Part shown: piece by piece, positions 1-64,000 of the stretch
Position numbering within the stretch: position 1 is the stretch's first letter
How the letters are laid out: the number at the start of each line of letters is the position of its first letter
Assembly: GCA_949282305.1 (NCBI GenBank)
Contig: CASDPB010000128.1
Location: 51,885 to 115,884, forward strand
Source: an uncultured Lentisphaeria bacterium
Lineage (GTDB): Bacteria; Verrucomicrobiota; Lentisphaeria; Victivallales; UBA1829
Direction of reading: 5' to 3'
Length of the DNA: 64,000 nt
The notes under the pieces: model-generated
What the model saw: the letters and a program-made list of their open reading frames with translations, nothing else
The model's database searches: none
Told to the model about the DNA's origin: nothing
Position numbers and translations under genes: made by a program

Positions 1-884
1 TTGAAAAAGCCGGATTCAGGCATGTCGGAGCGGGGAAAAACCTGGCGGATGCGAAAAAGACGCTCTATCTTGACTGCTGCGGACTGAAGGTCGCGATTGT
101 CAATTTTGCGGAAAATGAGTTCGGCACCGCCAGCAGAGACAAGGCGGGGGTTGCGCCGATGGAGCCGTTCGGCAACATCCGCCAGATCAGGGAAGTGCGG
201 CAGAATGCGGATATTGTGATTGTCGCGGTTCACGGCGGACACGAGTATTACGCCTATCCGTCGCCGCGGATGGTGGAGGTGTACCGTCAGTTTGCCAGTG
301 CCGGGGCGGATATTGTCTGGGGATGCCACACGCATTGCAACGTCGGCTGTGAAGTTTTTGAAGACGTGCCGATCATTTATTCCCCCGGCAATTTCTATTT
401 CCCGTATCCCGATTCGGGCGGAGCGCAGAAAAAATGCTGGAAGACCGGTTATCTGAGCAAATTCCATTGCGATGAAAAGGGCGTTTACGCTTTGGAGCTC
501 CAGCCTTATAAATTCGATATGACGTCCATTACGGCATTGAACCCGGAAGACGAGAAGATGTTCTTTGAATACTATGAAAAAATCTCCTCCGCAATCCGGG
601 ATCCGGAGATGCTTCAGCGCTATTTTGAAGCCTGGTGCACTTATTCCGGCATCGGATACCTGAGCCATCTGAACAGGGACAAAGTGGAGAACTGGCCGCC
701 GGACTGGACCCGGCGCGATGTCGTCAAGTCATGGCTTCCCGTGAGAAATCTTTTTACGTGCGAGGCGCACAACGACATGATCCGGCAGACCTTGCGTCTG
801 ATCGAGGAGCATCGCCTTGAGGAAGCCGCGCGGCTTCAGTCTGAAGTTCTGGCGCTTCAGAATCCCCCCTGGATGAAATCGTAG
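1..884 (+). CDS. CapA-family (poly-gamma-glutamate capsule synthesis-type) metallophosphatase-like protein, 5'-truncated by the window edge
   Basis: The frame is open from nt 3 (EKAGFRHVGAGKNLADAKKTLYLDCCGLKVAIVNFAENEFG...) and runs into the listed ORF 159..884. Motifs VIVAVHGGHEY and WGCHTHC are typical of the CapA/calcineurin-like fold. Confidence 0.7.
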   Translation, partial: EKAGFRHVGAGKNLADAKKTLYLDCCGLKVAIVNFAENEFGTASRDKAGVAPMEPFGNIRQIREVRQNADIVIVAVHGGHEYYAYPSPRMVEVYRQFASAGADIVWGCHTHCNVGCEVFEDVPIIYSPGNFYFPYPDSGGAQKKCWKTGYLSKFHCDEKGVYALELQPYKFDMTSITALNPEDEKMFFEYYEKISSAIRDPEMLQRYFEAWCTYSGIGYLSHLNRDKVENWPPDWTRRDVVKSWLPVRNLFTCEAHNDMIRQTLRLIEEHRLEEAARLQSEVLALQNPPWMKS

Positions 885-904
885 GCAAGGGGGAGGCAGG
901 CGGG

Positions 905-929
905 GCACGGACTGTTTTGGAGTCCGTGC
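905..929 (+). terminator. Perfect 9-bp hairpin downstream of the CapA-like gene; possible terminator
   Basis: GCACGGACT (905-913), a 7-nt loop, then AGTCCGTGC (921-929). There is no adjacent T-run; TTTTT occurs only about 25 nt later. Confidence 0.35.
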
Positions 930-1151
930 AGACCGCGGAAACGGGAGCGGGTTCAAATTTTTCTGATTCCGCTCTTGTTTTTTTATTGTTTCATGTTATT
1001 TTTGTTAAATATAACATAACGGTATAGCGGTATAGAGTTGCCGCTGTGATTTCAGCGGGAAGGGAAAAATCATTTGTTTTTTTTCTGTAAAAACGTCTTG
1101 ATTCGATTCTTTTTCAGCATATATTCATGAAAGCAATCATCATGAGGGAGA

Positions 1152-2180
1152 ATGACAATGTTGACAGAACAGATCAGAAAAGTGGATGTAAATGCCAGGG
1201 GACTCAGGAGCACCGACGGAATCGTGTATCTTTCTCCGGGGCTTCAGGGACGCATCTTCTGCTCCATCGGGAATACTCTGGTTCACAAACTTGACTTTGC
1301 ACTGGCGGCGGATCCTTCCGACGAATTCAACAATATCGGCGGTAATTCATTGTGGCCGGCGCCCGAAGGGGGAGCGTTCGCATTCAATTACCCGCATGGG
1401 GAATGGACTGTCCAGGACGGCATCAACAAAGTCTGCCCCGTCCTGACTGTGCTCTCCGAAACGGATGCGGTCATGGTCAAGGAAATTGCGCTCGTCAATG
1501 CGAAGGGAATCAATGTGGAGCTTGAATATAAGCGTGAAGTCCATGCAAATGATATTTCCCTGCTGGCGCGGAGCTGTCTTGTGAAAGGAGTCTCCTATAC
1601 CTCGACGGATACCTTCACCGCACGCAACGACTATCCGGTGAAAGATGTGCTGCTGAATGCGTGGACTCTGGAACAGTTCCCCGGCGCGGAGGGCATCATT
1701 GCGTTCGGTCAGTTCGACTGCAAGGATGCGTCGAAGGTCATCAACGACGATTTTTACGGCGATCCGCTGTCACGGATCACATTTGCGGACAACCTGTTCA
1801 TCTTCCGTCTGGGCGGTCCCGACCGTCTTCAGATCGGAGTGAAGAAGGACTGCCGCCCCATCCTGATCGGCGCCTATGACCCCGCCCGCGGAATTCTCAT
1901 CATACGCAGGACGAAGATTCAGGAAGGCAGATATGTCAATATCGCCGACAACGACCAGAAGAACGGTCCGTTCTCGACAGAGGATGTTTACAGCATCTTC
2001 AACGGTGCGGCACTGAACTTTTACGAGCTCGAAACGATTGCGCCCATGATCGAAAAAGACGGCAGATTCGATCATTCGACCGTTGTTTCCGACACATTCA
2101 TCTTCATGGGCCCGAAGGAAAATCTTGCCGAACTTCTCGCGAAAGAATACAACATCAATTCCAAGGAGATCATAAAATGA
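1152..2180 (+). CDS. Conserved hypothetical protein, function unknown
   Basis: 342-aa ORF with an SD-like GAGGGAG upstream. Its stop overlaps the start of the next gene (ATGA at 2177-2180), so it is cotranscribed with the deacetylase. I recognise no motif. Confidence 0.6.
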   Translation: MTMLTEQIRKVDVNARGLRSTDGIVYLSPGLQGRIFCSIGNTLVHKLDFALAADPSDEFNNIGGNSLWPAPEGGAFAFNYPHGEWTVQDGINKVCPVLTVLSETDAVMVKEIALVNAKGINVELEYKREVHANDISLLARSCLVKGVSYTSTDTFTARNDYPVKDVLLNAWTLEQFPGAEGIIAFGQFDCKDASKVINDDFYGDPLSRITFADNLFIFRLGGPDRLQIGVKKDCRPILIGAYDPARGILIIRRTKIQEGRYVNIADNDQKNGPFSTEDVYSIFNGAALNFYELETIAPMIEKDGRFDHSTVVSDTFIFMGPKENLAELLAKEYNINSKEIIK

Positions 2181-3055
2181 ATCAAATCAAAACAGTGTTC
2201 GGTTTCGACATGGAAACCGATATCGGAAGCTGGACTTCGTTCTATGAGGGATTCAGAAACGGGACGCCGCTGATTCTGGACGTTCTCAAAAAACATGACA
2301 TCAAAGCGACTTTCTTCTTTACCGGCGACAGTGCTAAGAAGAATCCGGAAATCGTTCATATGGTGCGGGATGCCGGACACGAGATCGGATGTCACACGCT
2401 GTTCCACGAGACGATCGGCGACCCTCTGTTCGAGATTCCCGGCATGATTCCGCTTCTGCCGGAGGAAGTGGAACACCGCATCGAGATGGCGACGAAGTGG
2501 GTGGAGGAGGTCGCCGGGGTGCACCCGACCGCATGGCGCTGTCCGCGTCTCTGGGGATCGACCACGGTCGTAAATGCCCTGGAACGGCTCGGCTACAAAT
2601 CCGACGCCACGTATCCCATGTATTTCTACCGCGAGCGTCTGACTCCTTACCATCCCTCGAAGGATGACTGGACGAAAGAAGGCGACCTGAAGATCATTGA
2701 GCTGCCGATTTTTGCGGACCTTTCCATGGATTCCAAAGACCAGTACGGGCGTGACATGGATCAGTGGCCTCTGTGGCGCACCGAATCCGCGGATGCCGTC
2801 ATGGAGCATATCAGAGGCTATGTGAAATACTGCGAGCAGAAAAAGGTCGATCCGTTCCTCTGCTTCTATATGCACCCGTGGGAGTTCTGGCCCATGCCGG
2901 AAGGTCTGATTCATTCCGGCGAGGGCGCCGTCCTGCCGGATCCCTTCATCGTGAAGAACTGCGGACCGTATGCCGTGGAGCAGCTGGATCTGCTGATTGG
3001 AAAACTGAAAGCCGCGGGCTCCGTCTTTACGACTGCTTCCGGCTGTCTTGACTGA
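2177..3055 (+). CDS. Polysaccharide deacetylase family (CE4-like) protein
   Basis: FGFDMETDIGS..., KATFFFTGD and GHEIGCHTLFHE match the NodB-homology motifs. Confidence 0.85.
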   Translation: MNQIKTVFGFDMETDIGSWTSFYEGFRNGTPLILDVLKKHDIKATFFFTGDSAKKNPEIVHMVRDAGHEIGCHTLFHETIGDPLFEIPGMIPLLPEEVEHRIEMATKWVEEVAGVHPTAWRCPRLWGSTTVVNALERLGYKSDATYPMYFYRERLTPYHPSKDDWTKEGDLKIIELPIFADLSMDSKDQYGRDMDQWPLWRTESADAVMEHIRGYVKYCEQKKVDPFLCFYMHPWEFWPMPEGLIHSGEGAVLPDPFIVKNCGPYAVEQLDLLIGKLKAAGSVFTTASGCLD

Positions 3056-3074
3056 GTTTTTCCTCCGCTCCGCA

Positions 3075-3111
3075 AATGCCGTGTGTCCCTTCGGGATGCA
3101 CGGCATTTTTC
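3075..3111 (+). terminator. Rho-independent terminator after the deacetylase gene
   Basis: AATGCCGTG (3075-3083) pairs with CACGGCATT (3099-3107). An inner TCCC/GGGA stem is present, followed by TTTTT. Confidence 0.75.
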
Positions 3112-3291
3112 TGCCGTTCCGAAAAGAGGGACGGGGCAGGATCACACTTCCGCTTTCCGCTGTTTTTCCGAATTCCTTTTCTGCTGTTCCGATTTTCCTC
3201 TCTTGCCGTTTTCCGCTGTTTTTTCATAAATCCTTACTCTTTTTTCTTGATTTTTATTTTATGATGTGTTATTTTTATTCTTAAATTCAAA

Positions 3292-3307
3292 ATTATAATT
3301 TTATAAT
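3292..3307. promoter_or_regulatory. Inverted repeat ATTATAA-TT-TTATAAT overlapping a perfect TATAAT, 12 nt upstream of the IclR start
   Basis: Read directly from the sequence. It could be a -10 box and/or an operator. No SD lies between it and the ATG at 3319, so the mRNA may have a very short leader. Confidence 0.3.
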
Positions 3308-3318
3308 ATGAAATTAAG

Positions 3319-4029
3319 ATGAAATCACTTCATAAGACATTCGATATTCTGGAGTATATCGTGCTTCAGTGCGGGCGGCATGTGACGCCGAGTGAAGTTG
3401 CGGAATACGCGCACCTGAATCCCGCCACCTGCACACGCATCATGGGGGAACTGGTGGAGCGCGGGTATCTGGACAAGATTTCGCGCAAGGCAGGTTACGT
3501 GCCGGGTCCCATGGTTGTTTCCCTTGGAACGCGCGACAACTGCTACCGGCGTCTTGCCGTTGCGGCGGGTGAACCTGTCCGGCTTCTTGCGGAACGAATC
3601 CGCATGACGGTCAACCTTGCGGTGATGAATCGTGACCAGCGCGTGATGCTCTGCTTTCACTCCTGCCGCCAGAACTGGAAACCGTGGAACAGCTTCATGT
3701 TCAGCGGGGATCACGCGGCTGCGGCGACGGGGCTGCTCCTGCTTTCCGCGATGAAGCCGGAGGAGGCGGAGCGAATCGTCAGAATGAAGAAGCTGCCGGT
3801 GACGCGAAAGGAACTGGCGCTTGCGAGGAAACGCGGCTGGGTTGATTTCATTTCCCCGGAGGACGGCATACGGGTGATGGGACACCTGATTTCAGCTGAC
3901 GGATACCCGCCCGCCGCAATCGGGTTCGGCATTCGCGATGGTGATGATCCGGAAGAAATTCTGGCGCTGTCGGAAGAGACGGCGCGACAGATCCGGCAGA
4001 AACTGGCATCCGATTCAAGGGCATATTGA
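3319..4029 (+). CDS. IclR-family transcriptional regulator
   Basis: The N-terminal wHTH (SLHKTFDILEYIV...TPSEVAEYAHLNPATCTRIMGELVERGYL) plus an effector-domain length of about 236 aa fit IclR. Confidence 0.85.
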   Translation: MKSLHKTFDILEYIVLQCGRHVTPSEVAEYAHLNPATCTRIMGELVERGYLDKISRKAGYVPGPMVVSLGTRDNCYRRLAVAAGEPVRLLAERIRMTVNLAVMNRDQRVMLCFHSCRQNWKPWNSFMFSGDHAAAATGLLLLSAMKPEEAERIVRMKKLPVTRKELALARKRGWVDFISPEDGIRVMGHLISADGYPPAAIGFGIRDGDDPEEILALSEETARQIRQKLASDSRAY

Positions 4030-4062
4030 ATCGCAATCATAATAAGGAAGGAATGTGAAAAA

Positions 4063-5925
4063 ATGAATTTGATCTGGAACAGCAGGAACACGCCGTCGGA
4101 GCTTCATTCGATTCTGACCGCACTCGGAGAGGAATATCCGGTGAAAGAGGGGGCGCAGGGGGTGAATCTGAGTTTTGAGAAAGGAGAGAATCCGCAGACT
4201 CTTCGCGTGACCCGTCATGCGGACGGTTTTCTGGTGAGTTACGGGAATCCGTCTTTTGCCGCGCGCGGCGTGGCTTACGCTCTGTCGGGACAGGAGTGCG
4301 ACGAGAAAATCTGTTTCAAAACGCACGGCATTCTGCTGGACTGTTCCCGCACGTCGGTCGTCCGCCCGGACTACTTCAAACGCTGGCTGCGCCGTCTGTC
4401 GCTGCTCGGCTACAATATGGCGATGCTTTATACGAAAGATGCGTATCAGGTTCCCGGGGAAACCTATTTCGGTTACATGCGCGGCGCGTATTCTGTCGGG
4501 GAAATCCGTGAAATGGATGCGTATGCGAAGAAACTCGGCATCGAGATGATCGCTTCGATTCAGGCTCTGGGGCATCTGGAGCCGGTCATGCGCTGGGGGG
4601 CGTATCATGAGGTGAAGGATACGGACAATGTCATTCTGGTGGACTGCGAAAAGTCCTATGTCCTGCTGGAGAAGATGATCCGGTTCTGGAGCGACGCCCT
4701 GGATTCGCGGCGGATCCATCTCGGAATGGATGAGACGCACGACCTCGGGCGGGGCAGATTTATGGATCTGCATGGTTACGAACGCCCGTTTGACATTTAC
4801 AACCGTCATTTGAACCGCCTCTGCTCCATTTGCAGGAAATATGATCTGAAGCCGATCATCTGGAATGACATGTATTTCCGTTACGCGAACAGCAGCCGGG
4901 ACTATTATGACCCCGGGGCGGAGATTCCGCAGGACGTCAGGGACGCGATTCCGAAAATGGTTCAGCTTTCCTACTGGGATTATTACCATCGGGACAGTGA
5001 GACTTACCGGAAGATGCTTCAGCGCACGCGGGAACTGAACGGAGGAACGCCGTTCATGGCGTCCGGCATCTGGACATGGTCGCGTCTGTGGTGCGACTAT
5101 GAGCAGAGTTTTGCGACGGTGAAACCTTGCATTGACGCCTGCCGGGAACAGGGGATCACGGAGCTGCTTTATACTTTGTGGGGGGATGACGGCGGCTATT
5201 GCGAGTTTGAATCCGTTTTTGCGGGGTTGGCATGGGCGGCGGATTATGCGTTCAACGGCGAAATCTCTGAACCGCGCATCAGTTCGCTTTTCCGTTCCGT
5301 CTGCGGAACCTCCTATGAACTTCAGGTGGAACTTGGGAAAATGGAGATGATGTTCGGAGAGAAAGACGGGACTCCTTTGAAAGTGAATGCCGCCTCTGTT
5401 CTCTGGGATGATCCGCTGATGGGAATCGTATGGCATGAAATGCCTGTCCATGATTCTGAAATCTGGAAAAAGGCGCTTGACAATTACAAGGCGCTCCGGG
5501 AGAAGACCGAGGCATGTCGCGAAGACCGCGGTGCGGGGATCATCAATCATGCCTGGAATCTTCTGAATGTGCTGGCAAAGAAGGTGGAACTGCGCATGGT
5601 TCTTGTACACGCATATAAAAAACGGGATTTCTCCACGCTCGGCGTCGTCGCGGAGAAGTATGTGCCGGAAATGATTGACGCATTGGAAGGACTGAACGAT
5701 TCCTTCCGCGATCAGTGGTTCCGCGGCTATAAATCTTATGGTCTTGAGATTATGCAGATCCGTCTTGCGGGGCTTCGTGAACGCTATGCCGAGCTTGCGC
5801 GCCGGATTGACGAGCTGCTCGACGGACGGATTGAAAAGATAGACGAGCTGGAGCTGGAACCGCAGACGCTGGGACTCGGCGAAACCCGGTACCGTATGCT
5901 CGCCACCGGCGGCTGGTTTATCTGA
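4063..5925 (+). CDS. Glycoside hydrolase family 20-like beta-N-acetylhexosaminidase
   Basis: GILLDCSRT, YNMAMLYTKD and the HLGMDET Asp-Glu pair resemble the GH20 TIM-barrel catalytic region. Confidence 0.8.
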   Translation: MNLIWNSRNTPSELHSILTALGEEYPVKEGAQGVNLSFEKGENPQTLRVTRHADGFLVSYGNPSFAARGVAYALSGQECDEKICFKTHGILLDCSRTSVVRPDYFKRWLRRLSLLGYNMAMLYTKDAYQVPGETYFGYMRGAYSVGEIREMDAYAKKLGIEMIASIQALGHLEPVMRWGAYHEVKDTDNVILVDCEKSYVLLEKMIRFWSDALDSRRIHLGMDETHDLGRGRFMDLHGYERPFDIYNRHLNRLCSICRKYDLKPIIWNDMYFRYANSSRDYYDPGAEIPQDVRDAIPKMVQLSYWDYYHRDSETYRKMLQRTRELNGGTPFMASGIWTWSRLWCDYEQSFATVKPCIDACREQGITELLYTLWGDDGGYCEFESVFAGLAWAADYAFNGEISEPRISSLFRSVCGTSYELQVELGKMEMMFGEKDGTPLKVNAASVLWDDPLMGIVWHEMPVHDSEIWKKALDNYKALREKTEACREDRGAGIINHAWNLLNVLAKKVELRMVLVHAYKKRDFSTLGVVAEKYVPEMIDALEGLNDSFRDQWFRGYKSYGLEIMQIRLAGLRERYAELARRIDELLDGRIEKIDELELEPQTLGLGETRYRMLATGGWFI

Positions 5926-5973
5926 ACCTGAACGGAATATCACTGAAAATTGAAAAACGGGAAGAGAATTATC

Positions 5974-7650
5974 ATGAGTGAAAACGCATATCGGCAGGCA
6001 ATGGAGTTCATCGAAAATGAGAAACAGTTCCACCTCGGTTTTCTGCCGACGGAACAATCCAGTCCGCTGACGAAGCATCTGGATGGAGAATTTGCCGCCT
6101 CCTGCGTGGACGGCGTGCGCTGCCTTCAGCGCGTGGACCGCAACGTATTGGACATGGCAAAGCGGATTTTCCGGAGCGGAGAATTTGCCGAACTGGTCGA
6201 AACCGGCAGGAAAACCATCGCTGACGGCGGGAAAATCGTTTTTTCCGGCTGCGGCGCGACCGGGCGCCTGAGCATTCTGCTGGAGTGCATGTGGCGTGAC
6301 TGCTGTTTCAGAAACGAATCCGTGAAACAGTATGCGGATCAGGTGTTCAGCATTATGACCGGCGGTGATTATGCGCTGGTGCGCTCCGTGGAGTTTTTCG
6401 AGGACTATCAGGAGTTCGGGCGCCGGCAGGTGCGTGACATGGGAATGAATGAAAATGACATGCTGGTGGCGATCACCGAAGGAGGCGAGACCTCATCCGT
6501 TCTCGGGACTGTGGACGAAGCACTGCGCCGCGGTTCCAGGGTTTTCCTGATGTTCAACAATCCGGCGGATCTGCTGGCGGAGCATCTGGAACGTTCCCGC
6601 AAGGCGATCAGGAATCCGAAAGTCTGCGTGCTTGATCTGCATTGCGGTCCGATGGCGCTTGCCGGATCGACCCGTATGCAGGCGACGACTTCGGAACAGC
6701 TGGTCGCAGGTGGTGCGCTGGAGATAATCATGTGCGGACTTCTGAAGCAGACGCCCCTTGATTATGCCGCGGCTTTTGAAACGCTTCTCGGGGAGCTGGA
6801 AGCCGCCGCGCCCGTGATTGCCTCCTACATTGATTTTGAAGCGGACATCTATCGCAGAAAAGGAAAGATCACTTATTTTGCCGATGACTTCCTGCTGGAT
6901 ATTTTTACGGATACGACGGAACGTTCCCCCACGTTCATGCTGCCGCCGTTCCGTAAAAAGGACGACAAGGTTTCACCGCCTCCGTGGGCGTTCGTCAAGA
7001 ATCCGATGCGCACAACGCCGGAAGTCTGGGAAAACGGAATGCACCGCCCATTGCGCTGTCTGGACTGGACTCCCGAAGACTACAAACGCATGGGCGCACC
7101 GGAAGCGATACAGCGGAACCCCCCGCAGATTTGCGCGGCGGAACTTCTCAAGTTCGAGGTCGGCATGGAGTCGCCGGAGGAGCGGTGCGGTTCCGGCGAG
7201 GACGCCGCCGTGCTTGTGACCGTCGGATGGCAGGGAAGTTATCCGCTGCTTCAAAAGGCGTTCGAGCGGATTTCCGGCGGATTCCGGCATAAAAGGAAAC
7301 TGGCGGTCGGCGGAGACTGCGATGCGGATTTCAAGATTGCGGTGTCCTGCGGCGCCTCTCCGCTTCGCCTCATGGAACACATGGCGGTTAAACTGGTGCT
7401 GAATACCGCTTCGACCGGGATCATGGTTGTTCTCGGTCGTGTTACGGGGAACTGGATGAGCTGGGTCGATGTGACCAACAAGAAGCTGATGGACCGCGGC
7501 ATCCGCCTGATTTCCGAGATCGGCGGACTTGACTACAAGGAAAGCTGCATCCGTCTTTTTGAAGCTGTGGAAGAGCTGGGAAGGAACCGCATTCCCGCGG
7601 AGGAGAAACCGTCCGCAGTTCAGTATGTGCTGAACTCCATGAAAAAATAA
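5974..7650 (+). CDS. SIS-domain protein, MurQ etherase / glucokinase-regulator (GCKR)-like, with a long C-terminal extension
   Basis: FSGCGATGRLS and ITEGGETSSV are SIS-type motifs. I prefer the ATG at 5974, which follows GGGAAGAG, over the track's TTG at 5950. Confidence 0.75.
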   Translation: MSENAYRQAMEFIENEKQFHLGFLPTEQSSPLTKHLDGEFAASCVDGVRCLQRVDRNVLDMAKRIFRSGEFAELVETGRKTIADGGKIVFSGCGATGRLSILLECMWRDCCFRNESVKQYADQVFSIMTGGDYALVRSVEFFEDYQEFGRRQVRDMGMNENDMLVAITEGGETSSVLGTVDEALRRGSRVFLMFNNPADLLAEHLERSRKAIRNPKVCVLDLHCGPMALAGSTRMQATTSEQLVAGGALEIIMCGLLKQTPLDYAAAFETLLGELEAAAPVIASYIDFEADIYRRKGKITYFADDFLLDIFTDTTERSPTFMLPPFRKKDDKVSPPPWAFVKNPMRTTPEVWENGMHRPLRCLDWTPEDYKRMGAPEAIQRNPPQICAAELLKFEVGMESPEERCGSGEDAAVLVTVGWQGSYPLLQKAFERISGGFRHKRKLAVGGDCDADFKIAVSCGASPLRLMEHMAVKLVLNTASTGIMVVLGRVTGNWMSWVDVTNKKLMDRGIRLISEIGGLDYKESCIRLFEAVEELGRNRIPAEEKPSAVQYVLNSMKK

Positions 7651-7745
7651 GGCTGCCGGGATATCGTTTCCGTGTTTCCGGAAAAGGGGAGGGCGGGGGG
7701 AAATTCCCGACTCTCCTGTTTTGCCGGCACGGTATTTCGCAAAAC

Positions 7746-9143
7746 TTATTTCCCGATGCAGAAACGGGAGAAGATTTCATCCAGCATGTCCGGATTGGCG
7801 TCTTCTCCGGTGACACCGCCCAGAGCCGTGATCGCGGCGTGCAGACATGATGCGGCGAGTTCCCAGAACCCGCTGTCGATTTCCCCGACAGCCTGTTCCA
7901 GTTCGGATTTTGCCGATTCCAGAAGTTCGGCATGGCGTGCTGAGACTTCGCATTCCGTTTCCGAAGACTCCGATTTGTTCCAGACCGTATTTTCAAACAC
8001 ATCCAGCAGAGTTTCAAGTCCTTCGCCGTTGCGCGCGGAGATTCGGACGGACGGAATCCCGGAAAGGGGGGGGAGCTGTTCCGGGGCGGGATTCAAATCC
8101 ATTTTGTTCCAGACCGCGATGAGATTTGCCGTGTTTTCCGTCTGCGATTTCATGTATTCCAGCGACTCGCCCGCAGTCGCGGGGGAAGAGGCGTCCATGA
8201 CCCAGAAAACAATCTCCGCGGAGCGCAGGCTGTCGCGGCTTCGCGTAATCCCCAGATTTTCGATGGGATCGCCCGTCGCCTCCCGGAGTCCGGCAGTGTC
8301 GGTCAGCCTGACGGGAATTCCATGGAAGGACGCGAACTCCTCCAGCGTATCGCGCGTCGTCCCCGGCATCGGGGTGACGATGGCGCGGTCATACCCCAGC
8401 AGGGCGTTCAGCAGACTTGACTTTCCCGAGTTCGGGCGTCCCGCGATGACGACGCGCATTCCGTTGCGGAGAATCGCACCGTTTTTGCGGGAACGGATCA
8501 TTTTTCCGATGACCTTGATGCAGCCGTTCAGGATCTCCTTCAGATTTTCCGCCGGAAGCCAGTCGAGTTCCTCTTCCGGGAAATCAAGGCGGGATTCCAC
8601 TTCGGCAAGCACATGCAGAAGTTTTCCGCGCTCGTTGCGCACTGCGGTGCCGATCAGTCCCGACATCTGCTTTTCCGCCAGATGCGCGGCGGACTCCGAT
8701 TTTGCGTTGATCAGATCCGCCACCGCTTCCGCCTGCGTGAGATCCATCCGTCCGTTGAGAAACGCGCGCTTTGTGAATTCTCCCGGTTCCGCGAGCCGGG
8801 CTCCGGACGCCAGAACCGCGTCCAGCAGCCGTTTCGGCGCAAAGGCTCCTCCGTGACACTGAAGCTCCACGGTATCTTCCCCGGTATAGCTTCGCGGTCC
8901 CTTCATATAGACTGCCAGGCAGGGTTCGCCGGCAGGTCCGCCGTCCCGTGAACAGACTTTGCCGAGGTGCATGACCCGCGCCGCCCCTTCCGAGAGAGAC
9001 TGTCTTCCTTTCCATACTTCCGAAGCGACGGCGAGCGCTTCGGGGCCTGATATGCGGACAATGGCGAGTGCGCCGCCGGGAGCCGTGCAAAGTGCGGCGA
9101 TGGTGTCATTGGTCTGTCGGCTGTCGGAGAAAAAATTCTGCAT
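7746..9143 (-). CDS. mnmE: tRNA modification GTPase MnmE
   Basis: N-terminal DTIAALCT, G1 motif GRPNSGKSSLLNAL, and the diagnostic C-terminal CIGK. Confidence 0.95.
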   Translation of the reverse strand: MQNFFSDSRQTNDTIAALCTAPGGALAIVRISGPEALAVASEVWKGRQSLSEGAARVMHLGKVCSRDGGPAGEPCLAVYMKGPRSYTGEDTVELQCHGGAFAPKRLLDAVLASGARLAEPGEFTKRAFLNGRMDLTQAEAVADLINAKSESAAHLAEKQMSGLIGTAVRNERGKLLHVLAEVESRLDFPEEELDWLPAENLKEILNGCIKVIGKMIRSRKNGAILRNGMRVVIAGRPNSGKSSLLNALLGYDRAIVTPMPGTTRDTLEEFASFHGIPVRLTDTAGLREATGDPIENLGITRSRDSLRSAEIVFWVMDASSPATAGESLEYMKSQTENTANLIAVWNKMDLNPAPEQLPPLSGIPSVRISARNGEGLETLLDVFENTVWNKSESSETECEVSARHAELLESAKSELEQAVGEIDSGFWELAASCLHAAITALGGVTGEDANPDMLDEIFSRFCIGK

Positions 9144-9256
9144 GATTTCCTGTTATTATTTTCTGAAAAACTTGATTTCATTTAAAATGTGAAGTATATA
9201 TAACACCATTATTGCAGAAAATCAAAATCTTTTTACAGCTGGGAGGTATTTTTATT

Positions 9257-18802: not shown

Positions 18803-19405
18803 ATGAAACAGCCGGAAGTCAGTTGGAGCATTCGGGGAGGAGCGGTCGTGAAGGATCTGACGGTTTCCACTTTAAGACGCCGTGTTGCGGTTTCCGCCCT
18901 GAATATGCGCGGACTGCTGGACAAAGTGCGCGGGCTTCCTTTCGGGGCGCCGGTTTCGTATGATGATTTCCGGCGCGGCGGCGAACAGGTGAAAAGCGCA
19001 ATTCTCGGCGCAGTCGCGGCATATTATGATGCGGATGCCGTGCCGTCCTCTTCCACGGCTCTCATTGCGTGGGGACGCGGCGGCGCGTTTCCGGAAAACC
19101 GGCTCTACTGGAGCGACTACGCTGAAAACGGACGTGACGCCGGACGCGCTCATCTCTTTGTCGGGACTCTGCCGACGATTCCTCTGTGCGAGGCGGCGAT
19201 TGCGCTGAATCTGAACGGTCCGGGGTATTATCTGGACTGTCCGCCGGAGGATTTGCGGGAAGAGATCGGGGAGATATTGAGCGATCCGTCCCTTGACGGA
19301 CTTCTGCTTCTGATGCGTTCCGGCGTGAAAACGAGTGTGTTTTACCTTGTGCACGGCATGACTTCCCCTGCGGACGTGAAAACGCTGGAGGAGGCATTGG
19401 AATGA
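18803..19405 (+). CDS. Beta-ketoacyl synthase N-terminal-like protein lacking the active-site Cys
   Basis: LFVGTLPTIPLCEAAIALNLNGPGYYL resembles the KS segment preceding the catalytic Cys, but the ACxSG motif is absent. AAAGGAG lies upstream. The stop overlaps the next start (ATGA). Confidence 0.6.
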   Translation: MKQPEVSWSIRGGAVVKDLTVSTLRRRVAVSALNMRGLLDKVRGLPFGAPVSYDDFRRGGEQVKSAILGAVAAYYDADAVPSSSTALIAWGRGGAFPENRLYWSDYAENGRDAGRAHLFVGTLPTIPLCEAAIALNLNGPGYYLDCPPEDLREEIGEILSDPSLDGLLLLMRSGVKTSVFYLVHGMTSPADVKTLEEALE

Positions 19406-20724
19406 AAATCCTTCTTGCCGCCTCCAATACCTGTACGGATCCTTATCCCGTTTATCCGCTTGGCATGAGCGTGGTTGCGCAGGCGCTCGCCGCCGCCGGG
19501 CACGATGTGAAGCTGTTCGACGTCGCCATGAGCGGACTGGATGCCTTGCCGGAAATGATTCGTTCCTTTTCTCCGGAAGCCGTCGGCATTTCCATCCGCA
19601 ATCTGGATTCGGTCAACAGCCGCACGCCCGGACAGGATTTCCTGCGTATGCCCGTTGCGATGGCGGAGACCATCCGGAGGCAGACGGATGTGCCGCTGAT
19701 TCTGGGCGGTTCCGGCTTCTCCCTTCTGCCGGAGGAGATTCTGAAGCTGACCGGTGCGGATTACGGAGTGATCGGAGAGGGTGAGTCCGCAATGACGGAA
19801 CTGATCTCAGTTCTGGCGCGCGGCGGAAAACCGGAATCCCGTCTGATCCGCGGAAGCGGTGGAGTCCAGAGCGGCGCCCTGTATCAGAAGAATATCCGTG
19901 ACTATTACTGCCGGCAGACTCATATCCTGCCGCTCCAGACGAAGCGCGGATGCCCGTTTCACTGTGTTTACTGCACCTATCCGGCGCTGGAAGGACATTC
20001 CATGCGTCTGCGCGATCCCGTCGAAGTGGCGGAGCAGCTTGAGGCGCTCGCGGCGGAACTGCCTGAGGTGATGTTTTATTTCGTGGACGCGGTGTTCAAT
20101 GATCCCGCGCGGGAGTATCACAGGCTTCTGAAGGAGATGGAACGGCGTTCCCTGAGCGTGCCGTTTGCGGCGTTTCTCACTCCCGGCGGACTGAATGCGG
20201 AGGATCTGGATCTGCTCTGTTCCCGCGGCATGATTGCGGCGGAGCTGGGGATTGACGGCGCGACGGATGAAACTTTGGGCGGGCTCGGCAAGAATTTTGA
20301 TTTCGGCACTGCCGCGCGTGTGTGCCGTGAACTGCTCGCGCGGAAGGTCGGAGTCACCGCCAATGTCATGTTCGGCGGTCCGAATGAAACGTGGGAGACG
20401 GTCCGGCGCGGAATCGGGAACCTGCGTTCGATTGAACCCGTTCATACGCTGGTTTTTTCCGGTATCCGCATCCTGCCGCATACGCCGCTGTTCGCGCTTG
20501 CGAAAAAGGAAAATGCGGTGCCGCCTGACTGGAACGGGCGCGATGAGATTTACTATTATGCGCCCGGCATTGAGCCGGAGCGTCTGCACCGGGAACTCTG
20601 CGAGGGATTTGCTTCAAGTTCCTGCTGCATCTATCCGCCGCACGCCTGCAACGGCTCCCTGAAGGCACTGCACAGATTCGGCTATGCGAACTACCGGAAG
20701 CTGACGGGAGGAAATGCCGGATGA
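19402..20724 (+). CDS. B12-binding-domain radical SAM protein
   Basis: N-terminal Rossmann-like B12 domain (KILLAASN...YPLGMSVVAQAL...) and a CxxxCxxC motif (RGCPFHCVYCTYP). Confidence 0.9.
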   Translation: MKILLAASNTCTDPYPVYPLGMSVVAQALAAAGHDVKLFDVAMSGLDALPEMIRSFSPEAVGISIRNLDSVNSRTPGQDFLRMPVAMAETIRRQTDVPLILGGSGFSLLPEEILKLTGADYGVIGEGESAMTELISVLARGGKPESRLIRGSGGVQSGALYQKNIRDYYCRQTHILPLQTKRGCPFHCVYCTYPALEGHSMRLRDPVEVAEQLEALAAELPEVMFYFVDAVFNDPAREYHRLLKEMERRSLSVPFAAFLTPGGLNAEDLDLLCSRGMIAAELGIDGATDETLGGLGKNFDFGTAARVCRELLARKVGVTANVMFGGPNETWETVRRGIGNLRSIEPVHTLVFSGIRILPHTPLFALAKKENAVPPDWNGRDEIYYYAPGIEPERLHRELCEGFASSSCCIYPPHACNGSLKALHRFGYANYRKLTGGNAG

Positions 20725-21884
20725 AAAAGGTCTGGTGCGTGATTCCCGTCTATAATAATGCGGCGACTGTTCATGCGGTTGTGCGGCAGTGTCTGCGGGA
20801 ACTGCCGGATGTGCTTGTCGTGGACGACGGCAGCACGGATGCGGATCTGGCGGCGTTCTATGCGTCCTCCCATGTGACGGTGCTTCGCAATGAGGTGAAC
20901 CGCGGAAAAGGCGCTGCGCTCCGGCGTGCGGCGGAATATCTTGCTTCGCTCGGGGCGGACTATATGATAACGCTCGACGCCGACGGGCAGCATTTTCCCG
21001 AAGACATCCGCGCGTTCCTGCCGCTGATCGAGGCGAATGAACATGCCGTGATCGTGGGATGCCGGGATTTCAATACGGAAAACGTCCCGGAGTCTAGCCG
21101 CTTCGGACGTTCTTTCGCCAACTTCTGGATGAGGGTGGAAACGGGAATTCAGGTGGATGACTGCCAGAGCGGTTTCCGCGCGTATCCCGTGAAATACATC
21201 GTGCAGCTGAAGTGCATCTCCGACCGTTACGGGTATGAGACGGAGCTCCTGACCCGTTCCGCATGGGCGGGTCTGGATATTCTCAGCGTGCCTGTCCGCG
21301 TCTATTATCCGCCGCGCGGAAAGCGCATCTCGCATTTCCGTCCGTGGCTGGATAACTTCCGCCTGTCGTGTCTGCATACGCATCTGGTCGGTCTGCGTCT
21401 CCTGCCGTATCCGAAAAAGACGCTGGTGAAGAGGAAGATTCCGCTTTCGATCTTCCGTCCGAAGGAGTTGTTTACTGCCCTGCTGAAAGAGAACGCCACG
21501 CCGGAGGGGCTCGCCTCCTCTGCGGCGGTCGGGACCTTTCTTGCCGTGCTGCCGATTCCCGGTTTTCACATTGCGGCGATTGTCTATTTCACCCAGCGTT
21601 TTCATTTGAACAAGATTATGGCGCTTCTGATCCAGCATCTTTTCATGCCGCCGCTGTCGCCGTTCCTCTGCATTGAGCTCGGACACTATTTCATACATCG
21701 GCGCTGGCTGACGACGCTGACCTTCCGGACTGTGGTGATTGAGATGCCGCACCGGTTGTGGGAGTGGTTTCTCGGAAGTCTCCTGCTTGCACCCTTCTGG
21801 GCGGTGGTGATCTGGTTTGCCACATTTGCCGCGGTGAACTTCTTCAAGCGCCGGAAAGAGGTGAAGGAAGGAGGCGGGGCATGA
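20721..21884 (+). CDS. Family-2 glycosyltransferase fused to a DUF2062-like membrane domain
   Basis: VIPVYNNAATV, VVDDGSTD and LDADGQH are GT-A DxD features. The C-terminal ~140 aa are hydrophobic. ATGA overlaps occur at both ends. Confidence 0.85.
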   Translation: MKKVWCVIPVYNNAATVHAVVRQCLRELPDVLVVDDGSTDADLAAFYASSHVTVLRNEVNRGKGAALRRAAEYLASLGADYMITLDADGQHFPEDIRAFLPLIEANEHAVIVGCRDFNTENVPESSRFGRSFANFWMRVETGIQVDDCQSGFRAYPVKYIVQLKCISDRYGYETELLTRSAWAGLDILSVPVRVYYPPRGKRISHFRPWLDNFRLSCLHTHLVGLRLLPYPKKTLVKRKIPLSIFRPKELFTALLKENATPEGLASSAAVGTFLAVLPIPGFHIAAIVYFTQRFHLNKIMALLIQHLFMPPLSPFLCIELGHYFIHRRWLTTLTFRTVVIEMPHRLWEWFLGSLLLAPFWAVVIWFATFAAVNFFKRRKEVKEGGGA

Positions 21885-22774
21885 CCTCCTCCCGTAAAAA
21901 CCTGAGCGATTCGCGCGGGAATGCGCTCGGAATCGGAATCTTTCTTTTTTTCCTGCGCACACTGGGGATCAACCGTGCCTGTGAACTGGTCTGGCTGATT
22001 TCTCTTTTCTATGCTCTGTTCGACCGGACGGCGTGCCGTGCCGCATCCCACTACCTGAAACGGCGTTTCCCCCGCGCGGAGCGCATCGCGATGTTCCGCC
22101 ATACCTGGGCACTGTTTACGAATCAGGGGCAGGCGTTGATCGAAACCCGCGCGATGGGTGCGGGGAAACTGAAGTGGCGTTTTGAAAACGACGGTGTGGT
22201 CCGCGAGCTGATCTACGGGCAAAAGGGACTGATCCTGCTGGCGTCCCACTTCAGCTGCTGGCAGGCTTTGATCGGAGGGCTCGGAGAATTCCGCCGTCCG
22301 GTGAATTTTCTGGTGGCGCCGGACGCGAACCTGAATGTGGACAAGTTCGCCGCCGCCGGAAAACTGCACGTGCCGATCCGCGTGATTTCAACTCTTGAGC
22401 CAATGGGGGGGCTTGTGGAGGCGGCGGAGGCTCTGGAGCGCGGGGAGGCGGTCTGCATGATGGGGGACCGCTGTTTCGAGGGGGAGGGGGCGCATGTTGA
22501 GTTTCTCGGAGAGGAGGCGGTGTTTCCCTACGCCGCATTTTACCTTGCGGCGCGCTGTTCATGTCCGGTGCTTCCGCTGTTCGCGGTGCGGGAGAAGGCT
22601 CATACGTCGTTCACCGTCCGCTACGGAAATGCGATTTTCCCGCAACTGTCCGGACGCCGCCGCAGTGATTTGACTCCGTATGTTCAGGAATATGTGTCCG
22701 AACTGGAAAACATGGCGAATCAGCATCCGTACCGCTGTTTTCTCTTTGAAAATATCTGGAACTCCGGAAAATGA
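21881..22774 (+). CDS. Lysophospholipid/lipid A-type (LpxL/HtrB-like) acyltransferase
   Basis: N-terminal TM segment, then a LILLASHFSCWQAL block at the position of the LpxL HxxxxE/D motif, here apparently with Gln. The start at 21881 overlaps the upstream stop. Confidence 0.7.
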   Translation: MTSSRKNLSDSRGNALGIGIFLFFLRTLGINRACELVWLISLFYALFDRTACRAASHYLKRRFPRAERIAMFRHTWALFTNQGQALIETRAMGAGKLKWRFENDGVVRELIYGQKGLILLASHFSCWQALIGGLGEFRRPVNFLVAPDANLNVDKFAAAGKLHVPIRVISTLEPMGGLVEAAEALERGEAVCMMGDRCFEGEGAHVEFLGEEAVFPYAAFYLAARCSCPVLPLFAVREKAHTSFTVRYGNAIFPQLSGRRRSDLTPYVQEYVSELENMANQHPYRCFLFENIWNSGK

Positions 22775-22862
22775 GGCGGAAGAACTTTGCTTTTTGCCGG
22801 GGAGACGCTATATTCCCTTATTTCTGCTGCTTGAAACTTGCAACTTGGAACTTGAAACACAG

Positions 22863-24029
22863 ATGAATGAAGTATATATCAGCGGTGCGGGGTGTATTTC
22901 CGCGGCGGGCGACGGATGGGAGGAATCCGCTTCCGGACTCTATGCGGATGGCGGTGCTGTGCCGCTTCCTCCGTCGGAAAGAATCGGCTCCACGCTTGCG
23001 ACTCCTGTTTTTGAGCTGACGGAATTTGATCCGGGAAACGAGTCGAAAAGCATGGCGTTTCTGCATCATGCCCTGAAAGAAGCGCTGGATTCCGCCGGGC
23101 TTTCCGCCGGGGAGCTCCAGGGGAAAAATGTCTGCGTTTCAATAGGCACGACGGTTTCCTGCCAGCTTAACAATATTCCGTTCTACGCCAGGCTGCGTTC
23201 CGGGACGGTGGACTCCTGGGAGCCGCTTCGGAATTTTTTTGCATCGAATCCGTCGGAGAGCATCCGGCGCGAATACGGCCTGAGGGGTCCCGTCCTGACA
23301 GTTTCCAATGCGTGTGTGTCAGGGGCGGACGCGATTGCCCTGGCGTATCTGAACGTTGCGTCCGGAGTGTGCGATCTTGCGATTGCGGGCGGCGTCGATG
23401 AATTGAACCGTGTCCCCATTGCCGGATTCAACGCGCTCGGCGTCGCTTCGCCGGAGCCATGCCGTCCGTTTGATGAAAGACGCAGAGGTTTGAATCTGGG
23501 CGAGGGGGCGGGAATCGTGATTCTGGAAAGCGGTGCGTCGCTTGAAAAACGGAAGCACCGGGCAAAATTTGTGCTCGAAGGCATCGGCTGTGCCGGGGAC
23601 GCCTATCATATCACCGCGCCGCATCCCGACGGACGCGGGCTTGAGCGCGCCGTGATGACCGCCTTGCGGCTCACGGGGCTTTCCGCTTCGGATATTGCCT
23701 TTGTGAACGCCCACGGGACGGGAACGGAGAACAACGATCTCTGCGAATCCTCGCTTCTGGCGAGAGTGTTCGGGCGCGGTGTCCGCTATCTGTCCACGAA
23801 GGGACGCACCGGGCATACGCTTGCCGCCGCCGGCGCTCTGGAACTGATTTTCACTTTAATCATGCTGGAGCGCGGAGCGGTTCCGGCGAGTTGCGGATTT
23901 GAGGTGAAACCGGAAAACATTCCCGTGGCGCCGGTATCGGAACTGACGCCGTTCACGGGAACTCATGCGATGTCCACTTCGCTGGCATTCGGCGGATGCA
24001 ATACTGCGCTGATCGCGGGGAGGGTGTGA
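22863..24029 (+). CDS. Beta-ketoacyl-ACP synthase (KAS I/II-type, Cys-His-His)
   Basis: SNACVSGADAI (Cys), YHITAPHP (His) and NAHGTGT (His). The start MNEVYISGAG at 22863 is preferred over the long upstream extension. Confidence 0.9.
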   Translation: MNEVYISGAGCISAAGDGWEESASGLYADGGAVPLPPSERIGSTLATPVFELTEFDPGNESKSMAFLHHALKEALDSAGLSAGELQGKNVCVSIGTTVSCQLNNIPFYARLRSGTVDSWEPLRNFFASNPSESIRREYGLRGPVLTVSNACVSGADAIALAYLNVASGVCDLAIAGGVDELNRVPIAGFNALGVASPEPCRPFDERRRGLNLGEGAGIVILESGASLEKRKHRAKFVLEGIGCAGDAYHITAPHPDGRGLERAVMTALRLTGLSASDIAFVNAHGTGTENNDLCESSLLARVFGRGVRYLSTKGRTGHTLAAAGALELIFTLIMLERGAVPASCGFEVKPENIPVAPVSELTPFTGTHAMSTSLAFGGCNTALIAGRV

Positions 24030-24031
24030 GT

Positions 24032-24667
24032 ATGCGGATTCTCAAATGCGCGACCGTGACGGAGTTTTCCGACGCAACATTTCAGGCGGTGCGGAAACAA
24101 TATTCGCTCCGCCGTTCGGATCGTTACACCGCGCTGGTTCTGGCGGCTGCCGGAAAAGTGCTGGACGCCGTACCGGACGTTTCCGGAGATACGGGCGTGA
24201 TTGTAGCCAGCTCGTTCGGACCGCATCGCACGACCTGCGCGTTTCTTGACGACCTGCTGGATTACCGTGAGGAGGATGTGATGCCGACGACGTTCTCCCA
24301 TTCGGTTCACAATGCCGCCGCCTCCTATGCCGCGTCGGCTTTCGGTCTCCGCGGCCCTGAATTCACGCTGACAGGATTCGAGAATCTTTTCTACGAGGCT
24401 CTGCGGACCGCGGAGCTCTGTGGCATCCTGTGCGCCCGGATGCTGGTCGTGAGCGTGGAGGAAAACGCGCTGATGACGGAGGCGATCGCAAACCATGTGC
24501 GCCGGATTCCGCCGGAAGGCGCCGCCGCGTTCCTGGTCTCTCCGGGAGAGAGCGGGGACGAGCTGATTTTTCAGGAGGAAGCGCCGGAACTGACGCCTTT
24601 TGAACTGGCGGAACGGATCAGGAACAATCAGACACCGGTTTATTTCGGGAAAGGAAGAAGAATATGA
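24032..24667 (+). CDS. Beta-ketoacyl synthase N-terminal-like protein without catalytic Cys (chain-length-factor-like)
   Basis: VIVASSFGP...FSHSVHNAAASYAASAFGLRGPEFTLTGFENL follows the KS N-domain pattern, but the ACxS position reads GFEN. The gene starts 2 nt after the KS stop. Confidence 0.7.
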   Translation: MRILKCATVTEFSDATFQAVRKQYSLRRSDRYTALVLAAAGKVLDAVPDVSGDTGVIVASSFGPHRTTCAFLDDLLDYREEDVMPTTFSHSVHNAAASYAASAFGLRGPEFTLTGFENLFYEALRTAELCGILCARMLVVSVEENALMTEAIANHVRRIPPEGAAAFLVSPGESGDELIFQEEAPELTPFELAERIRNNQTPVYFGKGRRI

Positions 24668-24909
24668 CTGCTGACGAGGTGAAATGCGGGCTCCTGCGGG
24701 AGATTTCCGCGATTACGGGGAGAGAGGAGGCAACGCTTTCCGCGGAGTGTTCCCTTGCGGAGAACGGAATTGACTCCATGGGTTTTGTGGAACTCCTGCT
24801 TTCGGTGAAGCGTCTTTACGGCGTGAATCTTGTGGACGCGGGGCTCCGCAGCGCGGATGTGAAAAGCGTTGCCGCGCTTGCGGAAAAAATTTGTGAAACC
24901 GGAAAATGA
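24664..24909 (+). CDS. Acyl carrier protein
   Basis: 81 aa with GIDSMGFVELL (a DSx phosphopantetheine attachment motif). ATGA overlaps occur at both ends. Confidence 0.85.
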   Translation: MTADEVKCGLLREISAITGREEATLSAECSLAENGIDSMGFVELLLSVKRLYGVNLVDAGLRSADVKSVAALAEKICETGK

Positions 24910-26150
24910 AACACTATCTTGACGGCTTTGATTATGTCGCGGCAATGTTGAATTACGACTGCCGGAATACGCCGGGGCGCGGGAATCATTTTCTCGTCGT
25001 GCTGGAGCTGGAAACTGCGCCGGGAAAAACGGAACTGGCGGAACGGCTTGCCGTATTGGAACCCTTCCTGCCGTTCTTTTCCGGCAGGATGCGCCGCAGC
25101 CGTCTTCATGCCGCCCCATACTGGATGCCGGGAGAGCCGCGCGGAATCCGGATTGCCGGGGGAATGGAACTTGGTTCTTACCTGAATACGCCGCTTGACG
25201 GCGCTCTGGAGGTGATGCTTCTGGAACAGGAGCCGCGTCATTTTCTGGTATTCAAGTTCAGTCATCTGCTGTTCGACGGGCGGGGCGCGGAACTGTTGAT
25301 CGAAGCGGTGCGCAGCGGCGATGCTTCGATGCTCGCCGGAGAGATCGGGCTCTCTTCCCCGAAACTCAACGAGTGGGGACACCAGTTCCGCTGCGGGCGT
25401 CAGGTGCAGAGGAAGATGATCTCCTTTGCCGCCGCCGGCGAGATTGCCGGTACGCAGTCGGACGGAATCTCCGCGAACAGGTATGCGCTTCTTTCCTTTT
25501 CACGGGAAAAGACCGGCATGATTACCCTCTGCAGTGATGAGAAAGCCGGACCGTTCCAGCTGACGCCGTTTCTGCTTTCGCTGCTTTGCCGAAGTTACGC
25601 CCGGCTGCTGGATGATCTGCCGGTTCCGGGAAATATCCTGATTCCGATGTCCGTTGATCTGCGCGGGCGCGCCGGAATTGCGCGCAATGCCGTGTTCTTC
25701 AACCAATGGAGTCTCCAGCCCCTGCTGGTGCCGCGTGAATTATGCGGGAATCCGGAAGCGGTATTCGCGGAACTCAAAGGACAGATTTTCGAGAACATGT
25801 CCGAACAGCTTCCGCAGGCGTTCCGTGCCGCGTCGCGGCTCGGGCGCATTGCCCCGTTCCCGCTCCTGATATCGATTGTGAATAAAACGAGACGGACAGC
25901 CTGCGGCACATTCATGTACTCTTTTCTGCCGGAAAGTTCCCTGAGGTCGAATGATTTCTGCGGACACCGGATTCTGAATTTGTATCATATTCCAACCATG
26001 CCGCCCGTAACGGGGGCGGGGGTCTTCATGAACAGTTTCGGCGGTGCGCTGAACGTAACACTGTCTTATCGGGAAGACAGCCTGACATCGAATGCCGTCC
26101 GCAGCTTCATCTCTTCGTTTATATCGTCTTTGCCGAAGGAGACACCATGA
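24906..26150 (+). CDS. Stand-alone condensation-domain-like / WS-DGAT-PapA5-like acyltransferase (HxxxDG)
   Basis: FKFSHLLFDGRGAELL lies about 120 aa from the N-terminus, in a 414-aa protein of C-domain size. Confidence 0.55.
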   Translation: MKHYLDGFDYVAAMLNYDCRNTPGRGNHFLVVLELETAPGKTELAERLAVLEPFLPFFSGRMRRSRLHAAPYWMPGEPRGIRIAGGMELGSYLNTPLDGALEVMLLEQEPRHFLVFKFSHLLFDGRGAELLIEAVRSGDASMLAGEIGLSSPKLNEWGHQFRCGRQVQRKMISFAAAGEIAGTQSDGISANRYALLSFSREKTGMITLCSDEKAGPFQLTPFLLSLLCRSYARLLDDLPVPGNILIPMSVDLRGRAGIARNAVFFNQWSLQPLLVPRELCGNPEAVFAELKGQIFENMSEQLPQAFRAASRLGRIAPFPLLISIVNKTRRTACGTFMYSFLPESSLRSNDFCGHRILNLYHIPTMPPVTGAGVFMNSFGGALNVTLSYREDSLTSNAVRSFISSFISSLPKETP

Positions 26151-27556
26151 ATATCTATGAAACGATCCGCCGCGAAATCGGGGAATATGACGGAATTGCC
26201 GTGATTGACCGCGGACAGGAGTTTTCTTATCACGCTTTGTTTCATGATGCGGATTCTCTGAGCGCCCGGTTGCGGGAGTCCGGCGTTGCCGCTTTCGCTC
26301 GTGTCGGGCTGCTTGCCGATGATTCTTATGAGTATATTGCCGTGAGTCTTGCCGTGCTGTCGCTGAATGCGGCGCTTGTTCCGCTCTCCACCCGCGCCGC
26401 GGAATCGGAACGGGAAAGAATGCCCGGGGAACTGGAGCTGAATTTTCTTCTCGTTTCGGAACCTTGCCGGAAAGAAGGTGATCGGCCTCTTTTACTCGGG
26501 CTTTTTCTGCGTGTTCTGAAAAAAGAGATACGGAAAATTGAACTTCCGGAAGGACGTGTGCCGGCGTTCATCCGTTTTTCCTCGGGGACGACCGGCGGAA
26601 GCAAGGGGGTTGTGCTGTCCCATCGCGCCGTGATTGAACGTACCTCGGCATGTGTCGGGCTCGGCGTGACACGCGGCGAATATGTGTTCTGGGTGCTGGA
26701 TATGGCATTTCATTTTGTGGTGACGATTCTCCTGTTTCTGCGGAAAGGCGCCGTGATCGTGATCTGCGGGCAGCCGCTGATTGAAAAGATGCCCGAGGCG
26801 TTCCGGCGTTATCCTTTGAATCTGCTTTACGCCACGCCGTATCATTACAGGCTGATGACGCATTCGGATGATTTTACGCCGCCGATGCTGGCGCGGACAA
26901 GGCAGGCGTTTTCGACGGCGATGAAACTGGAGACTGCCGACGCGGAGGCTTTCCGCGCGAAATTCGGTCTGCCGCTGACACAGGCATACGGCATCATTGA
27001 GGTCGGACTGCCCTGCATCAACACCTCCGGCATACGGGAGAAAGCGGACTCCGCCGGGCGGATTCAGGACGCTTACCGGATCGAGATCCGGGAACCGGAT
27101 GACAGCGGAATCGGTTCCATTCTGATTCGCGGTCCCGGAATGTTTGACGCATATCTTGAGCCGTTCCGCCTGAGAACGGAGCTTTTCCCGGACGGCTGGT
27201 TCCCGACCGGAGATCTGGGGTATGTGGATGCGGACGGCTATCTGTTCATTGTCGGGCGCTCGAAAAATGTGATTAATTTCGCCGGCATGAAAATTTTCCC
27301 GTATGAGGTGGAGAGCGTGCTTCATGAGCATCCGTATGTCAGAGAGTCGCGCGTGAAGGGGATGCCGTATCCCGGATTCGGCGAGGTGCCGGTCGCGGAG
27401 ATCGTGCTCCGGGAAAACGCGGAACTTCCGAAAGACTGGCGCACGGAGCTCCGGCGCTGGTGTTTCCGCCGTCTTGCGGAATATAAAGTTCCGAAAGATT
27501 TCAGCATTGTGGAGTCCCTGCCGCATACCGCAAGCGGAAAACTGATCCGCAGGTAG
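26147..27556 (+). CDS. AMP-dependent synthetase/ligase (fatty acyl-AMP or acyl-ACP ligase-like)
   Basis: FSSGTTGGSKGV, YGIIE, PTGDLGYVDADGYLFIVGRSK, and the terminal SGKLIR lysine. Confidence 0.9.
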   Translation: MNIYETIRREIGEYDGIAVIDRGQEFSYHALFHDADSLSARLRESGVAAFARVGLLADDSYEYIAVSLAVLSLNAALVPLSTRAAESERERMPGELELNFLLVSEPCRKEGDRPLLLGLFLRVLKKEIRKIELPEGRVPAFIRFSSGTTGGSKGVVLSHRAVIERTSACVGLGVTRGEYVFWVLDMAFHFVVTILLFLRKGAVIVICGQPLIEKMPEAFRRYPLNLLYATPYHYRLMTHSDDFTPPMLARTRQAFSTAMKLETADAEAFRAKFGLPLTQAYGIIEVGLPCINTSGIREKADSAGRIQDAYRIEIREPDDSGIGSILIRGPGMFDAYLEPFRLRTELFPDGWFPTGDLGYVDADGYLFIVGRSKNVINFAGMKIFPYEVESVLHEHPYVRESRVKGMPYPGFGEVPVAEIVLRENAELPKDWRTELRRWCFRRLAEYKVPKDFSIVESLPHTASGKLIRR

Positions 27557-27622
27557 TCTTTTCCGCTTGATTATTGCGGAAACGGAGTTATTGTGCAGTG
27601 CAAATCGAATTCAGGAGTCGGA

Positions 27623-28102
27623 ATGAATGCCAGAAAAACAAATGTGATGCGTCTGCTGGAAAATGCGCGGATAGAATACCGGATGTTTGAATATCCGGTG
27701 GATGACGGACTGATAGACGCAGTGTCCATTGCCCGTAAGATCGGGGAGAATGTGGAACAGGTGTTTAAAACACTGGTAACGCAGTCCGCATCCCATGAAC
27801 ATTTTGTGTTTGTGGTTCCGGCAAATGCGGAACTGGATTTGAAGAAGGCGGCGAAGGTTTCAGGGCAGAAGAGCATTGAAATGCTTCCTTCCAGGCAGCT
27901 TCTGCCTTTGACCGGGTATGTTCACGGCGGCTGTTCGCCGGTTGGAATGAAGAAGCCGTTCAAGACTTTTATTGATGAAACCGCGATTCTGTATGATCAT
28001 ATTTGCGTCAGCGGCGGCAGAGTCGGCACGAATCTGGCGGTCGAACCGGAGACGCTGGCAAAATTTATCGGAGCGGAGTTTGCCGATTTGGCGAAGGATT
28101 GA
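27623..28102 (+). CDS. ybaK: Cys-tRNA(Pro)/Cys-tRNA(Cys) deacylase, YbaK/EbsC family
   Basis: MNARKTNVMRLLE...IEY...; LLPLTGYVHGGCSPVG is the YbaK signature. CAGGAG lies upstream of the ATG at 27623. Confidence 0.85.
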   Translation: MNARKTNVMRLLENARIEYRMFEYPVDDGLIDAVSIARKIGENVEQVFKTLVTQSASHEHFVFVVPANAELDLKKAAKVSGQKSIEMLPSRQLLPLTGYVHGGCSPVGMKKPFKTFIDETAILYDHICVSGGRVGTNLAVEPETLAKFIGAEFADLAKD

Positions 28103-28114
28103 AGCGGAAGGAAA

Positions 28115-28149
28115 ACAGCCCGGAACAGCTGGTTGTCTGTCCGGGCTGT
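28115..28149. terminator. Perfect 10-bp hairpin between convergent genes; likely a terminator, better on the minus strand
   Basis: ACAGCCCGGA (28115-28124) pairs with TCCGGGCTGT (28140-28149). The minus-strand reading is followed by TTTTCC. There is no T-run on the plus strand. Confidence 0.5.
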
Positions 28150-28169
28150 CGGATGTGCCTGATAGCGCG

Positions 28170-29036
28170 TCAGTTGTTTTCGACGAGAGCCAGGACGTTT
28201 TTCATTGCTCTTTCGCAGGCGCTTTTGCATTCCTCCCAGCCTTCATATTCAATCGAAAGGAATCCGTCATAATTCGCCGCCTTGATGATCTTTACGATTC
28301 CCGCAAGGTTGACATCGCCGTCTCCGGTGATGGCTCCCCGGATGAAACGGCCGTGCGCAGTCGGGATGTAACCGTCCTTGCAGGGCGGGTTGCGCCGGAT
28401 GTGGAAGTCCTTGAAGTGAATCATGGAGGCATATCTGACGTTGTTCATGGTTGCGACCTCGGGATCTTCATCGACGCAGAGGAAATTTCCGACGTCCATT
28501 GTGGTGCGGAAATTGTCGCGGTTGACAGTCAGAATCAGACGCTGGACACGTTCGCTTCCCTGGAAATGGAATCCGTGATTTTCAATGCTGGTTGTGATTC
28601 CGTAAGGTTTTGCATAGTCGGCGATTTCACCGCAGGCGTCGGCTGCAATGACCAGGTCTTTTTCAAACTGTTCATAAGTCGTCTCGGGAACGGGTCTCCA
28701 CCCTGCGTCGTGGCGCATTCTTGTGACGCCCAGCTTTGCGGCGGTTTCCACTTCCTTTTTGACGCGGTCGATCTCCTTTCGGATTTCTTCGGCGGTCGGA
28801 AGCAGAAAATTTGCCCCGATTGTGTAACTGGATATTTCCATTCCGGCTTTCTTGACCGCTTTCACAATATCTGCCGCAAGCTGGTCGTTTCCTGTTACCG
28901 TATAAGAGTTTCCGGGTACGATTTCAATGTGCTTTCCCCCATGTTCCGCGGTGAATTTGATGGCTCCGAAAATGTCCATTTCACCGTTGTTGATGGCTCT
29001 TGAAAGACTGTAGGAACTCAACCCCACTTTCAGCAT
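28170..29036 (-). CDS. Sugar phosphate isomerase/epimerase (xylose isomerase-like TIM barrel)
   Basis: MLKVGLSSYS..., HIEIVPG and SIEYEGWEE are typical AP-endonuclease-2/TIM family features. Confidence 0.85.
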   Translation of the reverse strand: MLKVGLSSYSLSRAINNGEMDIFGAIKFTAEHGGKHIEIVPGNSYTVTGNDQLAADIVKAVKKAGMEISSYTIGANFLLPTAEEIRKEIDRVKKEVETAAKLGVTRMRHDAGWRPVPETTYEQFEKDLVIAADACGEIADYAKPYGITTSIENHGFHFQGSERVQRLILTVNRDNFRTTMDVGNFLCVDEDPEVATMNNVRYASMIHFKDFHIRRNPPCKDGYIPTAHGRFIRGAITGDGDVNLAGIVKIIKAANYDGFLSIEYEGWEECKSACERAMKNVLALVENN

Positions 29037-29351
29037 GATTCACACTCCTGTGTTTTTATTTTTCAGAGAAACGTTCTCCGTTCTGTTTACTAAAGCGGTT
29101 CAACCTCATATAATAAGATGATGCCTTTTTTTATTATTTCAATCGGTCAACGCGATTTTTTTGAAAAGTATTGCATCGGGACGGGGAAAATCCGTCTGCG
29201 GCTTGAAATTTGAAAAAGAGTCTGTATCTTAGCGGAAGTGCCCGGAAGGAAAAGCGGAATCCTGAAAAGAAATGCTGTCCGGTGGAATCGTCTGCCGGAA
29301 AACGCAGAGATCGCGCTGACTTTCCGTGGGAAAAAAGAGGGAAAAAAGAGT

Positions 29352-29834
29352 ATGCTGGTAAGAGATTTTGAAGAACGCGACGCCGGTCAGGTCGCCCGGA
29401 TCATGTTCGAGAGTTTCAAAACGTTTCTTGGGGAACGCATGAAGGAGAGCAGACCTGAGCCGGAAGCCTACTGGATCCGCTGTTCCTCGGAAAAGACGGA
29501 ACGCTCCATCACCCGTTCCTTTGTTGCGGAGACGGATGGAAGAGTGATCGGTTATCTGTGCGTTTCCGCCGACACGAGATCGGGGCTCGGCATCCTGCAT
29601 CGGATCGGTGTGGATCCCGAGGTATTTGCGAGAGGCTGCGGGCGGGCGCTGTTCCATGCCGCTGAATTGTTCTGGAAGGAGCTGAAGATGCGCAAGATTT
29701 ACACCTGCACTTCGCATATCAACCTCCGTGCCCAGGCATTTTACAAAAAGATGGGCTTTGTGGAGGAAGGGCGTCTGAAAGATCATTTCTACAGGGGCGT
29801 GGATGAAATCCAGCTCGCAAAATTCTATGAATGA
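29352..29834 (+). CDS. GNAT-family N-acetyltransferase
   Basis: VIGYLCV...LHRIGVDPEVFARGCGRALF...AQAFYKKMGF matches the acetyl-CoA binding motif A region. Confidence 0.8.
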   Translation: MLVRDFEERDAGQVARIMFESFKTFLGERMKESRPEPEAYWIRCSSEKTERSITRSFVAETDGRVIGYLCVSADTRSGLGILHRIGVDPEVFARGCGRALFHAAELFWKELKMRKIYTCTSHINLRAQAFYKKMGFVEEGRLKDHFYRGVDEIQLAKFYE

Positions 29835-29859
29835 ATCGTCAGGAAAGGATGAAGCTGCC

Positions 29860-30789
29860 ATGTTTGTCGATGTTCATGCTCACGCTTACCGGAAGCCGGT
29901 ACCGTTTGTCGTGCAGTTCCCAAGTGTGGACGAACTGCTGAAACGTTATGACGAGTGCGGAATTGAAATGGGATGTGTTCTGCCTGTCGTGAATTCGGAA
30001 ATCTATCTGCCGCAGTCCAATGAGGATATTCTTGACATGGCGGAACAGCATCCGGACAGGATTATTCCCTTCTGCAATGTGGACCCGCGCGCATTAAGCG
30101 ATTCCCCTCATGCTCCGCTGGACCGCGTTCTCGCTTACTACAAGGACAAAGGATGCCGCGGGGTGGGGGAGATCATGCCGAATCTTGCGACGATGGATGA
30201 ACGGGTGCAGAATCTTTTCCGATGCGCGGAGAAGGTCGGACTGCCAGTGACGTGGGACGGTTCCGACCGGATCGGGGGAGATTTCGGTTTGTACGACGAA
30301 CCCGGGATTCCCCAGTTTGAACGAACCCTTGCGCGGTTCCCGAAGCTGACGGTGTTTGCGCATGGCCCGATTTTCTGGTCTGAACTGGGGAGACTTGAGA
30401 CTCCGGCACAGCGCAAGCCGGTTTTCAATGACAATGCGGATTATGTATTTTCCGAAATGCCGGTTTCACCGATCCGTGAGGAAGGTGTGGTGCCGAAGCT
30501 GTTCCGGCATTATCCGAATCTCCTCGGGGAACTTTCCGACGCTTTCCGGATGTTGAACTGCGATCACGATTACGGACCGAAATTTCTGACGGAGTTCCAG
30601 AACCGGCTGTTTTTCGGGACGGACATCTGTTTTGCATCCATGCCGTTCAATACAATGAACCTGCTGCTGCAATGGCGCGCGGAGAAAAAAATATCGGAGA
30701 CGGTGTTCCGGAAAATCGCCCGGGAAAACGCGATCCGTTTCTTCGGTCTGCCGCTCCCCGTTGACGGAGATTCCGCTTCCGGCAGGTGA
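29860..30789 (+). CDS. Amidohydrolase-family (amidohydrolase_2-like) metal-dependent hydrolase
   Basis: MFVDVHAHAY (HxH) and FGTD near the C-terminus. AGGAAAGGA lies upstream of the ATG at 29860. Confidence 0.8.
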   Translation: MFVDVHAHAYRKPVPFVVQFPSVDELLKRYDECGIEMGCVLPVVNSEIYLPQSNEDILDMAEQHPDRIIPFCNVDPRALSDSPHAPLDRVLAYYKDKGCRGVGEIMPNLATMDERVQNLFRCAEKVGLPVTWDGSDRIGGDFGLYDEPGIPQFERTLARFPKLTVFAHGPIFWSELGRLETPAQRKPVFNDNADYVFSEMPVSPIREEGVVPKLFRHYPNLLGELSDAFRMLNCDHDYGPKFLTEFQNRLFFGTDICFASMPFNTMNLLLQWRAEKKISETVFRKIARENAIRFFGLPLPVDGDSASGR

Positions 30790-30793
30790 TTTT

Positions 30794-31084
30794 TCAGGAG
30801 AGGTTCTCCTCTTCCCCCGGAGTTTCGGGAGCGGGAACCTCCATATTTTTCCACATGGTTCCTCCTGCGGGATTCTTCTGGAGGACGTCGATTTTTCTTT
30901 TGAGGGAATTCAGCTTCTTGTGGCAGACTGCCGCCAGAGCGGTTCCCTCTTCGAAATTGCCGATCATCTGTTCCAGCGGCACTTTTCCGCCTTCCATGTT
31001 TCTGACAATTTCCTCCAGACGCATCATTCCCTCTTCAAAGGAAAGTTCTTCAAACTCTTTTATTTTAGCCTCGTCGATTGCCAT
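30794..31084 (-). CDS. xseB: Exodeoxyribonuclease VII small subunit
   Basis: LSFEEGMMRLEEIVRNMEGGKVPLEQMIGNFEEGTALAAVCHKKL is the XseB helical-hairpin signature. Confidence 0.85.
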   Translation of the reverse strand: MAIDEAKIKEFEELSFEEGMMRLEEIVRNMEGGKVPLEQMIGNFEEGTALAAVCHKKLNSLKRKIDVLQKNPAGGTMWKNMEVPAPETPGEEENLS

Positions 31085-31140
31085 GATAAACTCCCGTTGT
31101 TATGAATCAATGTCGTTAACCCCCTGCCTGTCCTGCCGCG

Positions 31141-34100
31141 TCAATCTTTCAGGAGGAATTCAAAATCCTCCATGCTCATGCCGCGCATGGCTTCGGAGGG
31201 CGCTTCCACCAGATTGTTGAACAGTCCGGCTTTCATCCGCTGGAGTTCCAGCACTTTTTCCTCAATTGAGTTCTTGACCAGAAGTTTGATGCAGTTCACA
31301 CTTTTTGTCTGCCCGATTCTGTGCGTCCGGTCCGCCGCCTGCGCTTCCGCCGCGGGGTTCCACCAGGGGTCGTAGATGATGACCGTGTCGGCGGAGGTCA
31401 GGTTCAGACCGAGCCCGCCTGCTTTGAGACTCAAAAGGAAAAGCGGGATGTCCGCGGAGTTGTTGAATGCGTCCACATGCGCCATGCGGTCCGTTGTCGC
31501 ACCGTCCAGATATTCATAACGGATGGATTCGGAATCCAGCCAGCTGCGCACGATTGACAGAAGAGATGTGAACTGGCTGAACAGCAGCACCTTATGTCCG
31601 CTGTCGATGGTTTCGAGCAGAAGTTCTTTCAGGAGTTCCATTTTTGCGGATCTTACCGGCGCATTCGCATCCGGTCTGAGAGTTCCCGGGATCAGGTCGG
31701 GATGGCAGCAGACCTGACGCAGACGGAGCAGGGAGGACAGAATTTCAAACTTGGAAAGTCCGTGCGAACCGGATTTGAGGATCTCGCACTTGCGGCGTCC
31801 TTCGGCAAGAAACGCATCATAGACTTTGCGCTGGGATTCGTCCATTTCACAATACAGGGTCTGCTCGATTTTCGGCGGTATTTCCTTATAGACGTCCGCC
31901 TTTTTGCGGCGCAGGATGAACGGCGCGATCTGCGAGGAAAGATCCCGGATCGCATCCGGCGATGCCGTCTGCGCGATGTATTTTCTGCGGAAGGAGTTCA
32001 GTGTTCCGAACATTCCCTGATGCAGAAAATCGAAAATCGACCAGAGGTCTTCCGGCGAATTTTCCAGCGGCGTGCCGGTGAGAACCAGTTTATGTCGCGC
32101 TTCGATGGATTTGCAGGTCTGCGAGTTTCCCGTAGACGGGTTCTTGATGTGCTGCGCTTCATCAAGGATCAGGTACTTGAACTGAAGCCCGCGCACATGT
32201 TCCACATCGCGCTTGATGATGCTGTAGGAGCAGATGCAGATGTCGTGGAAGAGTGCATTTTCCCATAGCTTTCTGCGGTCGCTTCCTGTTATGACCAGGG
32301 TTTTCAAGGTCGGGACGAATTTTTCCGCTTCGCGCGCCCAGTTTTCCAGAAGGCTGGTGGGACATAGAATCAGGGCAGGCAGATTTTTTTCCGTATCGGA
32401 GGCAAGCAGGGAGAGAGTCTGAACCGTTTTTCCAAGTCCCATTTCATCCGCCAGAATCAGGTTGAATCCGCGTGCTCCGAGTGTTTTCATCCAGAGAACG
32501 CCCGCCTGCTGGTATTTGCGCAGCGTTCCCTTGAACAGCGGCAGTTCCAGCTTGCCGGCTTCCGAAGAAGCCTCCTCGCCGATGCCGTCCACATCGACTT
32601 TCAGACGCAGGAACTCCACCGGCACGGCGCCGGGTATTTCCGCGCCGAGCTCCGCCCAGTGCAGGGCGGCAAAACGGGGCACACGCAGGATGTCGGATGT
32701 GCTGACCCGGTCTTTTTCTTCATTGCGGATCTGCGGAATGGCGGTTTCGCAGACTCCGTATGCAAGCCGGCGCAGGGCGGGAGGAACCTTGATGAAGCTG
32801 CCTTTGGCGCCGGAGAGGAACAGTTCGTTGTTTTTTGCGGCGGCGACAAGGTCGCGCCACGGAAGCGGCTGGGAGGCGGAGGACAGTTTTACGGACACAT
32901 CGAACCATGCGTCGGTTTCCGCCAGAACCTCCGTCGATATCCGGAGTCTGCCCGAGTCCCCGCAGAGCAGAGCCAGATCCGAAGACAGCAGAAATGCCCG
33001 TCCTGTGCTCAGCCATTGTGGGATCAGCTCGTCCGCAAACGCGCCGATGGCTTCCCCGTCGCGCAGGATCAGCCGCGTTTCGCCGTCCGAACTTGACGCC
33101 CCCGAGAGCATTTCAAAACCGAAGTTGACGAGTTCCCGGACATACATCTCCTCCACATTGGTGTTCCGTTTCCAGAAGACGCCGTTCTGCGAAGCGAGGC
33201 GCGCCTGATCCGCCTTGCAGATACGCCCGTCGTAGTCGAACAGAATTTCGACTTCCAGCGCTCCGTCTTTCGTCATGGCGGCATTGTAGAAGGGTTTGAG
33301 TTTCTTCTCGCGCACTTTCACACCGTCGGTTTCGATCAGTTTGAACGGAAGCATCGCCTGGAAGTTTATCAGCATTGCCGCCGCTTTCGTGTCGCACGGC
33401 TGAACTGTGGTGCGCAGGAAATTGCGGAGCCACGCGACGTCCATCTGCGCCGGGATCCACCAGTATTCCCCGAGCATTCCCACCCAGCAGCCGGCGCGTC
33501 CCGTGATGACTTTGACGTCTTTCAGAGGCAGAGGCGAGCCTTTCACGATGATTGCGGAACGCAACAGACAGCCTCCCTTGAGACGTTCCACCATGATGAC
33601 GGGCTCCGCGAGTTCCCGGTGGATGACGACCTTTTCGTTGAGGCGCGTGAAGTTCTGGAAGCCTACCAGACAATGGAAAAATTCGGCGGTCTGTTCCGCA
33701 TCCAGGGACAGCTTGGTTCCGTCCTGCTGGGCGTTGATTGCCAGAAAACGGATGATCTGGCGGTCCTGAAGCGGAAATGCGTCAAGCTGGAGCGACGCCG
33801 CGAGATTCTTCCCGAAATGAAGCTGGCGCAGATTGTTCAGGTTGCCGATGTAATCGCGCCCGTTCATTTTGAGGGATACGGAAAACAGCGTGCGTTCCCA
33901 TTTGCTCGGGACATGGGGAAAATCGGATTCCGCCGTGATGATGACCGCAGCCTTCTGAGGCGCAAGCACCTGTTTCAGGAGTTCGGGCATTCCGGAAAAT
34001 TTCAGCCCGGCATACTGTGCCGGAGTGTCCTTGACCTTGGCGGCGTCTTTGTGCTTGATGGTATACTTCGCATGATACAGGCATGCCGCCAGACTGTGCG

Positions 34101-34350
34101 GGCAGAGTCCTGCGGCGACGTCGGTGCAGGAACTGCATGTGCAGGTGTAAGGTCCGTGCGGAAAGCCGGTGACTTCGGTACGTGTCACGATTCCCTTTGC
34201 ATCGCGGAATATTGCACGCAAGGTTTTTGCCGCTGTTTCGTGACAGCAGAGCAGTTCATTGGCATGCAGAATATGTTTAGCCTTCTTGAAAACTTCTTTT
34301 GAAGAATATTTTACCAGTCTTGCTTCAAAACTCTCACCCATCGTCAACAT
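31141..34350 (-). CDS. SNF2-family helicase/ATPase with an N-terminal SWIM zinc finger
   Basis: CTCSSC...LCPH (CxC..CxH SWIM), ILADEMGLGKT (motif I), LILDEAQHIKN (DEAQ/DExH), and the C-terminal helicase motif AADRTHRIGQ. Confidence 0.9.
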   Translation of the reverse strand: MLTMGESFEARLVKYSSKEVFKKAKHILHANELLCCHETAAKTLRAIFRDAKGIVTRTEVTGFPHGPYTCTCSSCTDVAAGLCPHSLAACLYHAKYTIKHKDAAKVKDTPAQYAGLKFSGMPELLKQVLAPQKAAVIITAESDFPHVPSKWERTLFSVSLKMNGRDYIGNLNNLRQLHFGKNLAASLQLDAFPLQDRQIIRFLAINAQQDGTKLSLDAEQTAEFFHCLVGFQNFTRLNEKVVIHRELAEPVIMVERLKGGCLLRSAIIVKGSPLPLKDVKVITGRAGCWVGMLGEYWWIPAQMDVAWLRNFLRTTVQPCDTKAAAMLINFQAMLPFKLIETDGVKVREKKLKPFYNAAMTKDGALEVEILFDYDGRICKADQARLASQNGVFWKRNTNVEEMYVRELVNFGFEMLSGASSSDGETRLILRDGEAIGAFADELIPQWLSTGRAFLLSSDLALLCGDSGRLRISTEVLAETDAWFDVSVKLSSASQPLPWRDLVAAAKNNELFLSGAKGSFIKVPPALRRLAYGVCETAIPQIRNEEKDRVSTSDILRVPRFAALHWAELGAEIPGAVPVEFLRLKVDVDGIGEEASSEAGKLELPLFKGTLRKYQQAGVLWMKTLGARGFNLILADEMGLGKTVQTLSLLASDTEKNLPALILCPTSLLENWAREAEKFVPTLKTLVITGSDRRKLWENALFHDICICSYSIIKRDVEHVRGLQFKYLILDEAQHIKNPSTGNSQTCKSIEARHKLVLTGTPLENSPEDLWSIFDFLHQGMFGTLNSFRRKYIAQTASPDAIRDLSSQIAPFILRRKKADVYKEIPPKIEQTLYCEMDESQRKVYDAFLAEGRRKCEILKSGSHGLSKFEILSSLLRLRQVCCHPDLIPGTLRPDANAPVRSAKMELLKELLLETIDSGHKVLLFSQFTSLLSIVRSWLDSESIRYEYLDGATTDRMAHVDAFNNSADIPLFLLSLKAGGLGLNLTSADTVIIYDPWWNPAAEAQAADRTHRIGQTKSVNCIKLLVKNSIEEKVLELQRMKAGLFNNLVEAPSEAMRGMSMEDFEFLLKD

Positions 34351-34761
34351 CCTTATCGCTAAAATAACGGGGAAAACATACGTCGAACTGGCAATCTAGC
34401 ACAGATTGAAAAGAAATAAAGCCCGGAAAATGCTTTCCCGGAAAAAAAAACGGAAAAAGCCGCTGTCCCGATTTCCGGCGCCGCCCGTCCCTGGAGCCGG
34501 AGGAACGAGGAGAGTTTGCCGGGGCGTCGCGCCGGAAACATGCTTCCCGGATTGACGGCTTGAAAACGGCGGGCACCGTTCCGGAGATTTTCCGGCAGGA
34601 CGGCGCTGCGTCTGTTTCCCGATCGCCGGATTTTCCGCACGGGATTCCATTTCGCGCCGTGTCTCTTTCCGGAAAAAGGCGGGGCTTTCCTGCGTTTTTT
34701 GTTGCATTTGGTATTTTATGGGTTAAATTATGGAGCAGATTACGGAAGGATGTTTTTTATC

Positions 34762-35448
34762 ATGGATATGGAAAAGATTTCAAGCAGTCTGGAAGATTAT
34801 CTGGAGGCGATTGCCGAGATTATCGAAGACAAGGGGCATGCGCATACGAAAGATATTGCCGATAAACTGCGTGTGAAAATGCCGTCCGTCACCAGTGCGC
34901 TCCAGACTCTTTCCGCAAAAGGTCTGATCCGCTATCAGTCTCATTCCCCGGTGGTTCTGACTGCCGCGGGAAGCGAGCGCGCCGCCGTCATCCGTCTGCG
35001 TCACGCGGCATTCAATAATTTTTTCCGTGAAATATTGAAACTGTCGCCGGAAGAGGCAAACGACACCGCCTGCAAAGTGGAACATATCGTCTGCGAGAAG
35101 GTGATGTCCCGGTTTGTCAGCCTGACCGATGCGATCATGCAGCGGAGCGATTGCGCCGAATTGCGGAAATATCTGGAGCAGACCATGCCGCAGATATGTT
35201 CGGATTCCACGGAGGATCTGGTTTCGCTGGATCAGCTGGCAGTGGGGCAGTCCGGAATTGTCGTGCGCGTGAGCAATACACTGCGCGGCATCAAGAAATT
35301 TGCCGATCTGGGGCTGGTCGCCGGGACGCTTCTTCAGATGGAGGGTCATGCTCCGTTCGGTGATCTGCTCCGAATCCGCGTGATGGGAAGCAGTCTTTCC
35401 ATGCGCGCCAAGGATGCCGCCCATATCTGGCTGCGGCTGACTGACTGA
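34762..35448 (+). CDS. DtxR/MntR-family metal-dependent regulator with a C-terminal FeoA (SH3-like) domain
   Basis: SSLEDYLEAIAEI...HAHTKDIADKLRVKMPSVTSAL forms the wHTH. The C-terminal LAVGQSGIVVRV...LGLVAGTLLQM is FeoA-like. Confidence 0.85.
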   Translation: MDMEKISSSLEDYLEAIAEIIEDKGHAHTKDIADKLRVKMPSVTSALQTLSAKGLIRYQSHSPVVLTAAGSERAAVIRLRHAAFNNFFREILKLSPEEANDTACKVEHIVCEKVMSRFVSLTDAIMQRSDCAELRKYLEQTMPQICSDSTEDLVSLDQLAVGQSGIVVRVSNTLRGIKKFADLGLVAGTLLQMEGHAPFGDLLRIRVMGSSLSMRAKDAAHIWLRLTD

Positions 35449-35796
35449 TCCGCGGACCTTTTGTTTTCGGAAAGACGATGGCGAGTTCCGTTATTGGGAA
35501 CATTGCGGAAATCCGCGGGGACATTTTGACGATCGGAAGACTGCCGCAGTGGAGAGCATCCCTGATTCGGGGCAGGGGGATATGCCGCTCTTTGCCGTTT
35601 GCATCATGGCTTTTCAGACTCATTGTTTTCCGGGCGGCTATGACAAAGCGCCGGCTGCCCTGTGCAAACTCTGCTGACTTCATCCGGACAGCGTCGAACG
35701 CTTCTGTTCACTCCCCGCTCGGAAAGGGCTTGATTTTTCTCTTTGAGCTGGAGTTGTGCCTTGCTTCTGAAAGCGTCATCTTCCGGGGTCCGGCAG

Positions 35797-35825
35797 TTGC
35801 AAATACTGCGGGGAACGGATATATT
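35797..35825 (+). promoter_or_regulatory. Candidate sigma-70 promoter for the DMT transporter gene
   Basis: TTGCAA (35797-35802), a 17-nt spacer, then TATATT (35820-35825). AAGGAG SD is at 35837-35842. Confidence 0.4.
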
Positions 35826-35852
35826 ACCTGATTTGCAAGGAGTCTTTCAATT

Positions 35853-36743
35853 ATGGTTTTTGGTATCGCTGCCGGCTTTTTCAGTGCGTTCATGCAGTCC
35901 GCTTCCTATATTTTTTCGCGCCGCTTTGTCCTGAAACATGGCAAGCCCGGACTGCTGGTGGTCTATTCTCAGGCTGTCATGTGCATTTTCGGAATCCTGA
36001 CGTTGGCATTGACAACTCCTTTTGTGGATTTCCCGCTGAACTGGCAGTTTTTCGGTCTGCTGGCTGTTTTTGTCGCTGCCAGCAATATCGGATACTTCTG
36101 TTTTTTCCGGGCTTTGAGGGAAATAGAGGCTTCACGGCTGAGTTCACTCCTGGGACTGAAGATCGTGGTGCTGGCTGTAATCAGCCTGATTTTGCTTCAC
36201 CGTCCGCTGCATGTGGGACAGTATCTTGCGGTTCTTCTCTCCGCCGTGGCTGCGGTCGGGATGAATTTTACCGGCGGACCGTTGAACCGCAGGGGGATTC
36301 AGTTTCTTCTGCTGACGCTTCTTGCCTATGCGACTGCCGATCTTGTTGAGACCCGGATGATTCTCATGATGCCGGGAGACCGGCTGTTCCTGAATTCGAT
36401 TGCGGTAACGGGAATTGCATTTGCCGCACTCGGATGTGTGTCCAGCCTGGCGCTTTTCCGGATGCCGCGCAGTTGGCGTTATCTGGCGGATGCGGTGCCT
36501 TATGCCGCTTCCTGGTATCTGGCAATGATTTTCCTGTTTGCTTCCTTTGGCGCGGTCGGTGTTCTGTTCGGCAATATCATTCAGGCAAGCAGGGGATTGA
36601 TTTCCGTTCTGCTGGGAGTGATTCTTCTGAAAACGGGACTCGACTGTCTGGAGCCCCGCGTCGACGGCAGGGCATGGGCGCGCCGCATTGTTATGGCGGT
36701 TCTGATGCTGATCGCCATGGCGCTGTATTCACTGGCTGGATGA
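35853..36743 (+). CDS. DMT-superfamily (EamA-like) transporter
   Basis: About 10 predicted hydrophobic helices in a 296-aa protein with two-fold internal organisation. Confidence 0.75.
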   Translation: MVFGIAAGFFSAFMQSASYIFSRRFVLKHGKPGLLVVYSQAVMCIFGILTLALTTPFVDFPLNWQFFGLLAVFVAASNIGYFCFFRALREIEASRLSSLLGLKIVVLAVISLILLHRPLHVGQYLAVLLSAVAAVGMNFTGGPLNRRGIQFLLLTLLAYATADLVETRMILMMPGDRLFLNSIAVTGIAFAALGCVSSLALFRMPRSWRYLADAVPYAASWYLAMIFLFASFGAVGVLFGNIIQASRGLISVLLGVILLKTGLDCLEPRVDGRAWARRIVMAVLMLIAMALYSLAG

Positions 36744-36904
36744 GTTTTCCTTTTTGTCGAAGAGGGGCATTTCCCTTGTGGTTCATACAGCTGTGAAATC
36801 TGTTACAGCTCATCGGGAAAAGAATCAGATGAACTTCCGTTTTTTCCGTTTTCATGGTTCCCGTCAATTCCTGCCGAAAGCAATTAGGCTTTTCTATTTC
36901 TTCT

Positions 36905-36920
36905 TGTGAATTGATTCACA
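36905..36920. promoter_or_regulatory. Perfect CRP/FNR-family-type palindrome TGTGA-N6-TCACA
   Basis: TGTGAATTGATTCACA read directly from the sequence, in the AT-rich region upstream of the hydrogenase operon. Confidence 0.45.
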
Positions 36921-37030
36921 AATAAAATAATTCATTAATTTTGTGTTATGTAACATTTTGGTATTGAACAGTTTGAATTGTGAATGCCGCGAGTGGGAAA
37001 AGAATCCGCATTCGGGAATGTATTATGCGC

Positions 37031-37058
37031 TTGACAAACATTTGAAAGCTGATATAGT
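37031..37058 (+). promoter_or_regulatory. Candidate sigma-70 promoter of the hydrogenase operon
   Basis: TTGACA (37031-37036), a 16-nt spacer, then TATAGT (37053-37058). This implies a leader of about 270 nt. Confidence 0.5.
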
Positions 37059-37063
37059 TATTG

Positions 37064-37079
37064 TGTGAAACAAATCACG
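37064..37079. promoter_or_regulatory. Second CRP-like half-palindrome pair, TGTGA-N6-TCACG, at the predicted +1
   Basis: TGTGAAACAAATCACG lies immediately downstream of the -10 element. Confidence 0.35.
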
Positions 37080-37093
37080 TTATATTTTTTTCA

Positions 37094-37186
37094 GGCTGTC
37101 ATTTTTTTGGAAAGACTGTTGTTTTTCAAGGGGTTGGGAAGGAACAGCGATTCGGGGAATGCAGTCTGTAAGGGTAAATGACAGCC
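37094..37186 (+). other. Nested-stem RNA structure in the hydrogenase 5' leader (candidate cis-regulatory RNA)
   Basis: An 11-bp perfect outer stem, GGCTGTCATTT (37094-37104) with AAATGACAGCC (37176-37186), encloses a 6-bp stem, AGACTG (37113-37118) with CAGTCT (37162-37167). Confidence 0.35.
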
Positions 37187-37334
37187 CGGCGGATTCCGGT
37201 TTTCATGTCGTGAGATCCGCTGCGGAAATAACAGTTTTCTTCCGTTTCGGCGGGAGGTGCTAGACAGTCAACGTCTCTGAATAACAATGAAATAAAAAAT
37301 AAAAGAACTCAATCATCTTATATCAGGAGGAAAG

Positions 37335-37847
37335 ATGGACAAGGCAGCAGTGGCAGCGGAAACCGTTGCGAGAATGCAGGACGCGGAAGAGGTCCTCAAG
37401 GAAAACAACTATGACAAGGCACGTCTGGTTCCCATTCTTCAGGGGATTCAGGCTCGTTACAGATGGCTCTCCAAAGACTTGATCAGTTACGTCGCAAAGG
37501 CTGTCGGGCTTCCTCCCGCGCGTGTTTACGGCGTCGCTACATTCTATGCCCATTTCACGCTCAAGCCGAAGGGCAAGTACATCATCAAGCTCTGTGACGG
37601 CACCGCCTGTCATGTGAAGGGTTCCACGCCGATTCTCGACGCCTTGAGAACCAAACTCAACATCAAGCCGGGTCAGGATTCCTCCGACGATATGCTTTTC
37701 ACGGTTGACACCGTAAGCTGTCTCGGCGCCTGCGGGCTTGCTCCCGTCATGGTCGTCAACGATGAAGTGCATGGACAGGTGCGTCCCGCTGATGTGGATA
37801 AGATCATCGACGCCGTTCTTGCGAAAGAAAAAACTCAGTCGAACTAA
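37335..37847 (+). CDS. hydC: [FeFe]-hydrogenase NuoE-like [2Fe-2S] subunit (HydC/HndA-type)
   Basis: LCDGTACHVKG and VSCLGACGLAPV are the cysteine motifs of the NuoE thioredoxin-like ferredoxin. Confidence 0.9.
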   Translation: MDKAAVAAETVARMQDAEEVLKENNYDKARLVPILQGIQARYRWLSKDLISYVAKAVGLPPARVYGVATFYAHFTLKPKGKYIIKLCDGTACHVKGSTPILDALRTKLNIKPGQDSSDDMLFTVDTVSCLGACGLAPVMVVNDEVHGQVRPADVDKIIDAVLAKEKTQSN

Positions 37848-37864
37848 GAAGGAGCCACCCGGAA

Positions 37865-39763
37865 ATGTGCAACAAGACTATTGATATAAGCGTATGTGCG
37901 AAAGATTATAAAGCCAAACTGGATTCCGTCAAGAAAAGAATCATCATCTGCGCGGGAACGGGATGCGTCGCAAACGGCTCTCTCGCCGTCAAGGATGCGA
38001 TTCTTGCAGAACTGGAAAGACATGGACTGAATGTCAATTTGGATCTCGAAAAGGAAGAGGTGAAGAAAGACTCCCACTATGTGTCCAAAAGCGGCTGTCA
38101 GGGATTCTGTCAGATGGGACCCTTGCTCCGCATTGAGCCGGACGGCATTCTCTACACCAAAGTCAAGGCTTCCGACGCTGCCGAGATTGTCAACGAGACC
38201 ATCATCGGCGGGAACGTGATTGAGCGTCTTCTCTATCAGAGTCCGATCGACGGCAGGCATTATCGCGGCGATCACGACATCCCGTTCTACAAGAGACAGC
38301 ACCGCATTGTTCTCGCGAACTGCACGATTGAGCCTGCCAGCATCAGCGAATACATTGCGAAGCAGGGATACGCGGCGGCGAAGAAGGCGTTCACGGAAAT
38401 GACTCCGGAGGAGGTCTGCAAGGTCATGGAGGATTCCGGGCTCCGGGGACGCGGAGGCGGCGGTTTCCCCACCGGCAGGAAATGGAGACTGACTCTCGCA
38501 TCCAAAAACGCGGTCAAGTATGTGATCTGCAACGGCGACGAAGGCGACCCGGGAGCGTTCATGGACCGTTCCGTCATGGAGGGCAATCCTCATACCGTGA
38601 TCGAGGGCATGATGATTGCCGCGCGCGCAATTGAAGCGACCGAGGGATATGTTTACGTCCGTGCGGAATATCCGCTCGCCGTTGAACGGATGCTCGCGGC
38701 GGTGAAGGATGCGGAGCGCGTCGGCATCCTCGGCGACAATATTTTCGGCACAGGCAAGAGTTTCCGGATCCACATCATGGAAGGCGCCGGCGCATTTGTC
38801 TGCGGTGAGGAAACGGCTTTGATCGCTTCCATCGAAGGCAAGCGCGGCATGCCGATGCCGAAACCGCCGTTCCCCGCGCAGAGCGGACTGTGGGGCAAGC
38901 CGACCGTCATCAACAATGTCGAAACGCTGGCGACTGTCGCTTACATCATCCGCGAAGGCGCCGCGAAGTTCCGTGAGCTCGGGACTCCGACCTCGCCCGG
39001 AACCAAAACCTTTGCGCTTACGGGACACGTTGCGAACACAGGATTGATCGAAGTTCCGTTCGGCACCACGCTTGGCGAGATCGTCAACGAGATCGGCGGC
39101 GGTGTCACGGACGATCACGGCAGAATTTCCCCGGACAACTTCAAATCCGTCCAGATCGGCGGTCCCTCCGGCGGATGCCTTACGAAGGACATGATAAATC
39201 TTCCGCTTGATTTCGACTCCCTCAAGAGTGTCGGCGCGATGGTCGGTTCCGGCGGTCTGGTCGTGATGAACCAGCAGACCTGTATGCCGGCTGTGGCGAA
39301 GTTCTTCATGCGTTTCACGCAGAACGAATCCTGCGGAAAATGCGTCCCCTGCCGTGAGGGAACCAAGCAGATGCTTGCGCTGCTCGACGACATTACGAAA
39401 GGCAATGCGGACGAGAATACGCTTGCGCTTCTGGAAGAGACGGCGAAGGCGGTTCAGATGGGCTCTCTCTGCGGACTCGGCAAGACGGCTCCCAACCCGA
39501 TCCTTTCAACGCTGCGCCACTTCCGCGAAGAGTATGAAACGCACGTCAGGAACAAGCGCTGCCCCGCGGGACAGTGCAAGGCTCTGGCCGTTCCCGAGAT
39601 TCTCGCGGACAAGTGCCGCGGATGCACGGTTTGCGCGAAGAAGTGTCCGGTCGGCGCGATCAGCGGCGCCCTCAAACAGCCGCATAAAATTGACGTGGAC
39701 AAGTGCATCAGATGCGGTGCCTGCAAGACCGCCTGCAAGTTCGGCGCGGTAACAGGACTTTGA
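37865..39763 (+). CDS. hydB: [FeFe]-hydrogenase NuoF-like flavoprotein subunit (HydB/HndC-type)
   Basis: N-terminal 2Fe-2S-like domain (CAGTGC...CQGFCQMGP), RGRGGGGFPTGRKW (FMN/NADH), SCGKCVPCREG (N3 cluster), and a C-terminal 2x[4Fe-4S] (CRGCTVCAKKCP, CIRCGACKTAC). Confidence 0.9.
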   Translation: MCNKTIDISVCAKDYKAKLDSVKKRIIICAGTGCVANGSLAVKDAILAELERHGLNVNLDLEKEEVKKDSHYVSKSGCQGFCQMGPLLRIEPDGILYTKVKASDAAEIVNETIIGGNVIERLLYQSPIDGRHYRGDHDIPFYKRQHRIVLANCTIEPASISEYIAKQGYAAAKKAFTEMTPEEVCKVMEDSGLRGRGGGGFPTGRKWRLTLASKNAVKYVICNGDEGDPGAFMDRSVMEGNPHTVIEGMMIAARAIEATEGYVYVRAEYPLAVERMLAAVKDAERVGILGDNIFGTGKSFRIHIMEGAGAFVCGEETALIASIEGKRGMPMPKPPFPAQSGLWGKPTVINNVETLATVAYIIREGAAKFRELGTPTSPGTKTFALTGHVANTGLIEVPFGTTLGEIVNEIGGGVTDDHGRISPDNFKSVQIGGPSGGCLTKDMINLPLDFDSLKSVGAMVGSGGLVVMNQQTCMPAVAKFFMRFTQNESCGKCVPCREGTKQMLALLDDITKGNADENTLALLEETAKAVQMGSLCGLGKTAPNPILSTLRHFREEYETHVRNKRCPAGQCKALAVPEILADKCRGCTVCAKKCPVGAISGALKQPHKIDVDKCIRCGACKTACKFGAVTGL

Positions 39764-39786
39764 TAAATACAGGAGTTTACTACATT

Positions 39787-41811
39787 ATGGAAAATACGAA
39801 GAAGACACTGACCATCAATGGTCATGAAGTGGAAATAGGTTCCGAGAAGAATCTGCTTGAAATGATCCGGAAGATCGGGATTGAACTTCCGACGTTCTGT
39901 TATCACTCCGAACTCAGTGCTTACGGCGCGTGCCGTCTCTGCCTTGTCGAGGTCGAGGGACGCGGCATCATGGCGTCCTGTTCCACGGCTCCCGAAGCGG
40001 GCATGAAGATCCGCACGGACTCCAAGCAGCTCCGCGAGATGCGCAAGATCAACATTGAACTGCTTCTGGCGAACCACAAGCGCGAGTGCCCGTCCTGCAT
40101 CAGAAGTTCCACCTGCACGCTCCAGAACCTTGCAAGGCGTCTCGGCGTCGAGGAAATCCGCTACAAGCAGGTTACGGACTTCGAGCCGATTGATGAGTCC
40201 TCGCCGTCCCTGACGCGTGACCCGAACAAATGCGTGCTCTGCGGCGACTGCGTCAGAATGTGCAAGGAGGTGCAGGGTATCGGCGCGATTGATTTCACGC
40301 ACCGCGGTTCCCATTCCAAGGTGGCTCCCGCGTTTGAAGCGGATCTGGCTTCGGTGGAGTGCATCAATTGCGGACAGTGTGCCCAGGTCTGCCCGACGGG
40401 CGCCTTGACTCCGAAGCAGGAGCGGGAGGATGTCTGGAAGGCGATCTACGACCCGAATAAAGTTGTTGTCGCTTCGATTGCGCCGGCGGTTCGCGTCGGC
40501 ATCGGCGAATACTTCAATATGCCCGCCGGCGAGAACCTCGCCGGAAAACTGGTTGCGGCGCTCCGCCTGATGGGTTTTGACTATGTCTATGATACCACAT
40601 TTGCGGCGGATATGACGATCGTGGAGGAAGCCGAAGAGTTTCTGCGCCGCGTGGAAGCGGGCGGTCCGTTCCCGATGTTTACGAGCTGCTGCCCCGGCTG
40701 GGTCAAGTATGCGGAGACGAATTTCCCGGAGCTCAACAAAAACCTCTCCACCTGCCGTTCTCCTCAGCAGATGTTCGGAAGCATTGCCAAGGAGGCGCTC
40801 CCGACGATTCTGAATGTGCCGCGTGAAAACATCGTCGTCGTTTCGATCATGCCCTGCACGGCAAAGAAATTCGAGGCGAAACTTGACAAATTCAAAACGA
40901 ACGGCATCCAGGATGTCGATTATGTGATTACGACTGCGGAAGTCGGTACGATGATCCACTCTTTCGGCATTCATTTCGCCGAGCTTGAAGCGGAAGCGTT
41001 TGACATGCCGCTCGGATTCGGAACCGGCGCGGGGGTGATCTTCGGCACTTCCGGCGGCGTGATGGAAGCGGCTCTCCGCTATGCTGCGGAAAAGATCAAC
41101 GGCAAGGTTCCGCATGCCATTGAGTTCCCCGCTGTCCGCGGTTCCGAACGTTTCAAGGAGACGGAAATCAAGGCTGGCGACAAAACACTGAAAATTGCGG
41201 TCGTGAACACGCTTTCCGAGGCAAGAAAGGTCGCAGAGGAAGCGGCGGCGGGCAAGTCTCCGTATCACTTCATCGAAGTCATGGCATGTCCCGGCGGATG
41301 TGTCTGCGGCGGCGGGCAGCCCATCACGACGGAGCGCGCCAGCAAGACGAAGAGGATGAACGGTCTTTACAAAACCGACAGGAACATGCAGTTCCAGAAG
41401 TCTCAGGACAATCCGACTGTTGTGGAATGTTATGAAAAATTCCTCGATGGCAAGCCGAATTCCCATAAGGCACATGAGCTGCTTCATACGGAGTATGAGA
41501 ATCGGGACAGCGTGTTCGACGCCCGTTATCCTGTCCAGAAGGGGACGGCGCCGAAATGCGTGTCCGTGGCAGTCTGCGTGACTCCCGCGAATGATGCGGA
41601 GCATAAGGCGGAAAAAGTGCTGACGGATATGATTACTCTTACGGACACGCTCGGCGTTTCGGCGAAAGTTGATATTGAAGCCGCCTTTGCCCCTGCCTCC
41701 GCTGCCGGGCGCAAGGCAGGTGAAGTGATGATCGGTTCTCTTAAACTCGACGGCGCCGACATGGAATCCGTCAGGAAAGCTCTTGAGGACGAGCTCGCCA
41801 GACTTGCCTGA
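39787..41811 (+). CDS. hydA: [FeFe]-hydrogenase catalytic subunit (HydA/HndD-type) with an extra ~100-aa C-terminal region
   Basis: N-terminal 2Fe-2S and 4Fe-4S domains. H-cluster motifs are FTSCCPGWV, MPCTAKKFE and MACPGGCVCGGGQP. The start MENTKKTLTINGHEV is at 39787. Confidence 0.92.
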   Translation: MENTKKTLTINGHEVEIGSEKNLLEMIRKIGIELPTFCYHSELSAYGACRLCLVEVEGRGIMASCSTAPEAGMKIRTDSKQLREMRKINIELLLANHKRECPSCIRSSTCTLQNLARRLGVEEIRYKQVTDFEPIDESSPSLTRDPNKCVLCGDCVRMCKEVQGIGAIDFTHRGSHSKVAPAFEADLASVECINCGQCAQVCPTGALTPKQEREDVWKAIYDPNKVVVASIAPAVRVGIGEYFNMPAGENLAGKLVAALRLMGFDYVYDTTFAADMTIVEEAEEFLRRVEAGGPFPMFTSCCPGWVKYAETNFPELNKNLSTCRSPQQMFGSIAKEALPTILNVPRENIVVVSIMPCTAKKFEAKLDKFKTNGIQDVDYVITTAEVGTMIHSFGIHFAELEAEAFDMPLGFGTGAGVIFGTSGGVMEAALRYAAEKINGKVPHAIEFPAVRGSERFKETEIKAGDKTLKIAVVNTLSEARKVAEEAAAGKSPYHFIEVMACPGGCVCGGGQPITTERASKTKRMNGLYKTDRNMQFQKSQDNPTVVECYEKFLDGKPNSHKAHELLHTEYENRDSVFDARYPVQKGTAPKCVSVAVCVTPANDAEHKAEKVLTDMITLTDTLGVSAKVDIEAAFAPASAAGRKAGEVMIGSLKLDGADMESVRKALEDELARLA

Positions 41812-41832
41812 TTGCCGTTTCATTGACGGACG

Positions 41833-41868
41833 AAATCCCGTACTTCCTGTGAAGTGCGGGATTTTTTT
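41833..41868 (+). terminator. Rho-independent terminator of the hydrogenase operon
   Basis: AAATCCCG (41833-41840) pairs with CGGGATTT (41857-41864). An inner ACTT/AAGT stem is present, followed by a T-run. Confidence 0.85.
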
Positions 41869-41881
41869 ATCTGAAGGGAAC

Positions 41882-41922
41882 AAAAAATGCCCGTCTGGAA
41901 TCCGGAGAGATTCAGACGGGCA
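41882..41922 (-). terminator. Rho-independent terminator of the hom-aspartate kinase operon
   Basis: A 10-bp perfect stem, TGCCCGTCTG (41888-41897) with CAGACGGGCA (41913-41922). On the minus strand it is followed by TTTTTTG. Confidence 0.85.
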
Positions 41923-41946
41923 GGTTCTTTCGGAACGGTCAGGAGC

Positions 41947-43350
41947 TTATGCGTTTTCCACAAATTCCCTGTGGAGAACGATCTGAGCTTTCCTGAAGTC
42001 TTCGCGGGCGACGATGAACTGAATGTTCACCTGACGCATGACCTGGTCCAGCGCAAGCACATTGATGTCTGCTTCATACAATGCCTTTGCGGCTTTGGCG
42101 AGGAAGCCCGGAATCTTCATATTGGTGCCGATGACTGAAACGACTGCGACCGGAGTGTCTGTGACAGTCGCATGGACAAAAGCCTTGCGCATTTCCGCCA
42201 TACATGCCTCAATGTTCTTGCTTTTCTGCGGAATGTAATGCGTGATTGTGTTGGCATTGGTGTTTTTCGCAATGTAGTTGATTCCGTTGCGCGCAAGGAA
42301 TTCGGTAAGTTTGTGATCGTATCCGACGCCGCCGACCATTTCAGGGTCGTGCACTTCAAGCGCAATCAGATCGCTGCGGCCGCAGATCATTTCCACACGC
42401 GGGGTGGGGGAGATGTAATCGCGGCTGATCAGGGTGCCGGGATGTTCCGGATCGAATGCGTTTTTGATGCGGATCGGAATATTTTTCATCTCCATGTCCT
42501 TTGCCGCTTTGGAGTGGATCGCCTCCATATCCATGTCGGAAAGCTGGTCGGCAATGTCGAAGTTCGTGTTGCCGATGATCTGGACCTTATCGACGCCGAT
42601 CAGCTTTGGGTCGCCGGTGGAGAGGTGGAATTCCTTGTGGATGATGCCTTCCTTGGCGTCGGTCAGGACGGCGATTTTGCTGAACGTGATTTCGCTGTAG
42701 CCGCGGTCAAAACGCTTCATGATGCCCTCGTCGTATTTGACGTAGCCGGTCACGATCGGCATTTCCGTATCGAATTTGATGTCCTTGAAAGCGGAAAGAA
42801 TCGCCTCGTTCAGCGACATGATGTCGGGAGACATCCAGCCGGAGAGGTCGACGAAACGCGCATTGACTCCGTTCGCCTTGAGAATTTCCGCAGAGTTGTA
42901 GGCACTGTGAGCCTCGCCGAGCGCCGCAAGAAATTCGCGTGTGGAAGGCAGGTATTCGGACGGTCTGGAGTGTCCGGCGCTACGCAGGAACGTAATATAT
43001 TTCAGACATTCCCGGATGGCTTCGATGCGTTCATTGACGAATTGATCCGCCGCTGCGACGTTCAGTCCGATATTCTCGAAACTTTTGTTGTATTCCAGCA
43101 TTTTTTCGCGGACTTTTTCCAGCGCCTCCGGCCAGTTTTTGTTATCCCTGGCAATATGACCGTAAACACCGGGCTCGCCTGTCTTCTTGTCCTCGAGAAG
43201 CAGATTGGTGATTCCTGCGTATGCGGAAACGACAAACACTCTGTTGTAGAGCTCCGCGCCTTTTCTGGAACCGATGATCACATTGTTCATGACTTCGCCG
43301 AAACGGCTCATCGAAGTCCCGCCGATTTTTTCAATGGTATGATTGCCCAT
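41947..43350 (-). CDS. Aspartate kinase
   Basis: IEKIGGTSM, VFVVSAYAGITN and C-terminal ACT-like repeats. The ATG at 43350 (MGNHT), preceded by GAGGA, is preferred over the TTG at 43368. Confidence 0.88.
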   Translation of the reverse strand: MGNHTIEKIGGTSMSRFGEVMNNVIIGSRKGAELYNRVFVVSAYAGITNLLLEDKKTGEPGVYGHIARDNKNWPEALEKVREKMLEYNKSFENIGLNVAAADQFVNERIEAIRECLKYITFLRSAGHSRPSEYLPSTREFLAALGEAHSAYNSAEILKANGVNARFVDLSGWMSPDIMSLNEAILSAFKDIKFDTEMPIVTGYVKYDEGIMKRFDRGYSEITFSKIAVLTDAKEGIIHKEFHLSTGDPKLIGVDKVQIIGNTNFDIADQLSDMDMEAIHSKAAKDMEMKNIPIRIKNAFDPEHPGTLISRDYISPTPRVEMICGRSDLIALEVHDPEMVGGVGYDHKLTEFLARNGINYIAKNTNANTITHYIPQKSKNIEACMAEMRKAFVHATVTDTPVAVVSVIGTNMKIPGFLAKAAKALYEADINVLALDQVMRQVNIQFIVAREDFRKAQIVLHREFVENA

Positions 43351-43354
43351 TTGT

Positions 43355-44644
43355 TCAAATATCCTCAATTCTTATAAGTTTCACGGAGTCCCTGACCTCG
43401 GCAAGTCTGCCGATTGCCTCAATTGCACTCTTGATGTTTTTTTCCACGGTCATGTGAGTGATAATCAGCAGGGAGACATTGTTTTTGGACTGTCCTTCAC
43501 GCTGGACGAGGCTGGAGATGCTGATCTTGTTTTCGCTGAGCAGATTTGCGACTTTCGCAAGCACTCCGGGCTGGTCGACGACCTGAACCCGCAGATAATA
43601 GCGAGAGTTGACGTCGTCCATTTTTATGATTTTTCCGAACTGTGCGCCTTCCCGGAAGGAGGGCAGACGGCAGGTGCAGTTGTGCGTCAGGTTCAGCCCG
43701 ACATCGACAATGTCGGAAACGACCGCACTGGCTGTTGCGGCACGTCCCGCGCCGCGTCCGTAAAACAGCGTGTCTCCGACATAGTCGCCGGTGACCATGA
43801 CGCCGTTGAAGACCTCGTCGATCATGGCGAGCTGAGTCTTTTTCGGGATCATGGTGGGATGAACGCGGATTTCCACGTCGTCATTTTCCTTTTTGATGAT
43901 CGCGAGAAGTTTGATTTTGTATCCGAGCTCGTCTGCGAGTTTGATGTCGGAAAGGGTCACGTCCCGGAGCCCCTGAACATAGATGGGATCCATCCCGAAC
44001 CATTTCCCGTAGGCAAGTGCGGAAAGGATTGCCGCTTTGTGCGCGGTGTCGAATCCGTCGATGTCGAGGGACGGATTGGCTTCCGCATACCCCAGCTGCT
44101 GGGCGTCCTTGAGAACGGGCGCGAAATCAATTTCCTCCCGCTGCATCCTGGTCAGGATATAGTTGCAGGTGCCGTTCAGGATGCCGTAGATGCGGCTGAT
44201 GCGATTGCCGACGAAACCTTCCCGCAGGCTTTTGATGATTGGAATGCCGCCTGCCACACTGGCTTCGTAGTAAATTTCCGTGTTGTTTTTTTCGGCGGCT
44301 TCAAAGATTTCCCTGCCGTGTTCCGCCAGCAATGCCTTGTTTGCCGTGACTACGGCTTTGCCTTTCCCGAGCGCTTCCAGAATGAATTTTTTTGCAACGG
44401 TGGTGCCGCCGATGAGCTCAACAACCACATCCGCTTCGTCGATCAGAGCCTTTGCGTCTGTTGTCAGGATGTCCTTCGGCACCTTGACTCCGCGGTCTGT
44501 TGTGGTATCGAGGTCGGCAATCTTTGTAAGAACCGGCTTGACTCCGGTACGTTTTGCGATGGCATCCGCATTGTTCAGAAGGCAGGACGCCACGCCGGCT
44601 CCAACAGTTCCGAACCCGATAATTCCTACTTTGAATTCTTTCAT
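43355..44644 (-). CDS. hom: Homoserine dehydrogenase (with C-terminal ACT domain)
   Basis: KVGIIGFGTVGAG (NAD fold), ILNGTCNYIL and a C-terminal ACT domain. The ATG at 44644 follows GGAGAG. Confidence 0.92.
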   Translation of the reverse strand: MKEFKVGIIGFGTVGAGVASCLLNNADAIAKRTGVKPVLTKIADLDTTTDRGVKVPKDILTTDAKALIDEADVVVELIGGTTVAKKFILEALGKGKAVVTANKALLAEHGREIFEAAEKNNTEIYYEASVAGGIPIIKSLREGFVGNRISRIYGILNGTCNYILTRMQREEIDFAPVLKDAQQLGYAEANPSLDIDGFDTAHKAAILSALAYGKWFGMDPIYVQGLRDVTLSDIKLADELGYKIKLLAIIKKENDDVEIRVHPTMIPKKTQLAMIDEVFNGVMVTGDYVGDTLFYGRGAGRAATASAVVSDIVDVGLNLTHNCTCRLPSFREGAQFGKIIKMDDVNSRYYLRVQVVDQPGVLAKVANLLSENKISISSLVQREGQSKNNVSLLIITHMTVEKNIKSAIEAIGRLAEVRDSVKLIRIEDI

Positions 44645-44830
44645 CAACGGTCTCTCCATAATTTTATCTGACCTGAAAACTGAATATAACTGAATAATAT
44701 AACCCCTTTTCCGTTCTTTTTAAAATAAAAAAGCAATTTTTCTTGAGATAGTTCCGTTTCACCGGCGTTGTTGCGATTGAAAAAATTGCCGGAAATGATA
44801 TATTACTTAAAAAATTAAACTAATACAGGA

Positions 44831-45421
44831 ATGTGGATTATGATCAGAAAATTGCTTGCCGCCGTTGTGCTGTCCGTGTTGACCGCTGCCGTTGCCTACG
44901 CTCAGAAACCGGTTGTCTGTGCCGTTACGGATATCCAGGATGATCCTACGAACGGTCTTGAGATGTGCCGCAGTCTTTTCATTGAGTATTTCCTCTCTGA
45001 ATTGACGACTCATGCCAAAGTCAATGTGCTGGATACGAGAACTGTCCAGAACGCCATTGGAGAGTTGAAGTTTGAGCATGGAAAAAAACTTGCTCCCAAG
45101 GAGATCGGGGCACTGTGCGACAAGCTGAAATGCAGCGCCCTGTGTCTTGTCGCAATGAAACGGGAACAGAATGGAAAAATGCTGGCGACCATACAGCTGG
45201 TGGACAAGACAGCCAAGATTCTCGGAACGATTTCCGCGCAGATGGACGGAGTCGGTGACACGGATGCGATCAGTTCCAAACTTGCCCGCGACAGTGCGGT
45301 CATCATTCGCCAGATCAATGGAACAGTGCTTGCCGGAAATGAAATTGACAACGGGACGGACTCTATTTATAAAGCGCTTCCGAGCACCGTGACGAACATT
45401 TATGATGCGGATGTCAAATAA
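44831..45421 (+). CDS. Secreted hypothetical protein (signal peptide)
   Basis: IRKLLAAVVLSVLTAAVAYAQ is a signal peptide with an A-x-A cleavage site. I recognise no catalytic motif. Confidence 0.6.
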   Translation: MWIMIRKLLAAVVLSVLTAAVAYAQKPVVCAVTDIQDDPTNGLEMCRSLFIEYFLSELTTHAKVNVLDTRTVQNAIGELKFEHGKKLAPKEIGALCDKLKCSALCLVAMKREQNGKMLATIQLVDKTAKILGTISAQMDGVGDTDAISSKLARDSAVIIRQINGTVLAGNEIDNGTDSIYKALPSTVTNIYDADVK

Positions 45422-45445
45422 TCGTTTCCGCGTTTGAGTCTTCTG

Positions 45446-45477
45446 AACCTCCGGGATGAGTTCCGGAGGTTTTTTTA
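45446..45477 (+). terminator. Rho-independent terminator
   Basis: AACCTCCGG (45446-45454) pairs with CCGGAGGTT (45463-45471), followed by TTTTTT. Confidence 0.88.
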
Positions 45478-45542
45478 TTGTCCGGGAAAATTTTTGAGAA
45501 CCCTCGGATTTGTCCGGGAGACACGTCTGCGGCAGCTTTTTC

Positions 45543-45983
45543 CTATTCGTCGGCGGACAAAGTGAACGTCCGGTTCAGATGGAGACGCAGTCCGTGGCAG
45601 TCGCTGCGGTTTTGGACTGCTTCGGAGAGGACGAGAAAGCGGTCGATCAGTTTTTCATCAATCACATGTTCGATTTTACAGGCGGTTTTCCCCGCTTCTT
45701 CTCCGGGGAGTTCAAGCACATGCTGAAGGAAGTCCTGAAGAATATGATGTCTGCGGATGACTTTCTCCGCCAGGAGCCTGCCGGAGGCGGTCAGCTGAAC
45801 CGGCTGGTTCGGCTGATAGACGATATGTCCTGATTTCGACAGCACGCCAAGGGCGTTGGTGACAGACGGCATCTTGACATTGAGTCTTGAGGCAATCTCT
45901 TTCGTGTGTGCGTGCCCGTGACACCGGATCAGCTCCGCAATCGCCTCCAGATAGTCTTCAAGGCTGGCTGAAACTTTCAACAT
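45543..45983 (-). CDS. DtxR/MntR-family metal-dependent transcriptional regulator
   Basis: MLKVSASLEDYLEAIAELI..HAHTKEIASRLNVKMPSVTNAL is a clear paralogue of the regulator at 34762. The ATG at 45983 lies 2 nt after the stop of the upstream gene. Confidence 0.85.
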   Translation of the reverse strand: MLKVSASLEDYLEAIAELIRCHGHAHTKEIASRLNVKMPSVTNALGVLSKSGHIVYQPNQPVQLTASGRLLAEKVIRRHHILQDFLQHVLELPGEEAGKTACKIEHVIDEKLIDRFLVLSEAVQNRSDCHGLRLHLNRTFTLSADE

Positions 45984-45985
45984 GT

Positions 45986-46438
45986 TCACCTCGTGATCTT
46001 TCCCTGATCTGTGCCGCTGCGGAGCCGTCTGTCCCTCCATTGGCTCAATACGATTTTTGAAACGACATTCGGGTTGGTTTCCCGGATTGCAAGAAAGGAC
46101 TTTTCGCTTTTCCGGCAGATTCCCCGGATGACACTCAGGGCATTGTGACTGTTGACCCGCGTGATGAACACGACAATATCCGCATCCTGAGCCGAGGCAC
46201 GCAGACGGTTTGCCCCGGAACCGTTGCAGCAGCCGGTATGAAAGTAAAATCTGACGGTTCCCAGAGACTCGAATACCGAACGGTATTGACTCTCCAAACG
46301 GTCAAGTCCGCCGATCAGTGCCACTTTCACATGGTTCAGGGTGCAGCATCCTGATGCCTGTTCCGCTTTGCATGTGGAAGAGCACACCGCGCTGCTGCAG
46401 CTTCTTTGGTCTTTTCCGTATTTCTTTTTCCTGCTCAT
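45986..46438 (-). CDS. DUF2325-like protein with a Cys-rich N-terminus
   Basis: VALIGGLDRLESQYR...DADIVVFITRVNSHNA matches the DUF2325 pattern as I recall it. Confidence 0.65.
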   Translation of the reverse strand: MSRKKKYGKDQRSCSSAVCSSTCKAEQASGCCTLNHVKVALIGGLDRLESQYRSVFESLGTVRFYFHTGCCNGSGANRLRASAQDADIVVFITRVNSHNALSVIRGICRKSEKSFLAIRETNPNVVSKIVLSQWRDRRLRSGTDQGKITR

Positions 46439-46516
46439 GGAATTCCTTTCCCGGATGAATGAACTGGCGCGGAAAACCGGACACGCATCCGACCGTGTCC
46501 GGTCCGCCGTTTTCTG

Positions 46517-47011
46517 TCAGGCGACAGTCTGCTTCAGCTGATCGATCCACCGTGATATGCGATCCGCTGTTTTATCCTGTTCATTGTTGTCGTCAAGTGC
46601 GAGACCGCAGAACTTGCCGTCCTGTTCCGCCGCGGATGCCGTGTGCGTATATCCTGCCGTGGAAGTTTCGCCGACAATTGCCGCTCCGCGTTCCTTTGCC
46701 TTTTCGGCAAGAATCCCCATGGCGTCAACGAATGTGTCGCCGAAACCGTTTTGATCCCCCAGTCCGAAGACTGCGACCTTTTTCCCTGTCAGATCAATCC
46801 CGTCGAGCATTGCGATCCCCGACGCCCAGTCGTCCTGCAATTCTCCGAGCCCCCAGGTGGAACTGCCGAGAATCAGGAGATCCGCCTCGAAGTCCTCCGG
46901 TTTTGCATTTGCGATGCTGACAGCTTCCGTTCCGAATGCCCCGGCGATGACCGTTGCGGCGCTTTCGGTGTTGCCGGTGCTGCTTCCGTAAATCACTTTG
47001 ACTACAGCCAT
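46517..47011 (-). CDS. fldA: Long-chain flavodoxin
   Basis: KVIYGSSTGNTE (FMN phosphate loop), LGSSTWG and FGLGDQ. Confidence 0.92.
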   Translation of the reverse strand: MAVVKVIYGSSTGNTESAATVIAGAFGTEAVSIANAKPEDFEADLLILGSSTWGLGELQDDWASGIAMLDGIDLTGKKVAVFGLGDQNGFGDTFVDAMGILAEKAKERGAAIVGETSTAGYTHTASAAEQDGKFCGLALDDNNEQDKTADRISRWIDQLKQTVA

Positions 47012-47016
47012 TTTGT

Positions 47017-47640
47017 TTAACCCCTTGCTGTTTGATGAATGTTTATTCCGGCGATTTGTTCAAGACATATTTCCATGTCCTGATACGTTTCGATAATTTT
47101 TTCCGCGAGTTGTTCCGCACAGCGGTAGAGCTGCATGAGACGGAGCGACTCTTCCGGTTCTCCGAAGACCTGCCAGTCACCGCGCGCAACCGGTGTCCGC
47201 GGGGCTTTTTCGATGAATCCCATGACATCCTTCAGGGGGTAGCCTATGAAAATGCCGACTTCATGCGGAAGTGACATGGTCCGGCACCGTTCCTTGAGCA
47301 TGTTGAGATATTCGCCCGTCCGTCTGCATTCCCCATAGCCATGACCTGCCAGATATGCCGCCTTTTCCGGGTCTGCCAGTGTTTCCGCAAGCAGTTCCGG
47401 ATCATAGAACAGCACCAGCGCGCTGTCCGGATCGTCCTTGAGTATCCGGAACTTGAGTTTCAGTGCATCCAGAATTTCATTCTGGCAAAGACGGATTTCC
47501 GCATCGGACAAACGGCAGCAGCGTGCCACCCGGAGCAGTGCTCCCGGCTTGATTCCCGCCCTGACCGCCGCCGTTTTAATCATCAGAAAACGGAGGAGGC
47601 TTTTTGTTTGATGTTTGCAGGTCATAAATGATGTTCTCAT
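47017..47640 (-). CDS. DUF3793-like protein
   Basis: AAVRAGIKPGALL... and HEVGIFIGYPLKDVMGF resemble the DUF3793 family often found next to flavodoxin genes. The start is uncertain (47640 or 47625). Confidence 0.65.
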   Translation of the reverse strand: MRTSFMTCKHQTKSLLRFLMIKTAAVRAGIKPGALLRVARCCRLSDAEIRLCQNEILDALKLKFRILKDDPDSALVLFYDPELLAETLADPEKAAYLAGHGYGECRRTGEYLNMLKERCRTMSLPHEVGIFIGYPLKDVMGFIEKAPRTPVARGDWQVFGEPEESLRLMQLYRCAEQLAEKIIETYQDMEICLEQIAGINIHQTARG

Positions 47641-47645
47641 CTGTT

Positions 47646-47663
47646 AATTAGTTTAAACTAATT
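47646..47663. promoter_or_regulatory. Perfect 18-bp palindrome AATTAGTTTAAACTAATT (candidate DtxR-family operator, copy 1)
   Basis: Read directly from the sequence, 6 nt upstream of the first possible start of the DUF3793-flavodoxin-DUF2325-DtxR operon. Confidence 0.5.
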
Positions 47664-47678
47664 TATGATTGCCGGAAA

Positions 47679-47699
47679 AAGTCCGTTTCGGACGGACTT
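47679..47699 (-). terminator. 7-bp hairpin with a minus-strand T-run, lying between the two palindromes
   Basis: AAGTCCG (47679-47685) pairs with CGGACTT (47693-47699). The minus-strand reading continues TTTCCGG. Confidence 0.35.
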
Positions 47700-47741
47700 C
47701 TTCTTCTCTTCCGATACCATAGCAGGAAAAGATAAAATTTC

Positions 47742-47759
47742 AATTAGTCTAAACTAATT
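47742..47759. promoter_or_regulatory. Second copy of the palindrome with one mismatch (AATTAGTCTAAACTAATT)
   Basis: 17 of 18 positions are identical to copy 1. It abuts a candidate minus-strand promoter: -35 TTGAAA (47738-47743) and -10 TATGGT (47716-47721). Confidence 0.45.
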
Positions 47760-47955
47760 TTTTATGGATTTTTTATCCGCGGGCAGAAAATCTTTCAAAT
47801 TCTCGCCCGTTATGATGAACCGGATATTGCATTCACCGGATTCATCTTACCCCCCATGATGATGAATCCTACGGTGGGAACACATTCTGACTCGGCATGT
47901 GCTTCCGCGGGGACAGCATGGAATGCGGAACTGCGCCTTCCACCATCCGCGTTTT

Positions 47956-48774
47956 CTATATTTCCTCTTCTCCCGCCTCTCTGATCCAGCCTCGCAGCCA
48001 CTCCACGGCGGGACCGCCGATGTCGGCGCAGCAGTTGGAACAGAAAATGATGCCTTCCGCTTTTCCGTTTTTGATCATTTCATAGAAGGCTTCGCATTCA
48101 AATTGGATTTCCGGAACGGTAAGCGGCTTTCCGGCTCCGTAATTCCAGATGTAACAGCCTGCCAGCCGGCGCTTGCCCGGAGTGCGTTCGACCATTTTTG
48201 CCAGATCGTCCTGAAGTTCCGCATGTTCCGCGGGCGTTTCCATGTTCCAGTAGGTGATGACGTCGAACAGTTTCAGGTAATCGTCGATCGGATAGTCCAG
48301 TCCCCGTTTATACCAGACGACCCACAGATCCAGCGGTCCTCCCGGCGCGCTGTGGAGTTTCTGCCTGATCTTGAAAACCTCATCGACGGGATAGCGCGCC
48401 CAGTGTTCTTCCGGCTTCAGGAAATGACCGAAGAAATCGTCAAAGACCGCGCCTTTCACGTTGGGGAAAAGTCGTGCCTGACGGAGCACCTCCTCCAGAT
48501 CGGTTTCCTTGTCGTTTCTGATGGAACCGGAGTCACCGATTGCGGACCAGATGACCTTGTGCATGGCGGCGAGCTTCCTGCTTTCGTCATCGAACGGAGG
48601 CTGCGGGCTGCCGCACATCACGACCCGGCAGACATTCGGGATTCCGAGATATTCCGCTCCTGCCGCGGGGTCTAGCTGATTGCCGTCCGGCAGTTTCCAT
48701 TTGGCATTTCCCGCTGCTTTCTGATGCGACATGGTGTCCTGGCCCCAAAGCCAGAAACATTCTTTCAACTTCAT
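47956..48774 (-). CDS. Hypothetical protein, possibly a TIM-barrel glycosidase-like fold
   Basis: 272-aa ORF with coding-like composition. I recognise no confident motif. Confidence 0.55.
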   Translation of the reverse strand: MKLKECFWLWGQDTMSHQKAAGNAKWKLPDGNQLDPAAGAEYLGIPNVCRVVMCGSPQPPFDDESRKLAAMHKVIWSAIGDSGSIRNDKETDLEEVLRQARLFPNVKGAVFDDFFGHFLKPEEHWARYPVDEVFKIRQKLHSAPGGPLDLWVVWYKRGLDYPIDDYLKLFDVITYWNMETPAEHAELQDDLAKMVERTPGKRRLAGCYIWNYGAGKPLTVPEIQFECEAFYEMIKNGKAEGIIFCSNCCADIGGPAVEWLRGWIREAGEEEI

Positions 48775-48911
48775 TTTCCGTCTCCTGCGTTTATGCTGAG
48801 GGTTTCATGATTCCGACATCTCATATTATAGACGGAATCAGATATTAAAAAAACAGCAGGAAAAACCTTTTTTTTAACAAAAGTGCTGATTCCGGCTTTT
48901 TTTTACGGAGG

Positions 48912-49215
48912 TCAGGGGTCGTCTTTCCCGGCTTTGCCGGGGGAAATTCCGTATTTGCGTTTGAAGAGGTTGGAAAAGTAGTAGGGAACGGAGAAATTCA
49001 GTTCAAAGGCGATTTCCTTGATCGTTTTCCGGGTATTGCGGAGCATCAGCATGGCGGCTCAAGTTTCTTTTTGAGAAAATAGCGGCAGGGGGCTCATCGT
49101 ATTCCTGCTGAAAGATGCGAATCGTCTGTGAGACCGAGACCCGAAGTGCCGACTCATTTCTTCGAGTCTGACAGGAGCGCAGATTCGCTGGTCCATCCAT
49201 CGTTTCATTTCCGGC
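48912..49215 (-). pseudogene. AraC-family regulator remnant: HTH domain only, frameshifted
   Basis: The minus-strand translation gives ...AAMLMLRNTRKTIKEIAFELNFSVPYYFSNLFKRKYGISPGKAGKDDP* (stop at 48912-48914). The upstream HTH half (ALRVSVSQTIRIFQQEYDEPPAAIFSKR) is in another frame, with the switch near 49055-49065. There is no N-terminal sensor domain. Confidence 0.6.
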
Positions 49216-49543
49216 GCCAGGGGATTTCCCGGAGAATCCGGACTGTGCCGTCAACCGCGTTTACTGGGATTCGCTCAAACGGCATCTGAATCTGTTTGCG
49301 CCTGAAAAAACTCATGTTCTGGAATACTGGCTGGATGCTTCTTTTTACAGTCATTATAAAAAAACTGCGGTGAAACCGGTTTTGTGCCGCGATGTCCTGA
49401 GACGTGATATTGAGGCGTATCGGAACCTCGGAATCCATTGTTTCACAACCTTTGCGGTTTATATGGACGGAGAATATTTCCGAAACAGCGGCGATGAGGA
49501 ACTGCGGATTTATGCCGATGTCCTGAAGGAATTCGATTCGTAA
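49172..49543 (+). pseudogene. 3' fragment of an unidentified gene: open frame without a plausible start
   Basis: The frame is open from 49172 to the TAA at 49541-49543 (..VYWDSLKRHLNLFAPEKTHVLEYWLDASFYSHYKK...LGIHCFTTFAVYMDGEYFRNSGDEELRIYADVLKEFDS*). There is no Met or SD before the last ~30 codons, and the fragment abuts the AraC remnant. Confidence 0.4.
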
Positions 49544-49549
49544 GCGGAT

Positions 49550-50362
49550 TCATTCTCCGCGATACTGTTTCAGCAGCATCCGCGGAGTCGTGCCGCAGCG
49601 TTCTCTGAGGAACAGATGCAGATGCGTCACATGTTTCATGCCGACCTGATCCGCGATTTCCTTGAGACTCAGGTCGGTCTGTTCGATATAGTGCATGATC
49701 CGCTGCAGACGCAGGCGCGCGCGGTATTCTCCCGGTTCGATCAGGTATTGTTTCACGAACAGCTTGCGAATGTGTCCGGCGCTGCATTGCGCCTCCCGGC
49801 TTAGCTCCGCAAGTGTTTTTCTGAAACAGGTGTCCCGGTCAATCATATTTTTAAATTTTTCCGCAGCCGTCGCGATTTTTTCCTTTTTCTGTGCCAGTAT
49901 GATGTCGGTAAGCAGGGAGGAGGCGACGGTTTCCGCGCAGAAGATGTTTTCCGGAAGCCCCGTCTGGTAGTTTTCCTGAATCATCTTGAATTTTTCCCGC
50001 AGTCCGTGCGCCTTTTCCACTGTGAGCGGCGTCCAGAACGGGAGCCGGAACGAGTGTCCGTGGTCATGAAGCACCGTGAAGGAGTTTCCCGCCTCGTAAT
50101 GGAGCTCCGGCAGGGTACATTGGATGACCCAGTTTTCCCGTTTCTGTCCGCATTGAAACTCAATTCTGACATTTGGGGGAATCAATGTGAGCGCGGGGAC
50201 CTTGACATCCGCCACTTCTGAAATCAGCCGGCCGTCGGAAGTGCCGCGGAATCTCTCATAGTTCAAACCGGAGAGATGAAGTCCCAGGAAAACGGAGTGC
50301 GTCGTCTGGAGATTGGTCTCCGGGCGCTGATAGAGTCCGATATGGAGCATGGAAAGATTCAT
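49550..50362 (-). CDS. AraC-family transcriptional regulator
   Basis: C-terminal double HTH (LAELSREAQCSAGHIRKLFVKQYLIEPGEYRARLRLQRIMHYIEQTDLSLKEIADQVGMKHVTHLHLFLRERCGTTPR). Confidence 0.88.
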   Translation of the reverse strand: MNLSMLHIGLYQRPETNLQTTHSVFLGLHLSGLNYERFRGTSDGRLISEVADVKVPALTLIPPNVRIEFQCGQKRENWVIQCTLPELHYEAGNSFTVLHDHGHSFRLPFWTPLTVEKAHGLREKFKMIQENYQTGLPENIFCAETVASSLLTDIILAQKKEKIATAAEKFKNMIDRDTCFRKTLAELSREAQCSAGHIRKLFVKQYLIEPGEYRARLRLQRIMHYIEQTDLSLKEIADQVGMKHVTHLHLFLRERCGTTPRMLLKQYRGE

Positions 50363-50478
50363 GAGAGTGCTTTTTTATAATTTTTCAATTTTATCTATAA
50401 AATACTGTTTGAAAATGAAATTGCAAATTTATAACTTTCCCGTATAGTAAAATTCAGACGATATTATTTTACAGGAGC

Positions 50479-51372
50479 ATGCAAGTGCAGGATTATCTTT
50501 ACAGGGGACTGCTTTTCACTCTGGCGACTGGGATATGCTGGGGGGCGGTCGGCATCTGTTACAGCAAGGGAACGGAGAAAGGGGAGTCTTTTTATCCGTT
50601 CATGTTTCTGAGCAGTCTGGCTGTCGCCGGTTTTGTCTGGATCAGCGCACCGCCGGAGGCGGCACCGTGGAACGAGATTCTTGCGGTGGCGGGAGTGATG
50701 CTGCCTTCCGGTTTTGCGGGACTGTTCGGTTTTCTCTCCATGAAAAAAGCGATGGAATACGGATACCACGGGATCGGCTGGTGCATTGTGCAGTCCGCGA
50801 TGCTCTGCCCGTTTCTTGCGGGGATGCTGTGGTTCGGAGACCGTGTCACCGTGTGGCGGACCGGCGGCATGGTTCTGCTTGCCGTAAGCCTGATCCTGCT
50901 CGGTGCAGCGCGGCAGAGAGAAGCTGCTGCGGGCGGCGGGATGGGAAAATTCATCCGCTGGATTGCGCTTGCATTTGTTCTCGTCGGAATCCAGCAGACT
51001 CTGTCCATGTTTCCGTCGAAAATGTCCGGCTTGTCCGATGCGGCGCTGACGTGGCGCGTTCCTCTGTATTCCCTGACCGGCGTGATATGGCTGTTTTTCC
51101 TGTTCGCGAAAGGATGTCCGCCAATGCGTCCGGTATGGATTCCGGCGCTGGTCTACGGGGGATTTGTCTGCCTCGGACAGATTTGCATTTATTGCGCTAT
51201 TGATCGTCTTTACAAGGCGAACAGTTCCGGCACGGCTTATCCGGCGGCATGCGGGACATGTATCATGCTGTTTTTCATCTACTGCATGATTTTCAGGAAA
51301 GAGCGTCTTTCCGCAGGCGGCTGGGCGGGGCTTGCCCTTTGCATGGCGGGCATGGTCTGTCTCGCATTATAA
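50479..51372 (+). CDS. Polytopic membrane transporter, DMT-superfamily-like
   Basis: About 10 hydrophobic helices in 297 aa, divergent from the AraC gene. Confidence 0.7.
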   Translation: MQVQDYLYRGLLFTLATGICWGAVGICYSKGTEKGESFYPFMFLSSLAVAGFVWISAPPEAAPWNEILAVAGVMLPSGFAGLFGFLSMKKAMEYGYHGIGWCIVQSAMLCPFLAGMLWFGDRVTVWRTGGMVLLAVSLILLGAARQREAAAGGGMGKFIRWIALAFVLVGIQQTLSMFPSKMSGLSDAALTWRVPLYSLTGVIWLFFLFAKGCPPMRPVWIPALVYGGFVCLGQICIYCAIDRLYKANSSGTAYPAACGTCIMLFFIYCMIFRKERLSAGGWAGLALCMAGMVCLAL

Positions 51373-51404
51373 CTCATAGTAAAACAAACAGGAGGAGAAA
51401 AAGT

Positions 51405-52643
51405 ATGGGGATCAGTATCGGAATGGTGGGACTCGGAGCATTCGGCGGAGCATTTGCCGGATTGTTCAAGTCGCATCCTCTCGTGGACCGTATCGCGTTC
51501 TGCGACTGCGAACCGGAGCGGATCAGGAAATTTGCGGATGATCCGTTCTTTGCGGACAAATTCAACCCGAAGGATGTGTATTCCTCGCTGGATGAGATTT
51601 GTCGAAGCGATCTTGACGCGATCGTCATCATCACGCAGCCGTGGCTTCATGCTCCGCAGTGCATTCAGGTGATGGAGTCGGGAAAGGATGTTTACAGCGC
51701 GGTTCCCCTGATCTGTCTGCCGGACGGGGAGGAGACGCTGGAATGGTGTGACAAAATCATCCGGACGTCCCTGAAGACCGGAAAGCATTATATGCTTGGC
51801 GAAACCACCTGCTTCCGTCCGCAGGCGATGTTCTGCCGGAAAAAGGCGCTGGCGGGCGAGTTCGGCGATTTTGTCTATGCGGAGGGGGAATACTGCCACG
51901 ACGTTGACAGCGAATGCAGTCTCCGCAGGGTTCAGAATGACCGCACTGCCAGCCGGGTCGGCTCCGAATGGCCGGAGCGTGAGAAGGAATACATGCGCCG
52001 CGGGAAACTCGCATCTCCGATGGATTACCCGACGCATTCCGTCAGCGGCCCGGTTTTCTGTATGGGGACGCGCGCACTGAAAGTTTCGGCATACGGCTAC
52101 CGGAACCGCAGCGCCGATCCGTTTTTCGAGCATTACGACTTCAGCAATGTCACGGCGCTCTTCCAGCTTGCGAACGGCGCTTCGCTGCGTGTCGCGGAAA
52201 TGCGTGAGCTTGCAGGACGGCTCAGTCCGCTGGAATCGGAAATCTTCCGTATCGTTGGAACCCGCGGAACCTTTTCGGAAAACATCTGGTATTACAACGG
52301 GCGGACCTGTGCCGACGACGCATTGAACCCGCTCAAAGTGGAGCATTACACGCCGGAAAAACTTTTCGATCCGCTTCCGCCGGAGGTGAAATCCGGTTTC
52401 CTGAGTTGCGTATGTGCGGAACAGCCCGATGCGCAGAACCATGATTTCGTGCCTAGCGGACATGGCGGTTCCCACCCGTATCTGGTGCATGAGTTTGTGT
52501 CGTGCGTCCATGAAAAGCGGCAGAGTCTCGTGAATCCGTGGGAAGCCGCCCATTACATGGCGATGGGGGTTGCAGCGACCGCTTCCGCGAAACGTGACGG
52601 CGAACTGATGAAAGTCTGCGATTGGGGATATGCACCTGCGTAA
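51405..52643 (+). CDS. Gfo/Idh/MocA-family oxidoreductase
   Basis: IGMVGLGAFGGAFAGLF forms a Rossmann fold. AGGAGG lies upstream of the ATG at 51405. Confidence 0.88.
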   Translation: MGISIGMVGLGAFGGAFAGLFKSHPLVDRIAFCDCEPERIRKFADDPFFADKFNPKDVYSSLDEICRSDLDAIVIITQPWLHAPQCIQVMESGKDVYSAVPLICLPDGEETLEWCDKIIRTSLKTGKHYMLGETTCFRPQAMFCRKKALAGEFGDFVYAEGEYCHDVDSECSLRRVQNDRTASRVGSEWPEREKEYMRRGKLASPMDYPTHSVSGPVFCMGTRALKVSAYGYRNRSADPFFEHYDFSNVTALFQLANGASLRVAEMRELAGRLSPLESEIFRIVGTRGTFSENIWYYNGRTCADDALNPLKVEHYTPEKLFDPLPPEVKSGFLSCVCAEQPDAQNHDFVPSGHGGSHPYLVHEFVSCVHEKRQSLVNPWEAAHYMAMGVAATASAKRDGELMKVCDWGYAPA

Positions 52644-52733
52644 GCAGTCCCTTTCTGCACGGTCCGTCTGCGCAAACTGATTGCCGCGGGCGGACTCTTC
52701 CGATTCCCCCGTATGCTTTGCATCGGGGGGAAT

Positions 52734-53114
52734 TCATTGCCTTTCCGATTCCACGCCGCTTGCGGCGGAGGAGTTCATTTTCCGCAGGAGTTCTTCAATC
52801 GCGGGCGTTACGGTGAGACAGATGCGCCGCCGGTCCGTCTCGCTGTTTTTTCTTTCAAGAAAACCTTTTCTGCAAAGAGAGTCCACCAGCGCGGACGCTC
52901 CGCCCGCCGTGATTCCCATGAATGCGGCGGTTTCCGAAAGGGAACATCCCGGATGCGTCCGGACATAATGGCAGAGCTGGAGCGTCTTGATTGCGGAATG
53001 AGGGAAGGGGGAGCCTTCCCCTGAGTGCCGTTTCAGGAAAAGGCTCCATTCCCGGTAGATTTTCCGGTATGTCTGAAAGAATTTTTCGGGAGTGATTGTT
53101 TTATTGTTCCGCAT
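52734..53114 (-). CDS. MarR-family transcriptional regulator, last gene of the RND operon
   Basis: IKTLQLCHYVRTHPGCSLSETAAFMGITAGGASALVDSLCRKGFLERKNSETDRRRICLTVT is the MarR wHTH. The start at 53114 overlaps the RND gene end by 14 nt. Confidence 0.8.
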   Translation of the reverse strand: MRNNKTITPEKFFQTYRKIYREWSLFLKRHSGEGSPFPHSAIKTLQLCHYVRTHPGCSLSETAAFMGITAGGASALVDSLCRKGFLERKNSETDRRRICLTVTPAIEELLRKMNSSAASGVESERQ

Positions 53115-56100
53115 GGCTTTCTGTCCGCCCGCTCCACTGCTTGACCTTTTCCCGCGCCTTCTGGAAGACTGCGAACATGGGCGGGATGAATGCGATGCCG
53201 ATGACCGTCGCGGCAAGCATTCCCCAGAATGTTGTGGTTCCGATGACGCGGCGGCTTTCCGCGCCGGCGCCGGATGCGAACAGGAGCGGCAGGACGCCGA
53301 TGACGAAGCTCCATGCTGTCATGAGAACCGCGCGGTAACGGTAGTTCGCGCCGTTGATCGCCGCTCTGGCAATGGATTTTCCGGCAATGCGCTCCTGCAT
53401 GGAGAACTCCACCATGAGGATTGTGCTTTTCGCGCACAGTCCGATCAGCATGATGAGTCCGAGCTGTGCGTAAATATCAAGCAGCATCCCCGTGAGATAG
53501 AGTGCCGTGATGCCGCCCAGCGAGGCGAACGACACCGAAAGAATGACCGGCAGCGGAATCGTCCAGGACTCATATTGCGCAACAAGGAAGAGATAGCCGA
53601 AAATGACGGCGAGCGTCATCAGCAGAACAATCCGTCCGCTGTTGTTCTTCTCCTGATAACTCATATCCGTCCAGCTGACGTCATACTCGTTGGAGAATTC
53701 CGTCCGGACCAGTTTCTCAATCCTGTCCATGATTCTGGCTGTGGAGGCTCCCGGAGCGGGAATTGCGGTAATGACCGCCGCCAGATTCTGGTTGAACCGT
53801 TCGATTTTCCGTGCGCCGAGCATGACTCTGGCTTCCACAAACGCGTTCAGCGGCACCATTTCGCCGGAATTGTTCTGAATGAGAAGCTCGTCAAGCGCGT
53901 CCAGAGTGGAACGTTCCTCCCCATCCAGCTGAATCTTGACTTTGAATGAGTAGCCGTAGAGATTGAAGTCGTTGACATACAGGCTTGCAAAGTTGCTCTG
54001 CAACGCTGTGAAGATCCGGTCGGTCGGCACGCCGAGCGCTTCCGCCTTGGTCCGGTCAATATCAAGGTAAATCTGCGGCGTGCGTGCGCTGAACCCGCTG
54101 AACGCATACAGAATCTCCGGCATGACTTTTTTATCGTTCAGCAGTCCGAGCAGTTTTCCCATTTGCCGTTCAAACTGCTGAGGGGTGTCTTCTCCCGTGG
54201 TGCGCAGGGCGAAAGTCACGCCTCCGCTTACGCCGAGTCCCATGATCGCGGGCGGCTGGAACACGCGGACTTCAGCCGACGGGATAGTGGCTCCCGCAGC
54301 CATGATTTTATCCCGGATGCTGTTGATCGAAAGTTCCGGGGTCTTTCTCTGATCCCAGTCCTCCAGCGTGATGATCGCAAATCCAAGGTTTTCGCTGGAG
54401 CCGCTCATGATGGAATAGCCCGCCACCGTGATGATTTCACGGATGCCGGGGATTTTCTGGGCTTTGTCATTGAAGGATTTCATCGCCTTGATGGTGCGTT
54501 CCAGCGCCGCCCCTTCCGGCAGTTCCAGCTCGCACATCAGCACTCCCTTGTCCTCGCTCGGCAGGAAGCCGCCCTTCAGACTTTTCAGAATCCAGGCGTC
54601 GGCGGCAAGAACCGCGCCGATCAGCAGAAAGGTGAGGATGAGCCGTCTGAGCAGGAAACGGGATATTGTGATGTATCCTTTTTTGGTGGTGTCAAGGGAA
54701 ATGTCAAACCAGCGGAACAGGAGGAACTTTCTTTTCTCCTCATTGCCGGCGGGTTTGAGAATCAGGGAGCAGAGCGCGGGGCTCAGCGTCAGGGCATTGA
54801 ATGCCGAGATGCACAGGGCGATGCACATTGTGACTGCAAACTGCATGTAGATGGTGCCGACGATCCCGCCGTAGAAGGCGATCGGCGCATAAATTGCGAC
54901 TGTGACAAGTGTCGTGGCGATGACCGGGCCCGTGATCTGGCGCATGCTTTTCACCGTCGCTTCCCGCGGCGGCAGCTTTTCTTCCTCAATGATGCGCATG
55001 GTATTTTCCACGACGACAATGGCGTCGTCCACCAGCGAGCCGATGACCAGGATCAGCCCGAACATGGTCAGCACGTTGATGGAGTAGCCGAGCACCTCCA
55101 TGAAGAAGAAGGTGCCCAGGAGCGAGACCGGTATGGCGAGCGCCGGCACCAGTGTTGCACGCCAGTCCTGAAGAAAGATGAAAGTGATGGCAACGACCAG
55201 GATCAGCGTCAGGATCAGTGTTTCGGCGATTTCCTTGATGTTGACCATGATGTAGTTCGTGGGATCGTAGGAGATGAAACCTTCGACGCCTTCAGGGAAA
55301 CGCTGGCGCAGTTCATCCAGGAGCTTGTTGGCGTTTCTTACCACTTCTACCGCATTTGCGCCGTCCTGACGGTAGATCGCCATTGCCACGCACGGTTCTC
55401 CGTTGAAGAAGCCTTCGTCGGAATAAAGTTCCGCCCCGAGTTCGAGGCGTGCGATGTCGCTCAGCGTGACCTCTTCCCCGCGGGAACCGGTGGCGACCAC
55501 TATTTTTCCGAATTCCTCTTCGGTTTTCAAGCGTCCGGTCACATCCAGTTTGAGCTGAAGATAGGGGCTTGACTTTTCTCCGCCGATGGCGCCCGCTGCC
55601 ACAGGAGTGTTCTGCGAGGTGAGTTTGGATATGACGGTTTCCGGCGTCAGATTCAGTGCCGACATTTTCAGCGGATCCAGCCATACCCTCATGCTGTAAT
55701 TGCGTTCCCCGAGGATTTCAACGGTTCCCATGCCGGGCAGACGTGCGAACGGGTCCTTGACATTCATGCGGACGTAATTGGCGAGCTGGAGCTGCGAGAG
55801 TACCTTGCCGTTGGTGCGGAACACATACACCCCGATCATGTCCGTCTGCTGCTTCTTGGTGACAAGCCCGATCTGGATGACCGCGTCCGGCAGCTGCGAT
55901 TCCGCCTGCTGGACGGCATTCTGCACGTTCACCTGTGCGATGTCCGAATCGGTGCCGGGCGCAAAGGTGAGCGTCAGAGTGTAGTTGCCGTTGTTGTCGC
56001 TTTCGGATTTGAAATAAAGCAGGTCTTCGATGCCGTTCACCTGTTCCTCAATTACGCTGGCGACTGTTTCCGAGATGACCTGCGATGTGGCGCCGGGATA

Positions 56101-56247
56101 CTGTGCTGTGACTTTGACCGTGGGCGGAGCGATTTCAGGATATTCCGCGATGGGGAGCCGGTAAAGACACAGAAGCCCGATGAGAATTGTCACTACGGAA
56201 ATGACAAAGGCGAACTTCGGACGCCGGATGAAAATTTCTGCAAACAT
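53101..56247 (-). CDS. RND-family (AcrB/HAE1-type) efflux transporter
   Basis: 1048 aa starting MFAEIFIRRPKFAFV, with 12-TM/two-large-loop organisation. Confidence 0.95.
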   Translation of the reverse strand: MFAEIFIRRPKFAFVISVVTILIGLLCLYRLPIAEYPEIAPPTVKVTAQYPGATSQVISETVASVIEEQVNGIEDLLYFKSESDNNGNYTLTLTFAPGTDSDIAQVNVQNAVQQAESQLPDAVIQIGLVTKKQQTDMIGVYVFRTNGKVLSQLQLANYVRMNVKDPFARLPGMGTVEILGERNYSMRVWLDPLKMSALNLTPETVISKLTSQNTPVAAGAIGGEKSSPYLQLKLDVTGRLKTEEEFGKIVVATGSRGEEVTLSDIARLELGAELYSDEGFFNGEPCVAMAIYRQDGANAVEVVRNANKLLDELRQRFPEGVEGFISYDPTNYIMVNIKEIAETLILTLILVVAITFIFLQDWRATLVPALAIPVSLLGTFFFMEVLGYSINVLTMFGLILVIGSLVDDAIVVVENTMRIIEEEKLPPREATVKSMRQITGPVIATTLVTVAIYAPIAFYGGIVGTIYMQFAVTMCIALCISAFNALTLSPALCSLILKPAGNEEKRKFLLFRWFDISLDTTKKGYITISRFLLRRLILTFLLIGAVLAADAWILKSLKGGFLPSEDKGVLMCELELPEGAALERTIKAMKSFNDKAQKIPGIREIITVAGYSIMSGSSENLGFAIITLEDWDQRKTPELSINSIRDKIMAAGATIPSAEVRVFQPPAIMGLGVSGGVTFALRTTGEDTPQQFERQMGKLLGLLNDKKVMPEILYAFSGFSARTPQIYLDIDRTKAEALGVPTDRIFTALQSNFASLYVNDFNLYGYSFKVKIQLDGEERSTLDALDELLIQNNSGEMVPLNAFVEARVMLGARKIERFNQNLAAVITAIPAPGASTARIMDRIEKLVRTEFSNEYDVSWTDMSYQEKNNSGRIVLLMTLAVIFGYLFLVAQYESWTIPLPVILSVSFASLGGITALYLTGMLLDIYAQLGLIMLIGLCAKSTILMVEFSMQERIAGKSIARAAINGANYRYRAVLMTAWSFVIGVLPLLFASGAGAESRRVIGTTTFWGMLAATVIGIAFIPPMFAVFQKAREKVKQWSGRTESHAEQ

Positions 56248-56254
56248 GGCACCC

Positions 56255-64000: not shown

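Follow-up and report, generated by a model that had tools for sequence, protein, structure and literature searches.

The nine genes described here (g1 to g9; Table 1) lie in a 64-kb stretch of Lentisphaeria DNA, the whole of which we call the window. We put at about even the chance that they represent a lineage-reduced member, built of two modules, of the aryl-polyene/'ladderane-type' family of type-II-FAS/PKS-like envelope-lipid clusters, and that their product is an acylated glyco(phospho)lipid. The preliminary description had already placed them near aryl-polyene and 'ladderane-associated' neighbourhoods. This placement is supported by the membership of g2 in TIGR04072, by the match of ApeJ to g3 in its N-terminal half and to g4 in its C-terminal half, by the similarity between g5 and ApeO, and by the LolA, MMPL, thioesterase (TE), KS, KR and phytoene-desaturase-like (PDH-like) genes of related clusters. 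The cluster family is already known, though uncharacterised, and the nine-gene form is a new variant within it; no product is known for any member of this subfamily, and we found no paper on it. By analogy with the aryl-polyene lipids, the product would most likely consist of a tailored acyl chain in ester linkage to a glycosylated lipid of the envelope. The earlier statement that the product cannot be predicted still applies to its structure, but a prediction at the level of its class is now possible.

All nine open reading frames were confirmed at the coordinates first proposed for them, as was the translational coupling of this same-strand set: ATGA-type 4-nt overlaps occur at six junctions (19402, 20721, 21881, 24664, 24906 and 26147), and g5 and g6 are separated by a gap of 2 nt (24029/24032). 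The eighth junction, g4/g5, had been left unspecified and is an 88-nt spacer, a length that presumes the ATG at 22863 as the start of g5; we chose this start because the family models and ApeO begin aligning there. The spacer has no Shine-Dalgarno sequence, contains a weak terminator-like hairpin (22799-22818), is ~90% identical in the related locus L001, and coincides with the seam of two modules that also occur apart. Upstream of g1, the promoter-like site matches the consensus only, and such sites are not in excess over the shuffled expectation in this region. Comparison with the 92%-identical MAG UBA11452 shows each of the nine genes to be intact and to evolve under purifying selection (dN/dS 0.10-0.26, with g1 at 0.26). 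Judged from their sequence, the nine genes appear to be a real operon. The overlaps and the 2-nt gap agree with the earlier proposal of one operon with stoichiometric expression; co-transcription and stoichiometry are what we infer from the layout, with the 88-nt spacer lying at the module seam.

Table 1. Features of the nine-gene cluster, in window coordinates.
Feature	Position	Strand	Basis
Promoter-like site TTGAAT-16-TATATT	18754..18781	+	In 66-nt gap 5' of g1; consensus match
Nine genes g1-g9	18803-27556	+	Open reading frames
g1, 200-aa half-size thiolase/KS-like protein (ApeC/CLF-like)	18803..19405	+	Predicted structure, Foldseek
g2, B12-binding radical SAM enzyme	19402..20724	+	TIGR04072 member; PF02310, PF04055; CPFHCVYC
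g3, GT2 glycosyltransferase (polyprenyl-P-sugar-synthase-like) with C-terminal DUF2062 membrane domain	20721..21884	+	PF00535, PF09835
g4, LpxL/HtrB-family acyltransferase, HX4Q instead of HX4E	21881..22774	+	PF03279 (Lip_A_acyltrans)
g4/g5 spacer, module A/module B boundary	22775..22862	+	Three AACTTG repeats immediately 5' of g5 start
g5, elongating ketosynthase (Cys-His-His), ApeO-like	22863..24029	+	PF00109, PF02801; triad aligned
g6, half-size CLF-like partner without active-site Cys	24032..24667	+	PF13723 (Ketoacyl-synt_2), 32 bits; family alignment
g7, acyl carrier protein	24664..24909	+	PF00550 (PP-binding); Ser in GIDSMGF
g8, stand-alone condensation/PapA5/WS-DGAT-like acyltransferase, 414 aa	24906..26150	+	Predicted fold; invariant FSHxLFDG
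g9, ANL-superfamily adenylating ligase, putative ACP loader	26147..27556	+	PF00501, PF13193

The preliminary description had read the proteins as KS-N-like without the Cys (g1 and g6), a B12-radical SAM enzyme (g2), GT2-DUF2062 (g3), an LpxL-type protein with a deviant HFSCWQ motif (g4), a Cys-His-His KS (g5), an ACP (g7), a condensation-like HxxxDG protein (g8) and an acyl-AMP ligase (g9), and our domain, motif and fold assignments bear this out. For g1, which has no Pfam or NCBIfam match, the AF2 model (pLDDT 82.6) matched FabF/KS chains and ApeC in Foldseek (7f28, 6qsp_B; E 5e-5 to 4e-3, TM ~0.45), and hhalign places it in a shared register with the g6 family (E 0.002). It does contain an invariant Cys, C129, off the KS nucleophile position. 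A KS gene lies directly 5' of g1 in loci L003, L004, L005, L009 and L058, and tblastn places one upstream of it in L062, L064, L065, L076, L086 and L088; g1 appears from these loci to be an orphan in the window, separated from its usual KS partner. The g2 protein scores 469.4 bits against TIGR04072 ('lipid biosynthesis B12-binding/radical SAM protein' in NCBIfam), for which the curated equivalog cutoff is 360, with residues 2-429 covering model positions 1-434 of 443. Its N-terminal B12-binding domain and its Radical_SAM domain score 67.5 and 59.7 bits, and the cysteine motif is of the CX3CX2C form. By BLAST, g3 matches residues 8-230 of E. coli CFT073 ApeJ, the N-terminal half (37% identity, E 4e-34), and g4 matches residues 261-550, the C-terminal half (25% identity, E 1e-13).

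Among the remaining proteins, g5 is 32.5% identical to ApeO (BLAST, E 4e-55) and matches the PDB chains 9s5h_B (8e-55) and 6qsp_A (3e-47), while g6 has weak matches to AmcG and 7f28_A; like g1, g6 is a half fold, the two measuring 200-211 aa. The g8 protein of the window has no Pfam or NCBIfam match. Some of its homologs carry precomputed PF06974 (WS_DGAT_C) matches, which are weak where a strength is given. The AF2 model (pLDDT 92.4, pTM 0.93) predicts a CAT-like fold of two lobes, with HxxxDG at their interface, and H120, D124 and G125 of this motif are invariant in 25 sequences. Foldseek returned 331 PDB matches at E<=1e-3, of which the top ones all belong to the condensation superfamily (E 9e-20 to 1e-15), including PapA5 (1q9j, E 1.4e-15). 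With 829 representatives found in a profile search, g8 is predicted from its modelled fold to belong to a previously unnamed family of stand-alone C-like acyltransferases, in a superfamily that includes NRPS C domains, PapA5, WS/DGAT and BAHD. The nearest solved relatives of g9 are MenE and the oxalyl-CoA and feruloyl-CoA ligases (~1e-35). BLAST gave no match between g9 and ApeH, of which g9 is not an ortholog.

In the pathway we propose, module B (g5-g9) would produce a special acyl chain and pass it on, and module A (g1-g4) would tailor this chain and construct the anchor. The ligase g9 would adenylate a carboxylic acid starter and load it onto the dedicated ACP g7, and g5, paired with g6 (or possibly with g1), would extend this starter using malonyl units. 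Any reduction steps would be borrowed from housekeeping FAS II. The chain would be moved by g8 from the ACP onto a hydroxyl or amine acceptor and modified by g2 at an unactivated carbon, in the simplest case by methylation. On the lipid side, g3 would add a sugar or sugar-phosphate to a membrane glycerolipid and g4 would acylate that glycolipid from acyl-ACP, the two jointly doing the job of the fused ApeJ in aryl-polyene lipid assembly. ApeJ has been genetically implicated in GalNAc-phosphate addition to lipid and in acylation from ACP (bioRxiv 10.1101/2020.12.19.423268; PMC8253772). The end product would be a cell-envelope glyco(phospho)lipid bearing several acyl chains. Several findings count against this reading: KR, DH, ER, FabD, PPTase and exporter genes are absent from the window, some genomes have module B alone, g4 has no acidic partner in its HX4(D/E) dyad, and g9 has no orthology to ApeH and a substrate unreadable from sequence.

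Across the Lentisphaerota, the cluster divides into module A (g1, radical SAM, GT2 and LpxL-like genes) and module B (KS, CLF, ACP, C-like and AMP-ligase genes). The run KS-CLF-ACP-g8-ligase recurs among the loci of 32 GTDB species representatives, and tblastn places g9 directly 3' of g8 in most loci with sequence extending past g8. In at least 8 of the 32 representatives this run is contiguous with g1-rSAM-GT2-LpxL, and TE-KS and MMPL genes often lie 5'. Additional genes in Lentisphaerota relatives encode a thioesterase, another KS, LolA and MMPL (the last two together in L005, L009, L076, L085 and L088), all of which the window's lineage has lost; relatives also carry KR, PDH-like and SPASM radical SAM genes, and L005 has an ApeH-like gene.

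Since several genomes have module B but not module A, the two could serve different products. They would then be separate units that are merely adjacent, with B making a small metabolite that carries an N- or O-linked acyl group (such as an acyl-amide or a beta-keto-acyl conjugate) and A modifying an envelope glycolipid independently. We consider this unlikely, although module B stands amid unrelated genes in L052, L067, L070 and others, a bare ACP-g8-ligase triad is found in L055, the 88-nt spacer and its hairpin fall exactly at the seam, and g8 shares the fold of the amide-forming NRPS C domains. Against it, the A+B order is kept in Lentisphaeria loci and also in L054, a metagenome contig of unassigned taxon with the order rSAM-GT2/DUF2062-LpxL-ACP-KS-...-ACP-g8-...-ligase. 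Module A also has no ACP of its own in the window, so that g4 would need g7 or a housekeeping ACP. Finally, an ApeI/ApeP/LolA-type cluster (L056) encodes an LpxL-like::g8-like fusion protein (P0093), which shares 42% identity with g4 in its N-terminal part and 29% with g8 in its C-terminal part; this fusion appears to tie the two modules together.

It is less probable still, and in our view rather improbable, that the cluster acts in lipid A or LPS remodelling, with g4 as a secondary (LpxL-type) lipid A acyltransferase adding an unusual module B chain and g3, in the manner of ArnC, adding a sugar from a polyprenyl-phosphate carrier. The g4 protein does score 66.1 bits against PF03279 (cutoff 22.3) and aligns with LpxM, g3 comes closest in NCBIfam to the polyprenyl-phosphate sugar synthases PpgS, AglJ and ArnC (all below cutoff), and lipid A has been raised as a possible aryl-polyene anchor (PMC8253772). 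However, g4 falls far under every LpxL/LpxM equivalog cutoff (best 46 bits, cutoff 248), and in the alignment with Acinetobacter LpxM (5kn7) its HFSCWQ faces HFGTWE, which confirms the Q suspected at the acidic position; this Q is kept in all cluster orthologs. No other lipid A genes were found near the cluster, and the sole solved anchor in the cluster family is glycerophospholipid-GalNAc, not lipid A (bioRxiv 10.1101/2020.12.19.423268).

As the preliminary description held, reductive, malonyl-loading and PPTase genes are missing: the scanned open reading frames of the 64-kb window include no KR, DH, ER, FabD, PPTase, MMPL or LolA. Pfam scans of these frames gave no FabA/FabZ-type dehydratase, SDR or second AMP-binding gene, and no LolA-family match near the cluster; by tblastn, neither the KR of L009 nor an MMPL homolog has a match in the window. 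The only RND pump is of the AcrB type, 25 kb from the cluster. With KR, DH, ER, FabD, PPTase and exporter absent from the window, the chain chemistry depends on unseen housekeeping genes. The earlier suggestion that a HlyD/M50 cassette replaces LolA and MMPL is right about their absence and about the position of the cassette, whose adjacency to the cluster is confined to the lineage of the window. An exporter role is unsupported, because this unrelated cassette looks like a RiPP/daptide-type protease-adaptor unit.

A close comparison is with the aryl-polyene (APE) clusters of E. coli CFT073 and Xenorhabdus doucetiae (apeA-R), whose core set, according to Grammbitter et al., comprises the KS apeO/R, the ACP apeE/F, the CLF apeC, the DH apeI/P, the KR apeQ and the transporter apeM. 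Both systems have a type-II ApeO-like KS (g5) with an ApeC-like CLF, half-size in the window (g6, with g1 also ApeC-like in fold), a dedicated ACP (g7) with an adenylating loader, and a GT2 and LpxL-like pair, here encoded by two genes instead of one and with DUF2062 on the GT2. Same-phylum relatives keep LolA, MMPL and a 4HBT thioesterase. The window differs in lacking an ApeH-type (PaaK-like) aryl acid:ACP ligase, ApeR, ApeI/P, ApeQ, ApeB, ApeD, ApeG and ApeK-N, the last including the LolA-like ApeL and the MMPL/RND transporter ApeM; its cluster proteins have no BLAST match to ApeI, ApeP or ApeQ. Its HX4Q stands in place of HX4E, and its extra parts are g2 (B12 radical SAM), g8 (C-like) and an unrelated ANL ligase (g9).

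Anammox 'ladderane' Cluster I (KustE3603-3608) and the antiSMASH 'ladderane'-type clusters of non-anammox phyla likewise have a TIGR04072-family B12 radical SAM gene beside a dedicated ACP and a KS/CLF-type pair, and share SPASM radical SAM, phytoene-desaturase-like and KR genes with the window's relatives (PMC2649909, PMC10139942, bioRxiv 10.64898/2026.05.19.726425). Unlike Cluster I, the window has no amxFabZ or PDH-like desaturase, it has a half-size CLF in place of the full-length mutant FabF that is paired with FabF2, and it carries GT2, LpxL-like, C-like and ligase genes, in a gut-type Lentisphaeria host that is not anammox. A genuine aryl-polyene pigment or ladderane (cyclobutane-lipid) cluster is very improbable despite the ApeO/ApeC/ApeJ-like proteins, the TIGR04072 'ladder' enzyme and the anammox-like genes of relatives (PMC2649909), as the defining parts of both are absent, a conjugated polyene is impossible without a dedicated KR and DH, and ladderanes are known only from anammox Planctomycetota, 'ladderane' calls in other phyla being unexplained (PMC9902471). 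Taken strictly, neither 'aryl polyene' nor 'ladderane' describes the most likely product.

More speculatively, and somewhat doubtfully, the TIGR04072 enzyme, the HX4Q LpxL-like protein and the C-like family with its own ACP and ligase may make a new class of radical-SAM-tailored acyl glycolipid, methyl-branched or C-C cross-linked, in gut and rumen Lentisphaerota, with one KS served by two alternative half-size CLFs (g6 and the orphan g1). In that case the nine-gene version, compact as it is, would offer the smallest tractable system in which to learn how the 'ladderane-type' B12 radical SAM enzyme acts on a fatty-acyl chain.

Two further known systems resemble the cluster in part. The cispentacin set AmcB/AmcF/AmcG/AmcH also pairs a KS with a short CLF-like protein and includes an ACP and an adenylate-forming loader, but all NCBIfam matches are under cutoff (AmcF 217 bits against 325, AmcG 16, AmcB 28), AmcC/D/E-type enzymes are absent, and the window adds lipid-anchoring genes. 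In the mycobacterial FadD-Pks-Pap-MmpL lines (PDIM, sulfolipid-1, polyacyltrehalose), the carrier is charged by an adenylating enzyme, chain extension falls to a KS, and a stand-alone HxxxDG acyltransferase then transfers the chain from the carrier to a polyol or sugar. Those lines use type I PKSs in another phylum and envelope, and have no sequence-level orthology to the discrete type II proteins of the window, but the assembly logic is the same, the g8 model resembles PapA5, and the window's relatives have MMPL transporters.

The cluster spans 8.8 kb and encodes, in order, a half-KS-like protein (g1), a B12-binding radical SAM (rSAM) enzyme (g2), a GT2-DUF2062 protein (g3), an LpxL-like acyltransferase (g4), a ketosynthase (KS; g5), a CLF-like protein (g6), an ACP (g7), a condensation-like (C-like) acyltransferase (g8) and an AMP-ligase (g9). 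These nine labels, proposed in the preliminary description, all hold on domain, profile and fold evidence, that of g1 being the least secure. Reading the junctions directly, we found each of the six claimed ATGA overlaps (at 19402, 20721, 21881, 24664, 24906 and 26147) and the 2-nt gap at 24029/24032. The g4 and g5 genes are separated by a spacer of 88 nt. The longest KS ORF opens at 22680, within g4; because family models align only from residues 62-65 of this ORF, and ApeO of the aryl-polyene (APE) lipid cluster aligns from the Met at 22863, we set the g5 start at 22863. A Shine-Dalgarno sequence is visible before eight of the nine cluster genes, weak at g8 and absent at g5. The g5 start is preceded by three AACTTG repeats (cttgaAACTTGcAACTTGgAACTTGaaacacagATG), which end the spacer and are conserved in the Lentisphaeria MAG UBA11452, where the spacer is ~90% identical. 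The spacer and its repeats may form a regulatory or translation-initiation element. Promoter and terminator scans gave matches not above shuffled expectation and hence say nothing firm about transcription units.

Features of the window and of related loci (L0xx), with gene orders where mapped
Sequence	Feature	Coordinates	Description
Window	Acyl-ACP thioesterase	13359-14129	FatA/B type
Window	HlyD/M50 cassette	14388-18736	Three consecutive HlyD/RND-adaptor-like genes (262, 465, 721 aa), the last fused to an HExxH intramembrane metalloprotease
Window	Cluster g1-g9	18803-27556 (+)	Nine ORFs, from ORF reading
Window	g4/g5 spacer	22775-22862	Ends in AACTTG repeats
Window	AcrB-type RND pump	53101-58045 (-)	Pump of 1048 aa (958 bits) plus the 596-aa ORF downstream
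L009, Oligosphaera ethanolica DSM 24202 (cultured)	Gene order		SPASM rSAM, MMPL, 4HBT thioesterase, KS, g1-like, second B12-like protein, rSAM, GT2-DUF2062, LpxL-like, ACP, KS, CLF, SDR ketoreductase, phytoene-desaturase-like flavoenzyme
L005, rumen MAG	Gene order		PaaK/ApeH-like ligase, SPASM rSAM, LolA, MMPL, TE, KS, then all nine window genes in order
L058	Gene order		TE-KS, then nine window genes
L051	~260-aa protein	12715-13512	
L053	Gene order		ACP-KS-CLF-ACP-g8-FAD oxidoreductase-ligase
L053	PabBC-like fusion	14876-16681 (-)	Chorismate_bind + Aminotran_4
L054	Gene order		B12-like, rSAM, GT2-DUF2062, LpxL, ACP, KS, ..., ACP, g8, FAD oxidoreductase, rSAM, ligase
L054	PabBC-like fusion	19739-21332	Chorismate_bind + Aminotran_4
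L055	Gene order		ACP-g8-ligase beside KR, PDH-like and KS genes
L055	~260-aa protein	12729-13511	
L056	Gene order		ApeI/ApeP/LolA-type cluster; B12 rSAM, then directly the fusion
L056	Fusion protein P0093	10001-12196	731 aa, LpxL-like::g8-like
L056	~260-aa protein	12193-12981	

The last five genes (module B) form a carrier-protein set. The KS g5 is complete, its Cys, two His and Lys aligning with those of ApeO and ApeR, and its best match in the PDB is 9s5h. The CLF-like g6 (211 aa, Ketoacyl-synt_2) lacks the nucleophile, g7 is an ACP carrying a DSM serine, and g9 is a complete ANL ligase including the C-terminal lysine motif; its nearest solved relatives (MenE, oxalyl-CoA and feruloyl-CoA ligases, ~1e-35) say little about its substrate. 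No Pfam or NCBIfam model matches g8. Since single-sequence PDB searches with g1, g6 and g8 returned nothing useful, and a profile (A1) searched against the PDB gave only a weak match to TRI3, structure prediction was needed. The AlphaFold model of g8 is confident (pLDDT 92.4), and its Foldseek matches all belong to the condensation superfamily (AzeD, NRPS C and Cy domains, TRI3, BAHD and PapA5; E 9e-20 to 1e-15). FSHxLFDG is invariant in the family alignment.

In the first four genes (module A), domain searches identified g3 as GT2 plus DUF2062 and g4 as a member of the LpxL/HtrB family. The rSAM enzyme g2 combines a B12-binding domain with a radical SAM domain (motif CPFHCVYC), and its 469 bits on TIGR04072 (cutoff 360) place it within this 'lipid biosynthesis B12-binding/radical SAM' equivalog. 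Its second-ranking family matches are methyltransferases (BzaD and Trp 2-C-methyltransferase), and methylation is the reaction of most B12 radical SAM enzymes characterised so far. We know of no TIGR04072 member with a demonstrated function; a 2026 review still gives the role of the anammox TIGR04072-type enzyme as hypothetical.

The preliminary description had read HFSCWQ in g4 where an acidic residue is expected. Alignment bears this out: the motif stands opposite HFGTWE of Acinetobacter LpxM (5kn7). The Gln is kept in every Lentisphaeria ortholog, in the related loci L007, L051 and L054 and in the L056 fusion, while Glu is retained at this position in a Bacteroidota relative (L014) and in E. 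coli ApeJ. Given this distribution, HX4Q is a subfamily trait under selection (g4 dN/dS 0.15) rather than a private mutation. Nor does the missing acid imply inactivity, as PatA, of the same acyltransferase family, takes its acid from a distant residue.

Domain searches found no family match for g1. Its model (pLDDT 82.6) shows modest similarity (E 5e-5 to 4e-3, TM ~0.45) to the N-terminal half of a FabF-type KS and to ApeC, a half-size CLF (7f28, 6qsp_B), and profile-profile comparison aligns it with the g6 family in the same register (E 0.002). Cys129 is invariant in g1 and all 14 homologs aligned (motif TLPTIPLCEAAIAL..GP); it lies in a helix ahead of the conserved GP and does not coincide with the KS nucleophile. 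The g1 gene has the highest dN/dS of the nine (0.26) and is still constrained. Only in the window's own lineage (UBA11452) does g1 occur without a second KS gene in the locus; elsewhere a KS lies upstream of g1 or, in locus L085, a further KS lies downstream of module B. Hence, one KS (g5) may now serve two CLF-like partners.

The preliminary description had proposed searching other genomes for the same gene order. We scanned GTDB species representatives with a g8 profile and mapped all cluster parts onto the loci found. This gave 32 loci, ~30 from Lentisphaerota (several labelled only 'uncultured bacterium') and two from Verrucomicrobiota (Terrimicrobiaceae and Chthoniobacter). Their recurrent core is KS-CLF-ACP-g8-ligase; it adjoins g1-rSAM-GT2-LpxL contiguously in at least eight loci, and module B stands alone in several (L052, L067, L070 and others). 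The window's spacer is the seam between the two modules. The window proteins are ~92% identical to those of UBA11452 and 83-92% to those of the Lentisphaeria MAG HRGM_Genome_2866. Larger versions of the cluster are carried by same-phylum relatives (L009, L005 and L058), but tblastn of the relatives' MMPL, TE, KSa, second rSAM, KR, PDH-like and 265-aa proteins against the window was negative throughout. The window cluster has no dehydratases, reductases or exporters and is apparently a self-contained version.

Beyond these loci, we searched 1.84 billion representative proteins with a g8 profile; 829 relatives scored E<=1e-3, and 197 reached E<=1e-30. The cluster exposes an unnamed acyltransferase family of 829 representatives, its window member matching no Pfam or NCBIfam model. 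The ACP-g8-ligase triad is kept in the contexts sampled from this wider family. In L056, the fusion protein shares 42% identity with g4 over its N-terminal part, which reads HFGPWQ, and 29% with g8 over its C-terminal part, which reads HRLFDG (HxxxDG). No other single finding argues as strongly that the LpxL-like and C-like enzymes have a common target molecule, and hence for cooperation between modules A and B.

Two further neighbours recur in this family. PabBC-like fusions (aminodeoxychorismate synthase/lyase) adjoin the ACP-g8-ligase module in L053 and L054, two distantly related metagenome loci, and hint at a 4-aminobenzoate starter there. As the window cluster's starter, PABA remains a lead only; PabBC is found neither in the window nor in any Lentisphaeria locus. 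Many relatives also carry a ~260-aa protein lacking a Pfam match after the ligase or directly after g8 (L051, L055, L056 and p265 matches, to the 265-aa form, in mapped loci). It is absent from the window, where a YbaK deacylase follows g9.

The HlyD/M50 cassette upstream was considered as the cluster's exporter and set aside: among mapped loci it adjoins the cluster only in the window's lineage (UBA11452), and it resembles daptide/RiPP-type proteases (150 bits to NF041824, the model of the daptide maturation protease, whose cutoff is 300). The cassette has no ABC or RND pump gene beside it, and we treat it as a separate unit. The acyl-ACP thioesterase gene begins 4 nt past the stop codon of leucyl-tRNA synthetase, an odd pairing; the enzyme could release fatty acids for g9, and we found no link to the cluster. 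The AcrB-type pump, ~25 kb from the cluster and followed by an unannotated 596-aa ORF on the minus strand, is probably an unrelated multidrug efflux system. The remaining window genes are housekeeping genes and regulators; scans of the window for Rfam families and tRNAs were negative.

Overall, the gene-level observation was confirmed and its interpretation supported. The reading with the best support is an assembly line for an envelope lipid that follows aryl-polyene-lipid logic. A starter acid would be loaded on g7 by g9, extended by g5 with g6 (or g1) and tailored by g2; a membrane glycerolipid would be glycosylated by g3, and two acyl transfers from ACP would be carried out by g4 and g8. 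A conjugated polyene is unlikely since there is no dedicated KR or DH; the chain would be either short and keto-containing or fully reduced via the housekeeping FAS II. Our literature searches found no paper tying this cluster type to a metabolite, and those for TIGR04072, for Lentisphaerae with ladderane BGCs and for PDB 9s5h returned nothing usable. The cluster links a TIGR04072 enzyme to ApeJ-like lipid-anchoring chemistry in a relative of human-gut Lentisphaeria MAGs, and its reconstitution would not be complicated by dehydratases, reductases or exporters. If expressed, it could reveal the function of this radical SAM family, and a new class of envelope lipid could be added to those of a gut phylum about which little is known.

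We also compared the cluster by BLAST with the ape proteins of E. coli CFT073. ApeJ is matched by g3 over residues 8-230 (37% identity, E 4e-34) and by g4 over residues 261-550 (25% identity, E 1e-13), so that g3 and g4 together correspond to a split ApeJ. ApeO is matched by g5 (E 4e-55), better than ApeR. No match was found between g6 and ApeC or between g9 and ApeH, and we therefore dropped g9 as an ApeH ortholog; Pfam, profile and fold evidence suggests the ApeC likeness of g6 and g1. ApeJ offers the sole experimentally anchored analogy for module A: in Xenorhabdus, an apeJ mutant accumulates a GalNAc-less lipid intermediate, ApeJ is proposed to add GalNAc and then acylate it with an ACP-bound chain, and the final product is a glycerol-phosphate-GalNAc lipid bearing the polyene (bioRxiv 10.1101/2020.12.19.423268; see also PMC8253772).

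'Ladderane-type' cluster calls outside anammox bacteria have been reported repeatedly and are still unexplained (PMC9902471), and according to a 2026 review, modification of fatty-acyl lipids by radical SAM enzymes has so far even been proposed for ladderanes and jawsamycin only (PMC13459092). Although its core enzymes are shared with both aryl-polyene and anammox ladderane clusters, the window cluster belongs strictly to neither, lacking the DH, KR and transporter of the former and the FabZ and PDH-like enzyme of the latter. It fits best as a reduced variant, specific to Lentisphaerota, of an uncharacterised aryl-polyene/ladderane-type superfamily.

Follow-up and report, generated by a model that had tools for sequence, protein, structure and literature searches.

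The 64,000-nucleotide stretch of DNA analyzed here (the window) comes from an animal-gut Lentisphaeria bacterium and contains a compact fatty-acid/polyketide-like glycolipid operon that is related to aryl-polyene clusters (Table 1). It is a stripped-down version, with nine genes that include one pair of β-ketoacyl-ACP synthase (KS) and chain-length factor (CLF) genes, one acyl carrier protein (ACP) gene and one gene for a loading ligase. The second gene encodes a cobalamin-dependent radical SAM enzyme, with which this analysis is mainly concerned.

Table 1. Genes and protein features at the locus (positions in the window).
Feature	Start	End	Strand	Basis and remarks
Acyl-ACP thioesterase (FatA/B type)	13359	14129	+	PF01643 and PF20791
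RND/HlyD-type adaptor lipoprotein, HlyD-like membrane protein and HExxH intramembrane metalloprotease-HlyD fusion	14388	18736	+	Three genes
Predicted half-thiolase-fold, chain-length-factor-like protein, 200 residues	18803	19405	+	AlphaFold and Foldseek; coupled to the radical SAM gene
Cobalamin-dependent radical SAM enzyme	19402	20724	+	440 residues, ATG start; TIGR04072 member
B12-binding Rossmann domain	19444	19803	+	Residues 15-134; contains the invariant SIRNxD motif
CPFHCVYC (CxxxCxxC) motif, [4Fe-4S] cluster	19951	19974	+	C184, C188 and C191 (residues 184-191)
GT2 glycosyltransferase with C-terminal DUF2062 membrane domain, polyprenyl-phosphate-sugar-synthase-like	20721	21884	+	Pfam/NCBIfam
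LpxL/lysophospholipid-type acyltransferase	21881	22774	+	PF03279, 66 bits
β-Ketoacyl-ACP synthase	22863	24029	+	Active-site Cys and both His motifs (ACVSG, AYHITAPH, HGTGT)
Short chain-length-factor-like KS partner (Ketoacyl-synt_2)	24032	24667	+	PF13723, 32 bits; alignment A2
Acyl carrier protein, GIDSM phosphopantetheine site	24664	24909	+	Pfam
WS/DGAT- or BAHD-type acyltransferase, 414 residues	24906	26150	+	Invariant SHxxFDGxGAE (HxxxDG) motif
Acyl-AMP/CoA ligase, probable ACP starter-unit loader	26147	27556	+	AMP-binding and AMP-binding_C

Organization of the operon

Four genes are chained by ATGA start/stop overlaps. Such overlaps join the gene for the 200-residue protein to the radical SAM gene (19402-19405), the latter to the GT2 gene (20721-20724) and the GT2 gene to the LpxL-like gene (21881-21884); GGAGG-type Shine-Dalgarno sequences lie ahead of the first two. 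The radical SAM gene therefore overlaps its neighbors by 4 nucleotides at both ends, as stated in the preliminary description of this DNA, and the gene adjoining it downstream does encode a glycosyltransferase, with both GT2 and DUF2062 recognized by Pfam. Judging from the sequence, the LpxL-like gene likely starts at the ATG at 21881, which overlaps the GT2 stop codon and agrees with the starts of tblastn alignments, and the KS likely starts at M62 of an open reading frame opening at 22680.

The 414-residue protein had no direct match in Pfam, NCBIfam or PDB (phmmer) and was assigned through Pfam domains of its homologs, 11 out of 19 of which match PF06974, and through a profile search, which matched Tri3 (3fot) with the HxxxDG region aligned. 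The ligase matches long-chain-fatty-acid (best), MenE and benzoate-CoA-ligase-like models, all below cutoff.

The genes that lie further upstream are of uncertain operon membership. The thioesterase is possibly the releasing enzyme, and the three genes that follow it may be an export module replacing LolA and MMPL of related clusters. Among the loci compared, this protease/HlyD trio is found only in a 92%-identical relative (L001).

Searches of the 64-kb window with tblastn (using homologs from loci L009 and L005 as queries for KR, DH, LolA and MMPL) revealed no KR, DH, MMPL, LolA, 4HBT, first KS, second B12 radical SAM, SPASM radical SAM or PDH-like genes. Furthermore, no FabZ-like domain was detected in any cluster protein scanned and no aromatic-acid-forming enzyme is encoded in the window operon. 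Because the accompanying genes are absent from the window, we rejected the possibility that it contains a full aryl-polyene or ladderane-type cluster. A fatty-acid/polyketide-type lipid neighborhood with KS, ACP and acyltransferases was found both in the window and in related loci.

A scan of positions 13000-28500 for promoters and terminators gave counts within those of shuffled controls (8 vs 6.5 and 17 vs 19.2, respectively). One promoter-like site, at 18754-18781, falls into the 66-nucleotide gap before the gene for the 200-residue protein, but does not count as evidence of a promoter. Only one metatranscriptome, from chicken gut, contained related sequence, in the form of short, low-depth contigs (90-95% identical) that are scattered over 15.9 to 27 kb and are too thin to define an operon. 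They would fit expression of the cluster by a related strain as well as DNA carry-over.

The protein encoded upstream of the radical SAM gene

The 200-residue protein did not match any Pfam or NCBIfam model even at E≤1, and its profile had no match to PDB sequences. When its AlphaFold model (pLDDT 84.9) was submitted to Foldseek, the only hits were thiolase-fold ketosynthases and chain-length factors, ApeC among them, with modest scores (TM 0.4-0.5, best E 2e-5). Alignment to the cluster CLF by hhalign gave a probability of 4.5%, and the aligned segment was topologically as expected. The sole invariant cysteine (C129) precedes a conserved GP (alignments A1 and A6), and there is no conserved cysteine after the GP, where the KS nucleophile would be. 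On the basis of the predicted fold, we describe this protein as half-size and chain-length-factor-like. Its earlier designation as KS-like thus held up in respect of the thiolase fold and failed in respect of a catalytic cysteine and a sequence-family match; since the TM-scores are modest, the term is true at the level of fold only. In other Lentisphaeria, the corresponding gene comes after that for a 370-residue KS.

The radical SAM enzyme is a member of TIGR04072

The protein had been placed among class-B radical SAM enzymes on account of an N-terminal B12-binding domain and the CPFHCVYC motif. Pfam searches confirmed this placement, identifying the B12-binding domain (PF02310, 67.5 bits) and the Radical_SAM domain (PF04055, residues 181-335, 59.7 bits). 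The three cysteines of the motif are the sole invariant ones in an alignment of 73 family sequences, and the CxxxCxxC motif is single. The NCBIfam model TIGR04072.2 (rSAM_ladder_B12) matched end to end (residues 2-429 vs model positions 1-434 of 443) with 469.4 bits, the curated cutoff being 360 bits. There is hardly any doubt, then, that the window gene is an intact member of this family, which is the one annotated as "lipid biosynthesis B12-binding/radical SAM protein" that had been proposed for it.

A search against models of radical SAM subfamilies, suggested at the same time, left each characterized subfamily far below its own cutoff. The best-scoring characterized model was BzaD (TIGR04385; 156.9 bits vs cutoff 450), followed by TsrM (TIGR04428; 114 vs 500), PhpK (65 vs 600), HpnR (60 vs 650), HpnJ (56 vs 578), BchE (40 vs 481) and the RiPP C-methyltransferase (20 vs 282). 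BzaD was also the top characterized model for each distant TIGR04072 member tested (141-200 bits). It is a presumed Csp2-methylase of anaerobic B12 lower-ligand biosynthesis, described as "reminiscent of TsrM" (PMC12931638), and the window has no bza genes near the radical SAM gene.

Structural model and residues around the cofactors

The AlphaFold model of the enzyme (pLDDT 91.7) has TsrM (6wte/6wtf) as by far its nearest solved structure (TMq 0.83, E 1e-26), with MgmA, CysS, AprD4, TokK and OxsB following at TM 0.6-0.7. Similarly, a search of PDB with the TIGR04072 family profile matched TsrM with E 5e-50. The window enzyme, which as a class-B radical SAM enzyme employs cobalamin plus [4Fe-4S], is built like TsrM. 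With this tryptophan 2-C-methyltransferase it shares the layout of B12 domain and partial TIM-barrel as well as the lower-axial arginine; however, the two proteins are only 22-24% identical, the window enzyme is much shorter C-terminally (440 vs 575 residues), and the context is lipid in one case and thiopeptide in the other.

The residue equivalences between the two enzymes come from sequence and profile alignments rather than from a superposed cofactor-bound structure. R66 (nucleotides 19597-19599, in the SIRNxD motif) aligns with Arg69 of TsrM, which is located beneath the corrin; Y193, just after CPFHCVYC, aligns with Glu236; and V231 aligns with Glu273. Both R66 and Y193 are invariant among the 73 family sequences, whereas the two TsrM glutamates are not retained: the Glu273 position is Val or Ile in the family and always Val, Ile, Ala or Thr in approximately 30%-identical members from eight other phylum-level lineages. 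In TsrM, Arg69 lies below cobalt and Glu273 is the fourth ligand, to the unique iron, which is the basis of its non-radical mechanism (PMC12931638). Radical methylases carry a hydrophobic lower-axial residue, such as Trp76 in TokK and Leu322 in Mmp10, and a hydrophilic one (Arg69 in TsrM; water/Asn186 in OxsB) marks enzymes without radical methylation (PMC12931638). A hydrophobic residue below the corrin, the trait of radical sp3 C-methylases, was not found in the window enzyme, in which the TsrM alignment places the invariant arginine. As far as alignment tells, the unique iron would be free (Val, Ile, Ala or Thr in place of the capping glutamate) and an aromatic residue, the invariant tyrosine, would lie between cobalamin and the cluster. 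With Val or Ile in place of the capping Glu273, normal SAM cleavage is therefore likely. Overall, residue analysis only slightly narrows the choice between the reaction types offered earlier, namely methylation, cyclization and coupling.

Genomic contexts of the family

For TIGR04072, which is spread over many phyla, a search found 532 clusters at 50% identity (E≤1e-30), and the RGCPFHCVYC motif is near-invariant in the family. It owes its name to its occurrence in the anammox ladderane-candidate cluster, where amxACP, amxFabZ, a phytoene-desaturase-like enzyme and FabF homologs lie beside the B12 radical SAM gene. The claim that the family is biochemically uncharacterized stands: literature from 2023 to 2026 reports no activity for any member, and reviews still list the function of the TIGR04072 "ladderane" enzyme as unknown. 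We found no paper on "TIGR04072", and no functional study turned up for radical SAM enzymes in connection with ladderanes and aryl polyenes, for ladderanes in Lentisphaerae or for Oligosphaera ethanolica. Expression of the anammox homolog has failed, and anammox bacteria are without genetics.

The gene order rSAM-GT2-LpxL-KS-CLF is kept in Lentisphaeria, among them the cultured Oligosphaera ethanolica DSM 24202, which has a 49%-identical ortholog, and the GT2-DUF2062 gene always directly follows the radical SAM gene in this group. Lentisphaeria relatives additionally carry LolA, MMPL and a 4HBT thioesterase. Across phyla, members of the family are housed in aryl-polyene or flexirubin-like clusters. 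For example, a Bacteroidota member lies within a flexirubin cluster, the tyrosine ammonia-lyase of which scores above the FlxA cutoff (775 vs 700 bits); no class-I methyltransferase was recognized among the scanned open reading frames of that locus, two of which matched no model. Deltaproteobacterial members are found in KS/KR/rSAM clusters. Bona fide TIGR04072 domains are also naturally fused to an LpxL-type acyltransferase (P0214), a 4HBT thioesterase and a SPASM radical SAM enzyme.

Kuste2803 of Kuenenia stuttgartiensis, the TIGR04072 prototype, has the same two-domain architecture, RGCPFHCVYC motif and KS/ACP/acyltransferase neighborhood as the window enzyme, although its host is an anammox planctomycete and not a gut Lentisphaeria bacterium. 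The anammox, Desulfotalea and Oligosphaera clusters contain genes for phytoene-desaturase-like and FabZ-like proteins and for further radical SAM enzymes, none of which the window operon has; the anammox ladderane-candidate cluster shares with the window only KS, CLF and ACP. With Ape/Flx clusters the window shares KS with a short CLF, ACP, acyl-AMP ligase, LpxL-type acyltransferase and GT2, whereas their KR, DH, LolA, MMPL and 4HBT are absent from the window and present in its relatives. The characterized enterobacterial aryl-polyene pathway uses a class-I methyltransferase, ApeB, and, to our knowledge, no radical SAM enzyme.

Discussion

The genomic contexts indicate that the substrate of the window enzyme is probably an acyl- or aryl-ACP or a lipid. 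An ACP- or lipid-bound substrate was already proposed in the preliminary description, and conserved synteny, the fusions to LpxL and 4HBT domains and tight translational coupling have strengthened this proposal. For the reaction itself, our preferred reading, with about even chances, is cobalamin-dependent C-methylation that acts on the acyl or aryl chain carried by the ACP. That the methyl group would go to an sp2 carbon is a more tentative suggestion; we prefer a carbon in an aryl head group, or one in an enoyl or polyene chain, over an unactivated sp3 carbon because of the invariant TsrM-type arginine under the corrin and because the nearest named families, BzaD and TsrM, are both Csp2-methylases. 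In the window operon an aryl or polyene substrate is putative, since there is no KR, DH or aromatic-acid-forming gene. Two further observations were counted against C-methylation of a carrier-bound chain: the best model for the ligase is that of a long-chain fatty-acid ligase, and the distant members L006, L012 and L015 adjoin genes that have no obvious lipid role.

In the proposed pathway, the acyl-AMP ligase would place a carboxylic-acid starter on the dedicated ACP, and the KS/CLF pair would lengthen the chain with malonyl units. The radical SAM enzyme, acting as tailoring enzyme, would modify the ACP-tethered chain, or the chain during its hand-over to the LpxL-type acyltransferase, and the WS/DGAT-like and LpxL-like acyltransferases together with the GT2-DUF2062 enzyme would incorporate it into a glycolipid. 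A first SAM would methylate cob(I)alamin. A second SAM could probably bind the unique iron and undergo cleavage there because the capping glutamate of TsrM is Val or Ile here, and the resulting 5'-deoxyadenosyl radical would activate the substrate.

The same residues can be read in favor of classical radical methylation, in which a saturated acyl chain loses a hydrogen at an unactivated sp3 carbon to the 5'-deoxyadenosyl radical and receives a methyl group from methylcobalamin, so that it becomes methyl-branched in a mid-chain or sub-terminal position. The family has no counterpart of TsrM Glu273 and has the aromatic Y193 between cobalamin and the cluster, like Mmp10 and TokK, and C-methylases are the majority of characterized B12 radical SAM enzymes (PMC12931638). 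With no KR or DH in the cluster, the chain could be saturated if housekeeping fatty acid synthase enzymes take part, and the preference of the ligase for a fatty-acid model would also fit. We nevertheless consider this route somewhat unlikely, given an invariant arginine in the lower-axial position instead of Trp or Leu, the kinship with BzaD and TsrM and the occurrence of family members in flexirubin/aryl-polyene-type clusters. Because a hydrophilic lower-axial arginine has been tied to enzymes without radical methylation (PMC12931638), some probability has to be reserved for non-methylating radical chemistry on the acyl chain (C-C bond formation, cyclization or rearrangement) of the kind suggested for ladderane synthesis, in which cobalamin would take up electrons or relay the radical in the manner of OxsB or BchE. 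The origin of the family name in the anammox ladderane-candidate cluster points the same way, as does the match of the window KS to the cispentacin model AmcF (217 bits, cutoff 325) and, weakly, of the ACP to AmcB. Cispentacin is a cyclopentane amino acid. However, we know of no ladderane or other carbocyclic lipid outside anammox bacteria, and the family is far more widespread than ladderanes. The window also lacks the phytoene-desaturase-like and extra radical SAM genes of anammox-type and Oligosphaera clusters, and methylases are closest to the enzyme in both sequence and fold. Chemistry of this kind is unlikely, and we give equally low credence to its specific form, in which the 5'-deoxyadenosyl radical and cobalamin form a C-C bond (ring closure or chain coupling) on the ACP-bound chain without methylation.

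Two further alternatives place the substrate outside the acyl chain. Enzymes of the GenK and Fom3 type have carbohydrates or small polar compounds as their methylation substrates, and the GT2-DUF2062 gene immediately follows the radical SAM gene in all Lentisphaeria loci, just as a polysaccharide deacetylase gene follows it in deltaproteobacterial loci. An action on the sugar or head group supplied by the adjacent GT2-DUF2062 enzyme is still very unlikely: the fusion partners are an acyltransferase and a thioesterase and none is a carbohydrate enzyme, and in Bacteroidota and in locus L007 the neighbor is LpxL, with GT2 far off or absent. The other alternative is a RiPP C-methyltransferase that works with the upstream HExxH protease-HlyD fusion and HlyD adaptors, the lipid genes being unrelated to it. 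Some B12 radical SAM enzymes do methylate RiPPs (PMC12931638), and the 721-residue protein of the trio matches the daptide intramembrane metalloprotease model (150 bits, cutoff 300) and the YydH/LiaK model. Yet the RiPP C-methyltransferase model scores very low on the enzyme, the gap at 14130-14387 contains no precursor-like open reading frame, none of the other loci with the rSAM-GT2-LpxL-KS-CLF order has the trio, and translational coupling ties the radical SAM gene to the lipid genes that flank it. We consider this reading extremely improbable and rejected it on these grounds.

TIGR04072 is an already catalogued family, to which the present work adds the window member, the residue pattern, the fusions, the flexirubin context and the stripped-down operon. 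It is among the larger cobalamin radical SAM families without a known reaction, and every proposal for ladderane biosynthesis relies on an enzyme of this family. Our results suggest that the "ladderane" label given by genome-mining tools to non-anammox clusters is a misnomer. If, on the other hand, the C-C bond-forming alternative is true, animal-gut Lentisphaeria would make an unrecognized carbocyclic or cross-linked glycolipid, and the nine-gene operon would be the simplest available system for the proposed, never demonstrated ladderane chemistry. With one KS/CLF pair, one ACP, one ligase and no other radical SAM enzyme, the operon leaves fewer possible substrates in vitro, and the ortholog in cultured Oligosphaera ethanolica DSM 24202 is usable for lipidomics and isotope labeling. 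As for C-methylation, the reading that we prefer, the TsrM-type arginine without the capping glutamate, together with the flexirubin and fusion contexts, leads to a falsifiable hypothesis, namely that the enzyme may C-methylate an ACP-bound aryl or enoyl chain.

Family membership and distribution

The radical SAM gene encodes a protein with a B12-binding domain (residues 15-134), a Radical_SAM core (residues 181-335) and the motif CPFHCVYC at residues 184-191. Its start overlaps the stop of the upstream gene for a 200-aa protein in an ATGA at 19402-19405, its stop overlaps the start of the downstream GT2 gene in an ATGA at 20721-20724, and a third ATGA (21881-21884) joins the GT2 gene to the LpxL-type gene; the four genes are therefore translationally chained. 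GGAGG-type ribosome-binding sequences lie upstream of both the radical SAM and the GT2 starts. The reading frame, B12-binding domain, motif and 4-nt overlaps on both sides reported in the preliminary description all agree with the ORF list, Pfam and the sequence.

That description had also pointed to a lipid-biosynthesis family defined from gene neighborhoods and still uncharacterized, in which membership was to be tested with subfamily HMMs. From end to end the protein matches the NCBIfam model TIGR04072.2 (rSAM_ladder_B12, "lipid biosynthesis B12-binding/radical SAM protein"), scoring 469.4 bits where the curated cutoff is 360, whereas characterized subfamilies all score far below cutoff (score/cutoff: BzaD, 157/450; TsrM, 114/500; PhpK, 65/600; HpnR, 60/650; HpnJ, 56/578; BchE, 40/481; RiPP C-methyltransferase, 20/282). 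The protein therefore belongs to TIGR04072, and no firm placement in a characterized non-lipid subfamily emerged. The account of the family was accurate as well: it traces to Kuste2803, from a study that compared candidate ladderane genes (PMC2649909), two 2026 reviews place "ladderane" B12-radical SAM enzymes under "other or unknown transformations" (PMC12931638; PMC13459092), and genome mining predicts "ladderane" clusters in many non-anammox phyla without an assigned product (PMC9902471). The gene is thus a new member of a known, biochemically uncharacterized family.

This is a large family: a complete HMMER search of 1.84 billion representatives recovered 532 clusters at 50% identity (E<=1e-30). 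Sequences 30-34% identical to the query still exceed the TIGR04072 cutoff (387-422 bits) and come from Spirochaetota, Bacteroidota, Thermodesulfobacteriota, Syntrophaceae and other deltaproteobacterial MAGs; relatives from Nitrospirota and Anaerolineae fall slightly under it. The nearest relatives are Lentisphaeria MAGs (92% and 89% identity), the nearest cultured organism with a homolog is Oligosphaera ethanolica DSM 24202 (49%), and the sequence turns up in runs of gut metagenomes (chicken, bovine, pig and others). Short contigs in one chicken-gut metatranscriptome, 90-95% identical to several cluster genes including this one, hint that the cluster is transcribed in a related strain.

Features of the window and of related loci and fusion proteins
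Feature	Position	Strand	Sequence	Remarks
Leucyl-tRNA synthetase	10706-13354		window
RND/HlyD-type adaptor lipoprotein	first of three, 14388-18736	+	window	TIGR01730, 145 bits
465-aa HlyD-like membrane protein	second of three, 14388-18736	+	window
721-aa fusion	third of three, 14388-18736	+	window	HExxH (HELAHG) intramembrane metalloprotease, C-terminal HlyD domain
200-aa CLF-like protein	18803-19405	+	window	directly upstream of radical SAM gene
Radical SAM protein	19402-20724	+	window	ATG start, 440 aa (ORF list)
GT2 glycosyltransferase	20721-21884	+	window	with DUF2062 membrane domain; downstream of radical SAM gene
LpxL-type acyltransferase	probable start 21881	+	window	after GT2 gene
Ketosynthase (KS)	probable start 22863	+	window	after 88-nt gap; active-site Cys and both His motifs
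Short chain-length-factor (CLF)-like protein	after KS gene		window	Ketoacyl-synt_2
ACP	after CLF-like gene		window	GIDSM site
414-aa protein	after ACP gene		window	HxxxD-type acyltransferase
Acyl-AMP ligase	after 414-aa gene		window	last gene of series
YbaK/aminoacyl-tRNA-editing-domain protein	27593-28102		window
O. ethanolica DSM 24202 cluster (L009)	727-11347		NZ_JAUSVL010000001.1
Bacteroidota MAG cluster (L014)	5305-18641		JAKPTX010000205.1	408-bit TIGR04072 member
L010	4822-12450			Syntrophaceae/deltaproteobacterial MAG locus
L008	6789-12150			Syntrophaceae/deltaproteobacterial MAG locus
P0214				LpxL-type acyltransferase N-terminal to TIGR04072 domain
P0207				4HBT thioesterase C-terminal to TIGR04072 domain
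P0204				SPASM radical SAM enzyme N-terminal to TIGR04072 domain

Operon structure

According to the ORF coordinates, the CLF, ACP, 414-aa and ligase genes are also linked by ATGA overlaps. The 414-aa protein has no direct model match; its homologs share an invariant SHxxFDGxGAE motif, the WS/DGAT C-terminal domain is matched by 11 of 19, and the profile of its family matches the acetyltransferase Tri3 in an alignment that includes the HxxxDG region. It is an acyltransferase of the HxxxD type. Housekeeping genes flank the operon on both sides: leucyl-tRNA synthetase stops 5 nt ahead of the acyl-ACP thioesterase gene, and the YbaK-type gene follows the ligase gene. Operon GC (0.54-0.59) is similar to the rest of the window, and nothing therefore points to recent horizontal transfer.

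The 200-aa protein matches no family and has only 16 detectable homologs. All matches of its structural model (pLDDT 84.9) are ketosynthases or chain-length factors of the thiolase fold, with ApeC and the ishigamide CLF among them, and the TM scores are modest (0.4-0.5). Its alignment contains no conserved Cys after the conserved GP, the position of the ketosynthase nucleophile; the sole invariant cysteine, C129, precedes GP. Since a 370-aa KS directly precedes the homolog in other Lentisphaeria loci (L003, L004, L005 and L009), it is the CLF-like partner of that KS there. This KS is missing from the window. The 200-aa gene is nevertheless intact and translationally coupled to the radical SAM gene, and its product may have become a partner to the radical SAM enzyme or to the remaining KS.

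Conservation of the gene context

All five longer Lentisphaeria loci share the order CLF-like protein, radical SAM, GT2-DUF2062, LpxL-like, KS and CLF. Where relatives have LolA, MMPL, 4HBT thioesterase and KS genes, the window has the acyl-ACP thioesterase and the three HlyD/HExxH-protease-type genes, a trio common only to the window and the 92%-identical relative. The O. ethanolica cluster, whose inventory is of the Kuenenia/Desulfotalea type, additionally contains an acyl-AMP ligase, a SPASM radical SAM enzyme, LolA, an MMPL transporter, a 4HBT thioesterase, a first KS, a ketoreductase (KR), a phytoene-desaturase-like flavoprotein and a second, divergent B12-radical SAM protein (425 aa, under every NCBIfam cutoff); with the TIGR04072 ortholog it thus has three radical SAM genes. 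In L005, a Lentisphaeria locus from the rumen, the MMPL/4HBT/KS block occurs together with the ACP, WS/DGAT-like and ligase block of the window. None of the extra genes of these related loci was found anywhere in the 64-kb window.

Outside Lentisphaeria, the Bacteroidota family member has an LpxL-like gene on one side and a 4HBT thioesterase on the other. Its cluster also contains KR, three KS genes, two ACPs, LolA, a FabA-like protein, GT2, MMPL and a tyrosine ammonia-lyase, which scores above cutoff with the flexirubin model FlxA (775 bits, cutoff 700). In L010 and L008 a polysaccharide deacetylase replaces GT2 after the family member, followed in L010 by two small radical SAM genes and two KS genes, which echoes the Kuenenia/Desulfotalea layout described in 2009. 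Neighbors of three distant members (L006, L012, L015) are not obviously lipid genes. Three metagenomic proteins fuse bona fide TIGR04072 domains (409-430 bits) to the same kinds of proteins that are encoded next to them elsewhere, and this supports a functional connection with the handling of acyl thioesters, even if each fusion may be an assembly or gene-calling artefact.

Fold and active-site residues

The AlphaFold model of the radical SAM protein (73 family sequences as input; mean pLDDT 91.7, pTM 0.90) has the tryptophan 2-C-methyltransferase TsrM as its top PDB match in Foldseek (TMq 0.83, E 1e-26), well ahead of MgmA, CysS, AprD4, TokK and OxsB (TM 0.6-0.7); the family profile matches TsrM at 5e-50. 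Counted through HMMER alignments, R66 of the invariant SIRNxD motif corresponds to TsrM Arg69, the residue under the corrin (PMC12931638). TsrM Glu236, which lies between cobalamin and cluster where radical methylases have an aromatic or hydrophobic residue, and Glu273, the fourth cluster ligand (PMC12931638), are here Y193 (CxYCxY) and V231 (DxVFN). R66 and Y193 are invariant in the 73 family sequences and in distant members from other phyla, in which only V, I, A or T occurs at position 231. Because the TsrM-type Arg is kept and both Glu residues are replaced, we infer a hybrid, with a TsrM-like cobalamin pocket and an iron-sulfur site that is expected to be open to SAM binding and cleavage.

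Proposed chemistry and substrate

We favor cobalamin-dependent C-methylation as the reaction, with about an even chance. An sp2 carbon is a tentative and somewhat doubtful choice of target, to which we lean because of the TsrM-type Arg, the affinity to TsrM and BzaD (the latter the best-scoring characterized family, and a probable Csp2-methylase "reminiscent of TsrM"; PMC12931638) and the flexirubin context. In the Bacteroidota cluster no class-I methyltransferase was recognized among the scanned ORFs, some of which matched no model, and methylation of an aryl ring by the radical SAM enzyme is therefore possible there. Against this reading, the window contains no KR, DH or aromatic-acid-forming gene, and the best match of the operon ligase is a fatty-acid ligase. 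A hydrophilic lower-axial residue, moreover, is the mark of enzymes without radical methylation activity (PMC12931638) and would fit a non-methylating enzyme as well. Of the chief alternatives, classical sp3 methylation is unlikely, and C-C bond formation without methylation slightly more so. A sugar substrate is improbable. A RiPP role is very improbable. The 721-aa protease fusion reaches 150 bits with the daptide protease model (cutoff 300), and the 258-nt gap at 14130-14387 contains no precursor-like ORF.

The preliminary interpretation, an enzyme acting on an ACP- or lipid-bound acyl chain, is as a whole supported. The ligase would load a starter acid onto the ACP and KS/CLF would extend the chain; the radical SAM enzyme would tailor it while it is ACP-bound or as it passes to the LpxL-type enzyme, and the two acyltransferases and the GT2 enzyme would assemble a glycolipid. 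The gene as such is not what is new; new is what this instance brings, namely a minimal operon, a relative in culture and a hypothesis at the level of single residues, and O. ethanolica DSM 24202 offers a tractable organism for lipidomics.
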